DNA of 40,000 nucleotides. Origin: Vibrio cortegadensis (GTDB taxonomy: Bacteria; Pseudomonadota; Gammaproteobacteria; Enterobacterales; Vibrionaceae). The stretch spans positions 1,564,465-1,604,464 of the forward strand of contig NZ_AP025472.1 in assembly GCF_024347395.1 (NCBI RefSeq). Reading direction: 5' to 3'. The notes beneath the pieces were generated by a model that saw only the letters and a list, made by a program, of their open reading frames with translations, had not been told where the DNA came from and ran no database searches. This document shows, piece by piece, positions 1 to 40,000 of the stretch (positions within the stretch are counted from its first letter, which is position 1; each line of letters starts with the position of its first letter). Made by a program: the position numbers and the translations under genes.

Positions 1-750
1 AAGGAGCTGTGAGCTCACGACCAAAGTCAGCGAGACGATTAACATTACGGTCGCTAAAGCATTCACCTCTGGGGAAATACCAACTTTAACCATTGAGTAT
101 ATTTTCAATGGTAGAATTTCATATGTAGGCCCAGTAACGAAAGAGCTGATAATCACATCGTCCAATGAGAGCGTAAAACTCAATAGCCAGCCCGCAGCAA
201 CCGCTGGTTTCGCTAATGGCAATATTATCTGTTTAAGGATTGTCCATTCGCTCGCACCAAGGTCTTTTGCTGCTTCTAGCATCTTCACGTCAAATCCATT
301 AAGACGACTATAAACCGTTACTACAACGAAGGGCAGGCAGAATGTGATATGAGCAACCAACAGAGTAAAGAACCCAAGCTGAACACCCATAACCAAAAAC
401 AGAGCCAGTAATGAAATAGCCATCACAATATCTGGCGACATCATTACGATAAATAGCATGGTATTCACGGCACCTTTTCCTCTAAACCGATAGCGAAATA
501 GTGCAACGGCTGTGAGGCTACCAATAATGGTTGCAGCGGTGGCAGAAAAAATCGCAATATTAAGCGAGTGCCATGCGGCTTGCATTAAACTATCGTTATT
601 AACTAAAGCTTCGTACCACTTTGTCGTAAAGCCTCCCCATTTCATACCAAACTTGTTGGCATTAAATGAATTAGCAATGAGCACAATAATTGGCAAATAC
701 AAGAAAGCATAAACCAGCGCCATGAAACTGAATCTAATTGAGCGTCCCAT
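1..750 (-). CDS. potC: Spermidine/putrescine ABC transporter permease PotC (3' end cut by window edge)
   Basis: The minus-strand frame is open from the window edge to the ATG at 750, with a TAATG overlap on the potB stop. My translation starts [30 protein letters not shown] and contains the permease EAA motif ([14 protein letters not shown]). It follows potA-potB in the same operon. Confidence 0.9.
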   Translation of the reverse strand, partial: MGRSIRFSFMALVYAFLYLPIIVLIANSFNANKFGMKWGGFTTKWYEALVNNDSLMQAAWHSLNIAIFSATAATIIGSLTAVALFRYRFRGKGAVNTMLFIVMMSPDIVMAISLLALFLVMGVQLGFFTLLVAHITFCLPFVVVTVYSRLNGFDVKMLEAAKDLGASEWTILKQIILPLAKPAVAAGWLLSFTLSLDDVIISSFVTGPTYEILPLKIYSMVKVGISPEVNALATVMLIVSLTLVVSSQLL

Positions 751-1610
751 TAGTCAAGCTCCACATTTCTGTTCATCATTTTACCTGCACGATAATAAGC
801 ATATAACATCACCGCCATCGCTGCGGTAAGGGCAATACTCGTCGCAGCACCGAATGGCCAATCTCTTGCATTCAATACTTGACTCTTGATTACGTTACCG
901 ATCAGTAAGTTTTTCGCTCCGCCTAATAAATCGGCAATATAGAACATGCCTAATGCTGGAAGCAGAACCAAAAGACACCCACCGATGATTCCCGGCATCG
1001 TTAATGGCAAAACGACTTTAATCAAGGTTTGAAGCTTGTTAGCACCAAGATCTTTTGCTGCTTCGATGTATGTATTGTCCAATTTTTCAATCGCAGAGTA
1101 GAGCGGTAAAATCATAAAAGGCAGTAGAATATAAACTAAACCTATCATGACCGCTGTCTCTGTATACATAAGACGAATTGGCTTCTCTATGATGTCCATG
1201 GCAATAAGGCTTTTATTTAAGATGCCTTGTGTACCAAGAACGATTTTCAAACCGTAAGTACGAATCAGTGAGTTTGTCCAAAAGGGAACAATCACTAAAA
1301 ACAACATAATTGGTCGCCATTTTGCGGGCATTTTTGCCACAATATAAGCAAATGGATAACCTATGAAAAGACACAACAACGTCGCAACGATAGCCATATA
1401 AAAGGAATGCCATAGCACTTTAATATATAGCGGATCCATTAAACGCAAATAGTTATCGAAGGTGAATGTCATCTCGATAAGATTAGCTTCATCGCGGGTT
1501 AAAAAACTCGTTCCAATAATCATTATGTTAGGGATCATGACGAACAGAACTAACCAACTAACGATTACAGTGATGATTATTTTTTGAAGATTAAATGTCT
1601 TGCTCATCAT
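750..1610 (-). CDS. potB: Spermidine/putrescine ABC transporter permease PotB
   Basis: 286-aa multi-pass membrane protein with an EAA loop ([14 protein letters not shown]). It overlaps the potA stop and the potC start, which is the typical potABC order. Confidence 0.9.
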
Positions 1611-2709
1611 CGCTTAATACCACTTCCCAGCTTTCAACCCAAGTAACGGCAACTTTTTGACCTAATGAGTGATCCACATCTGGATCATCTTCATTGAAGA
1701 ATTCGCTAACCATGACACGCATACCTGATTCTAATTCAACAACCGAATCTAAAGTCATACCTTTATATGTTCGATCTCGAACATGACCAACAATGCCGCG
1801 CTGCTCGTTCTCTTTTATCTCTTCGAGACGCAAATCTTCAGGGCGAAGTAATACTTGCAGTTTATCACCCTCATTAACCGCTAAGTCATGATAAACAACG
1901 GCTTCAGTGCCTTCGATATTCGCTAATATTCTCTTTTCATCAACACGCTTAACTGTGGTGGCATTGAAGACATTAATCTCACCAATGAAGCGAGCAACAA
2001 ATAGGTTCTTAGGCTCTTCGTAAATTTCACGAGGTGTGCCATCTTGCTCTATCACGCCATCACGCATAACAATGATACGATCAGACATAGATAGCGCTTC
2101 TTCTTGATCGTGAGTGACAAAAATAAACGTGATACCAAGTTTACGTTGCAACTGCTTTAACTCAATTTGCATCTGTTTACGCAATTTGTAATCTAATGCA
2201 GAAAGAGACTCATCTAATAAAAGAACCTTTGGCTTGTTCACCACAGCACGCGCAATCGCGACACGCTGCTGTTGTCCACCAGACAGTTGATGAGGTTTAC
2301 GTTGAGCCATACTGTCTAAACGCACCATTCGTAATGATTCCATCACACGTGGTTCGATATCATCCTTAGCGACTTTTTGCATACGTAACCCGAAAGCCAC
2401 GTTTTCAAATACAGTCATATGCGGAAAAAGAGCATAGCTTTGGAATACAGTATTAACGTGCCTTTGCTCAGCAGGAACATCAGTAACATCCTGATCTTCT
2501 AACAAAATAGTTCCTGTATCGGCAGTTTCGAACCCTGCAATCATCCTCAACACGGTTGTTTTTCCACAACCAGAAGGACCCAATATGGTAAGAAACTCAC
2601 CATGATTGACGTTTAAACTAAGATTTCCGATGATCTCTTTATCATCAAAACTTTTGCTAATACCCGTTAATTGAATAACTGGTTTATCTACTGTTTGTTT
2701 GGCGTTCAA
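1591..2709 (-). CDS. potA: Spermidine/putrescine ABC transporter ATPase PotA
   Basis: 372 aa with Walker [13 protein letters not shown] signature [14 protein letters not shown] and Walker B LLLDE. The C-terminal regulatory domain is typical of PotA. Confidence 0.92.
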
Positions 2710-3034
2710 CGTATCTCTATCTCCACCTTGGTCAAAATCTATGACCGATTGCTATACACTTTGAGGCGCGCATCATAATCACCAAAAGTGTGAATTCAAA
2801 GCATTTTCTTATCTTGAAACACAAAAAATTTTGCAGGTAAAAGTAAATATTACTTACCATACTGATTCGATTAAGGTTTCAAACCATATTAGTGGCTAAT
2901 TATCGAACAAATAGACAATAAATCAAGCGCATCATAGCGTTCTGATTTTAGTGTTAGTAACATTTACGTATAATGGTACTAATTTTTATCAACAAGTTAG
3001 GTAGCTTCACAAGAAGACTAACCTAGGAAAAGAT

Positions 3035-3841
3035 ATGAACAACGATATCGAAGAAGATTTCAATTTAGGCGGTAGTGTAGAACGCGCGCTTTCAGGTAAG
3101 TATGATTTGAATGTGGGAGCGGTGCTTCAAGAGGCATGGAAATACACAATCAGACACTTTCTCTCATTTTCACCAGCGATAATTATTCTACTGTTAGTAC
3201 AGATCGGTATTTTTTATATCGCGTTAAAACTGCAACTAGGCGAACCAGGCATGATATTGGATGCCATTCAGAACCCGGAATTATTTAATGCGGCGATTGT
3301 CGAGTCTATTTTTGTGGCTAACTTTAGCTACGAAGTGGTCAGCGCCCCGATTTATGCGGGGGTCAGTCTAATGGCAATGAGTCATATTGCTGGCTTACAA
3401 ACTAAGCCTCGCCATATATCCAAAGGCTTACAATTTACAATTCCAGTGATTCTAGCAACACTGTTTAGCCTGATGTTGCAAGGTGTCGCAGGAATGATTA
3501 TCCCATTTCTTTCAATGTACTTATCCATTGCATTTAGTAACTCTATCCTGTTGATTTGTGAGAAACGTGTTTCTCCGATGCAGTCTTTGTTGCTTTCTCT
3601 ACGTGCAGTGAATAAAAAAATCCTACAAGTTACCGCACTCTACATGGTAGTGATGATGATGTTTGTCATTGCAGCAATGTTTTATGGCATTGGATTGATC
3701 TTCGTTCTTCCTTTCTTTTTCCACGTTAAAGGCATTATTTATCGTGAAATGTTTGGTATTAAGCTAAAAATAGTCGCTTCAGATCGACCGAACAAAAACG
3801 ACGATGATAACGACAACGACCCTCAGGTGTTTAATGCGTAA
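3035..3841 (+). CDS. Multi-pass inner-membrane protein of unknown function with an acidic Asp/Asn tail
   Basis: 268-aa ORF with several long hydrophobic segments. Its stop overlaps the next gene start by 8 nt (ATGCGTAA). I do not recognise a family. Confidence 0.6.
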   Translation: MNNDIEEDFNLGGSVERALSGKYDLNVGAVLQEAWKYTIRHFLSFSPAIIILLLVQIGIFYIALKLQLGEPGMILDAIQNPELFNAAIVESIFVANFSYEVVSAPIYAGVSLMAMSHIAGLQTKPRHISKGLQFTIPVILATLFSLMLQGVAGMIIPFLSMYLSIAFSNSILLICEKRVSPMQSLLLSLRAVNKKILQVTALYMVVMMMFVIAAMFYGIGLIFVLPFFFHVKGIIYREMFGIKLKIVASDRPNKNDDDNDNDPQVFNA

Positions 3842-4664
3842 AAAAATTGGCTTGGCTGCCGTTAGCCTTATTGCAGGTTGTAGCCTGTTTATCGCCCAAC
3901 AAAATAGAGTTGAAGTCGAGGAACAAAAAGCTCAAGCAGAGAGAGCAAACAAAAACTCAAAAAGTGATATTTCATTATCGTATCTTCCGTCAGGGCTCCC
4001 GGATTTCGCAGCATTGAGCAATGCTAAAGAGAAGAAAGAGGCGTTTTTTGATTTTATGCGACCTGGTGTCATGATCGAAAATAGTCGCATTGAAAAAGAA
4101 CGTACCTTTTTGACAACCTTAGGAAAAGGCGTTGCAGAAGGTGAGGTAGATTCTGAACAACTTGATTACGCTCAACGTTTAGGGAAACTATATAGTTACC
4201 CTGTCACTAAATCCAGCGTCAATCAAAAATGGTTAGATGAGATGCTACTTAGAGTCAACGTTCTTCCTGAAGCATTAGTATTAACGCAAGCAGCTAATGA
4301 GTCGGCATGGGGAACCTCTCGTTTCGCCACTAGCGCAAACAACTTCTTTGGACAATGGTGTTACACAAAAGGTTGTGGCGTTGTGCCTTTAAAACGCTCA
4401 GGAGAGGCTACGCACGAAGTAGCAAAGTTCAGCTCGGTACAAGAGTCTATTCACCGATACTTTATGAATGTGAATCGAAATGCAGCTTATAAAGAGTTAC
4501 GTATAATACGCGCAGATCGTTTGGAAAAAGGAGAGAACTTACTTTCGGAGCAAACAGCAACCGCACTGACTAATGGTTTACTTAAATACTCGGAAAGAGG
4601 CCAAAGTTATGTTGATGATTTACAAGCGATGATCCGTCACAACAAATCGTTTTGGTCACAATAG
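3834..4664 (+). CDS. bax: Bax-like lipoprotein with a glucosaminidase (FlgJ-type) domain
   Basis: Start reassigned to MRKKIGLAAVSLIAGCS (lipobox LIAGC). The segment ANESAWGTSRFATSANNFFGQWCY...GCGVVP...THEVAKFSSVQESI closely resembles E. coli Bax as I remember it. Confidence 0.8.
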   Translation: MRKKIGLAAVSLIAGCSLFIAQQNRVEVEEQKAQAERANKNSKSDISLSYLPSGLPDFAALSNAKEKKEAFFDFMRPGVMIENSRIEKERTFLTTLGKGVAEGEVDSEQLDYAQRLGKLYSYPVTKSSVNQKWLDEMLLRVNVLPEALVLTQAANESAWGTSRFATSANNFFGQWCYTKGCGVVPLKRSGEATHEVAKFSSVQESIHRYFMNVNRNAAYKELRIIRADRLEKGENLLSEQTATALTNGLLKYSERGQSYVDDLQAMIRHNKSFWSQ

Positions 4665-4737
4665 AAGTAACTCTTCAATGATAGACTTACTTGTTGCTTT
4701 GACTTACAGCCTTTAATTTTATAAGAATTGAATAATA

Positions 4738-5400
4738 ATGAAAAAATTACCGCTCGCACTAATTGGATTGTTTCTTGGAATATCTGTCAGTACCGCTCAC
4801 GCTCAAGAGTACATGTTTACTTATTCAAAGCTTTATAGCCAAATAAAGAATAATAATAAAGAGGGGCATGACGATGTTAAAGTCGGAGTGTTCTTTGTTG
4901 ATGCTGATACAAAGAAAATCTGTACGATTGACAAAGCTTGGATGGAGAAAGAAGAGCATTATGAAGAGTTCGTCATTCCAAGTTCGAATGAATTACCGAT
5001 CCCTTTTGATATGAACTTGAAATCAGCTAATCCATTAGTTTTCGTACAGACAGAGGAAAGTGTTCAGTGCGATTATTCATTGGTTGTGATGACTAAGAAA
5101 CCGCTAGAAGGCCGAGTTAATTACGCGCAAGTTGAACAATTATTACCTCAAATGCAAGTGATGCTTGAAGACTTAGGCGGCATGTTTGCCAGTTGGTTTA
5201 CGCCGGAAGTTCAAGGGTTAACACTTGAATTCTCAAACAACATTAATGGTCATATCAACGTATCAAATGGAAAAGTGATTCCTATTGAAAACGGAAAAGC
5301 GGCTATTACGTTGAATGATATTCCACAAGATGGCTATTTGACTTTGCCTCAAGAGACCTTGCGTGTGCTTCCTTATTTACCCTCAGCGACACAAGAATAA
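4738..5400 (+). CDS. Exported hypothetical protein
   Basis: 220 aa with a clear Sec signal peptide (MKKLPLALIGLFLGISVSTAHA/QE). No motif recognised. Confidence 0.6.
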   Translation: MKKLPLALIGLFLGISVSTAHAQEYMFTYSKLYSQIKNNNKEGHDDVKVGVFFVDADTKKICTIDKAWMEKEEHYEEFVIPSSNELPIPFDMNLKSANPLVFVQTEESVQCDYSLVVMTKKPLEGRVNYAQVEQLLPQMQVMLEDLGGMFASWFTPEVQGLTLEFSNNINGHINVSNGKVIPIENGKAAITLNDIPQDGYLTLPQETLRVLPYLPSATQE

Positions 5401-5661
5401 GACAGTACTAAGATAGCAGTACAAAGATAAAGCAGCACTAGCCGGGTCAGGTTAAAGGCCCGGTTAAATAAAGTAATAACCTATCTCCTCGCATATTTAA
5501 ACGTCCTGATAATTTCATCTTACTTCCGCCACTCAAGTTGTTAACTTCAGTTTTGTTGATCTGAGTATTCCATGATTCATTAAAACTCCGTATAATCGCC
5601 GCCCTAAATTGAATCCAACATAACATCAACGTCGATTTTATCGATGGTATGAGAACTCGCA

Positions 5662-6555
5662 ATGAATCAAACAGATAGCCAAAAAGATAACGTAGAATTT
5701 AACAAACTTGAGAAGCGTTTACGCCGTAATGTAGGTAATGCGATCATCGACTACAACATGATTGAAGAAAATGACGTTGTAATGGCATGCATTAGTGGTG
5801 GTAAAGATTCATTTGCGATGTTGGATATTTTGCTAAGACTTCAAAAAGCAGCTCCAGTGAAGTTTAACGTTGTTGCGGTGAATTTAGACCAAAAACAGCC
5901 AGGCTTCCCTGAGCATGTTTTGCCTGAATATTTCGAGAGTCTTGGTATTGATTACTATATTGTCGACAAAGATACTTACTCCGTTGTAAAAGAGAAAATC
6001 GAAGAAGGCAAAACGACATGTGGACTTTGTTCTCGTTTACGTCGTGGTACTCTTTATTCATTTGCAGAGAAAATTGGCGCGACTAAAATTGCATTAGGTC
6101 ACCATCTAGATGACATCGTTGAAACTATGTTCTTAAACATGTTCCATGGTGCTCGTTTAAAAGCGATGCCACCTAAGCTTCGTTCAGATGATGGTCGTAA
6201 CGTTGTTATTCGCCCTTTGACCTACTGCCGAGAAAAAGACTTAATTCAGTACGCAGAGCACCAACAGTTTCCGATTATTCCTTGCAACCTTTGTGGCTCA
6301 CAAGAAAATCTTCAACGTCAAAGCATTAAAGCGATGCTTATTGATTGGGATAAGAAAACACCTGGCCGAGTTAATCAGATTTTCAAATCTCTACAAAACA
6401 TTAGCCCAAGCCAGCTAGCGGATAAAGAGCTGTTCGATTTTGTGAATTTACCTCTTGATCGTAGCACTGAAAAACCAGAGTACCTATTTAACGAAGAGAC
6501 TATTTCTTCAACGAATATTGACGAATCTATGTATATCAATGTTGCTAATATCTAG
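5662..6555 (+). CDS. ttcA: tRNA 2-thiocytidine(32) synthetase TtcA
   Basis: 297 aa with the PP-loop motif CISGGKDS and cysteine motifs [10 protein letters not shown] and CNLCGSQ, all characteristic of TtcA. Confidence 0.9.
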
Positions 6556-6621
6556 CGTTCTCTAGTAGGCGCTATAAACTTTAGCCCTTAGACGAACAAG
6601 CTGAATAAAGCGCTACAAAAA

Positions 6622-6654
6622 AGCCCCAACTTAAAATCAAGCTGGGGCTTTTTA
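6622..6654. terminator. Bidirectional intrinsic terminator between ttcA and uspE
   Basis: AGCCCCA...TGGGGCT stem, flanked by an A-run on the left and a T-run on the right, between convergent genes. Confidence 0.7.
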
Positions 6655-6698
6655 TTTATACTGAAAAACAGTCAGTCTTGCGAGAAATCCAATCCTAA

Positions 6699-7646
6699 TT
6701 ACGCGGTTTGGCTAGGATCTAAAGGGCTAACATAACCTTTTGGTTTTAACGCAAGAACATCACAATTTATCTTATCGATCACATGCTCTGCGGTGTTACC
6801 GATAAATACAGCAGAGAGTCCCGTTCTTCCCGTTGTTCCTAAAATAACCATTGCGGCATTCAATTTGCTCGCCGTTTCAGGAATGATGTCTTCAGGTAAC
6901 CCTTGCTCTACAACGGTGAACTCTTCGTCAATGCCATGCTTCTGTCTTAAGGCTTTCATCGATGTTAAGTGATGCCCACGCACAGCATCGGTGTAGGTTG
7001 CAGGGTCGAATTCAGGCAGCTCGATAGTGATATTTGCTGGCGTGACTGGGTAAGCATTCACCAAGTAGGGCGTAGCACCCAATCGCTCACTCAAATTCTT
7101 GACCTGCTCAACCATGCAATCATTGAGATCAAGGTGAGTATCATTTTCTGAACCAACGTGAACCGATGCAAGAATGTTGGGGTTGTCAGGCCAATCAGAG
7201 TTTTTAATCAGCAAGACAGGGCACGGCGCTTTGCGCAATAAGTGCCAATCAGTAGGAGTGAAAATAACAGATTCTAGAATATCGTGCTTACGCGTCCCTT
7301 TAATCAAAATGTCATGACCACCACCGAACACTTCCGCAATAATGGCTTCATAAGGCCTATTGTGCCAAACCACTTTGACGGAAAACTCTATTGAGTCATC
7401 AATATATTGCGCAGCAACTTTTGTCATCCACTGTTCACGTTGATGGATCACGCCACGTCGCATTGCATCACGCTCATCCACAGAAAGCATCGATGTCATC
7501 TCATATGAAAAATCATAAATAGACAGGAAGAACTGAACATGACTTTTGGATTTACTTTTCCGAGCAAGCTGCATCGCTCTGGCAAGGGCAGGCTGCGCAT
7601 CATGATTAATGTCAGCAACAACTAAGATTTTATTGTAAATACTCAT
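6699..7646 (-). CDS. uspE: Universal stress protein E (tandem Usp domains)
   Basis: Start moved to MSIYNKILVVAD (ATG at 7646, GGGAG RBS upstream). Both halves look Usp-like (VLGTTGRTGLSAVFIGNTAEHVI at the C-terminus). It sits next to fnr, as in other gamma-proteobacteria. Confidence 0.85.
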   Translation of the reverse strand: MSIYNKILVVADINHDAQPALARAMQLARKSKSKSHVQFFLSIYDFSYEMTSMLSVDERDAMRRGVIHQREQWMTKVAAQYIDDSIEFSVKVVWHNRPYEAIIAEVFGGGHDILIKGTRKHDILESVIFTPTDWHLLRKAPCPVLLIKNSDWPDNPNILASVHVGSENDTHLDLNDCMVEQVKNLSERLGATPYLVNAYPVTPANITIELPEFDPATYTDAVRGHHLTSMKALRQKHGIDEEFTVVEQGLPEDIIPETASKLNAAMVILGTTGRTGLSAVFIGNTAEHVIDKINCDVLALKPKGYVSPLDPSQTA

Positions 7647-7740
7647 AGAAACTCCCACTAATTGGAGTAGAACCATATGGTTACTGTAGCGTAGTTCTTA
7701 CGAGATTATTAGGAAAACAGAGGGAATTTGGTGAGAAAAT

Positions 7741-7768
7741 TGATGTAGCTCATCTTCGAGCTACATCA
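7741..7768 (-). terminator. Intrinsic terminator downstream of fnr
   Basis: 11-bp perfect stem TGATGTAGCTC/GAGCTACATCA with a 6-nt loop, followed on the minus strand by AATTTT. Confidence 0.65.
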
Positions 7769-7780
7769 TAGAATTGGCTG

Positions 7781-8527
7781 TTACTCTTTTGAAACACCAG
7801 CAAGTTCCATCAAAGCATCATGATCGATGATCGTAATGTACTTACCTTTAACACTTAAAATATCCGACTTTTGGAAGCGTCCAAGCAGGCGGCTAATGGT
7901 TTCAACGGTCAAGCCAAGGTAGTTACCAATATCACCGCGAGTCATTGTTAAGCGAAACTCTCGTGGGCTAAAGCCACGTTGAGAGAAACGAGTAGAAAGA
8001 TTGTAAAGGAAAGCGGCAAGACGCTCTTCTGCATTCTTTTTAGAAAGAAGCAAAATCATTTCTTGATCACCTTTAATCTCGTTACTCATGAGTCGCATGA
8101 TCTGTTGGCGCAACTTAGGCATTTTACCTGATAGATCATCTAGAATTTCGTATGGGATTTCACAAACCATCGATGTTTCTAGAGCTTGAGCAAAACTTGG
8201 GTGCGCATCATCAGTGATTGCGTCGAAACCGACCAAATCGCCAGCTAAATGAAAAGCAGTGATTTGTTCATCACCTTGCTCAGTTATCGTATAGCTTTTG
8301 ATTGTACCCGAGCGTATTGCGTACAACGATTTAAGCTCATCCCCAGCTTTAAAAAGCTCTTGGCTTTTCTGAATTGGTTTCTTGCGTTCAATAATTTGAT
8401 CAAGTTGATCAAGTTCTGATTCATTCAGTGTAAACGGAATACACAGCTGACTAATACTGCAATCCTGACAGTGAATTGCACATCCACCAGACTGAATACG
8501 TTTCGTCGCAGGTTTTTCAGAAATCAT
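7781..8527 (-). CDS. fnr: Oxygen-sensing transcription factor FNR (CRP/FNR family)
   Basis: 248 aa. It has the N-terminal Fe-S cysteine cluster [14 protein letters not shown], a cNMP-like domain, and the C-terminal [28 protein letters not shown]. Confidence 0.93.
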
Positions 8528-8614
8528 AATAACCTTTCACTATTTGATATACGTCAATATTTTAGCATCCATTACTACCAAAGGGTAGCAAAAAAGGCAC
8601 TTTTCAGCGTTCTG

Positions 8615-9295
8615 TCATACGGTAAACGCGAGGATATTGATAGTATTAATAGCAGTATACAGCCCGTAAGCTAGGATCATTAAGGCACCAACATTGCGGA
8701 AAGTAGGGGATTGCTGAATAGTTTTAAGGTAAGACGCCCCAATACCGACGAGCAACATCGCAGGTAAAGTACCCAGTCCAAAAGAGAGCATGATGATAGC
8801 GCCATCAAAGGCACTCCCAGACACCGCAGACCAAGTAAGAGTTGAATAAACCAACCCACAAGGTAGCCAACCCCATATAAAGCCAAACGGCAGTGCATGC
8901 ACCGAAGACTTCAATGGCAACAATGACTTACCTGCAGGGGAGATGAATTTCCATAATTTTTGGCCCAACTTCTCAATCACCAATAGCCCATGCCACCAAC
9001 GACCGATATAAAAGGCCAACAAAATCATGAAAATCGCGGCTAAAAATCTTAACCAAACTAGCCCATGATTGATATCCGTTAAATTGGTTAGGCTAGATAC
9101 CGTCCCGCCAATTAGAGCTCCGATAAGGGTGTAACTGAGCAAACGGCCAATATTATAAAAAATGGGAATTGTGAATCGATGTGAAGAATTATTACTGGAT
9201 ATCGACAGCATGGAAGCTATACCACCGCACATCCCCATACAATGACCAGCACCAATCAAACCGATAGCAAAAGCAGCAAGCCAATCAGGCGCCAT
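8615..9295 (-). CDS. DsbD_2 / TauE-SafE-like membrane protein associated with ccoIS
   Basis: 226-aa polytopic membrane protein with GAGHCMGMCGG near the N-terminus. It overlaps the ccoS stop by 11 nt, suggesting co-transcription. Confidence 0.65.
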   Translation of the reverse strand: MAPDWLAAFAIGLIGAGHCMGMCGGIASMLSISSNNSSHRFTIPIFYNIGRLLSYTLIGALIGGTVSSLTNLTDINHGLVWLRFLAAIFMILLAFYIGRWWHGLLVIEKLGQKLWKFISPAGKSLLPLKSSVHALPFGFIWGWLPCGLVYSTLTWSAVSGSAFDGAIIMLSFGLGTLPAMLLVGIGASYLKTIQQSPTFRNVGALMILAYGLYTAINTINILAFTV

Positions 9296-9506
9296 TTTTA
9301 TCTCCTGATCCTGGATGGTTTGACGCTACTTCGTCTAGTTTTTTTGATTCCTCTTTCGTTTTTGGTAAATCTTCGTCAAATAAAATACTGTGCCCCTGAC
9401 GCTCTAAGTCTTCGAATTGTTCGCTTTTCACCGCCCAAAGAAAAATAGCAACGGCGATACAAACCAAAACGATGGCTATGGGGATAAGAATATAAAGGCT
9501 TTCCAT
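9285..9506 (-). CDS. ccoS: cbb3 oxidase maturation protein CcoS/FixS
   Basis: 73 aa with a single N-terminal TM (MESLYILIPIAIVLVCIAVAIFLWAVKSEQFEDLE). It lies immediately after ccoI. Confidence 0.85.
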   Translation of the reverse strand: MESLYILIPIAIVLVCIAVAIFLWAVKSEQFEDLERQGHSILFDEDLPKTKEESKKLDEVASNHPGSGDKNGA

Positions 9507-9507
9507 C

Positions 9508-11880
9508 TTATTTACCTTGGTCTTTAAGTAATCGAAGTGAGTTGGAGACTACGATAATAGAACTTGCCGACATACCAACAACGGCAATATATGGCGCAAC
9601 AAGTCCTGAAACCGCGAGAGGCAAAATTAGCAGGTTGTAACCTAAAGACCAAGCTAAGTTTTCGCGAATTATCTTACGTGTTTTAAGTGCCAGAGTTCGA
9701 GCCTCAAGTAATCGGTCAAGACGATCTCCAAGAAGAACCATATCAGCAGAAGCTTTAGCTACATCTGTACCGCCACCCATCGCGACAGACAGGTGAGCAC
9801 CAGCAAGTGTTGGTGCATCGTTGATACCATCACCAACCATCATGGTGATTTGCCCATCATTGAGGTGATTTAAAAAACTAAGCTTATCTTCTGGTTTCGC
9901 ATCACTAATCACTTCATTAATACCAATTTCATCGGCGACTAACTTAGCATTGGCATACGAATCGCCAGTCAACAACGTGGTCTTGATTCCTGCTTGTGCA
10001 AATTTCTTAATGAAGTTTACACTCTCTTTACGAATAGGATCACTGTAATGAAAAGTTGCTATATGCTTTCCATTCATTGAAAGGTAAACACAGTTACTTT
10101 GCACGGTTTGCTGTTTGTTCAATACAAATAGGGCACTACCAATTTTCAATTCTGAACCGTTATAATGACCAATAATCCCAGAGCCGATAATATTATTTAC
10201 ATCAGAGAGCGAAACCTCATTGTCGCTATATTCTCTAAATGCTTTGGCTATCGGGTGGTTAGCATGGCTTTCAAGAGCAGCAGCAAGAGACAAGCAGGAT
10301 GCTTCATCAATCTCAGCAAGAACGTCGATTTTACTTATGACAACGTCACCTTTAGTCAAAGTACCTGTTTTATCAATCACTAAATGATTCACTTTACACA
10401 AAGTTTCAAACACATGACCTTTACGTAGAAGAATACCAAAGTTACCCATGCGAGAAGTCGCACAAGTAATAGCGGTTGGCGTAGCAAGAGATAGTGCGCA
10501 AGGGCAGGTTGCCACTAATACTGCTAGCATGATCCAAAATGCATCTTCAGGTTTAGACTGGTGCCAATACAGCCAAGTACAGCCAGCAATAACTAATAAA
10601 ATAGCGACAAAATAACGCGCGACTACATCTGCAATTTGAGCAATTTGTGGTTTTGACATCTGCGCTTCATCTTGAAGACGAACAATATTCGAAATCATTG
10701 AATCTGCTTTCGATGAAGTCACTTCTAGTTCGAATGATTCATCACCATTTAATGTTCCAGCAAATACGGTTGAACCAACCTTTTTAACAACAGGGAGTGA
10801 CTCACCGGTCAGCATGGATTCATTAATGTGAACGCGGCCAGATAAAATGACCCCATCAGCAGGAATATGTTCGCCAGGCCGTACACGTATTTGGTCTCCT
10901 AGTTTCAGCGTTCTGACTGGTACTTGATCTCCATCTAACGTCGTTGCAATGGCAGGGATTAATTTAAGTAAATTTCCACTTGCCGCAGCAGCTTTGCGTC
11001 TCGCTCGCATTTCCAAATATCTGCCCACTAATAAGAAGAAAGTGAACATTGAAATTGATTCAAAGAATACTTCACCTTGCTCAGTCACCGTTGCGATAAG
11101 GCTAGCGACATAAGCAAAAATAAGCGCGATAGATACGGGAACATCCATACCAAGCGTTCGAGCACGAATGCTACGCCATGCGTTGGTATAGAAAGGAAGC
11201 GCAGAGTAGAGGAGTACAGGTGTCGCGAATATTAAGCTGACCCAACGGAAGTAATGCTTGAACTCCGGCTCAAGATCACCAAAGACTTCTAAGTAGAGCG
11301 CAACGGCAAGCATCATCACTTGCATTGTTGCAAGGCCAGCAATCCCTAAACGATAGAGGTATTGCTTCATCGCCTCGTGGTACGCGGCTTCTTGTTTATC
11401 CGCTTCAAAAGGTGCAGCCTTATATCCTAAGCGATGGATAACACCTAAAAGTTCACTCAATCGAGTTTGAGTTTTATCCCAACCGAGAATTGCACGGTTG
11501 GTTGTAGTATTCACACGAATTGAAAATACGCCCGCTTGAGAAGAGACCTGCTTTTCAATCAGCCAAGCACAAGCGGCACAAGACACGCCTTCTAAAGAGA
11601 GAGTGACTTCTGCACTATTTTCTGAATTACGAACAAACTCAGACTGCACGTCTTCATTGTCATAATGAATTAGGGCGCGTAATTGTTCCGGTACAAGATC
11701 AGCCTTTTCAGCTGGAGCAGTACGATATTGATAGTACGATTCAAGTCCACTTTCGACAATGGTTTGGGCGACGGTTTCACAACCAGGGCAACACATCTCC
11801 CTATTTTCACCTAAAATTTCAACTTGAAAGTCCGTGTTGGCTGGTACTTCTTCACCACAGTGGTAACACGATTTGCACAT
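9508..11880 (-). CDS. ccoI: Copper-translocating P1B-type ATPase CcoI/FixI
   Basis: 790 aa with N-terminal CxxC metal-binding motifs, a CPC TM motif (ATCPCALSLATP), the phosphorylation site DKTGTLT and the hinge GDGINDAP. Confidence 0.9.
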   Translation of the reverse strand: MCKSCYHCGEEVPANTDFQVEILGENREMCCPGCETVAQTIVESGLESYYQYRTAPAEKADLVPEQLRALIHYDNEDVQSEFVRNSENSAEVTLSLEGVSCAACAWLIEKQVSSQAGVFSIRVNTTTNRAILGWDKTQTRLSELLGVIHRLGYKAAPFEADKQEAAYHEAMKQYLYRLGIAGLATMQVMMLAVALYLEVFGDLEPEFKHYFRWVSLIFATPVLLYSALPFYTNAWRSIRARTLGMDVPVSIALIFAYVASLIATVTEQGEVFFESISMFTFFLLVGRYLEMRARRKAAAASGNLLKLIPAIATTLDGDQVPVRTLKLGDQIRVRPGEHIPADGVILSGRVHINESMLTGESLPVVKKVGSTVFAGTLNGDESFELEVTSSKADSMISNIVRLQDEAQMSKPQIAQIADVVARYFVAILLVIAGCTWLYWHQSKPEDAFWIMLAVLVATCPCALSLATPTAITCATSRMGNFGILLRKGHVFETLCKVNHLVIDKTGTLTKGDVVISKIDVLAEIDEASCLSLAAALESHANHPIAKAFREYSDNEVSLSDVNNIIGSGIIGHYNGSELKIGSALFVLNKQQTVQSNCVYLSMNGKHIATFHYSDPIRKESVNFIKKFAQAGIKTTLLTGDSYANAKLVADEIGINEVISDAKPEDKLSFLNHLNDGQITMMVGDGINDAPTLAGAHLSVAMGGGTDVAKASADMVLLGDRLDRLLEARTLALKTRKIIRENLAWSLGYNLLILPLAVSGLVAPYIAVVGMSASSIIVVSNSLRLLKDQGK

Positions 11881-11884
11881 AGTT

Positions 11885-12364
11885 TTAGTTCATTAGTTCT
11901 GTAGGGGACTCACTAGGAAAAGTAACACGACCTTGAACAAGCCACTCTGCATTATGCGGAGTAAGCTCGATAAACCAAGGTCCTTGCATCGCTTTATCAA
12001 GCGTTAGACGGTAATCACCATTTGCATCCGATGTAAGCAACTGAGTGAAATCTCGGTCAGGTAAAGTTCGGTGAACAAACATTGCTGTAAGCGCAGGGTA
12101 GTGATCTAACTGTCCCTTGTTAAATGAGATAACAACATCATTTTCGTCTGAAAAAACAGAAGCACTCAGCTCTAGTTCTTTCGCGACATTGATTTTTGAT
12201 AAATCAATGTTGATGCCTTTTCCCTTTTTATAGTAATCCTCAGTCACTAAAGAAACAGAGTTTTGCGAAAACACGATGACAGTAATAACGGTCCATACCA
12301 CAACGACAAGTGGCATCGAAATCAAGAACCACGGCCAGAATTGTTTATACCAAGGCTTTACCAT
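11885..12364 (-). CDS. ccoH: FixH/CcoH-family cbb3 oxidase assembly protein
   Basis: 159 aa with one N-terminal TM (WPWFLISMPLVVVVWTVITVIVF), positioned between ccoP and ccoI. Confidence 0.7.
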   Translation of the reverse strand: MVKPWYKQFWPWFLISMPLVVVVWTVITVIVFSQNSVSLVTEDYYKKGKGINIDLSKINVAKELELSASVFSDENDVVISFNKGQLDHYPALTAMFVHRTLPDRDFTQLLTSDANGDYRLTLDKAMQGPWFIELTPHNAEWLVQGRVTFPSESPTELMN

Positions 12365-12414
12365 AAAAAAGATCTCAACGACTAAAATAAGAAAGTTTAT
12401 AAACTATAGGAAAG

Positions 12415-12437
12415 ACAGCCCCTTAGATAGGGGCTGT
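12415..12437 (-). terminator. Stem-loop between ccoP and ccoH (attenuator or partial terminator)
   Basis: 9-bp perfect stem ACAGCCCCT/AGGGGCTGT with a 5-nt loop. There is only a weak T-tract on the minus strand, so it may be a processing or attenuation element rather than a full terminator. Confidence 0.45.
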
Positions 12438-12447
12438 TATTGAAATG

Positions 12448-13428
12448 TTACTTATTATCGGAATTACTTAGGCTCCAAACGTACGCTGAAACTAACTGAA
12501 CTTTGTCTTTACCTAGGATACCGTCCCAAGCTGGCATTACGCCAGAACGTCCATTCATTACAGTTTCTGTTACGTCTGCACGTGAGTCACCAAATAACCA
12601 ATCGTGATCGGTTAAATCAGGTGCGCCAACCGCAGGGTTACCTTTGCCATCTGTACCGTGACAAGCAGCACACACGACGAAGCGAGATTTACCAGCCTCA
12701 GCTTCACGAGCGTTAACTTTACGTCCCGATAGGCTTAGCGTGTAGCTCACGACTTCTTTAACGCCTTGCTCGCCTAAAGCATCCTTCCAAGAAGGCATTG
12801 CACCAATACGGCCTTTCATAACCGTCGTTACAATAGCTTGAGGCTCACCACCGTATAGCCAAGCGTCATCAGTTAGGTTAGGGAAACCTTTCTGACCACG
12901 AGCATCTGAACCATGACACTGTGAACAGTTTTGTAGGAACAGACGTTGGCCAACTTTGATTGCATCAGGATCCGCTGCAATATCAGGGATAGAGCGCAGG
13001 TTGTTGCCTGATTCATCATAAGCTAAGCGTTTAAATGCTTCACCAAAATAGGTTTCCGCATCATCAAGTTCTTTAGCGTATTGAACAGGGCGTTTGTTCT
13101 CTTGAGAAGCAAGAATCGACGCCTTAGACTCTTCAACAGTGCGAACAAGTTGATCCGAACTCTGCCAGCCTAGTAAGCCTTTGAAGTTACCTAAACCTGG
13201 ATATAGCGCTAAATAAACAGCAGCAAAGATAAAGGTACTGATGAACAGATAAGTCCACCATTTAGGCAGTGGGTTATTGAGTTCACGAATACCATCGTAT
13301 TCGTGGCCCATGTCTTCACCATCCTCAACACCCATTTTATCTTTTAGGCACCAAGTCAAGATAACAGCACAACCCACAAGCGTACCGACAGTAATTACGA
13401 TGATCCAGAGACTCCAGAATGTAGTCAT
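12448..13428 (-). CDS. ccoP: cbb3-type cytochrome c oxidase subunit P (dihaem c)
   Basis: 326 aa with an N-terminal TM and two CxxCH haem-c motifs (CSQCH, CAACH). Confidence 0.93.
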   Translation of the reverse strand: MTTFWSLWIIVITVGTLVGCAVILTWCLKDKMGVEDGEDMGHEYDGIRELNNPLPKWWTYLFISTFIFAAVYLALYPGLGNFKGLLGWQSSDQLVRTVEESKASILASQENKRPVQYAKELDDAETYFGEAFKRLAYDESGNNLRSIPDIAADPDAIKVGQRLFLQNCSQCHGSDARGQKGFPNLTDDAWLYGGEPQAIVTTVMKGRIGAMPSWKDALGEQGVKEVVSYTLSLSGRKVNAREAEAGKSRFVVCAACHGTDGKGNPAVGAPDLTDHDWLFGDSRADVTETVMNGRSGVMPAWDGILGKDKVQLVSAYVWSLSNSDNK

Positions 13429-13607
13429 TACTTAGTCACTCCTTGTTGGTTAGGATGTTGTTCTTTTTTTGGTTCATCAGCGAATACAAGATTAGCGGCT
13501 TCGTCGAAACGAGATTTACGGCTTTTACCGTAAGCCCACCAAACTACACCAATGAAACAAACAAAAACGGTAACGGTCCAAATGCTTTGAAAAGTAATAA
13601 TATCCAT
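13428..13607 (-). CDS. ccoQ: cbb3-type cytochrome c oxidase subunit Q (59 aa, absent from the ORF track)
   Basis: My translation is MDIITFQSIWTVTVFVCFIGVVWWAYGKSRKSRFDEAANLVFADEPKKEQHPNQQGVTK. It has a single TM, a TAATG overlap with the ccoP start, and sits between ccoO and ccoP. Confidence 0.85.
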   Translation of the reverse strand: MDIITFQSIWTVTVFVCFIGVVWWAYGKSRKSRFDEAANLVFADEPKKEQHPNQQGVTK

Positions 13608-13616
13608 AATTACACC

Positions 13617-14237
13617 TTATTTCATTGCATGACCGAGAGATTGCAAGTATGCAACAACAGCATCCATCTCAGTCTTACCAACAACATCTGTTGAAGCATT
13701 CGCAATCTGTTCGTCAGTGTATGGAACACCAAATTGATTACGGAATATTTCAAGCTTCTGCTGCGTAAGTTTGCCATCTAGTTCGTTCTCTGCAAGCCAT
13801 GGGAAACCAGGCATGTTTGATTCAGGAACTAATTCGCGAGGATCAATCAGGTGAACACGGTGCCACTCATCAGAGTAACGACCACCAACACGAGCAAGAT
13901 CAGGGCCAGTACGTTTAGAACCCCATAAGAATGGGTGTTCCCAAACACTTTCACCAGCAACAGAGTAATGACCGTAACGCTCTGTTTCAGAACGGAATGG
14001 ACGAATCATTTGGCTGTGACAAACATTACATCCTTCACGGATATAAACATCACGACCTTCCATTTCTAGCGCAGAGTATACGCGTAAGTTCTCAACAGGC
14101 TCTGTCGTTTGCTTCTGGAAAATCAACGGAGTGATCTCTACCAATGCACCTAGGCTGATTGCAAAAACAATCAAAATTGCCAATAAACCGACATTACGTT
14201 CAACTATTTCGTGGCGATTATTCGAATTTGAGCTCAT
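13617..14237 (-). CDS. ccoO: cbb3-type cytochrome c oxidase subunit O (monohaem c)
   Basis: 206 aa with an N-terminal TM and one CNVCH haem-c motif. Confidence 0.93.
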
Positions 14238-14249
14238 TCTTAAATCTCC

Positions 14250-15683
14250 TTATGCCGGGTGAACGATAGCTTTAAGGCTATCTTTCGGTGCAGTGATGGT
14301 TTTGTACGCGTTGTATGCAAGTAAGAACATACCAGTTAGGAAGATAAATCCACCTAAGAAACGTACGAAGTAGAATGGGTAAGACGCTTGTACTGATTCA
14401 ACAAAGCTATAAGTCAATGTGCCATCAGAGTTAACTGCACGCCACATCAAACCTTGCATAACACCAGAAATCCACATTGCTACGATGTAAAGAACAGTAC
14501 CAATTGTTGCTAACCAGAAGTGAGCGTTGATTAGGCTTACAGAGTACATACGTTCTTGACCAAACAGGCGAGGGATCAAGTGGTATACAGAACCAATTGA
14601 AACCATAGCAACCCAACCTAATGCACCAGAATGCACGTGGCCGATCGTCCAGTCAGTGTAATGTGATAATGCGTTTACTGTCTTAATAGACATCATCGGA
14701 CCTTCAAAAGTCGACATGCCGTAGAAAGAGAGTGAAACGATTAAGAAACGTAGAATAGGATCGTAACGAAGTTTATGCCATGCACCAGATAGGGTCATAA
14801 TACCGTTGATCATACCACCCCAAGATGGAGCGAACAGAACAAGCGACATTACCATACCGATAGACTGAGTCCAATCAGGTAGGGCTGTGTAATGAAGGTG
14901 GTGAGGACCAGCCCAAATATACAGAGATACTAAAGCCCAAAAGTGAACAATTGATAAACGGTAAGAGTAAACAGGGCGTTCTGCTTGCTTAGGGACAAAG
15001 TAATACATCATTCCTAAGAAGCCAGCTGTAAGTAAGAAACCTACGGCGTTGTGTCCATACCACCACTGTATCATCGCATCTACTGCACCAGAATAAATCG
15101 AATAAGATTTACCCAAAGAGACAGGGATTGCCATGCTGTTCACAATATGAAGTACTGCGACAGTGAGGATAAAGGCTCCAAAGAACCAGTTAGCTACGTA
15201 TATGTGTGATGTTGTACGCTTTATCAATGTTCCAAAGAACACGATGGCATAAGCAACCCATACAAGTGTTATAGCAATATCAATAGGCCATTCTAGTTCT
15301 GCGTACTCTTTGCCAGAGGTGTAACCCAAAGGTAAAGATATTGCAGCGGCTAAAATTATGGCTTGCCATCCCCAAAAAGTGAATGGAACCAGAGGGCCCC
15401 CAAATAGACGCGTCTGACAGGTACGCTGAACAACATAATATGATGTTGCAAACAGGGCACTTGTACCGAACGCAAAAATAACCGCATTAGTATGCAGGGG
15501 ACGTAAGCGACTATACGTCAACCACGGCGTATCAAAGTTCAGCTGTGGCCAAACTAATTGAGCGGCAATCAAAACACCAACAGCCATACCGACAATACCC
15601 CAGAGAATAGTAACTAAGGTAAACTGACGAACGACTGTATAGTTGTAGTTTTGTTCAAGCTGCTTTTCTTGGCTCATTTGCAT
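14250..15683 (-). CDS. ccoN: cbb3-type cytochrome c oxidase catalytic subunit N
   Basis: 477-aa 12-TM haem-copper oxidase subunit with conserved His ligands ([29 protein letters not shown]). It is the first gene of ccoNOQP. Confidence 0.93.
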
Positions 15684-15932
15684 GCTTCCAATTTCTAATT
15701 AACTACACTTTACTTCCAACACGACAAATGTCGTAATGCCCCCCAATCGACAAGAAAACAGTACTTATTCAGAACTTTATGTTTACTTACTAATTTTAAA
15801 AAAAGAGGCATTTTCAACGCAACACTATACGTGAATTAACAATTCAATGACAGAGTAGTAACCTTACCTGTGGTCTGGATTTATGCTTTTATTTAAAAAC
15901 TTTGAAGTTTGTTGCAAGGAGAGAGAGTAAAA

Positions 15933-16289
15933 ATGGCAGCTCAAAAGCTAACGAAAGGTAGATTAGTTCAAATAATCATCATGTTAAGTCTTCTAATCGT
16001 CGCATTCACATGGCGTACAATTAACTATAAAGATGAGAAAAACATCACATGTAAACTTGGAGAAACTTGCGAGTTTCAGATCAATGAAACAAATTTATTG
16101 GTTACAAATCACTCTACAGGTATCACTCTAAATACACCCGAAAATTTAACAATTAAGGCAAAAATAATCGAGGGCTCCGGGAATATTGTTCAACATGATA
16201 AAAAGCTCATCATTACTAAGCAAAGTAATAACGTTAAATTAAAAATATCGTCAGAAAATGAGATTGTTTACTTAGCGCTGTTAAATTAA
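15933..16289 (+). CDS. Small membrane-anchored hypothetical protein
   Basis: Start moved to MAAQKLTKG (ATG at 15933, preceded by AAGGAGAGAGAG). It has one TM (LVQIIIMLSLLIVAFTW). No family recognised. Confidence 0.5.
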   Translation: MAAQKLTKGRLVQIIIMLSLLIVAFTWRTINYKDEKNITCKLGETCEFQINETNLLVTNHSTGITLNTPENLTIKAKIIEGSGNIVQHDKKLIITKQSNNVKLKISSENEIVYLALLN

Positions 16290-16369
16290 TATTACCAGTA
16301 TTATTGTAAATAACACCGATATTGCTCCTCAGATACCGTTAAACAGGTATAACGCTTACTCTTTACTAT

Positions 16370-17575
16370 GTGAAACAAATCATGCAATTTATCTCTCTGA
16401 CATCCAATAATACAGATGAACGAAATGTCGCTTTAGAGTTTAAGCAGCAACTCAAAACAACAAATATCAGCAGCTTGATTTGTTACTACACTGAAGAGTA
16501 TTGTTCAGAATTATTATCACAACATTTGGTCGAAGCATTTCCGAATATACCGATCCAAGGCTGCAGTTCTTGCCAAGGTATTATGACGGAAAAAGGCTAT
16601 CATTCAGGGCCGGTGGTCGGCATATTAGCCATCTCTGACTTAGGTATAAACGCCTACGGGACAGGTTTATCTCATTACTCAGATGATAGAGAAAATATTG
16701 ATTCCGCCATTGCTCAAGCATTAGATGAGGCAATGTTAAGTGCCGACCGAATCGGTGAAGTGCCGAGTTTAATCATTCTCCATGCTACGCCAGGTGATGA
16801 AGAGAGAATGATTGCTTGTATTGATAAGAAATTCGGAACACTCGTTGCAATCATTGGAGGAAGTGCGGCTGATAACACAATTGACGGGAAGTGGTCTATT
16901 TTCAACGAAAAATCACATTGCCAATCAGGTGTCAGCGTCACTCTCGTCTATTCATCTCAATCAATTTTCACCTCATTCAGTGCCGGGCATTCAGCCACCG
17001 AATACCAAGGTACAATCACGAAGGCCCGTGGTCGAGAGCTACTAGAAATCGATCACAAACCCGCTTTAGAAGTCTACCATTATTGGACAGATCATCATCT
17101 AGGCAATTTAACTTCTGATGGTTACTTATTCGACAAGGCCACTATTTACCCATTAGGTAGAATCGCAGGATATATTTACGAACAGCCTTATTACAAACTA
17201 TCACATCCAATAAGGGAGACACCATCTCAAGGAATCGAGCTTTTTACTTCAATCCAAGAAGGTGAGAAGATTTACCTTATGGTTGGAAACAAAACACATC
17301 TTATCGGCCGAGCCGCACGAGTTGTTAATTCCGCTTATAATCAAAAACTTGAAGATATGGAAAGGCTTGGTGGTATCAATATTTTTTGCGCCGGACCTAT
17401 GCTTCACTTAAGGCAAGATATCGACGCCGTTTGTGATCAGATAAACACCGCCTTAGACGGTAAGCCATTCATCTGTCCTTTTACATTTGGTGAGCAAGGG
17501 CGCTTCATAGGTGGTGAAAACGGGCATGGTAACCTAATGATTTCATCAGCCGTATTTCACAAAGTTACAGGGTAA
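16370..17575 (+). CDS. FIST-domain signal-transduction sensor protein
   Basis: 401-aa soluble protein whose layout matches FIST_N/FIST_C proteins as I remember them. Its stop is 2 nt from the start of the downstream kinase. GTG start; an ATG at MQFISL is an alternative. Confidence 0.6.
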   Translation: MKQIMQFISLTSNNTDERNVALEFKQQLKTTNISSLICYYTEEYCSELLSQHLVEAFPNIPIQGCSSCQGIMTEKGYHSGPVVGILAISDLGINAYGTGLSHYSDDRENIDSAIAQALDEAMLSADRIGEVPSLIILHATPGDEERMIACIDKKFGTLVAIIGGSAADNTIDGKWSIFNEKSHCQSGVSVTLVYSSQSIFTSFSAGHSATEYQGTITKARGRELLEIDHKPALEVYHYWTDHHLGNLTSDGYLFDKATIYPLGRIAGYIYEQPYYKLSHPIRETPSQGIELFTSIQEGEKIYLMVGNKTHLIGRAARVVNSAYNQKLEDMERLGGINIFCAGPMLHLRQDIDAVCDQINTALDGKPFICPFTFGEQGRFIGGENGHGNLMISSAVFHKVTG

Positions 17576-17577
17576 TT

Positions 17578-19311
17578 ATGGACGCTTGCGATAAAGAACA
17601 ACTGCAAGAAGTGCTTTTAGAACTCAAGCACAGTCATGAAAGGGAAAAAAGACTTTCCGACGAAAATAGAGCGATTCTAGACGCTATTTCAGCCATGAGT
17701 GGTGCAGACAACCGCCAACAAATCTTTTTAGGTTTACAAACGGCATTAAGCAAATACATCGATGTCGAAGATTTTATTGTCATATCGCGTTCAAACGACA
17801 CTCATGCATTTGAAACATTACTGACCACAAATGCCGCTTTCAGAAATATTGCTTGGAACAAAGACAAAAAATTCACTCGCGTACTTAATGGCGAGTGTAT
17901 TATCTTATTTGAGCCCGCAACTCTAGATGAATTTATATCTCTTAACTGTGTCATTCGAGAAGAGGTCAAATCTGTTTTAATGACCGGTATTAATGCTGAA
18001 GTTACGCAGTCCGTTCTGCTTTTGATCGGAAGAAGAAAAGGGCAGTTCAGTTTAGAAGATAAACAAACACTCATTCGATTTAGCCCATTGATAGAACGAG
18101 CTATTATCGATATTGAGAATAAAGAAAAGTTAAATAATCTAGTAGAAGCAAGAACTCGAGCTCTAACGAAAGCTCAACAAGACGCGATCAAAGCAAACAA
18201 TGCCAAGTCCGAGTTTTTGGCAATGATGAGCCACGAAATTAGAACACCACTAAACTCAGTTCTCGGCATGCTTGATATTATGAAGCAGACTCAAATTAAT
18301 GCTCAACAGCTAGGAATTCTAACTCAAATGGAATCCTCCGCAGAACTTCTCCTCGCTATTATCAGTGACATTCTTGATGTTTCCAAGATTGAATCCGGCA
18401 GTTTTTCTCTTAATAAACAATGGATTAATATTAATGACACTGTCACTTTTGTAATTAGTCAATTACAGAATATAGCAGACAAAAAAGGGTTGAAGCTTAG
18501 TACATCTAATCTTATTGATACGAAAAAACTACACTTGATTGATTCAACTAGATTATCTCAAATCCTATTCAACATCGTAGGTAATGCCATCAAGTTTACT
18601 CCTGACGGCTCTGTCGATATATCATTAAACATCAACGAGAATAATCAACTCATCATAAAAGTCATCGATACAGGTATTGGTATTCAACAGAAAAAACTAC
18701 CATTCCTGTTCAACCCATTCCATCAAGCAGACAGCTCGATTACCCGTCGATTTGGTGGAACAGGATTAGGTTTAGCGATTACTAAGCATTTGGTTCAGCT
18801 GATGGATGGAAAAATCTCCGTTGAAAGCAAGTTGGGCAAAGGAAGTAAATTCACGATTTCAATTCCGGTTCTTTCTAAGTGTAATGACGAGTCTCAAGAA
18901 GATAACAACACACCAATAGAGAGCCCAAGTCTTAATATTCTCGTAGTCGAAGATACTCACACAAACCAAATGGTGATAAAGCTTCTGTTAAGCAGATTAG
19001 GTCACACTGTAACAATCGCAAGTAATGGGCTAGAAGCCTACGAGTATATTCAAAAGCACCATCAACACTTAGATCTGGTATTTATGGACATTTCAATGCC
19101 AGTGATGGACGGCTTGGCTGCAACGAAAGTAATTCGCTCGCAAGGGATTACCATTCCGATCATTGCGCTGACAGCCCACGCGATGGAAAACGATAAACAT
19201 GAATGTTTCAGAGTTGGTATGAATGATTTTATAACGAAGCCTGTAAGATCATCAGACATAGAAGCAGTTCTTCATCAATTAACAGCAAAGCTACCTCAAG
19301 AACATAATTAG
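17578..19311 (+). CDS. Cytoplasmic hybrid sensor histidine kinase / response regulator
   Basis: 577 aa with H-box FLAMMSHEIRTPLN, N/G boxes (VGNAIKFT, DTGIGI, GGTGLGLAI) and a C-terminal receiver (ILVVEDTHTNQ...DLVFMDISMP). No TM segments. Confidence 0.88.
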   Translation: MDACDKEQLQEVLLELKHSHEREKRLSDENRAILDAISAMSGADNRQQIFLGLQTALSKYIDVEDFIVISRSNDTHAFETLLTTNAAFRNIAWNKDKKFTRVLNGECIILFEPATLDEFISLNCVIREEVKSVLMTGINAEVTQSVLLLIGRRKGQFSLEDKQTLIRFSPLIERAIIDIENKEKLNNLVEARTRALTKAQQDAIKANNAKSEFLAMMSHEIRTPLNSVLGMLDIMKQTQINAQQLGILTQMESSAELLLAIISDILDVSKIESGSFSLNKQWININDTVTFVISQLQNIADKKGLKLSTSNLIDTKKLHLIDSTRLSQILFNIVGNAIKFTPDGSVDISLNINENNQLIIKVIDTGIGIQQKKLPFLFNPFHQADSSITRRFGGTGLGLAITKHLVQLMDGKISVESKLGKGSKFTISIPVLSKCNDESQEDNNTPIESPSLNILVVEDTHTNQMVIKLLLSRLGHTVTIASNGLEAYEYIQKHHQHLDLVFMDISMPVMDGLAATKVIRSQGITIPIIALTAHAMENDKHECFRVGMNDFITKPVRSSDIEAVLHQLTAKLPQEHN

Positions 19312-19356
19312 ACGTAAGTCTTTAAAACTTGATACTAAGAAAGTAAACAAGTTACT

Positions 19357-19410
19357 CCTAATAACTATATTCAGAATCGAAGATTAAGATATATAGTTAT
19401 TAGGTATTTT
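19357..19410 (+). terminator. Long AT-rich hairpin downstream of the kinase gene (terminator-like)
   Basis: 14-bp perfect inverted repeat CCTAATAACTATAT / ATATAGTTATTAGG (19357-19370 and 19391-19404) with a 20-nt loop, followed by TATTTT. Confidence 0.5.
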
Positions 19411-19511
19411 ATGGTAAATAGCGTTATTGTTAAATAGCATTTCAAGGTGAGAAGCGCAGAGACGCAAGGATAGTGGAAGTGTTTAAGTTAGATGGCACAT
19501 CAACAATTGCA

Positions 19512-19539
19512 ATTTAACATAATACACATAATACGCACC
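19512..19539 (-). other. dif: dif-like XerC/XerD recombination site A (11-6-11)
   Basis: The minus strand reads GGTGCGTATTA-TGTGTA-TTATGTTAAAT. The XerD arm equals the Vibrio/E. coli-type TTATGTTAAAT arm as I remember it. The site lies exactly at the boundary between core genes and phage DNA. Confidence 0.8.
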
Positions 19540-19891
19540 GAGATAGCGGAGATGATTCGGCCTCAAACGCTGCTAAACTTAGTACCAATGTCCCACAAGC
19601 CATTGAAATTCCAGACAATCCAAGACCTTCAAACTTTTTTGAAATTTGACTCCACAACGCCTGTTCCTCTGTTGTCTTTGCACGATCTGCTGCTAGACCA
19701 ATTAGAACCTTTTCTTTATCTTCGCCAATTTGATCAGCGATAAAAAGTGCTTTGTTTTCCTTAAGATAGCTTCGACCTTTCCTGATTTCAGTAATCATTT
19801 GCGGACTAAGTCCAAGTTCATGAGCAATTTGCTTATCTTGAACAAACTTCATGTGCTCTTTGTATGCATCTAGCAGATTCGAAGTGTACAT
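19514..19891 (-). CDS. Prophage HTH regulator (repressor-like), transcribed opposite to the phage operon
   Basis: 125 aa with an HTH-like segment DKQIAHELGLSPQMITEIRKGR. Its position and orientation resemble rstR of CTX-type and repressors of VGJ-type vibriophages. The last ~9 codons and the stop lie inside dif-like site A. Confidence 0.65.
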   Translation of the reverse strand: MYTSNLLDAYKEHMKFVQDKQIAHELGLSPQMITEIRKGRSYLKENKALFIADQIGEDKEKVLIGLAADRAKTTEEQALWSQISKKFEGLGLSGISMACGTLVLSLAAFEAESSPLSRCVLCVLC

Positions 19892-19929
19892 TTTGAAAAT
19901 CCTCTTCCTGTCTTATCCCTTTATTGTAG

Positions 19930-20005
19930 CCGATTACTACAGTAAATCTTGTATTTACAGCACAGAGATTCCTGTATTAAATGACTACAGAAATTACTGT
20001 ATTAC
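19930..20005. promoter_or_regulatory. Divergent promoter/operator region of the filamentous prophage, with TACAG/CTGTA repeats
   Basis: TACAG occurs at 19937, 19955 and 19985; CTGTA occurs at 19971 and 19996. They form inverted pairs (CTGTA-N9-TACAG, TACAG-N6-CTGTA) and direct repeats ACTACAG(T/A)AAT, between the repressor gene and the forward operon. Confidence 0.5.
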
Positions 20006-20126
20006 ACCCATTCGGTTTAAAGATTACTTCTCTCTAGGCCGTTTGGGTTCTCTTTTGACTGCCTTGGGCGTTTAGCCCTTGAAGCTTGCGCTCTCGGTGG
20101 TCACTCAACTGTTCAAGGTGGTTGTA

Positions 20127-20489
20127 ATGGAAATTAAAGTAAACCCTCATAATTCAGAAATTAAACATTTGGTTCATGGTGATATTAAATTCGATTACTT
20201 ACCGATTTCTGGTTTTGCTATTTTTCTTACTTTTTTTGAATCGACTGTTTCCACTTACATCAATCTTCCTCTAAACCCTAAAACGCTTGATGTTGTTCCT
20301 ACTACAGATTGGCACTCTGACGGCCTCAATAGAATTCCTGCTGTTTCTTGTAATTTTGATAATGAATTTAAGGTGATTTTAGAAACACATTCGGATTACT
20401 TAGTTTTCTGTCAGTTCTTTGGTGTTGAGCCTCTTCCGCTTATCTCTGACCATTTCCATCTCTTTAATGCTAATGCGTTGGAGGCTTAA
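20127..20489 (+). CDS. Hypothetical phage protein (first gene of the forward operon)
   Basis: ATG at 20127 (MEIKVNPHN) is preceded by AAGGTGG. The stop is 2 nt before the next start. No family recognised. Confidence 0.5.
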   Translation: MEIKVNPHNSEIKHLVHGDIKFDYLPISGFAIFLTFFESTVSTYINLPLNPKTLDVVPTTDWHSDGLNRIPAVSCNFDNEFKVILETHSDYLVFCQFFGVEPLPLISDHFHLFNANALEA

Positions 20490-20491
20490 TC

Positions 20492-20731
20492 ATGGAAAAC
20501 GTAATCCTTACCCCTGCTGATATTGATGCGATTGTCGAAGGCTTAACTGTTTTAGGAATTATTGTCACACTATCAGCAATGATGTTATTTCATGTGGCTA
20601 GGTTTTCTTTTGATTGCTTCATTCGAATGAGCATCAAAGAAGATATTGAACGTTTAAAACAAGTGCGTAGTGATTTATTAGCTGAAGTTACAGTTCTTCA
20701 CACTCCTAATTCTAAATTGGATTCGGAGTAA
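20492..20731 (+). CDS. Hypothetical small membrane protein (1 TM)
   Basis: 79 aa with TM LTVLGIIVTLSAMMLFHVA and a C-terminal coiled-coil-like segment. Tightly packed in the operon. Confidence 0.5.
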   Translation: MENVILTPADIDAIVEGLTVLGIIVTLSAMMLFHVARFSFDCFIRMSIKEDIERLKQVRSDLLAEVTVLHTPNSKLDSE

Positions 20732-20734
20732 ATC

Positions 20735-20956
20735 ATGACTAGCCCTTATGCGAACGGTGAAATCTACTACGACAACGAACCTAACGTTGGTGTGAATGCC
20801 TATTTCTCATGGGGGCATCATTTCTTTGCGTGTATGTCTGACTTCCGCGCTCACGTTGAACTGTCTCAAGCTCCAAACAGCTATGAACTGATTGAAATCA
20901 CCGACGATAACTATCGTTCACTTTGTCGAATTGGAGTGTTTGCTCATGTCTGCTGA
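20735..20956 (+). CDS. Hypothetical small phage protein
   Basis: 73 aa. It overlaps the inferred Rep start by 11 nt, suggesting translational coupling. Confidence 0.45.
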   Translation: MTSPYANGEIYYDNEPNVGVNAYFSWGHHFFACMSDFRAHVELSQAPNSYELIEITDDNYRSLCRIGVFAHVC

Positions 20957-22106
20957 TAAATTCGATAAATCCATTCGAGCGGTTAAGCCTTACAAGCCAC
21001 GCGATAAGCATCAATTCAAAGTTGATCACAAAGCATTAAGTGACACTGTGACACCTGTTTTTATTGACCACTTAGCATGGTCGATGCCGATACGTTCACT
21101 TTCTTATTTGGATGGCGCTCTAGATAAAGATTATGTCCCTTACATGATGCCTGTCTTCCATCAACCGAAAGGTTTAACGGCTGAACAACAAAACGAATAC
21201 GTAAAACGTTATCAGCAAGAATTCTATTTTCGAATGAATGTGTGCTTTGAATTGTTCATGCAAAAAGAGTTTGGAATGTTCCTTTCTCCTATGCGTGGCC
21301 GTGGTCTTCATGGTTATGAGGATTCAATGACTATCTTTGACATCACCAGAACGCATGAACTTGGTTTTGTGGGAATCGGTGGTAACAACGACACCATATA
21401 CATTCAGATTAATGGTACTGGTTGCCAATACCTTTTTAATAAGACTACGCCAGCTCGTGTTCATTGGTTACTGACTGAGATTTTTGTAGTGCCTTCCCTA
21501 TCCCGCCTTGATTTGGCTGTGGATGATTTCACTGGGAATTTCGACGCTAAATACGCTGAACGCTGTTGGTATGAAAAAGCTTTTAAATCTTCGCCTGACG
21601 CTCGTCGCCAAGGTTCAATGACACCTCACGTTAAATATAACGATGGTGGTTCACTGGATGAGGAAGCCACTTTAATCGGTAGCCGTTCTTCTACTCGCTA
21701 CTGGCGTATCTATAACAAAAAGTTCGAAAGAAAAATTACTGACCCTGATGTGGTTTGGTATCGGAATGAAGTGGAGCTTAAAAAAATCTCCGTCGATTTT
21801 CTCTCTGACATATCAGCGTCGTTCGCGGGTCTTTGTGACTTCGCGGCCTCTATCGAACCGACACCACCCAAACGTCACGACACCATAAAGAAAAAAGCGA
21901 TTTTGGACATTATGGGGAAAGTGGCGTGGGCAAGAAAGCAATGCGGAAAAACCCTTTCAGAAGTTATCGACTTTTATAACGGTGACTTAGAAAAAGCGTT
22001 TGGTCACTTAGTGCCTGACAAATACAAGACAAGAACGATTGATATGCCAGACGTTCATAAATCATTGGTTCAAGCGCATCTAGGCATAATCGACGCCCCT
22101 TTTTAA
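20946..22106 (+). CDS. Rolling-circle replication initiator (Rep_trans / gene II-X, RstA/Cri-like)
   Basis: Start moved to MSADKFDKS (ATG at 20946, GGAG 10 nt upstream). Motifs LSRLDLAVDDFTG and TLIGSRSSTRYWRIYNKKFE...WYRNEVELKK match the family pattern I remember for filamentous-phage and plasmid Rep_trans proteins. Confidence 0.8.
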   Translation: MSADKFDKSIRAVKPYKPRDKHQFKVDHKALSDTVTPVFIDHLAWSMPIRSLSYLDGALDKDYVPYMMPVFHQPKGLTAEQQNEYVKRYQQEFYFRMNVCFELFMQKEFGMFLSPMRGRGLHGYEDSMTIFDITRTHELGFVGIGGNNDTIYIQINGTGCQYLFNKTTPARVHWLLTEIFVVPSLSRLDLAVDDFTGNFDAKYAERCWYEKAFKSSPDARRQGSMTPHVKYNDGGSLDEEATLIGSRSSTRYWRIYNKKFERKITDPDVVWYRNEVELKKISVDFLSDISASFAGLCDFAASIEPTPPKRHDTIKKKAILDIMGKVAWARKQCGKTLSEVIDFYNGDLEKAFGHLVPDKYKTRTIDMPDVHKSLVQAHLGIIDAPF

Positions 22107-22121
22107 TCGGAGAAACACACT

Positions 22122-22499
22122 ATGAGTACAGCAACTGCCTTTTTCGTACATGGCATTAAACACACTATCTTCAAGAACTCGGGCAATGCATCGGCTTCCA
22201 TCTACGTTGGCCGCGCATTGAAAGACTTTTCAAACGACAACATGGAAATCAAAGCGGCGGGTTACTTTGACAGTATTGAAGAATTTGAAAAGAACCGCTT
22301 TAAACATTTGGCTATTGAGGAAGTTTACGCTGAGAAAGTGATTAACAGCCGCGCTTTCGTCCCTTATCAGCAATATGAATTACGCACTGCGCCTATGCCT
22401 GATAACCCAATGCAATCGCACGTTGTTGAGATTATTCCTGTTGATGCAGAAGTTAAAAAGCACTTCATGGAATCCATGAAACAAACACCAACTAAATAA
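22122..22499 (+). CDS. Putative ssDNA-binding protein (gene V analogue), assigned by position only
   Basis: 125-aa soluble protein directly after Rep, where inoviruses place their ssDNA-binding protein. No motif-level support. Confidence 0.35.
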   Translation: MSTATAFFVHGIKHTIFKNSGNASASIYVGRALKDFSNDNMEIKAAGYFDSIEEFEKNRFKHLAIEEVYAEKVINSRAFVPYQQYELRTAPMPDNPMQSHVVEIIPVDAEVKKHFMESMKQTPTK

Positions 22500-22520
22500 A
22501 ATTCACATTGGGAGCTAATT

Positions 22521-22742
22521 ATGATTTGTGCAAAGGTTGTTTCTAACACTCTTCAAGTTATTGATTTAGCTCCCGGTGAAGCTTGCCAATTCGTGACTCT
22601 GTTACAGCAGTCTGATTTTGCAAACCCTGAAGCGTTTCTTACAAAAGAGATTGTTTTTACTTTGCTTTCTGCGGCTGCTGGCGTTTATGGATTGGTTTTT
22701 GTGATTGATATATCACTTCGTCAACTTGGTTTTAGAGGATAA
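22521..22742 (+). CDS. Small hydrophobic virion or assembly protein
   Basis: 73 aa with a C-terminal TM (IVFTLLSAAAGVYGLVFVIDISL), directly upstream of the major coat gene. Confidence 0.4.
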   Translation: MICAKVVSNTLQVIDLAPGEACQFVTLLQQSDFANPEAFLTKEIVFTLLSAAAGVYGLVFVIDISLRQLGFRG

Positions 22743-22746
22743 AACT

Positions 22747-22944
22747 ATGAAAAAACTACTTGTAGGTGTTGCACTTACTGCCGTTGCATCAACTCCAGCT
22801 TTTGCGGCTATTGATGTTTCTGCTGCGACTACAGCTATCACTACTGATGGTACTGCGGCAGTTAGCTCAATCGGTCAGGCTTTAATCGGTCTAGCTGGTG
22901 TTGCTGTTGTCTTTAAATGGGCTAAAGGTTCAATTTTCGGTTAA
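22747..22944 (+). CDS. Major coat protein (pVIII-like)
   Basis: MKKLLVGVALTAVASTPAFA/AIDVS... has a signal peptide, an acidic/neutral N-terminus, a hydrophobic core (ALIGLAGVAVVF) and a basic C-terminus (KWAKGSIFG). A GAGGA RBS lies upstream and a strong terminator follows. Confidence 0.85.
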   Translation: MKKLLVGVALTAVASTPAFAAIDVSAATTAITTDGTAAVSSIGQALIGLAGVAVVFKWAKGSIFG

Positions 22945-22960
22945 ACCTTTATGTGAAATC

Positions 22961-22988
22961 GGGGGCTTCGGCTCCCTTTTTTTAGGAT
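22961..22988 (+). terminator. Intrinsic terminator after the major coat gene
   Basis: GGGGGC-TTCG-GCTCCC hairpin (UUCG tetraloop, one G-U pair) followed by TTTTTTT. Confidence 0.8.
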
Positions 22989-22994
22989 TTAATT

Positions 22995-23078
22995 ATGCCT
23001 CTTTATCTAACACCTCAAGACCTTATTTGGGGCTTCGTTCTTCTCCTCCTTTGGGATGCCTTTCGTCGTTTATTTTAA
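22995..23078 (+). CDS. 27-aa hydrophobic peptide (pVII/pIX-like minor coat candidate; not in the ORF track)
   Basis: My translation is MPLYLTPQDLIWGFVLLLLWDAFRRLF. It is preceded by the same 13-nt GGATTTAATTATG initiation region as the pIII-like gene. Confidence 0.4.
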   Translation: MPLYLTPQDLIWGFVLLLLWDAFRRLF

Positions 23079-23090
23079 TTGGATTTAATT

Positions 23091-24578
23091 ATGAGTATTA
23101 AACAAAGCATTACTTTTTTATTTTTATTCTTGGGTGTTTCGTTTAATGCTTCGGCATATTTTGAAAATTATAAGGGTGAAAAGTTTGATTCTTTAGATAC
23201 GGCCTTAACATCATATTTAAATTCTTGTGAGGCTAATGTTTATACCGGGCGGGCTTCTTATATTAAATTCATTGATGGCAGGGTTTCTTCTTCAACTTCT
23301 CTTTACTTAAGGTATTACACTTATACAGATTCAAATTGTTCCAATCTTTATACTGGGGCTAACAATTGGACAACTATTTCTTTCACAAATAATGAATGTC
23401 CTGTTGGTGAAACGTTCAATCAAACTACTGGCGAGTGTGAATCACCTCCTGTATGTACAGATGATCAAGTTTTAGATCCAAACACTGGTGAGTGTGCAGA
23501 GATTCCCTTTTGCAAACGTCAATCTACTTTAGAAGCTATTTTTTCTGAGGAACAAGCTTGTGCGGCTTCAAAAGGTATTTTTAATCATAGCTGTGATGAA
23601 TTCCTTGATAAGTTAGATATGAAATGTACACAGCCTACTGAGTGTGTCATTGGTATGCCAAACTATCCTGATTGTTTGGGTGATTTAAACCCTACAGACC
23701 CACTTACACCGCCTGACGATTTTAATCCTGACCCTTCGAACCCTTCTACTCCTGCGCCTCCATCATTTGATAAAGATGAACCCGATTCAGTTACGCCAGA
23801 TGACACCACTGATAAGGCTGTATTAACGGCTTTACAAAATTTGAATCGTGATAATAACAAAGCTTTTACAGCATTAAATACAGATTTGAATACTGGCTTT
23901 ACCTCGTTAGATAACAAACTTAAAACACTGAATAAATCCAATGATGCAATTGGTAAAGCTATCAAAGAGCAATCACAACAAGATGTTGCCATTCATAACG
24001 CTCAAACCTTATTAATGACTCAACAAACTGGTGCCATTATGAATGGTACTACACAGGTAGTTCAGGGGCTTAATACTCAAACAACACAGCTAAAAGGTTC
24101 TCTTGACGGTGTTGCTCAAGCTATTGGCAATTTACCGTCACAACTAAATGGTGATGTTACTAGTCAAGGTTGTTCTTCTTTTAATTGTACTGGTAGTGCT
24201 CCCAGTTGTTTTCTAGCTAAAGAACGCTGGAGAGTTAATTGTGATGAATTAAAGAATGAAGAATCTGCAACTGAGCAAGGTGCTTTGTTGACTGATACTT
24301 TTCAGGCGTTAACTGAATCAGCTACTGATGAACATGGTGCTTATACCAGTGTATTTACTGATGCCAATGGTTCTGTTGATGAAATGCTTGATGCTTATAC
24401 GTCTGATAATGGTTTCAGCTTTTCTTCTGGTTGTCCTTCACCTCGCACGTATGATTTAAAAATTGCGGTTTGGTCAATTGATTACACTCCTTTTTGTACA
24501 CTAGCTCTCGTATTTCGTGGGCTTCTTTTAGCTTCCGCCTCAATAGCTTCTTTTTTAATGGTAGCTAAATTCATGTAA
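23091..24578 (+). CDS. Minor coat / host-adsorption protein (pIII-like)
   Basis: It has a signal peptide (MSIKQSITFLFLFLGVSFNASA), a Cys-rich N-terminal region, a Pro/Asp-rich linker (DPLTPPDDFNPDPSNPSTPAPPSFD) and a C-terminal membrane anchor. This is the standard pIII architecture and position. Confidence 0.7.
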   Translation: MSIKQSITFLFLFLGVSFNASAYFENYKGEKFDSLDTALTSYLNSCEANVYTGRASYIKFIDGRVSSSTSLYLRYYTYTDSNCSNLYTGANNWTTISFTNNECPVGETFNQTTGECESPPVCTDDQVLDPNTGECAEIPFCKRQSTLEAIFSEEQACAASKGIFNHSCDEFLDKLDMKCTQPTECVIGMPNYPDCLGDLNPTDPLTPPDDFNPDPSNPSTPAPPSFDKDEPDSVTPDDTTDKAVLTALQNLNRDNNKAFTALNTDLNTGFTSLDNKLKTLNKSNDAIGKAIKEQSQQDVAIHNAQTLLMTQQTGAIMNGTTQVVQGLNTQTTQLKGSLDGVAQAIGNLPSQLNGDVTSQGCSSFNCTGSAPSCFLAKERWRVNCDELKNEESATEQGALLTDTFQALTESATDEHGAYTSVFTDANGSVDEMLDAYTSDNGFSFSSGCPSPRTYDLKIAVWSIDYTPFCTLALVFRGLLLASASIASFLMVAKFM

Positions 24579-24603
24579 TAAAAATAACTCATAGGTGATT
24601 TTT

Positions 24604-24984
24604 ATGGGATTCGTATATGGTGCCCTTTCTCTTGTTTTTACTTGGTTACGCAGTGCAATGCCTTGGCTTCTCGGTGCTGTCGGTGCTTCATTTTCTAACT
24701 GGATTGTAAGCGCGGGGTTTGGTGTCGTTGTCTTCTCTGGCTTTAATATTTTGACTAGTCGCCTCATTGGTACGGCTGTCAACTCGCTGAACGGCCTTGG
24801 TGATATTGGTGGGTTTGGTGCTGATATTGTTATGCTTCTCGGCTATATGTGGCTAGATAAAGCTCTTAACCTTGTTATTTCAACGGGTGCTTTTTTAATG
24901 GCGATTAAAGGAGTTCGTCAAGGTATTGCTATGCGTCAAGCTTGGTGGAAACCAGGTCAGAAAACTGGAGGAATGGAAGGTTGA
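24604..24984 (+). CDS. pVI-like minor coat membrane protein
   Basis: ~126-aa very hydrophobic protein between the pIII-like and Zot-like genes (an alternative GTG start lies at 24595). Confidence 0.6.
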   Translation: MGFVYGALSLVFTWLRSAMPWLLGAVGASFSNWIVSAGFGVVVFSGFNILTSRLIGTAVNSLNGLGDIGGFGADIVMLLGYMWLDKALNLVISTGAFLMAIKGVRQGIAMRQAWWKPGQKTGGMEG

Positions 24985-26312
24985 TTTATTTAAGAACTGG
25001 ATTGCCAGGGGCGTCTAAAACTCTTAACTCTTTACGTGAAATTGTGCTTTCTCACGATTCGGGGCGTGAGTATTACTATACAAACATCAAATTACTTATG
25101 TTGGATATTGATGTGGCCTGCTCGTTTTCTGGTTGGTATTACGGCTGGTATTTTCCAAACTTAAAAGACAAGGCTAGTATTCGTAAATTATCTAAGATAA
25201 TGAAACCAATTCACGATGATGGTGAATTTATCACTCTAAATGATGTTCCTTGGCTTCGCTCTCAATATGATAGCCACAATCATTTTGAGACTTGGCTTTA
25301 CTGGGTTCGTCGTGTTTATCCTAAGAAGAAACTTGAGAAGCTAGAATCTATTCTTGATGCTGCTCCTGAAGATACACAAGATAAGTTTGATTTAGTTCGA
25401 CCTCTTAATCTTGATTTTAGAAACTTTCCAGACCCAAATGACTGGCCTACTTTACCTAAGCGTTCAGTCATTCTGGTTGATGAGGTTCAACAATTCTTTC
25501 CACCTCGTGGTGTTGGTTCTCGCGTACCAAAGGCTATAGCAGCCCTTGAGACTCATCGACATGGTGGTTATGACCTTCATTTTGTCACACAAGACAGAAC
25601 CCTTTGTGATGCTAATTTACGTAAATTAGTTGGTCGCCATGTTCATTATTTCAATGCTCTTGGTGGTAAAAAGGTAACTCGCAAAGAAGCACCTAAATGT
25701 TTTGATCCTAATGATTATCATCAGTCTCAAACTGCTTCCAAAAAGATGATTAGCCATGATAAAAAGTTCTATGGTGTTTATTGGTCTGCTGAAATACATA
25801 CCCATAAGTTCAAATTTCCATTCATGGGCTTTGTTGCTATTTTCTTTTTATGTTTGATCCTTTATTCCGCTTATTCTCTATCATCTCAATTATTTGGTGG
25901 TTCAGACTCCAGTTCTCCAGCTGCGCCAACTCAACCAACGCCAATACAAACTGATTCACCTGACATAACAGAAAATCCTGTTGCGGATTTTGTTGATGAG
26001 TTATTAACTGATGTTTATATATCAGGCTCTGTTGTAGAACAGTTCTCTGATGATGTTGTTTACCACTATACATTTGTACGAAGTTCTGACGGTGCTGTTT
26101 TCTATCCCGAAGCAATGGAATTAACACTTGATCCATTAACGCCATGTTTGGCGAATATTAGAATTGGTGAATTGATACGGCCTGTTACTTGTAATCCGTT
26201 TTATGTTCGTGATTCATGGAAAGAAGAAGATATTGAAGATTCAGAAGATGGACAAGCAATTGCCAGTGCTGAGAGTTCAGAGAAATACAAACCCAATATT
26301 AAACTATTCTAA
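24981..26312 (+). CDS. zot: Zot-like assembly ATPase (pI homologue)
   Basis: Likely TTG start at 24981 (TTGA overlap with the upstream stop, GGAGGAATGGAAGG upstream). Similar to CTX-phage Zot as I remember it: GLPGASKT versus GAPGSYKT, VILVDEVQQFFPPR versus FLFIDECGRIWPPR, and ETHRHGGYDLHFVTQ versus DMHRHHGWDICLTT. It has a central TM and a C-terminal periplasmic domain. Confidence 0.85.
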   Translation: MIYLRTGLPGASKTLNSLREIVLSHDSGREYYYTNIKLLMLDIDVACSFSGWYYGWYFPNLKDKASIRKLSKIMKPIHDDGEFITLNDVPWLRSQYDSHNHFETWLYWVRRVYPKKKLEKLESILDAAPEDTQDKFDLVRPLNLDFRNFPDPNDWPTLPKRSVILVDEVQQFFPPRGVGSRVPKAIAALETHRHGGYDLHFVTQDRTLCDANLRKLVGRHVHYFNALGGKKVTRKEAPKCFDPNDYHQSQTASKKMISHDKKFYGVYWSAEIHTHKFKFPFMGFVAIFFLCLILYSAYSLSSQLFGGSDSSSPAAPTQPTPIQTDSPDITENPVADFVDELLTDVYISGSVVEQFSDDVVYHYTFVRSSDGAVFYPEAMELTLDPLTPCLANIRIGELIRPVTCNPFYVRDSWKEEDIEDSEDGQAIASAESSEKYKPNIKLF

Positions 26313-26720
26313 TTGCGCCCAGAAGCGCACCCAATGAACCTACCTACAAATGCGGATCAGCCCCGCAGGGATAAGCAAAGCACGTAGTGCAAGCGAAGCA
26401 CCAAGCCGCCCGACTTTGTTAACTGTGCCGTATGTCTAATCGGCGCGGTTAGCTTCACTATCCTTTGATCGTCCCACTCCCCACACCCTGCCAGAATGCT
26501 TTTAGTCTTTTAAAGGCTTGCGAGTGTCGAGCATGTCTTAATGATTTTTGTATTGGTTCGCGTGCGTGAGCAAAGGGATGGGAAGAGCGGAGCGCCGCCC
26601 TGCTCACGCCAACCCCCGTCATGTATTACGGGGGTACTATCCACGGAACTTTCAACCTTCCCCGACTATTCTCAAGTGTAACGCGCCAGTGTTTGAGCGT
26701 TAGCGAGTCTATATTACAAG
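26313..26720. other. ORF-free, G+C-richer structured intergenic segment (candidate inovirus origin / packaging / att region)
   Basis: No ORF of 60 aa or more on either strand. There are tandem hairpins: GCGTGAGCA (26564-26572) pairs with TGCTCACGC (26601-26609), and CCCCCGT (26613-26619) pairs with ACGGGGG (26628-26634). Confidence 0.5.
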
Positions 26721-26723
26721 TAT

Positions 26724-26746
26724 AAAAAAACCGCCCAATTGGGCGG
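26724..26746 (-). terminator. Intrinsic terminator of the exported-protein gene
   Basis: Perfect 16-nt palindrome CCGCCCAATTGGGCGG (26731-26746), followed on the minus strand by a 7-nt T-run. Confidence 0.8.
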
Positions 26747-26885
26747 CCGACTTCAAGCAAAGGTGTTCAAATTCTTAGAGTTCATAAACTGAACAAGCTT
26801 TACATTACAGAGTAATTTTGGCTCTCTCAATTCTCAATATAAATTATTAATACTCTCTCACATTTCATTGTAATTGATATGCTTC

Positions 26886-27488
26886 TTAGTAATTTTGAGC
26901 TCTTAATTGTGCAATTTTTCTTGCATACTCAGCATCAATTCTGTGAATTTCACGATCCCTTTCACGCTGTAGTCTTTTTATCTCTCGATTAATGTTCACG
27001 TAATTATCAGCCTGGTACTGGATATCACACCTGCTACTTACATCATTAATCGCTTTGTTCGAACCTGACAAATTGAATGATGTATTCATCTCACGCCTTC
27101 CAAAGACATGCACTTGCACATAAGCAGTTGTACCTTGCTTTAATTCATAAAGGATCCGTTTATCTACATTTCTAATCGCTCCTCCTTTATAGGAGGATGT
27201 GAACATATTTCCTTTCAAGTTATACACTCGGCCATTATCAATCTTAATTCTAAAATCGACACTTTGATTTGGTGTCGCAATATTATCTTTACCTGAAAAA
27301 GTTAGAAACAAATCTTTATCATAACGCCCTGAATCACAACGAAAACCCAATGAATTACCATGTGCATAGGTTGTACGCTCATACACCTGCTTGTTATTCA
27401 TATTATCAAAACGCATAGTTTCATTAAACGATGCATTACATACACTTGAAAACATACAAATGGTGAACCCCAAACGAAACCATTTCAT
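26886..27488 (-). CDS. Exported protein with a C-terminal charged coiled coil, function unknown
   Basis: 200 aa with signal peptide MKWFRLGFTICMFSSVCNA/SF, a probable beta-rich body with two Cys, and the tail INREIKRLQRERDREIHRIDAEYARKIAQLRAQNY. It is divergent from the rexA-like gene and very AT-rich. Confidence 0.6.
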   Translation of the reverse strand: MKWFRLGFTICMFSSVCNASFNETMRFDNMNNKQVYERTTYAHGNSLGFRCDSGRYDKDLFLTFSGKDNIATPNQSVDFRIKIDNGRVYNLKGNMFTSSYKGGAIRNVDKRILYELKQGTTAYVQVHVFGRREMNTSFNLSGSNKAINDVSSRCDIQYQADNYVNINREIKRLQRERDREIHRIDAEYARKIAQLRAQNY

Positions 27489-27742
27489 TAATTAAACCTC
27501 CTTACAGTTAAATTTGAGCAACTGATTGCACTATAAGATTTTCTAGGTTGCTCTTATGAGATTTATCTCAAAAATATACAAATAGGCCCAATGTCAACCT
27601 TAGTAAAAGAACAGCACTATATTCACACTGATTTTGTTAACTTTTTTTGTACAGCTCTATTATTATTGAATGACATATCTAATGTTGAGGAGTACCATGC
27701 GAATAAATAAAATTAATAATTAATGACTTAAAGGTTGTATAC

Positions 27743-28687
27743 ATGCGAGTTAGTTACTTTGGCTACCATTTGAACAATATAGACAATCAACACAAAACAT
27801 TGTTTGATATTCGCCCTTTTTTGCATTCTTTTTGTGCTTTAGATGCTGTTCAGTATAAAAATAATTTCACACACTCAGGCGAGCATTTGTATCTTTTTCC
27901 CGTTCATGGTGATGTATTTATGTTCGTAATGACACGTAGCAGTGACATTATCCGAAAAGTAAACACTAGAGAAATTACGGTAGAACAAATTCGTGATCTT
28001 TTAGGCGAAGATAACCAACTGGGGTTTGCTTCATATGTCCTTATCACTGAAAATTGCTTTGGATTCGGTTCAACTTTACTTGCACCTAAATCTGATGTTT
28101 TTATAGAATTTATTAACACAATCTTCATATCTCTTGGTATTGTTAATTGGAAATTAATTCCTTTTGCTTTAACTCATCAAGCTACACGTGCAGAAGCCAT
28201 GGAAATGTCGATTATAGGAACCACTGTGATCGAAATTTCGAAGGAAAATACTTTTGCAGAAGATTTCTTGAGACAATTAGGGATGACTACTGAGGAAACT
28301 CATAATTTAGAAGGCTTTGAATTGACATTTAAGCCTCGGTCAAGACAAAACATTAAGCCCGTTATTACAAACGTATTACAGCAGGTACCCGATGATGGCA
28401 TTACTAAACTGATTATCAAAGCTAAAAATGAAGTATCAGGGCACATGACCGATTTGTACCTAGTTAACTCTGGAATCTTACAAGATGATGTTAATAACTC
28501 TAGTGATCTGGCCATTGCCAGAAACATGGTAACTAAAAAAACCAACAACACCCTATTAACTGAAAAACTTGAGGAGTTTACACAAAATGAAGACCTCTCG
28601 GAAAGCACTATTGACGCTATTTCTCGTTATAATCACATCACTGCCTGGACCGATTTTGTATCTACTGTACAAACTGTTAGTGAATAA
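27743..28687 (+). CDS. rexA: RexA-like abortive-infection sensor protein
   Basis: 314 aa. Several blocks resemble lambda RexA as I remember it: HLYLFPVHGDVFMFVMT versus YLYIHKIDGKTFLFTKT, LGFASYVLITENCFGFG versus LGFPSFLFVEGDTIGFA, FELTFKPRSRQNIKPV versus LDIVIKPKFKRDIKKV, and IIKAKNEVSGHMTDLYL versus SLRAKDEAGDILTEHYL. Confidence 0.7.
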   Translation: MRVSYFGYHLNNIDNQHKTLFDIRPFLHSFCALDAVQYKNNFTHSGEHLYLFPVHGDVFMFVMTRSSDIIRKVNTREITVEQIRDLLGEDNQLGFASYVLITENCFGFGSTLLAPKSDVFIEFINTIFISLGIVNWKLIPFALTHQATRAEAMEMSIIGTTVIEISKENTFAEDFLRQLGMTTEETHNLEGFELTFKPRSRQNIKPVITNVLQQVPDDGITKLIIKAKNEVSGHMTDLYLVNSGILQDDVNNSSDLAIARNMVTKKTNNTLLTEKLEEFTQNEDLSESTIDAISRYNHITAWTDFVSTVQTVSE

Positions 28688-29051
28688 GGTATTAATTGAA
28701 CCTATTGTTTTAGTCGAACAGAAAACAAATATTGCCATTATATTAGCGACATTTGCGTTTACGATGATGGGTTTTTTAGCGGCTGTTATTACTATTTTCT
28801 TTTCGTTCGCTAAATCGAGAACGTTCAAGAAATTCAGCCGTGAAGGTCGTTTTGGCGTATTTTTTACTACTTATTATTACTGTATTATTTCACTCGCTCT
28901 AACCATGTGCTTTGCTTTGGTTACTTTAGGTAAAGGCACCTCTATATGGGCTATGCAAACAGCACTGATTACGACAGTAAATAGCTTATTTCAAATCTGC
29001 TTGATTACTTTTACTATCATTAATTTGAGTAAAAGGGCGATGAAGGAATAG
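28587..29051 (+). CDS. rexB: RexB-like four-TM membrane protein
   Basis: 154 aa from the ATG at 28587 (GAGGAG at 28571-28576). It has four hydrophobic helices, and the loop and tail resemble lambda RexB from memory (FAKSRTFKKFSREGRF versus IGSRTRRLAKIREYGY; FQICLITFTIINLSKR versus IHICILVFQLYNLTRE). It overlaps the rexA-like 3' end by 101 nt in another frame. Confidence 0.65.
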   Translation: MKTSRKALLTLFLVIITSLPGPILYLLYKLLVNKVLIEPIVLVEQKTNIAIILATFAFTMMGFLAAVITIFFSFAKSRTFKKFSREGRFGVFFTTYYYCIISLALTMCFALVTLGKGTSIWAMQTALITTVNSLFQICLITFTIINLSKRAMKE

Positions 29052-29055
29052 ATCT

Positions 29056-29074
29056 AGGCTCCTTTCTGGAGCCT
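29056..29074. terminator. Hairpin between convergent rexB-like and xafT-like genes
   Basis: AGGCTCC-TTTCT-GGAGCCT has a 7-bp stem. There is no strong T-run, so confidence is moderate to low. Confidence 0.4.
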
Positions 29075-29079
29075 TCGTA

Positions 29080-29451
29080 CTAACTGTTCATTATTAACGC
29101 AATACTACGAGCATATTTAAGCAACTTTGACATTGTTTTTACATCTAATTCTGCTTGAATTTCTAACAAAGCAATTCCAGTTAAAATCTCTTGTGGGGTC
29201 ACTAATTGGCCTGTCGGTAGTTCCAGTTTATCATTGCGCATGATGAATAGATTCCAATTATCTGATGGGGCAAGCTCTTTACCTTTATACATTTTCATTA
29301 ATCGCCGACACTCTGGCGGAATAGCTTTTCCTGCGTCCCAAAGCTTGACCGTCCTCACACTTTTAAAACATAGTTCAGCCGTCTTTTCTATACTAATTCC
29401 ACAAACTAATTCACGAAAAATATAATTTTTAGTCATTTCGTGGTACTTCAT
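29080..29451 (-). CDS. HTH + DUF3653-like protein (XafT-like candidate Xer activation factor), copy 1
   Basis: Likely ATG at 29451 (MKYHEMTKNY). It has an HTH-like segment TAELCFKSVRTVKLWDAGKAIPPECRRLM, then W..F......L.LPTGQLVTPQEI. It is a paralogue of the gene at 29779 and starts ~50 bp from dif-like site B. Confidence 0.6.
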   Translation of the reverse strand: MKYHEMTKNYIFRELVCGISIEKTAELCFKSVRTVKLWDAGKAIPPECRRLMKMYKGKELAPSDNWNLFIMRNDKLELPTGQLVTPQEILTGIALLEIQAELDVKTMSKLLKYARSIALIMNS

Positions 29452-29503
29452 TGATAACTCTCTCAAATGAGAAAGATATTATAAAAAGTGCGTATGCAAC
29501 TTG

Positions 29504-29532
29504 ATTTACCATAAGGGCGCATAATACGCACC
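29504..29532 (-). other. dif-like site B with a 7-nt spacer (attP/dif hybrid junction)
   Basis: The plus strand reads ATTTACCATAA-GGGCGCA-TAATACGCACC. The XerC arm is identical to site A. The XerD-type arm has one mismatch (C for A). The orientation matches site A. Confidence 0.7.
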
Positions 29533-29778
29533 GAGGGATTGTTTATTAACATTTGGTAAAACATTGATTAACGCATACATAAGTAATTGATACTTATGCC
29601 GAATTTATATTTAAACCCTATTTAATAACGTTTTGAAATACTTATGATTACTGGCGCTTGCTTTACGTAATCACAGCAAAAAGTCTCTTTTTCCACTGAG
29701 CGACATTTTGTCACGTGAATTGTTAAAAAATCATAAGAAAAAAATATTTCGTCAGTTATTTTATTTGTGAGGCAAATC

Positions 29779-30201
29779 ATGTTTTATGAGTCATTTAAAG
29801 TTCTGTTTTGGCGTGAGTTTACCTCTCACCGCCAAGGTGCTGAGTTTTTCCATGTGAAGATTGTCACAGTTCGACGTTGGCTAGACGGCAAAATCCCTGT
29901 CAATCCGATGGCTGAAAAACTCTTAATCATCAAATCACTTGGTTACTTGCCTAATGATATGCGTTGGCGTGGCTTTCGTATCTGTGAAAAACGTGCGGTG
30001 CTTCTTACCCCAACTGGACGCGAGTTCAGCCCTAAAGAATTAGAAAGCTTTGTGTTTTGGCGTGATGAACATCGACAATTGGTTGAGCAACATGGTCATG
30101 TGGATTACCCAAAGGTTTACCCTGCAAAAGAAAATGTGTTGCCGTTTCGTGGCGGTCGCCGAATGCAAGCCGCCCCGTGGATACCGACTAAATTTAAATA
30201 G
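29779..30201 (+). CDS. HTH + DUF3653-like protein (XafT-like), copy 2
   Basis: ATG at 29779 (MFYESFKVLFW, GAGG 6 nt upstream). It has AEFFHVKIVTVRRWLDGKIPVNPMAEKLLI, then MRWRGFRICEKRAVLLTPTGREFSPKELE. It is divergent from copy 1 across site B. Confidence 0.6.
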   Translation: MFYESFKVLFWREFTSHRQGAEFFHVKIVTVRRWLDGKIPVNPMAEKLLIIKSLGYLPNDMRWRGFRICEKRAVLLTPTGREFSPKELESFVFWRDEHRQLVEQHGHVDYPKVYPAKENVLPFRGGRRMQAAPWIPTKFK

Positions 30202-30204
30202 ACG

Positions 30205-30232
30205 TAAAAAAGCCCGCATTAGCGGGCTTTTT
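30205..30232. terminator. Bidirectional intrinsic terminator
   Basis: AAAAAA-AGCCCGC-ATTA-GCGGGCT-TTTT between convergent genes. Confidence 0.85.
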
Positions 30233-30238
30233 CTTTCC

Positions 30239-31216
30239 TCAGAAAGGAATATCATCATCAAAATCCGAAGAAGGTGGCGGTGGCGGCACTTGTACTGTTC
30301 GCTTTTCAATGGTAATAAACGCAGAATTCCAATTTTCAGGCGTGTAAACTTTAAGCGATTTATTCTCGTCAAAAATCTCTTCTGATATGGTTAACTCAAA
30401 TGAGTTATTGTACCAAGACAAATCGCTTCCAAAAGGAAATTCATACTCTTTATAGCCATATGTTTTCAAAATTTCACCAAGTTCTTGAATATTTTGAAAA
30501 TAAACCCGATGACCTATTCCTAGCTTAGTTCTCAACTCACTAAATGCTGGGTGGCTGTTCATCAGGATATTTTGAATTGCGTCACTTCCTCTATTTTTCT
30601 CTTCGCTTAAAAAAGTAACCAACGTTTTTAAAGTAGCTGAGGTTCTATTTATCTCATCAATTAAATTAACTTCTTTTCGTCGAGAGCTCTCACTCAAAAG
30701 GCTCTGAAAAAGTCCTGCCCACTGCTCTTTCAAATGATTAGTGATATCAACTACAGATTCAAATGCTTGTATTTGATTATTGTTAGGAAGTGAATGTATC
30801 TCATCGAGGAATTGAAAAATTCTATTATCATCTACTGATGCATACTTGATGCTGTCATTATCTTTATTTACTTTATATGTTTGATATTCAGCGTATACCG
30901 TTTTTTCAATAAAAATATAAAGCTGCTTTCCTTTTTTAACAGCCGTAGTTAACTCCACATTTGATACGGAGTGACTGCTATTCCCATGTTGAGATTGGGA
31001 GCCAAATCGACCGCCAATGACACCAACGACAATATCGCAAATTTCAATTTCTTTATAGCAATACTCTTCTAAACGTTTTTCTGAACCATAAGGAATATTG
31101 CCTTTTTCATTCAAAACCGGGTCATACCCTTGCTCTTTAATGAATCGCTCTAAATCATTTCTTATATATTTCAAGTCATAATAAGTCGAGCTTACAAAAA
31201 CACGGGGCTTTGCCAT
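30239..31216 (-). CDS. DUF4062 (TIR/deoxyribosyltransferase-like) N-terminal domain protein with an SSB-type C-terminal tail
   Basis: Likely start MAKPRVFVSSTYYDLKYIRNDLERFI (ATG at 31216; the ORF is open to 31252). The pattern VFVSST..DL...R..L......GY.PV..E.......E.C..EI..CD..VGVIG.R.G...S....E...A...GK matches DUF4062 as I remember it. The C-terminus verified from DNA is TVQVPPPPPSSDFDDDIPF*. Confidence 0.7.
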   Translation of the reverse strand: MAKPRVFVSSTYYDLKYIRNDLERFIKEQGYDPVLNEKGNIPYGSEKRLEEYCYKEIEICDIVVGVIGGRFGSQSQHGNSSHSVSNVELTTAVKKGKQLYIFIEKTVYAEYQTYKVNKDNDSIKYASVDDNRIFQFLDEIHSLPNNNQIQAFESVVDITNHLKEQWAGLFQSLLSESSRRKEVNLIDEINRTSATLKTLVTFLSEEKNRGSDAIQNILMNSHPAFSELRTKLGIGHRVYFQNIQELGEILKTYGYKEYEFPFGSDLSWYNNSFELTISEEIFDENKSLKVYTPENWNSAFITIEKRTVQVPPPPPSSDFDDDIPF

Positions 31217-31296
31217 GTTAAACCTATAATGTAAAAATTGATAATTAATCATATCACTTTAATCTCATACATAAGAATGATGACTCATACAAATAA

Positions 31297-31332
31297 TAAA
31301 AAAGCCGAACCCCATCACGGAGTTCGGCTTTT
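31297..31332. terminator. Bidirectional intrinsic terminator separating the DUF4062 cassette from the corticovirus-like late genes
   Basis: An A-run, then AGCCGAAC (31303-31310) pairing with GTTCGGCT (31322-31329), then TTTT. Confidence 0.8.
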
Positions 31333-31462
31333 GGTTTCCAGTGCAGCAAGCAAAAGCGCACTAAGGTGTTTAATGATTTATAAAACAACCACTTGAACGT
31401 TAACAATGTGTGCGTTAGATGTAAACCATATGGCACGTATGTTTTGAAATGACTCGCACGCC

Positions 31463-31648
31463 CTAGCCCTTTTCTAATGTTTCTAGTACCAACACACGGT
31501 CAGAAACGGCGCGCAATCCCTTTGATAACTCTTGAATGATGTGGTTTTGGTTTCGGATGTTTATGATCATCAAAATACCCAACACCAAAAACTGAGGTGA
31601 AATGCCCCATTCCACCAAGGCGTTAAACAGCGTGCTTTCCATCATCAC
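31463..31648 (-). CDS. Small membrane protein, lysis-cassette accessory candidate
   Basis: 61 aa with one TM (ISPQFLVLGILMIINI). It overlaps the upstream holin-like gene and is the last gene of the operon. Confidence 0.4.
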   Translation of the reverse strand: MMMESTLFNALVEWGISPQFLVLGILMIINIRNQNHIIQELSKGLRAVSDRVLVLETLEKG

Positions 31649-31850
31649 CGCCCTTGCCTTTCAATTCATCCCGGAATGCTTCCCACAACCCAACCACCGC
31701 AGGAATGGCAAGACCAACCGCACCGCCAAGATTTACGCCCGTTTGGGTAATTTCAGCACTGAATAAATGACCGTAGCCCGAAGATGCCGCAATCACTGAA
31801 CCAAGCAGCACAAGACCGCGCCACGTTGATGTTTGTTTAAGTTTTAGCAT
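31623..31850 (-). CDS. Holin-like two-TM protein
   Basis: 75 aa with two hydrophobic helices and a charged C-terminus (DELKGKGGDDGKHAV), downstream of the putative muralytic gene. Confidence 0.45.
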   Translation of the reverse strand: MLKLKQTSTWRGLVLLGSVIAASSGYGHLFSAEITQTGVNLGGAVGLAIPAVVGLWEAFRDELKGKGGDDGKHAV

Positions 31851-31862
31851 GTGTATTCCTTA

Positions 31863-32318
31863 CTATGCGAGTTTGACGCCTTGCATGGCATCGCTGAATG
31901 AGTAATGGCGACCCACTTCCATGATTGACATAGAGTGCAGCACTTTAGCCAATAGTTGGTCATCGTTTAGGTTGATGGATTCATTGACGCCAACACCGAC
32001 CTGTTTTGCTACGAACTGTGCGTAATTCTTCGTATCATTTTCTACTGGCGGTGCGAATCGGTTAATGATTTCGTTTAGATTGTCGAGTCCATGCGCCCGT
32101 TGATAGGTTCGCAAGGTTTTAGCGCCCGCCCGAAAGCCATATTTATGATGGGTATAGCTTTCAAATTCAGCATCACGGGAAAAGCTTGTTTCCCCTTGCC
32201 AATCGTTGCCTTTTCGAATGTTCAGCGGGTTATTGTTGCGAATTCCGCGGATGGTTTTTTTTGTCATATAGAGTGCAAAGCCCCCAAAGAAAATGAAGAT
32301 AATCAGATATAAACGCAT
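31863..32318 (-). CDS. Membrane-anchored phage protein with an RNNNPLNIR motif (putative muralytic/structural)
   Basis: 151 aa with an N-terminal TM and the motif GIRNNNPLNIRKGNDWQGE, which recurs in phage virion-associated or cell-wall-active proteins as I recall. Function not certain. Confidence 0.45.
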   Translation of the reverse strand: MRLYLIIFIFFGGFALYMTKKTIRGIRNNNPLNIRKGNDWQGETSFSRDAEFESYTHHKYGFRAGAKTLRTYQRAHGLDNLNEIINRFAPPVENDTKNYAQFVAKQVGVGVNESINLNDDQLLAKVLHSMSIMEVGRHYSFSDAMQGVKLA

Positions 32319-32320
32319 GG

Positions 32321-33340
32321 TTACACCTTGTAAAAATCAAACCCTGTCGGCATGGATGAATATTGAAAACTCATTTGCATGGCTTCAAGCTGTGCCGCCG
32401 ATGGGATATGGTCAACGGGATATTGGAACACCTTATAATCGCTGCCATGCTCGGTGATGGTTTGCACATGATAGCCAGATGCCAACATATGACGCGCCAT
32501 GCCAAACGGCGCATGAATTGCGTTGTGGTTAAAGCGAATCAAGCCCGCGCCCAAATCTTCAAAACCTATGGGTTTCATACAATCGGTCGCTTGGTAGTAT
32601 GGCGGCGCATGAGTAAATTCAAGCTTGGCAAGGTCGGCATCATCTGCCACAAACCCACACACGCCACGTTGAAGCCCAACAATGCCGGAATTTCTGACTT
32701 CCAAATACAACGCAACGTATGACGGTTGTTCAACCTGTACATTATTTTTCAGCGCACCAGAATCACAAGTCACAAAGCCGTCACCCGCAAAATCGGTGTG
32801 AATTTTTGAAGCTACTTTGTCGCCTAGCGTATGGCTGCCATCTTCACTCATGTGAATGAATCGAAAACCCACTTCCACCTCCGCGCCCGCCAATGCCATG
32901 ACATTGAACGCCGCACGAACAGACTTGCTTTCATCATTTTGTGGTGCGACCGGACGCAACACTTGATACATGGTGAAACCTTGGCACATGATTTGTGCAA
33001 AGTGCCGATTGGGTAACGTGTTGAGGTAATAATTACCCACACGGGACACGGGCGCGGTAATGCCCGCACCTGGTTGAACTTGAATTGCCCAACCATGCGC
33101 CAACATGAATTCAGCGCGCCCACCTAATGAGGTGACATTTAATGAAAATGGACGGTCAGAGCGTGATTGCGTGGTGACAAAACCACGGGCGCACATGCCA
33201 TGAAAATGACCGTTATCAATGAGGTTTGTGACTGCACCACCTGCCAACTTGCCCAACTCTTCGGCAAGGTATTCAATTTTGTTTCGGCTACTGCCATGCG
33301 GCAAATTTTTAAAAATTTCGTTCATGGGGTAAAGCTCCAT
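32321..33340 (-). CDS. Putative vertex/spike (receptor-binding) protein
   Basis: 339 aa, similar in size and position to the PM2 spike protein P1. There is no motif-level support. Confidence 0.35.
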   Translation of the reverse strand: MELYPMNEIFKNLPHGSSRNKIEYLAEELGKLAGGAVTNLIDNGHFHGMCARGFVTTQSRSDRPFSLNVTSLGGRAEFMLAHGWAIQVQPGAGITAPVSRVGNYYLNTLPNRHFAQIMCQGFTMYQVLRPVAPQNDESKSVRAAFNVMALAGAEVEVGFRFIHMSEDGSHTLGDKVASKIHTDFAGDGFVTCDSGALKNNVQVEQPSYVALYLEVRNSGIVGLQRGVCGFVADDADLAKLEFTHAPPYYQATDCMKPIGFEDLGAGLIRFNHNAIHAPFGMARHMLASGYHVQTITEHGSDYKVFQYPVDHIPSAAQLEAMQMSFQYSSMPTGFDFYKV

Positions 33341-33350
33341 AATTTGAGTG

Positions 33351-34010
33351 TTAAGACTCTAAGATAAATACGCGGTCAGTTGCAGCGCCCGTGAGTGCAA
33401 TGAGTGCGGAAGATTCAATATCAATCCGCTCACCCGCACTAAGTGGGTAAGCATTGTTAATCAACACATCACCTGTATTGGCGGTTGCTGCCTTGATGGT
33501 CACTTTGAAACGTGATGAATCAAAAGGAAGTTCAACGGGCAATGCTGAATCTTGTGCATTGATGCTTTTACTTCTCTTGAGTACCACAGGCGTTCGCTGT
33601 GAGACTTTAATCACTTGGTCGGGCGCAATTTCAACGGGCGGTAATGTTTCAAGGCTAACGGTTTGACCTGCTGCAATTTCCACCGCAGGAAGTGAATCAA
33701 TCGACGCGGTTAAGTGTTGGTTTTCTGCAATCACCATTGCGGGCATCACGCTTACTTCAAGCTGTTGCCCTTCCATTGGTGGCGTAAAATCTCCCACGCC
33801 ATGCTCAAACACCAAGCGACCAACGCCCGTGATGAAAATGCGCCCAAAGCGACTACCTGTGTTTTTATACAGTGATTTTTGCGTAAGCGTAAAAACCGCA
33901 CCTGTGGACTCAATTTCAATCTGAATTTTGCCCGTGGATAACTCCACAAACAGCCATTCAGAATCAAGCGTGACAGGGATTTTTTGTCCTTCAATAAGGT
34001 TCAATTCCAT
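33351..34010 (-). CDS. Putative structural protein
   Basis: 219 aa with a beta-rich composition. Its start overlaps the upstream stop by 1 nt. Confidence 0.35.
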   Translation of the reverse strand: MELNLIEGQKIPVTLDSEWLFVELSTGKIQIEIESTGAVFTLTQKSLYKNTGSRFGRIFITGVGRLVFEHGVGDFTPPMEGQQLEVSVMPAMVIAENQHLTASIDSLPAVEIAAGQTVSLETLPPVEIAPDQVIKVSQRTPVVLKRSKSINAQDSALPVELPFDSSRFKVTIKAATANTGDVLINNAYPLSAGERIDIESSALIALTGAATDRVFILES

Positions 34011-34426
34011 TACTTAACCGCCTTATAAGTGACAAAACCCAACACGGCAGCAACGAACATCATTAAGTACAAATTCATTGAATTTTGCTTACTTTGCCCG
34101 CCGTCCTTATTGAATTTGGCAAGCTCCATCATCGCGTTAATGTTTTTTGTGTTTTGCGTGGCTTGATTACCCGCAAGCCCTGCCATCATTTGCAAATTTT
34201 CACTGTTGCTTGAGCTGTATTCCTCCAACACACCGGAGGCAAAATCTGTGTTGATTTCGTGCATGTTTTCGGCGGCTTGAATTGCGCCGTGGTCGGTAGC
34301 GGTCACATTGATAGTGGAGTCATTGACTCCACTAATCGCCGTCCCTAAGTTGTCACCACTAATGGCATTTTGACCGCTAACGTTAGTGGTTTGGGTTTTG
34401 TTACTGGATTTGGATTTTCCACCCAT
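34010..34426 (-). CDS. C-terminally anchored virion membrane protein candidate
   Basis: 138 aa, Ser/Asn/Gly/Gln-rich, with C-terminal TM LYLMMFVAAVLGFVTY. Confidence 0.45.
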   Translation of the reverse strand: MGGKSKSSNKTQTTNVSGQNAISGDNLGTAISGVNDSTINVTATDHGAIQAAENMHEINTDFASGVLEEYSSSNSENLQMMAGLAGNQATQNTKNINAMMELAKFNKDGGQSKQNSMNLYLMMFVAAVLGFVTYKAVK

Positions 34427-34428
34427 GA

Positions 34429-34800
34429 TTACACCTTCATTTCCATGTGGGTTACGTCACCACATGCGTGTTCTTCGGTACTCAGGCGGCGACACAATCG
34501 CGCCACCAATGGAAAATAGGTTTCTGCTGAAATAGACGATAATCCCGCGCTTTTTACGTAGGCTTTCAACTCTCGCATTGCCGGAATAACGCCGCGTCCA
34601 GAAACGCCCCAAAGAAAGTAAGAATGACCGATAATCTCACCCGCCACCGTGACACGGTAACTATCATCAGATAACTCATAAAGGCTTACGCGCCCTGCGT
34701 TCACCTCATGTTTGAGTTTTTCAAATTCAGCCGGACAAGCTCGAAATGCTACTTTCAACCGCGCCAATGCGCGGGGACTATCAGAAACCAATTCAATCAT
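34429..34800 (-). CDS. Hypothetical phage protein
   Basis: 123-aa soluble protein with an ATGA overlap on the upstream gene. Confidence 0.4.
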   Translation of the reverse strand: MIELVSDSPRALARLKVAFRACPAEFEKLKHEVNAGRVSLYELSDDSYRVTVAGEIIGHSYFLWGVSGRGVIPAMRELKAYVKSAGLSSISAETYFPLVARLCRRLSTEEHACGDVTHMEMKV

Positions 34801-34991
34801 CTTTTAAGTGCCACCAAGGCAATCACTGCCACTATGCTCAATAACAGCCAAGGCTTTGCGCCTTTTGAGCCTCCCATACTAATCCCGCCCACGCTTTGCC
34901 CTGCGTTGGTGGTATTGGCGGCGGTCGATGGTCCCGCAGAACCACCCGTGAAACCGCCACCCCCTGTTAAACTGGTTAAACTGCCTAACAT
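34797..34991 (-). CDS. Gly-rich small membrane protein
   Basis: 64 aa with a Gly-rich N-terminus and C-terminal TM WLLLSIVAVIALVAL. It resembles the small internal-membrane proteins of PM2-type viruses. Confidence 0.45.
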   Translation of the reverse strand: MLGSLTSLTGGGGFTGGSAGPSTAANTTNAGQSVGGISMGGSKGAKPWLLLSIVAVIALVALKR

Positions 34992-35000
34992 TCGTCCCCC

Positions 35001-35135
35001 TTAAAAGAACTTGAGCATGGCAAGAATCGCCACCAATAGCGCCGCGAACCATAAGAGGTTTTTGGCGCCATCACTGAGACTAAACCCGACCCATACACCA
35101 GTAAGCGCAACCACCGGATAAACAATCAATGGCAT
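35001..35135 (-). CDS. 44-aa two-helix membrane peptide (not in the ORF track)
   Basis: My translation is MPLIVYPVVALTGVWVGFSLSDGAKNLLWFAALLVAILAMLKFF. It fills the gap between flanking genes exactly. Confidence 0.4.
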   Translation of the reverse strand: MPLIVYPVVALTGVWVGFSLSDGAKNLLWFAALLVAILAMLKFF

Positions 35136-35136
35136 G

Positions 35137-35478
35137 TTATTTCCCCTTCACTGCGAAATAGACCGCGCCCGCCAATACCAAGAACCCGCCACCAATGGCT
35201 AAATACATGCCGTAGTTATTCGGCGATTGGCGATAAACCACATCGCCATTAGGTTGTTGGTAATCGTTGCCGTCCCCACGGTGTGCGCTTGGGTTCGCTG
35301 AGTTAGATTGTTGCGCGTCTTCGTTGAGTTTGTTGGTGATAAGGTCGGGCGCAATGTCCCCGACTAAATCCACCGCACCACCAATGAGTTCACCGCCACT
35401 TTCTAAGATGCTTTCCCACCACGAACTTGACGAGGACTCGTTAAAAATATCCATATCGGTTTCCTTTGGTACTGGCAT
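35137..35478 (-). CDS. Small virion membrane protein candidate
   Basis: 113 aa with C-terminal TM MYLAIGGGFLVLAGAVYFAV. Confidence 0.45.
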   Translation of the reverse strand: MPVPKETDMDIFNESSSSSWWESILESGGELIGGAVDLVGDIAPDLITNKLNEDAQQSNSANPSAHRGDGNDYQQPNGDVVYRQSPNNYGMYLAIGGGFLVLAGAVYFAVKGK

Positions 35479-35486
35479 GACGCCCC

Positions 35487-36320
35487 TTACTTGGCTTGTG
35501 GTGAGATTTCGCCAACTTGCTCAATGGCTTCGATAATCACAGGCACGCTTCCCGCGCTTGCTTTCTCTAATTCAAATTGCAGTTGTTTAGCGGCATTGGT
35601 AGAAAGGCGACCTTCAACACCAAAACCAGTACGAACAAAATCAAGCGTGAACCATCCCGCGTTTTGCTCTAAACCCGCCACGGCAAGGTCAAAAGCGTTA
35701 TCTGCTTTAGATACGTTGATTTCTTCACGCTCGTCACGCATGACACGAACACGGTCAATCGTGTCGTCTTTGAAGTGAATACGTTTGATTGAAAGGAACG
35801 GTGAACGCTCGGCAAAATCGAACGGAGTGCGACCGGACGCCGCCGCGTACCACGTTAATGAATACAGACGCGGCAAATAAATGCGGCGAGATTGGGCGGC
35901 GGTTGTGTGGGCGCGTGCTTTGATTGATGGCGCGGCTTGGTCGGCTTTGGCTTTAAGCTGAATGTAAAGCATCCAGATTTCACCCTGTAGCGTCACCAGT
36001 TCACCCGTGCGAACACCCGCCTTTGTGCGAAGCGTTAGATCAGCAAATGGGATGATGTAGCGCCCTTTTTGCGTGAACTGTTTGCGGTGCTCTTGAAAGT
36101 CCACCAAATCTTGACCTGTCACACCAATGATTTCTTTACCGTTTAACTTGAGCGTGACGCGCTCAATGTCTGCTGGGTCAAGAATGTCAGTGACTAATTC
36201 AATGTTTTGGTAAGTGGGACCCGTTACCACGCGCAATGTTGCCTGATTACCCCAGTTAACACCTTCAACCGGGTCTAACTCACGTGGGCGTGGGTTAAAT
36301 GGTGTGTTCATCATTTCCAT
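35487..36320 (-). CDS. Major capsid protein, PM2 P2-like (double jelly-roll lineage)
   Basis: ~277 aa from MEMMNTPF. Blocks resemble PM2 P2 as I remember it: PTYQNIELVTDILDPADIERVTLKLNGKEI versus QTYEVIDLRYSGVTPSQIKNVRVELDGRLL, FTLDFVRTGF versus YTIDFMLEGD, and a similar C-terminal LQFELEK...IIEAIEQVG. The size matches. Confidence 0.65.
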   Translation of the reverse strand: MEMMNTPFNPRPRELDPVEGVNWGNQATLRVVTGPTYQNIELVTDILDPADIERVTLKLNGKEIIGVTGQDLVDFQEHRKQFTQKGRYIIPFADLTLRTKAGVRTGELVTLQGEIWMLYIQLKAKADQAAPSIKARAHTTAAQSRRIYLPRLYSLTWYAAASGRTPFDFAERSPFLSIKRIHFKDDTIDRVRVMRDEREEINVSKADNAFDLAVAGLEQNAGWFTLDFVRTGFGVEGRLSTNAAKQLQFELEKASAGSVPVIIEAIEQVGEISPQAK

Positions 36321-36457
36321 TAGAACCACCCCTTATCACCATTAATCGTGTCTTTTACAGCGCCTAACGCTGACACGTTGTTAATAAGGGCAAGAATGCC
36401 AACCGTAAGCAATACCGTAGTGCCTAGGGGAATAAGCGTGCTTTTATTTAGTTTCAT
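36320..36457 (-). CDS. 45-aa membrane peptide, first gene of the structural operon (not in the ORF track)
   Basis: My translation is MKLNKSTLIPLGTTVLLTVGILALINNVSALGAVKDTINGDKGWF. It has a GGAAAGG RBS and a TAATG overlap with the capsid gene start. Confidence 0.4.
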   Translation of the reverse strand: MKLNKSTLIPLGTTVLLTVGILALINNVSALGAVKDTINGDKGWF

Positions 36458-36541
36458 AAACCTTTCCAGTTTGTGAGTGAATAAATCATTCAATAGAGAG
36501 GCTTTAAGGTTGGCGATTTTGAGGAAATTAAACAGAGGGAG

Positions 36542-36576
36542 TAACCTAATAGGTTAAGGCTTTAACCTATTAGGTA
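36542..36576. promoter_or_regulatory. Twin palindromic operator-like sites
   Basis: TAACCTAATAGGTTA (36542-36556; AACCTA-A-TAGGTT is a perfect dyad) and TAACCTATTAGGTA (36563-36576). The centres are 21 bp apart. They lie in the 200-bp gap between the structural operon and a divergent small ORF. Confidence 0.55.
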
Positions 36577-36659
36577 AAGAGGATAGAAACGAACGATTGC
36601 TTTTATATTTCTTGTTTGCGATATACAATACGCAAAACCATAAAACAGCGTAGATATGC

Positions 36660-36944
36660 ATGTCTGACCTAAAGTTTTCTCCCACTAAATTGTTTAACCT
36701 AGCATCGAAAAAAATTAATGATTACCTTGATGAAGCACTTGAGAATGAAAGAATTAAGCAAGAAAACCATCCACAGCGGCTTGAAGAAATAAGAATTGAA
36801 GGCGAATTTCGACGCAAGCAGCAAGCAGAACGACACAAACAAAAAATAGCAAAAATACTCAGAGAGACTCCTCAGGTTTCCCCAGAAGACCAAGCCATAT
36901 ATGATGACTTTGTTCGAAAATTGGAAAAGGAAGGGAAAATGTAG
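36660..36944 (+). CDS. Charged coiled-coil hypothetical protein on the opposite strand (regulator or moron)
   Basis: 94 aa, Lys/Glu/Arg-rich and AT-rich compared with the surrounding prophage. It is the only plus-strand gene inside the minus-strand train. Confidence 0.4.
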   Translation: MSDLKFSPTKLFNLASKKINDYLDEALENERIKQENHPQRLEEIRIEGEFRRKQQAERHKQKIAKILRETPQVSPEDQAIYDDFVRKLEKEGKM

Positions 36945-36973
36945 GCGACAAGCTATTTTATCGCCTAATAACA

Positions 36974-37699
36974 CTAGTTAAGACAGTTGATTTCGCCGCG
37001 TTTAACATTACCAATGCCATCACAAAACATCAGATATTGGGCAATGCCTTGGTTAGTTTTGGCGGTTTTAAGGCTTGCCAGTTCGTTGACATCATGGCTT
37101 TTTTGGTCGGCGATGTAGTTTGCATCTGCCATGCTTGCCAAGCCACCCACCCACCATGTAGGTGATTGACTGCTGACGGTTTTCGGCACTTCCTGCGTGC
37201 GTTGGAATGTGGAATGGATAATCAAACCAAATTGACGCCCACCGCGCCACAGTTCGCCCGATTTGCCTTTTAGCTTGCCCGTGGTTTCAACTGTACTGGC
37301 TAACTCTTCAATCCCAACGTAAAGCGGCGGTTTCTGTCCATCGCCACAACTCCAGACAATCGCCGCAAAGGTTTCAAGGTTCACGCCGTTTGCTTCCTTA
37401 ACCAACGCCAGTTTAAACCCTGTTTTCTTACTGCGTGCCGCCACCAAAGCGCGGGCGAACGGGGCAAACTCAGTAAACATTTTGACTTGCTGCCCTTGGA
37501 ACTTCTTACCCGCATAATTTTGGTATGGGTCAAAAAATACCGCTTGGCTTTTCTTGGGTATCAAGCCCAATTTTTTCACGGCGGTGGTCTTCCCGCTGCC
37601 CGTAGTACCGATATAAACGCAATGCTCGGCATCCAGTGCCGGATTGCTGTTAATCGGCATAGGCAATCTAAGCGGCGGCTGTTTCGCTTTCTTTGCCAT
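36974..37699 (-). CDS. P-loop genome-packaging ATPase (PM2 P9 / FtsK-HerA-type)
   Basis: 241 aa with Walker A GTTGSGKTT and a Walker B-like LYVGIEELA. Size and position are typical of membrane-containing tailless phages. Confidence 0.65.
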   Translation of the reverse strand: MAKKAKQPPLRLPMPINSNPALDAEHCVYIGTTGSGKTTAVKKLGLIPKKSQAVFFDPYQNYAGKKFQGQQVKMFTEFAPFARALVAARSKKTGFKLALVKEANGVNLETFAAIVWSCGDGQKPPLYVGIEELASTVETTGKLKGKSGELWRGGRQFGLIIHSTFQRTQEVPKTVSSQSPTWWVGGLASMADANYIADQKSHDVNELASLKTAKTNQGIAQYLMFCDGIGNVKRGEINCLN

Positions 37700-38180
37700 C
37701 GTTCGCCGCCTCCGCTTGCGCTTTCATCAGTTGTTCAGTTTGCAGACGCTTAATGATGTTAATGCTTGAGTAACCAAGCCCCACCGTTGCCACGCCAAAC
37801 ATGATCTCTTCTTTGTAAGCATCAAACCATTTCAGCCACGTTAAACCGTACTTACCAATCAAGGGCGCGCACGCTTCAAGGAATTTAGCGCGGGCGGTTT
37901 CATCAAAGGCAAAATCCACACCGGACGCACCCGAAATGTATTGCTCAGACATGAACAGACCCATATCAACAAAGCCCACGGCGGCGCTTGGGTCGAGTGC
38001 TTCGGGTTGGTCTTCTAATTCCGTTTCGGGTTCATCTGGCGCGCCACTTTCCACCGTATCGATGGCGTCTAAATCGGCAAACGCTTGGTTAAAATCTTGT
38101 GCCATTGGTGCGGTTTGGTTGTCGGCTTGATGTTCGGTTTCAAGCTCGGTGTTTTCTGGTTTATCCATGTGCGGGTACAT
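37668..38180 (-). CDS. Acidic hypothetical protein
   Basis: 170 aa with a strongly acidic N-terminal half (DAIDTVESGAPDEPETELEDQPEALD). It overlaps both neighbours. Confidence 0.4.
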   Translation of the reverse strand: MYPHMDKPENTELETEHQADNQTAPMAQDFNQAFADLDAIDTVESGAPDEPETELEDQPEALDPSAAVGFVDMGLFMSEQYISGASGVDFAFDETARAKFLEACAPLIGKYGLTWLKWFDAYKEEIMFGVATVGLGYSSINIIKRLQTEQLMKAQAEAANDGKESETAAA

Positions 38181-38610
38181 CCTTTTTATTCAGCATAAAG
38201 AAAAGCACTATCAGCGCAAACAGCGCCAATAGGTACGGTTTAGCCGTTTCAAGCCTTGTTTTACTTGGCTTGGGCGGCGTTTCGGGTTCAATTGGTGGTT
38301 TGGCTTCCGCGGGTACAACAGGCGGCTTACTTGGCGTTACAGTGTCGCGTTTAACTGGCTCCATTGGCTCAATTTCTGCCTTGGTCGGTTTCATGTTGGC
38401 GTTGATGTAGCTTTGGAATGTTTCGCCTTTGCCTTGCTGAAAGCCGCAGCATGGACAGTTGTAATATAAACGCCCTGTATTGCGTTTATTCTTGGGTGGC
38501 GTGCCGTCGGTAATGATTCGGTGTTCACCGACTGCGTGAACCGTGGCAACCGCGCCACAGTCCGGCATATGACAGCGAACAAACCCTTTAATTGGATTCT
38601 TACTCGCCAT
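38161..38610 (-). CDS. Zinc-ribbon protein with a Pro-rich linker and C-terminal TM
   Basis: Start at MASKNPIKGF (TAATG overlap). It has CHMPDC...CPCC four-Cys ribbon, the linker PSKPPVVPAEAKPPIEPETPPKPSK, and TM PYLLALFALIVLFFML. Confidence 0.5.
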   Translation of the reverse strand: MASKNPIKGFVRCHMPDCGAVATVHAVGEHRIITDGTPPKNKRNTGRLYYNCPCCGFQQGKGETFQSYINANMKPTKAEIEPMEPVKRDTVTPSKPPVVPAEAKPPIEPETPPKPSKTRLETAKPYLLALFALIVLFFMLNKKDVPAHG

Positions 38611-38780
38611 TAAATACCCCCATCCAATTGACGTTCGAGCGTTGCCATGCGTTCGTTGGTTAACTTCATCCAAACCAAAAAGAGGCGAAGTGGTGCCATG
38701 AGTTTGCTTGCAAAGGGATTCTTTGAGGCTTTTTGTACTTCCTGCTCTAATTCGTCAGTGATGTGTTGTGCTTTTTCCAT
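38610..38780 (-). CDS. Small hypothetical protein
   Basis: 56 aa from MEKAQHITDEL (AAGGA RBS), chosen because the longer ORF would overlap the Rep 3' end. Confidence 0.35.
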   Translation of the reverse strand: MEKAQHITDELEQEVQKASKNPFASKLMAPLRLFLVWMKLTNERMATLERQLDGGI

Positions 38781-38845
38781 GTGTTCATTTTCCTTTTTTC
38801 TAGCCAATGAGTGATGTTTTCCCCTGCAAGCAACCCCAAACGGGA

Positions 38846-40000
38846 TTAATTTATTCTCAATCGACCGTTGTTCAGCTTGAGCGTGCAATATTGGTCGATT
38901 GGGACGGACGCGCCATTTTTTAACGGCTTAATCAGTGCAGTAACTCCTTTGATGCTCCATCCGGTGAGCTTTCTTAATTCAATAATTAAGGGTGAGTTAC
39001 ACTTATTTTCAGTGCTCCAAGGGGAGCCGCTCCGCGACTCTAAAAGCCGTGGCAAGTCTTTCGTTTTTACTAAGCTGTAGCACTCGCTTGCTGTTTCGAT
39101 AACCGAACCAAGCCAAGAAAAACCAATAATTTTACGAACGGTTTCACCGTATTGATTTTCGTTGTTTTGATATTCAAGTTTTGCACTACTGGCAAGTTGA
39201 CAAAATAACGCCCACTTGGAGGAATCCGCCGCTTGGCGTAATGCTTCCAATTTGGGGTCGTTGCATGTTTGTTCTTCGGTGGTTTTTCGCAGGGCGCGCC
39301 ATAATGAAACAGGTTCACCACCAAATTGCTGAAACTGGCGAATACGGTGAACCGATGCCCACGCCCGAACCTTAAACGCGCTTTCTTCGGCTTCGGTTTC
39401 TGGCATGTGCTTACCATTGATATTTTTAGATACATACTTGGCAATGTATGCCGTAGCGCCGCCCTTGCTTGGGTCGGATTCCGTCACATCAAAGCGCGGC
39501 GAGGTATCATTGCCCAACTCTTCACGGTCTTCATAAATGGCTTCACTGCGTAGTGTGCTAATCACAAATTGCTTGTCACTTGGGTGGCAAAACAAAAAAT
39601 AGTGGCTGTGGCTTGTGCCATCCTTGTGAGGTTCAGCAACACGAAAACCGAAGTAATCCACCTCTTTTTTAGCCAGTTTGGCGCGGGCAACTGCCCATTT
39701 AGCCATTGATGCAGTGTGTCCTTCTTTGACGCTTGCGCCATTCCAACGGTGTGACACTCGGTGATATTTACTCGGCAACGTCCATGTGATGAAAAGTGCG
39801 GTAAAGCCTAACTCTTCCGCCAACTCTTCAAACCCTCTTGAGCGCACCATCATTTCAATGCGGCGATTTTCGGGATTAGAAACGGTACGCTTGGCAACCT
39901 CTTCAAGTTTGAAATTCTCGCCCGTTTCTTCATTGAACACGCTCATGGACTGCATGAACTGTTGTGATTCTTGCTGCTTACGTTTCCAATTTAAAAAGGA
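38846..40000 (-). CDS. Rolling-circle replication endonuclease, P2 gpA / PM2 P12-like (5' end probably outside the window)
   Basis: HUH-type motif RVAEPHKDGTSHSHYFLF and catalytic Tyr motif ATAYIAKYVSKNINGKH, as in P2 gpA from memory. The frame stays open from 39955 to the window edge (..SFLNWKRKQQESQQF-MQSM..). Confidence 0.8.
   Translation of the reverse strand, partial: SFLNWKRKQQESQQFMQSMSVFNEETGENFKLEEVAKRTVSNPENRRIEMMVRSRGFEELAEELGFTALFITWTLPSKYHRVSHRWNGASVKEGHTASMAKWAVARAKLAKKEVDYFGFRVAEPHKDGTSHSHYFLFCHPSDKQFVISTLRSEAIYEDREELGNDTSPRFDVTESDPSKGGATAYIAKYVSKNINGKHMPETEAEESAFKVRAWASVHRIRQFQQFGGEPVSLWRALRKTTEEQTCNDPKLEALRQAADSSKWALFCQLASSAKLEYQNNENQYGETVRKIIGFSWLGSVIETASECYSLVKTKDLPRLLESRSGSPWSTENKCNSPLIIELRKLTGWSIKGVTALIKPLKNGASVPIDQYCTLKLNNGRLRIN

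Follow-up and report, generated by a model that had tools for sequence, protein, structure and literature searches.

Integration of double-jelly-roll prophages at dif is documented in a 2023 report on Vibrio phage NO16 (PMC9966536), a survey of Vibrio prophages (ISME J 2024, PMC11630473) and Ma & Zhang (Commun Biol 2025, PMC12715192). The dif-type module comprises p15/XafT, the p16 repressor and a dif-like attP, carries variable cargo and is frequently paired with filamentous prophages; a few tailless Vibrio prophages were reported to lie at dif (PMC11630473). XafT is an HTH and DUF3653 protein that activates XerD, and the XafT work proposes that this function resides in DUF3653, a domain whose genes mostly adjoin dif (PMC6744903). 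A 2026 NO16 structure paper guessed that the p15 homolog is anti-CRISPR-associated. The initial annotation of the locus described here overrated its novelty, because Xer-exploiting PM2-like or double-jelly-roll prophages had already been published.

The window, a 40,000-nt stretch of Vibrio cortegadensis DNA, holds the left three quarters of what is very probably a temperate, integrase-less PM2-like prophage (order Vinavirales) of roughly 12.46 kb, integrated by Xer recombination at dif. The element runs from window position 29522 to window-equivalent 41980. Sequence beyond 40 kb comes from contig L012 (V. cortegadensis, GCA_030410015.1), which is 100% identical to window positions 27769–40000 over 12,232 nt and supplies 6.3 kb past the window edge. 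The features of the locus are as follows.

19512–19539, minus: site A, the functional chromosomal dif1 (GGTGCGTATTA TGTGTA TTATGTTAAAT)
19540–29503, plus: filamentous prophage (CTX-I/VGJ-like IMEX), separate from the PM2-like element
29504–29532, minus: site B, hybrid junction with dif-like arms, left end of the PM2-like prophage
29546–29551, minus: conserved TGTTAA hexamer, 13 nt outside the site B XerC arm
29779–30201, plus: p15, HTH and DUF3653, XafT family (Pfam DUF3653 1.4e-20; phrog_8213 2e-81)
30239–31252, minus: cargo gene (pHVR), 337 aa, N-terminal DUF4062 (Pfam DUF4062 1.4e-18; GC 34%)
31300–31332, minus: terminator hairpin closing the late/lysis operon, a conserved boundary of the cargo region
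31463–31850, minus: two overlapping small membrane (holin-like) ORFs, 61 and 75 aa (phrog_15202 2e-9, phrog_8494 2e-31)
31863–32318, minus: peptidoglycan hydrolase, PM2 P5/NO16 GP11 homolog (phrog_873 endolysin 1.3e-53)
32321–34010, minus: two vertex-sized proteins, 334 and 219 aa (position; phrog_12976 4e-6, phrog_12829 2e-63)
34010–35478, minus: five small proteins (138, 123, 64, 44 and 113 aa), mostly membrane (PHROG matches)
35487–36320, minus: major capsid protein, 277 aa, predicted double jelly roll, PM2 P2 family (Pfam P2_N 4e-49, P2_C 1.6e-38)
36320–36457, minus: 45-aa membrane peptide, PM2 P7 homolog (49% identical to P7; phrog_30767 virion structural protein)
36660–36944, plus: 94-aa charged protein in the low-GC switch region, the sole plus-strand core gene
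36974–37699, minus: genome-packaging ATPase, FtsK/HerA type with P-loop, PM2 P9 homolog (phrog_2666 1e-51)
37668–38780, minus: 170-aa acidic protein, 149-aa Zn-ribbon protein and 56-aa ORF (phrog_12153 4e-39, phrog_33229 9e-54)
38846–40000, minus: HUH rolling-circle Rep, C-terminal 385 codons (Phage_GPA 1.8e-58 for the in-window part)
41964–41991 (window-equivalent, from L012): junction C, half dif site, right end (AGTGCGTATTA TGTATA CAGTGGTAATT)

Positions 31463–40000 carry a PM2-type gene set on the minus strand, with GC at 47.3% as compared with 40.7% in the host DNA of the window. All genes named in the initial annotation are present, in the place and minus-strand order that it gave. The block it described as uninterrupted is indeed ~92.5% minus-strand coding but contains the plus-strand gene at 36660–36944, in the switch region, and five small proteins (113, 44, 64, 123 and 138 aa), not four, follow the capsid gene. 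Its starting point of 31463 also has to be moved: the true left end is site B, and the DUF3653 gene and the cargo gene therefore belong to the element.

The capsid protein matches PM2 P2 in sequence (PDB 2vvf, E 2.9e-5), and an identical protein is listed by NCBI as 'major capsid protein P2 [Vibrio cortegadensis]'. An AlphaFold2 model built with 44 homologs (pLDDT 89.8) has PM2 P2 as its best PDB match (2vvf_A; E 3e-22, TM 0.84/0.87, rmsd 2.4 Å), followed by the STIV, PBCV-1 and PRD1 capsid proteins. By this model the 277-aa protein is a double jelly roll, as had been suspected from its sequence. The five small proteins occupy the same positions as PM2 P3, P4, P8 and gp j, and the N-terminus of the 138-aa protein is 46% identical to gp j. 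The two vertex-sized proteins, of which the 334-aa one lies at the place of PM2 spike P1, are assigned from position only; the phrog_12976 match within this pair is limited to the N-terminus, and sequence searches linked neither protein to PDB entries, PM2 or NO16.

The Rep ORF runs off the window edge, leaving about 220 N-terminal codons outside. The full 606-aa protein, which extends to window-equivalent 40666, matches Phage_GPA at 7.6e-73, shares 36% identity with PM2 P12 (E 6e-78) and contains both the HSHYFLF and the YIAKYVSKNI motifs, which had led to its recognition as a P2 gpA-like HUH Rep. The Zn-ribbon protein weakly resembles PM2 P14 (34% identity over 47 residues, E 6e-4). Comparison of the ATPase with PM2 P9, proposed alongside the original reading, gave 26.5% identity (E 8e-15), together with weak DUF87/FtsK Pfam matches. 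Gene calls for the 94-aa plus-strand gene recur in L012 and in all four related Logan contigs, and at the equivalent position NO16 carries a small gene that likewise lies on the opposite strand. The lysin shares 40% identity with PM2 P5 (E 6e-33) and 45% with NO16 gp11, and the 75-aa holin-like protein is 45% identical to NO16 gp09.

Past the window edge, L012 contains the remainder of Rep, small ORFs of 93, 137 and 61 aa and an 87-aa HTH repressor, then junction C and, directly after it, host HDOD, DUF3634, MatP and Lon-like genes. The right end thus lies 1.96 kb beyond the window, at a dif-like half site, in agreement with the expectation that the element would reach one. A domain scan detected no integrase-family domain in any ORF from site B to this end, and the L012 sequence beyond 40 kb contains neither a tyrosine/serine integrase nor a conventional att site; the element lacks an integrase, as the initial annotation had noted up to the window edge. 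At the other side of the array, at its XerD-side end, sits site A, and no other full dif match occurs in the window (none expected from shuffles). To the left of site A lie host genes for ccoNOP, NosP and a hybrid kinase, which, with matP beyond the array, fit a terminus locus.

The two prophages form a two-unit array in which the PM2-like element is flanked by host XerC-side DNA (HDOD, matP) and by the filamentous prophage, a later arrival that now borders the functional dif. Site B is correspondingly a hybrid: its XerC arm, GGTGCGTATTA (29522–29532), comes from the PM2-like phage, and the filamentous phage contributes the 7-nt center TGCGCCC and the XerD arm TTATGGTAAAT. Junctions of this type, with a 7-nt center and a near-perfect XerD arm, lie ~247 nt upstream of p15 homologs at about 30 IMG/VR loci. 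Junction C consists of a XerC arm, TGTATA and a degenerate XerD arm, with the repressor gene adjoining. No sister strain yielded an empty dif site, as both available assemblies break at the array.

When the prophage ends are joined, the repressor–attP–p15 segment is colinear with NO16 positions 3011–3813, at identical spacing, in the packaged circular genome, and the resulting attP is identical to that of NO16 at 23 of 26 positions. The phage center TGTATA is one base apart from the center of this strain's functional dif, TGTGTA. Elsewhere the attP center equals the local dif center: both sites read CGTATA in contig L008, and the shared center is TGTATA in a second V. cortegadensis strain. From the general tyrosine-recombinase mechanism, a complete two-strand exchange, as in TLC-phi, would be expected to require such a match. 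Because site B has acquired a foreign 7-nt center, solo excision by full two-strand exchange may be impaired. The TGTTAA hexamer keeps its position in the window, L006 (twice), L007, L008, the NO16 virion attP and two IMG/VR groups, despite diverged flanks; a hexamer 13 nt from the XerC arm was not found in the available parts of Ma & Zhang 2025 (PMC12715192).

The gene at the site B end, noted earlier as XafT-like, encodes a genuine DUF3653 protein. This p15 is 65% identical to NO16 gp07, and the repressor is 75% identical to NO16 gp06. From its domain content p15 is the presumed XerD activator, and we infer the roles of XerC/XerD and p15 in this prophage from homology. The DUF4062 gene that separates p15 from the lysis genes is low in GC and constitutes exchangeable cargo: other genes occupy this position in relatives, and the block at 31298–31362 is 87–88% identical in L001 and L006, where the neighboring cargo differs. 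The 337-aa cargo protein had no PADLOC match. The filamentous prophage encodes an RstR-like repressor, a Rep_trans replication protein, Zot and RexA/RexB cargo (Pfam DUF3693/HTH, Rep_trans 1.3e-17, Zot 2.5e-13; PADLOC RexA 3e-62, RexB 1e-23) and its own weakly XafT-like gene (29080–29466), whose product is 27% identical to p15.

We propose that after infection the circular dsDNA would offer an attP whose XerC arm and 6-bp center mimic dif1 and whose XerD arm is poor. Host XerC and XerD would synapse attP with dif1; p15, through DUF3653, would activate XerD catalysis without FtsK, as XafT does for TLC-phi, and XerC would finish the exchange. The 87-aa repressor would maintain lysogeny, and excision would be the same reaction reversed, with a predicted circular-form junction of ...TATACA followed directly by TAATACGCACC... 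The genome would replicate as a rolling circle via the HUH Rep; the P9-like ATPase would then load it into a membrane-lined double-jelly-roll capsid, and the P5-like lysin and the holins would bring about release.

The element could instead be an IMEX that uses the XerC-first VGJ-phi/CTX-phi pathway, with a single strand exchange resolved by replication and p15 merely a transcription regulator. A perfect XerC arm beside a poor XerD arm could favor XerC-only chemistry, the XerC arm is host-type (AGTG...) at junction C and phage-type (GGTG...) at site B, as suits a XerC-side crossover, and P15 is termed a 'transcriptional regulator' by Ma & Zhang (PMC12715192). TLC-phi, however, likewise combines a poor XerD arm with XafT, and DUF3653, mostly dif-adjacent, is the proposed carrier of XerD activation in XafT. 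Moreover, the phage center matches the local dif center at five or six of six positions, whereas the filamentous phage of the same array has an unrelated 7-nt center, as expected of XerC-first elements. We regard a XerC-first route as unlikely.

Integration by a conventional integrase encoded, with its att site, just outside the window would accord with the integrase-type PM2-like prophages known in Vibrio, and a pattern scan for dif-like sites in the relatives L009 and L010 found none. L012, with its dif half site, HDOD/matP alongside and no integrase domain, refutes this account unless that contig is misassembled, which leaves it a very slim prospect. A fixed, immobile remnant, kept for its cargo or for a dif-proximal XerC arm, seems rather improbable. 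The center at site B has been mismatched (7 nt) since the filamentous phage arrived, and degraded IMEX relics do occur at the locus, such as the 50-nt RstR gene relic beside junction C. Every PM2-syntenic gene is nevertheless an intact ORF, at a coding density of 92.5%; four contigs, drawn from as many other sequencing runs, carry ~98% identical prophage copies, and in the contig L002 (flank 94.5% identical) the copy is joined to the same host locus; and NO16 and related Vibrio prophages are reported to be inducible (PMC11630473, PMC9966536). Xer-dependent integration, as suggested by the initial annotation, remains the favored reading: the capsid fold, the sequence beyond 40 kb and the ends of the element were all examined, and none spoke against it.

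Pseudoalteromonas phage PM2 (Corticoviridae; AF155037) has an identical gene order throughout, with synteny and pairwise homology for P12, P14, P9, P7, P2, gp j and P5. Its capsid protein P2 shares 22% sequence identity with ours, yet the folds match at TM 0.84–0.87. PM2 gp a, gp c and spike P1 have no BLASTP similarity to proteins here. PM2 is known as a lytic Pseudoalteromonas isolate without a cargo region, whereas ours is a prophage, and its putative attP is 'left-armed', with the XerD arm retained. TLC-phi of Vibrio cholerae (PMC6744903, PMC9226527) is, like our element, an IMEX with a dif-like attP, a degenerate XerD arm and an HTH and DUF3653 gene adjoining attP, and it likewise occupies dif1 in arrays shared with filamentous phages. 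In contrast to TLC-phi, a small satellite that depends on a filamentous ssDNA phage, the virus that uses this integration module here is icosahedral, contains a membrane and has a dsDNA genome.

The closest nucleotide relatives are tailless Vibrio cyclitrophicus prophages (PQ189338, PQ189336 and PQ189349; PMC11630473), at about 72–78% identity over roughly half the query; gene order is shared and p15 again lies at one end, but the cargo genes differ. As deposited, PQ189338 extends at its border across 1 kb of a transposase-like gene that is outside a half dif site at 1042–1069. In V. cincinnatiensis contig L008, a half site at 4174 is followed by a 12.1-kb element with p15 and a perfect dif at 16265; judged by ORF length, that element has no ORF longer than 285 aa besides a 661-aa Rep. 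L006, L007 and L001 share this architecture. Vibrio phage NO16 ('Asemoviridae'; PMC9966536, PMC13552765; MH730557) has nearly the same lysogeny module (repressor 75%, gp05 60% and p15 65% identical) and, as here, a double-jelly-roll capsid, a P9-type ATPase and a P5/GP11-type lysin. Its core is distant, with a 22% identical capsid protein and no BLASTP similarity for Rep and the vertex proteins, and its 10.6-kb genome has no cargo gene at the corresponding position.

Ma & Zhang 2025 (PMC12715192) make no mention of V. cortegadensis. The dif-type prophages described there likewise lack an integrase, have p15 (the XafT homolog) and the p16 repressor at their termini, use a 17-bp 'right-armed' dif-like attP made up of the center and the XerC arm and hold cargo between p15 and the lysis genes. 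They measure 12.9 ± 1.0 kb, against 12.46 kb here, and pairing with a CTX-I-type filamentous prophage, as at this locus, accounts for 43% of the published two-unit arrays. There is no essential difference between these prophages and ours; given this match, the V. cortegadensis element is not a new kind of prophage but a new member of the dif-type double-jelly-roll prophages already described.

The PM2-like element, a tailless membrane-phage prophage, extends from 29522 to ~41980 and spans 12,459 bp, borders that are base-exact under the assumption of an XerC-side crossover. It is placed in an array with a filamentous prophage at the chromosomal dif site, between junctions that resemble Xer substrates, and runs past the right edge of the window.

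Features of the array, by window coordinate
19512–19539, minus strand: site A, functional dif1 and the only full dif in the window, GGTGCGTATTA TGTGTA TTATGTTAAAT
19540–29503: filamentous prophage with an RstR-like repressor, Rep_trans, Zot, RexA/RexB cargo and a weak XafT-like gene
29504–29532: site B, left end of the PM2-like element, with the XerC arm as at site A, the 7-nt centre TGCGCCC and the near-perfect XerD arm TTATGGTAAAT
29779–30201: p15, a DUF3653 gene (Pfam 1.4e-20), followed by a terminator
30239–31252: DUF4062 gene, followed by a second terminator and holin-like genes
31463–40000, minus strand: replication and structural core
41964–41991 (window-equivalent): junction C, right-end half dif, AGTGCGTATTA TGTATA CAGTGGTAATT

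Minus-strand ORFs fill 92.5% of the bases in 31463–40000, nearly without gaps, and the GC content of this region is 47.3% versus 40.7% in host DNA at 1–19511. The gene list that the initial annotation had given for this region holds, with PHROG matches to the ATPase, the lysin and all the small membrane proteins. Rep carries the motifs HSHYFLF and YIAKYVSKNI and matches Pfam Phage_GPA (1.8e-58), its ORF being still open at base 40000; the full 606-aa protein, recovered from a second contig of the species (L012), matches it at 7.6e-73. We compared the window proteins with the PM2 proteome by direct BLASTP.

Matches of window proteins to the proteome of the Pseudoalteromonas phage PM2, in PM2 gene order
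Rep: PM2 P12, 36% identity, E 6e-78
Zn-ribbon protein: PM2 P14, 34% identity, E 6e-4
ATPase: PM2 P9, 26.5% identity, E 8e-15
45-aa peptide: PM2 P7, 49% identity, E 1e-6
Capsid protein: PM2 P2, 22% identity, E 2.5e-7
138-aa protein: PM2 gp j, 46% identity, E 2e-4
Lysin: PM2 P5, 40% identity, E 6e-33

The core that characterizes the Corticoviridae and Vinavirales, namely a P2 capsid protein, a P9 ATPase and small membrane proteins in PM2 gene order, is present. A PM2-type P1 spike is not: its position is taken by a 334-aa protein that resembles neither PM2 P1 nor NO16 GP13 nor any PDB entry in sequence, and PDB sequence searches with the two vertex-sized proteins gave no match. Exact-protein look-up, which worked for the ATPase and the capsid protein, returned nothing for a 170-aa ORF with a TTG start, the real gene of which starts later. 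The ATPase and capsid genes are separated by a low-GC (~41%) gap (36330–36974) holding the only opposite-strand gene of the core, which encodes a highly charged protein of 94 aa; a small opposite-strand gene occupies this position in the tailless vibriophage NO16, and none does in PM2.

The capsid candidate (35487–36320) matches both Pfam PM2-coat domains (P2_N 4e-49, P2_C 1.6e-38) and aligns over its full length with the PM2 P2 chain 2vvf by phmmer (E 2.9e-5). An AlphaFold2 model from the single sequence reached a pLDDT of only 34.7 and was replaced by a run with an alignment of 44 homologues from the protein search (pLDDT 89.8, pTM 0.87). Because the best PDB match of this model is PM2 P2 (2vvf_A; E 3e-22, TM 0.84/0.87, rmsd 2.4 Å), followed by the capsid proteins of STIV, PBCV-1 and PRD1, the capsid protein is predicted to be a double jelly roll. 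The initial annotation had proposed this fold check for its capsid candidate, and the modelled fold agrees with PM2 P2 best; its view of the region as a PM2-like prophage is confirmed by core homology, synteny and capsid fold.

The right end of the element was located through an NCBI entry, 'major capsid protein P2 [Vibrio cortegadensis]', that is 100% identical to the window capsid protein. This look-up gave contig JAUFQX010000017.1 of GCA_030410015.1 (L012), which matches window 27769–40000 with 100% identity across 12,232 nt and reaches another 6.3 kb beyond it; positions convert as window = 46321 minus L012 position. Past base 40000, L012 holds, in order, the remainder of Rep, three small ORFs (93, 137 and 61 aa), a divergent 87-aa HTH protein (phrog_4441, 1.3e-24), junction C five bases past the 87-aa gene, a non-coding stretch with a terminator, and host genes for an HDOD protein, DUF3634, MatP and a Lon-like protease. 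The 87-aa repressor is 32% identical to the RstR-like protein of the filamentous phage. A 98%-identical copy from an unrelated sequencing run (L002) has the same end junction and the same host flank. Beside this junction, the 'host' DNA contains a ~50-nt relic (L012 4283–4329, L002 146–191) of a DUF3693 RstR-like repressor gene, namely its final 17 codons (VLSLAAFEAESSPLS...); the repressor gene of the filamentous prophage, beside site A, is 90–92% identical to it at its 3′ end (window 19540–19585). The relic points to a scar from an earlier filamentous IMEX (integrative mobile element exploiting Xer) at the dif site of V. cortegadensis.

The array is inserted at the chromosomal dif, as for an IMEX, flanked by ccoNOP/NosP on one side and HDOD/matP on the other, and site B and junction C are dif-like junctions of the kind that recombine into attP. 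Read from the XerC side, it consists of the host flank with the host XerC arm; the phage centre and degenerate arm, forming junction C; the PM2-like prophage; the PM2-like XerC arm with the filamentous-phage centre and XerD arm, forming site B; the filamentous prophage; the filamentous XerC arm with the host centre and XerD arm, forming site A; and host DNA. From this junction composition, the PM2-like element would have arrived first and the filamentous phage second. To find an unoccupied dif in a sister strain, we followed the neighbouring kinase into other assemblies; both of these break at the array.

The absence of an integrase, which the initial annotation had noted as far as the window edge, extends from site B to junction C: a domain search of all element genes found no integrase, resolvase or transposase domain in any of them. 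Rfam and tRNA scans found nothing, and hence no tRNA-type att site. We rejected the HUH Rep as the integration agent, given the Xer-type sites at both ends, and we rejected a separate element at 29532–31463, where there is no dif-like site and where relatives and NO16 tie p15 to the same phage.

Two features of the local dif region are recorded here. Window 19392–19440 contains two XerD-arm-like motifs (TTATGGTAAAT, 7 nt, TTGTTAAAT) 75–120 nt from dif on its XerD side and in opposite orientation to it; the block is kept in Vibrio floridensis (L011 4157–4205) despite diverged intergenic surroundings. In a second V. cortegadensis strain (L054 ~7935–7962, GCA_013114135.1), dif has the centre TGTATA and the XerC arm AGTGCGTATTA, compared with TGTGTA and GGTGCGTATTA in the window strain; centre and XerC arm therefore vary within the species, possibly through IMEX traffic.

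We joined the prophage ends in silico, taking the right end from L012 and the left end from window 29522 onward. In the circular genome that NO16 packages (MH730557), three features follow one another in one direction: the repressor gene (3005–3274), GTTTACCACAT TATACA TAATGCGCACC (3281–3308) and the DUF3653 gene (3558–3989). The joined ends are colinear with NO16 3011–3813 at the same spacing, with 72% and 71% identity over the two genes and 23 of 26 attP positions matching; the encoded repressor and p15 proteins share 75% and 65% of their residues, respectively, with the NO16 counterparts. The circular form would carry the junction ...AATTACCACTG TATACA TAATACGCACC GAGGGATTG..., the ends meeting directly after TATACA. 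An exact search of IMG/VR with the 26-nt predicted attP pattern gave 0 matches, so that database holds no circular form of exactly this phage.

Relatives found with the capsid protein have similar ends. The XerD arm at junction C, CAGTGGTAATT, differs from TTATGTTAAAT at 5 of 11 positions, and those of relatives have 4–6 mismatches. In Vibrio cincinnatiensis (L008), GGTGCGCATTA CGTATA ATGTGGTAAAG at 4174 and a perfect dif (centre CGTATA) at 16265 bound a 12.1-kb element with p15 in which, by a listing of ORFs by size rather than a domain scan, only the 661-aa Rep exceeds 285 aa. The half site also stands beside the repressor gene in two further contigs (L006 and L007) and in PQ189338. At ~30 IMG/VR loci with p15 homologues, an XerC arm lies ~247 nt upstream of p15, mostly joined, like site B, to a 7-nt centre and a filamentous-phage-type XerD arm. 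Centres of the TGGGCGC/TGCGACG type recur beside p15 genes in many IMG/VR loci, so the pairing of filamentous phages with PM2-like prophages appears systematic. The Vibrio cyclitrophicus prophage deposited as a 'complete genome' (PQ189338.1) includes at 1–1069 an annotated 930-nt IS629-transposase-like gene; because this gene lies outside the half dif site at 1042–1069, the deposited border is probably ~1 kb too generous.

The DUF3653 domain of p15 covers residues 59–126, and 247 nt separate the gene start from the XerC arm. Its N-terminal HTH-like segment was recognized by eye and by 65% identity to NO16 gp07, without an HTH domain match. The element, located at dif1, has this gene and the repressor gene flanking a reconstructable attP, and p15 resembles the HTH plus DUF3653 protein beside the attP of TLC-phi. 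XafT of TLC-phi is such a protein and activates XerD independently of FtsK; the XerD arm of the TLC-phi attP is poor. DUF3653 genes cluster beside dif (PMC6744903). By strong analogy, p15 would act as XafT, from which it follows that integration and excision would proceed by XerD-first, XerC-second exchange. Phage and local dif centres agree at 6 of 6 positions in V. cincinnatiensis; against the dif of the second V. cortegadensis strain the count is 6 of 6, and against site A it is 5 of 6. A complete two-strand exchange is expected to require such a match under the general tyrosine-recombinase mechanism. The filamentous neighbour has a 7-nt centre, TGCGCCC, unlike that of dif, which we take to be typical of VGJ-type sites, and this looks like an XerC-first site; that the PM2-like element also integrates XerC-first is unlikely. 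Beyond the XerD-first exchange, homology to PM2 and NO16 suggests the steps after induction: the HUH Rep would replicate the genome, the P9-like ATPase would package it into a capsid lined by a membrane, and the P5-like lysin, together with the two small membrane proteins, would bring about release.

Exactly 13 nt separate the XerC arm from a hexamer, TGTTAA (29546–29551), located outside the arm on the p15 side; it recurs at L013 3322–3328, in L006, L007 and L008 and at ~25 IMG/VR loci. Eight diverged lineages, the packaged NO16 genome among them, keep it at this position despite variable flanks, and it is identical to the XerD-specific core of the dif arm. The integration site might extend beyond a 17-bp half dif, with TGTTAA as an accessory XerD-loading site that offsets the degenerate XerD arm or as a promoter −35 box, a proposal we regard as unlikely to hold. 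In the promoter reading, the hexamer on the minus strand would be the −35 box and TATTAT, contributed by the XerC arm at a spacing of 17 nt, the −10; such an outward promoter would point across attP and couple Xer binding to expression there. Predicted promoter sites near site B and the NO16 attP were no more numerous than in shuffles, which makes the promoter reading speculative. We found no mention of TGTTAA in the available text of the XafT-type IMEX literature.

The DUF4062 gene (GC 34%) occupies a position where relatives carry other genes, next to a conserved boundary at 31298–31362. Its 337-aa product has an N-terminal DUF4062 domain and a proline-rich acidic C terminus and is not recognized by PADLOC; a so far unclassified defence role is possible. 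In the filamentous prophage, a RexA/RexB abortive-infection pair (27743–29051; PADLOC 3e-62 and 1e-23) lies between zot and the XafT-like gene. Both sets of cargo genes are carried at the Vibrio chromosome terminus.

Integration of such phages by host recombinases has precedents. Krupovic and Bamford (2007) listed PM2-like prophages, some without integrases, and cited CTX-phi as a precedent for the use of host XerC/D. XerCD/dif integration was proposed for NO16 in 2023 (PMC9966536), and a survey of prophages in marine Vibrio (ISME J, 2024) found a few tailless ones at dif, with variable loci near prophage borders (PMC11630473). Ma and Zhang (2025) defined 'dif-type DJR prophages' (DJR, double jelly roll), with a mean size of 12.9 kb, by p15/XafT, p16/RstR, a dif-like attP that is full, left-armed or right-armed, and a variable region of 1.9 kb that separates p15 from a lysis gene; 43% of two-unit arrays were CTX-I plus dif-type DJR (PMC12715192). 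The available text of that study does not mention V. cortegadensis. The window element matches all the defining features given there as a right-armed case, with the capsid match, p15 and a p16-type repressor at the termini and cargo between p15 and the lysis gene, and stands in a typical two-unit array with a filamentous phage. The suggestion in the initial annotation of a Xer-dependent integrative element thus stands as to the missing integrase, the Xer-type junctions at both ends and the DUF3653 gene, with the mechanism assigned by analogy; its novelty is low because the class was described in 2023–2025.

By sequence comparison, the element belongs to this class, and its assignment is safe to the order Vinavirales but not to a family: its capsid protein shares only 22% identity with that of PM2 and with that of NO16, no homologue was detected for the spike candidate, and GenBank places the nearest relatives in Vinavirales alone. 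Its value is confirmatory and practical, the general idea having been published: it is a fully delimited icosahedral, membrane-containing dsDNA phage that would borrow the chromosome-dimer resolution machinery without an integrase, and it supplies correct borders where automated tools are prone to join the prophage to the adjacent one. Its replication and structural core is PM2-like, whereas its lysogeny module (equivalents of gp04–gp07) is 60–75% identical to that of NO16, the Rep and vertex proteins of which are unrelated to its own. The element therefore appears to be a mosaic, and mildly new in attaching a NO16-type lysogeny module to a PM2-type core and Rep.
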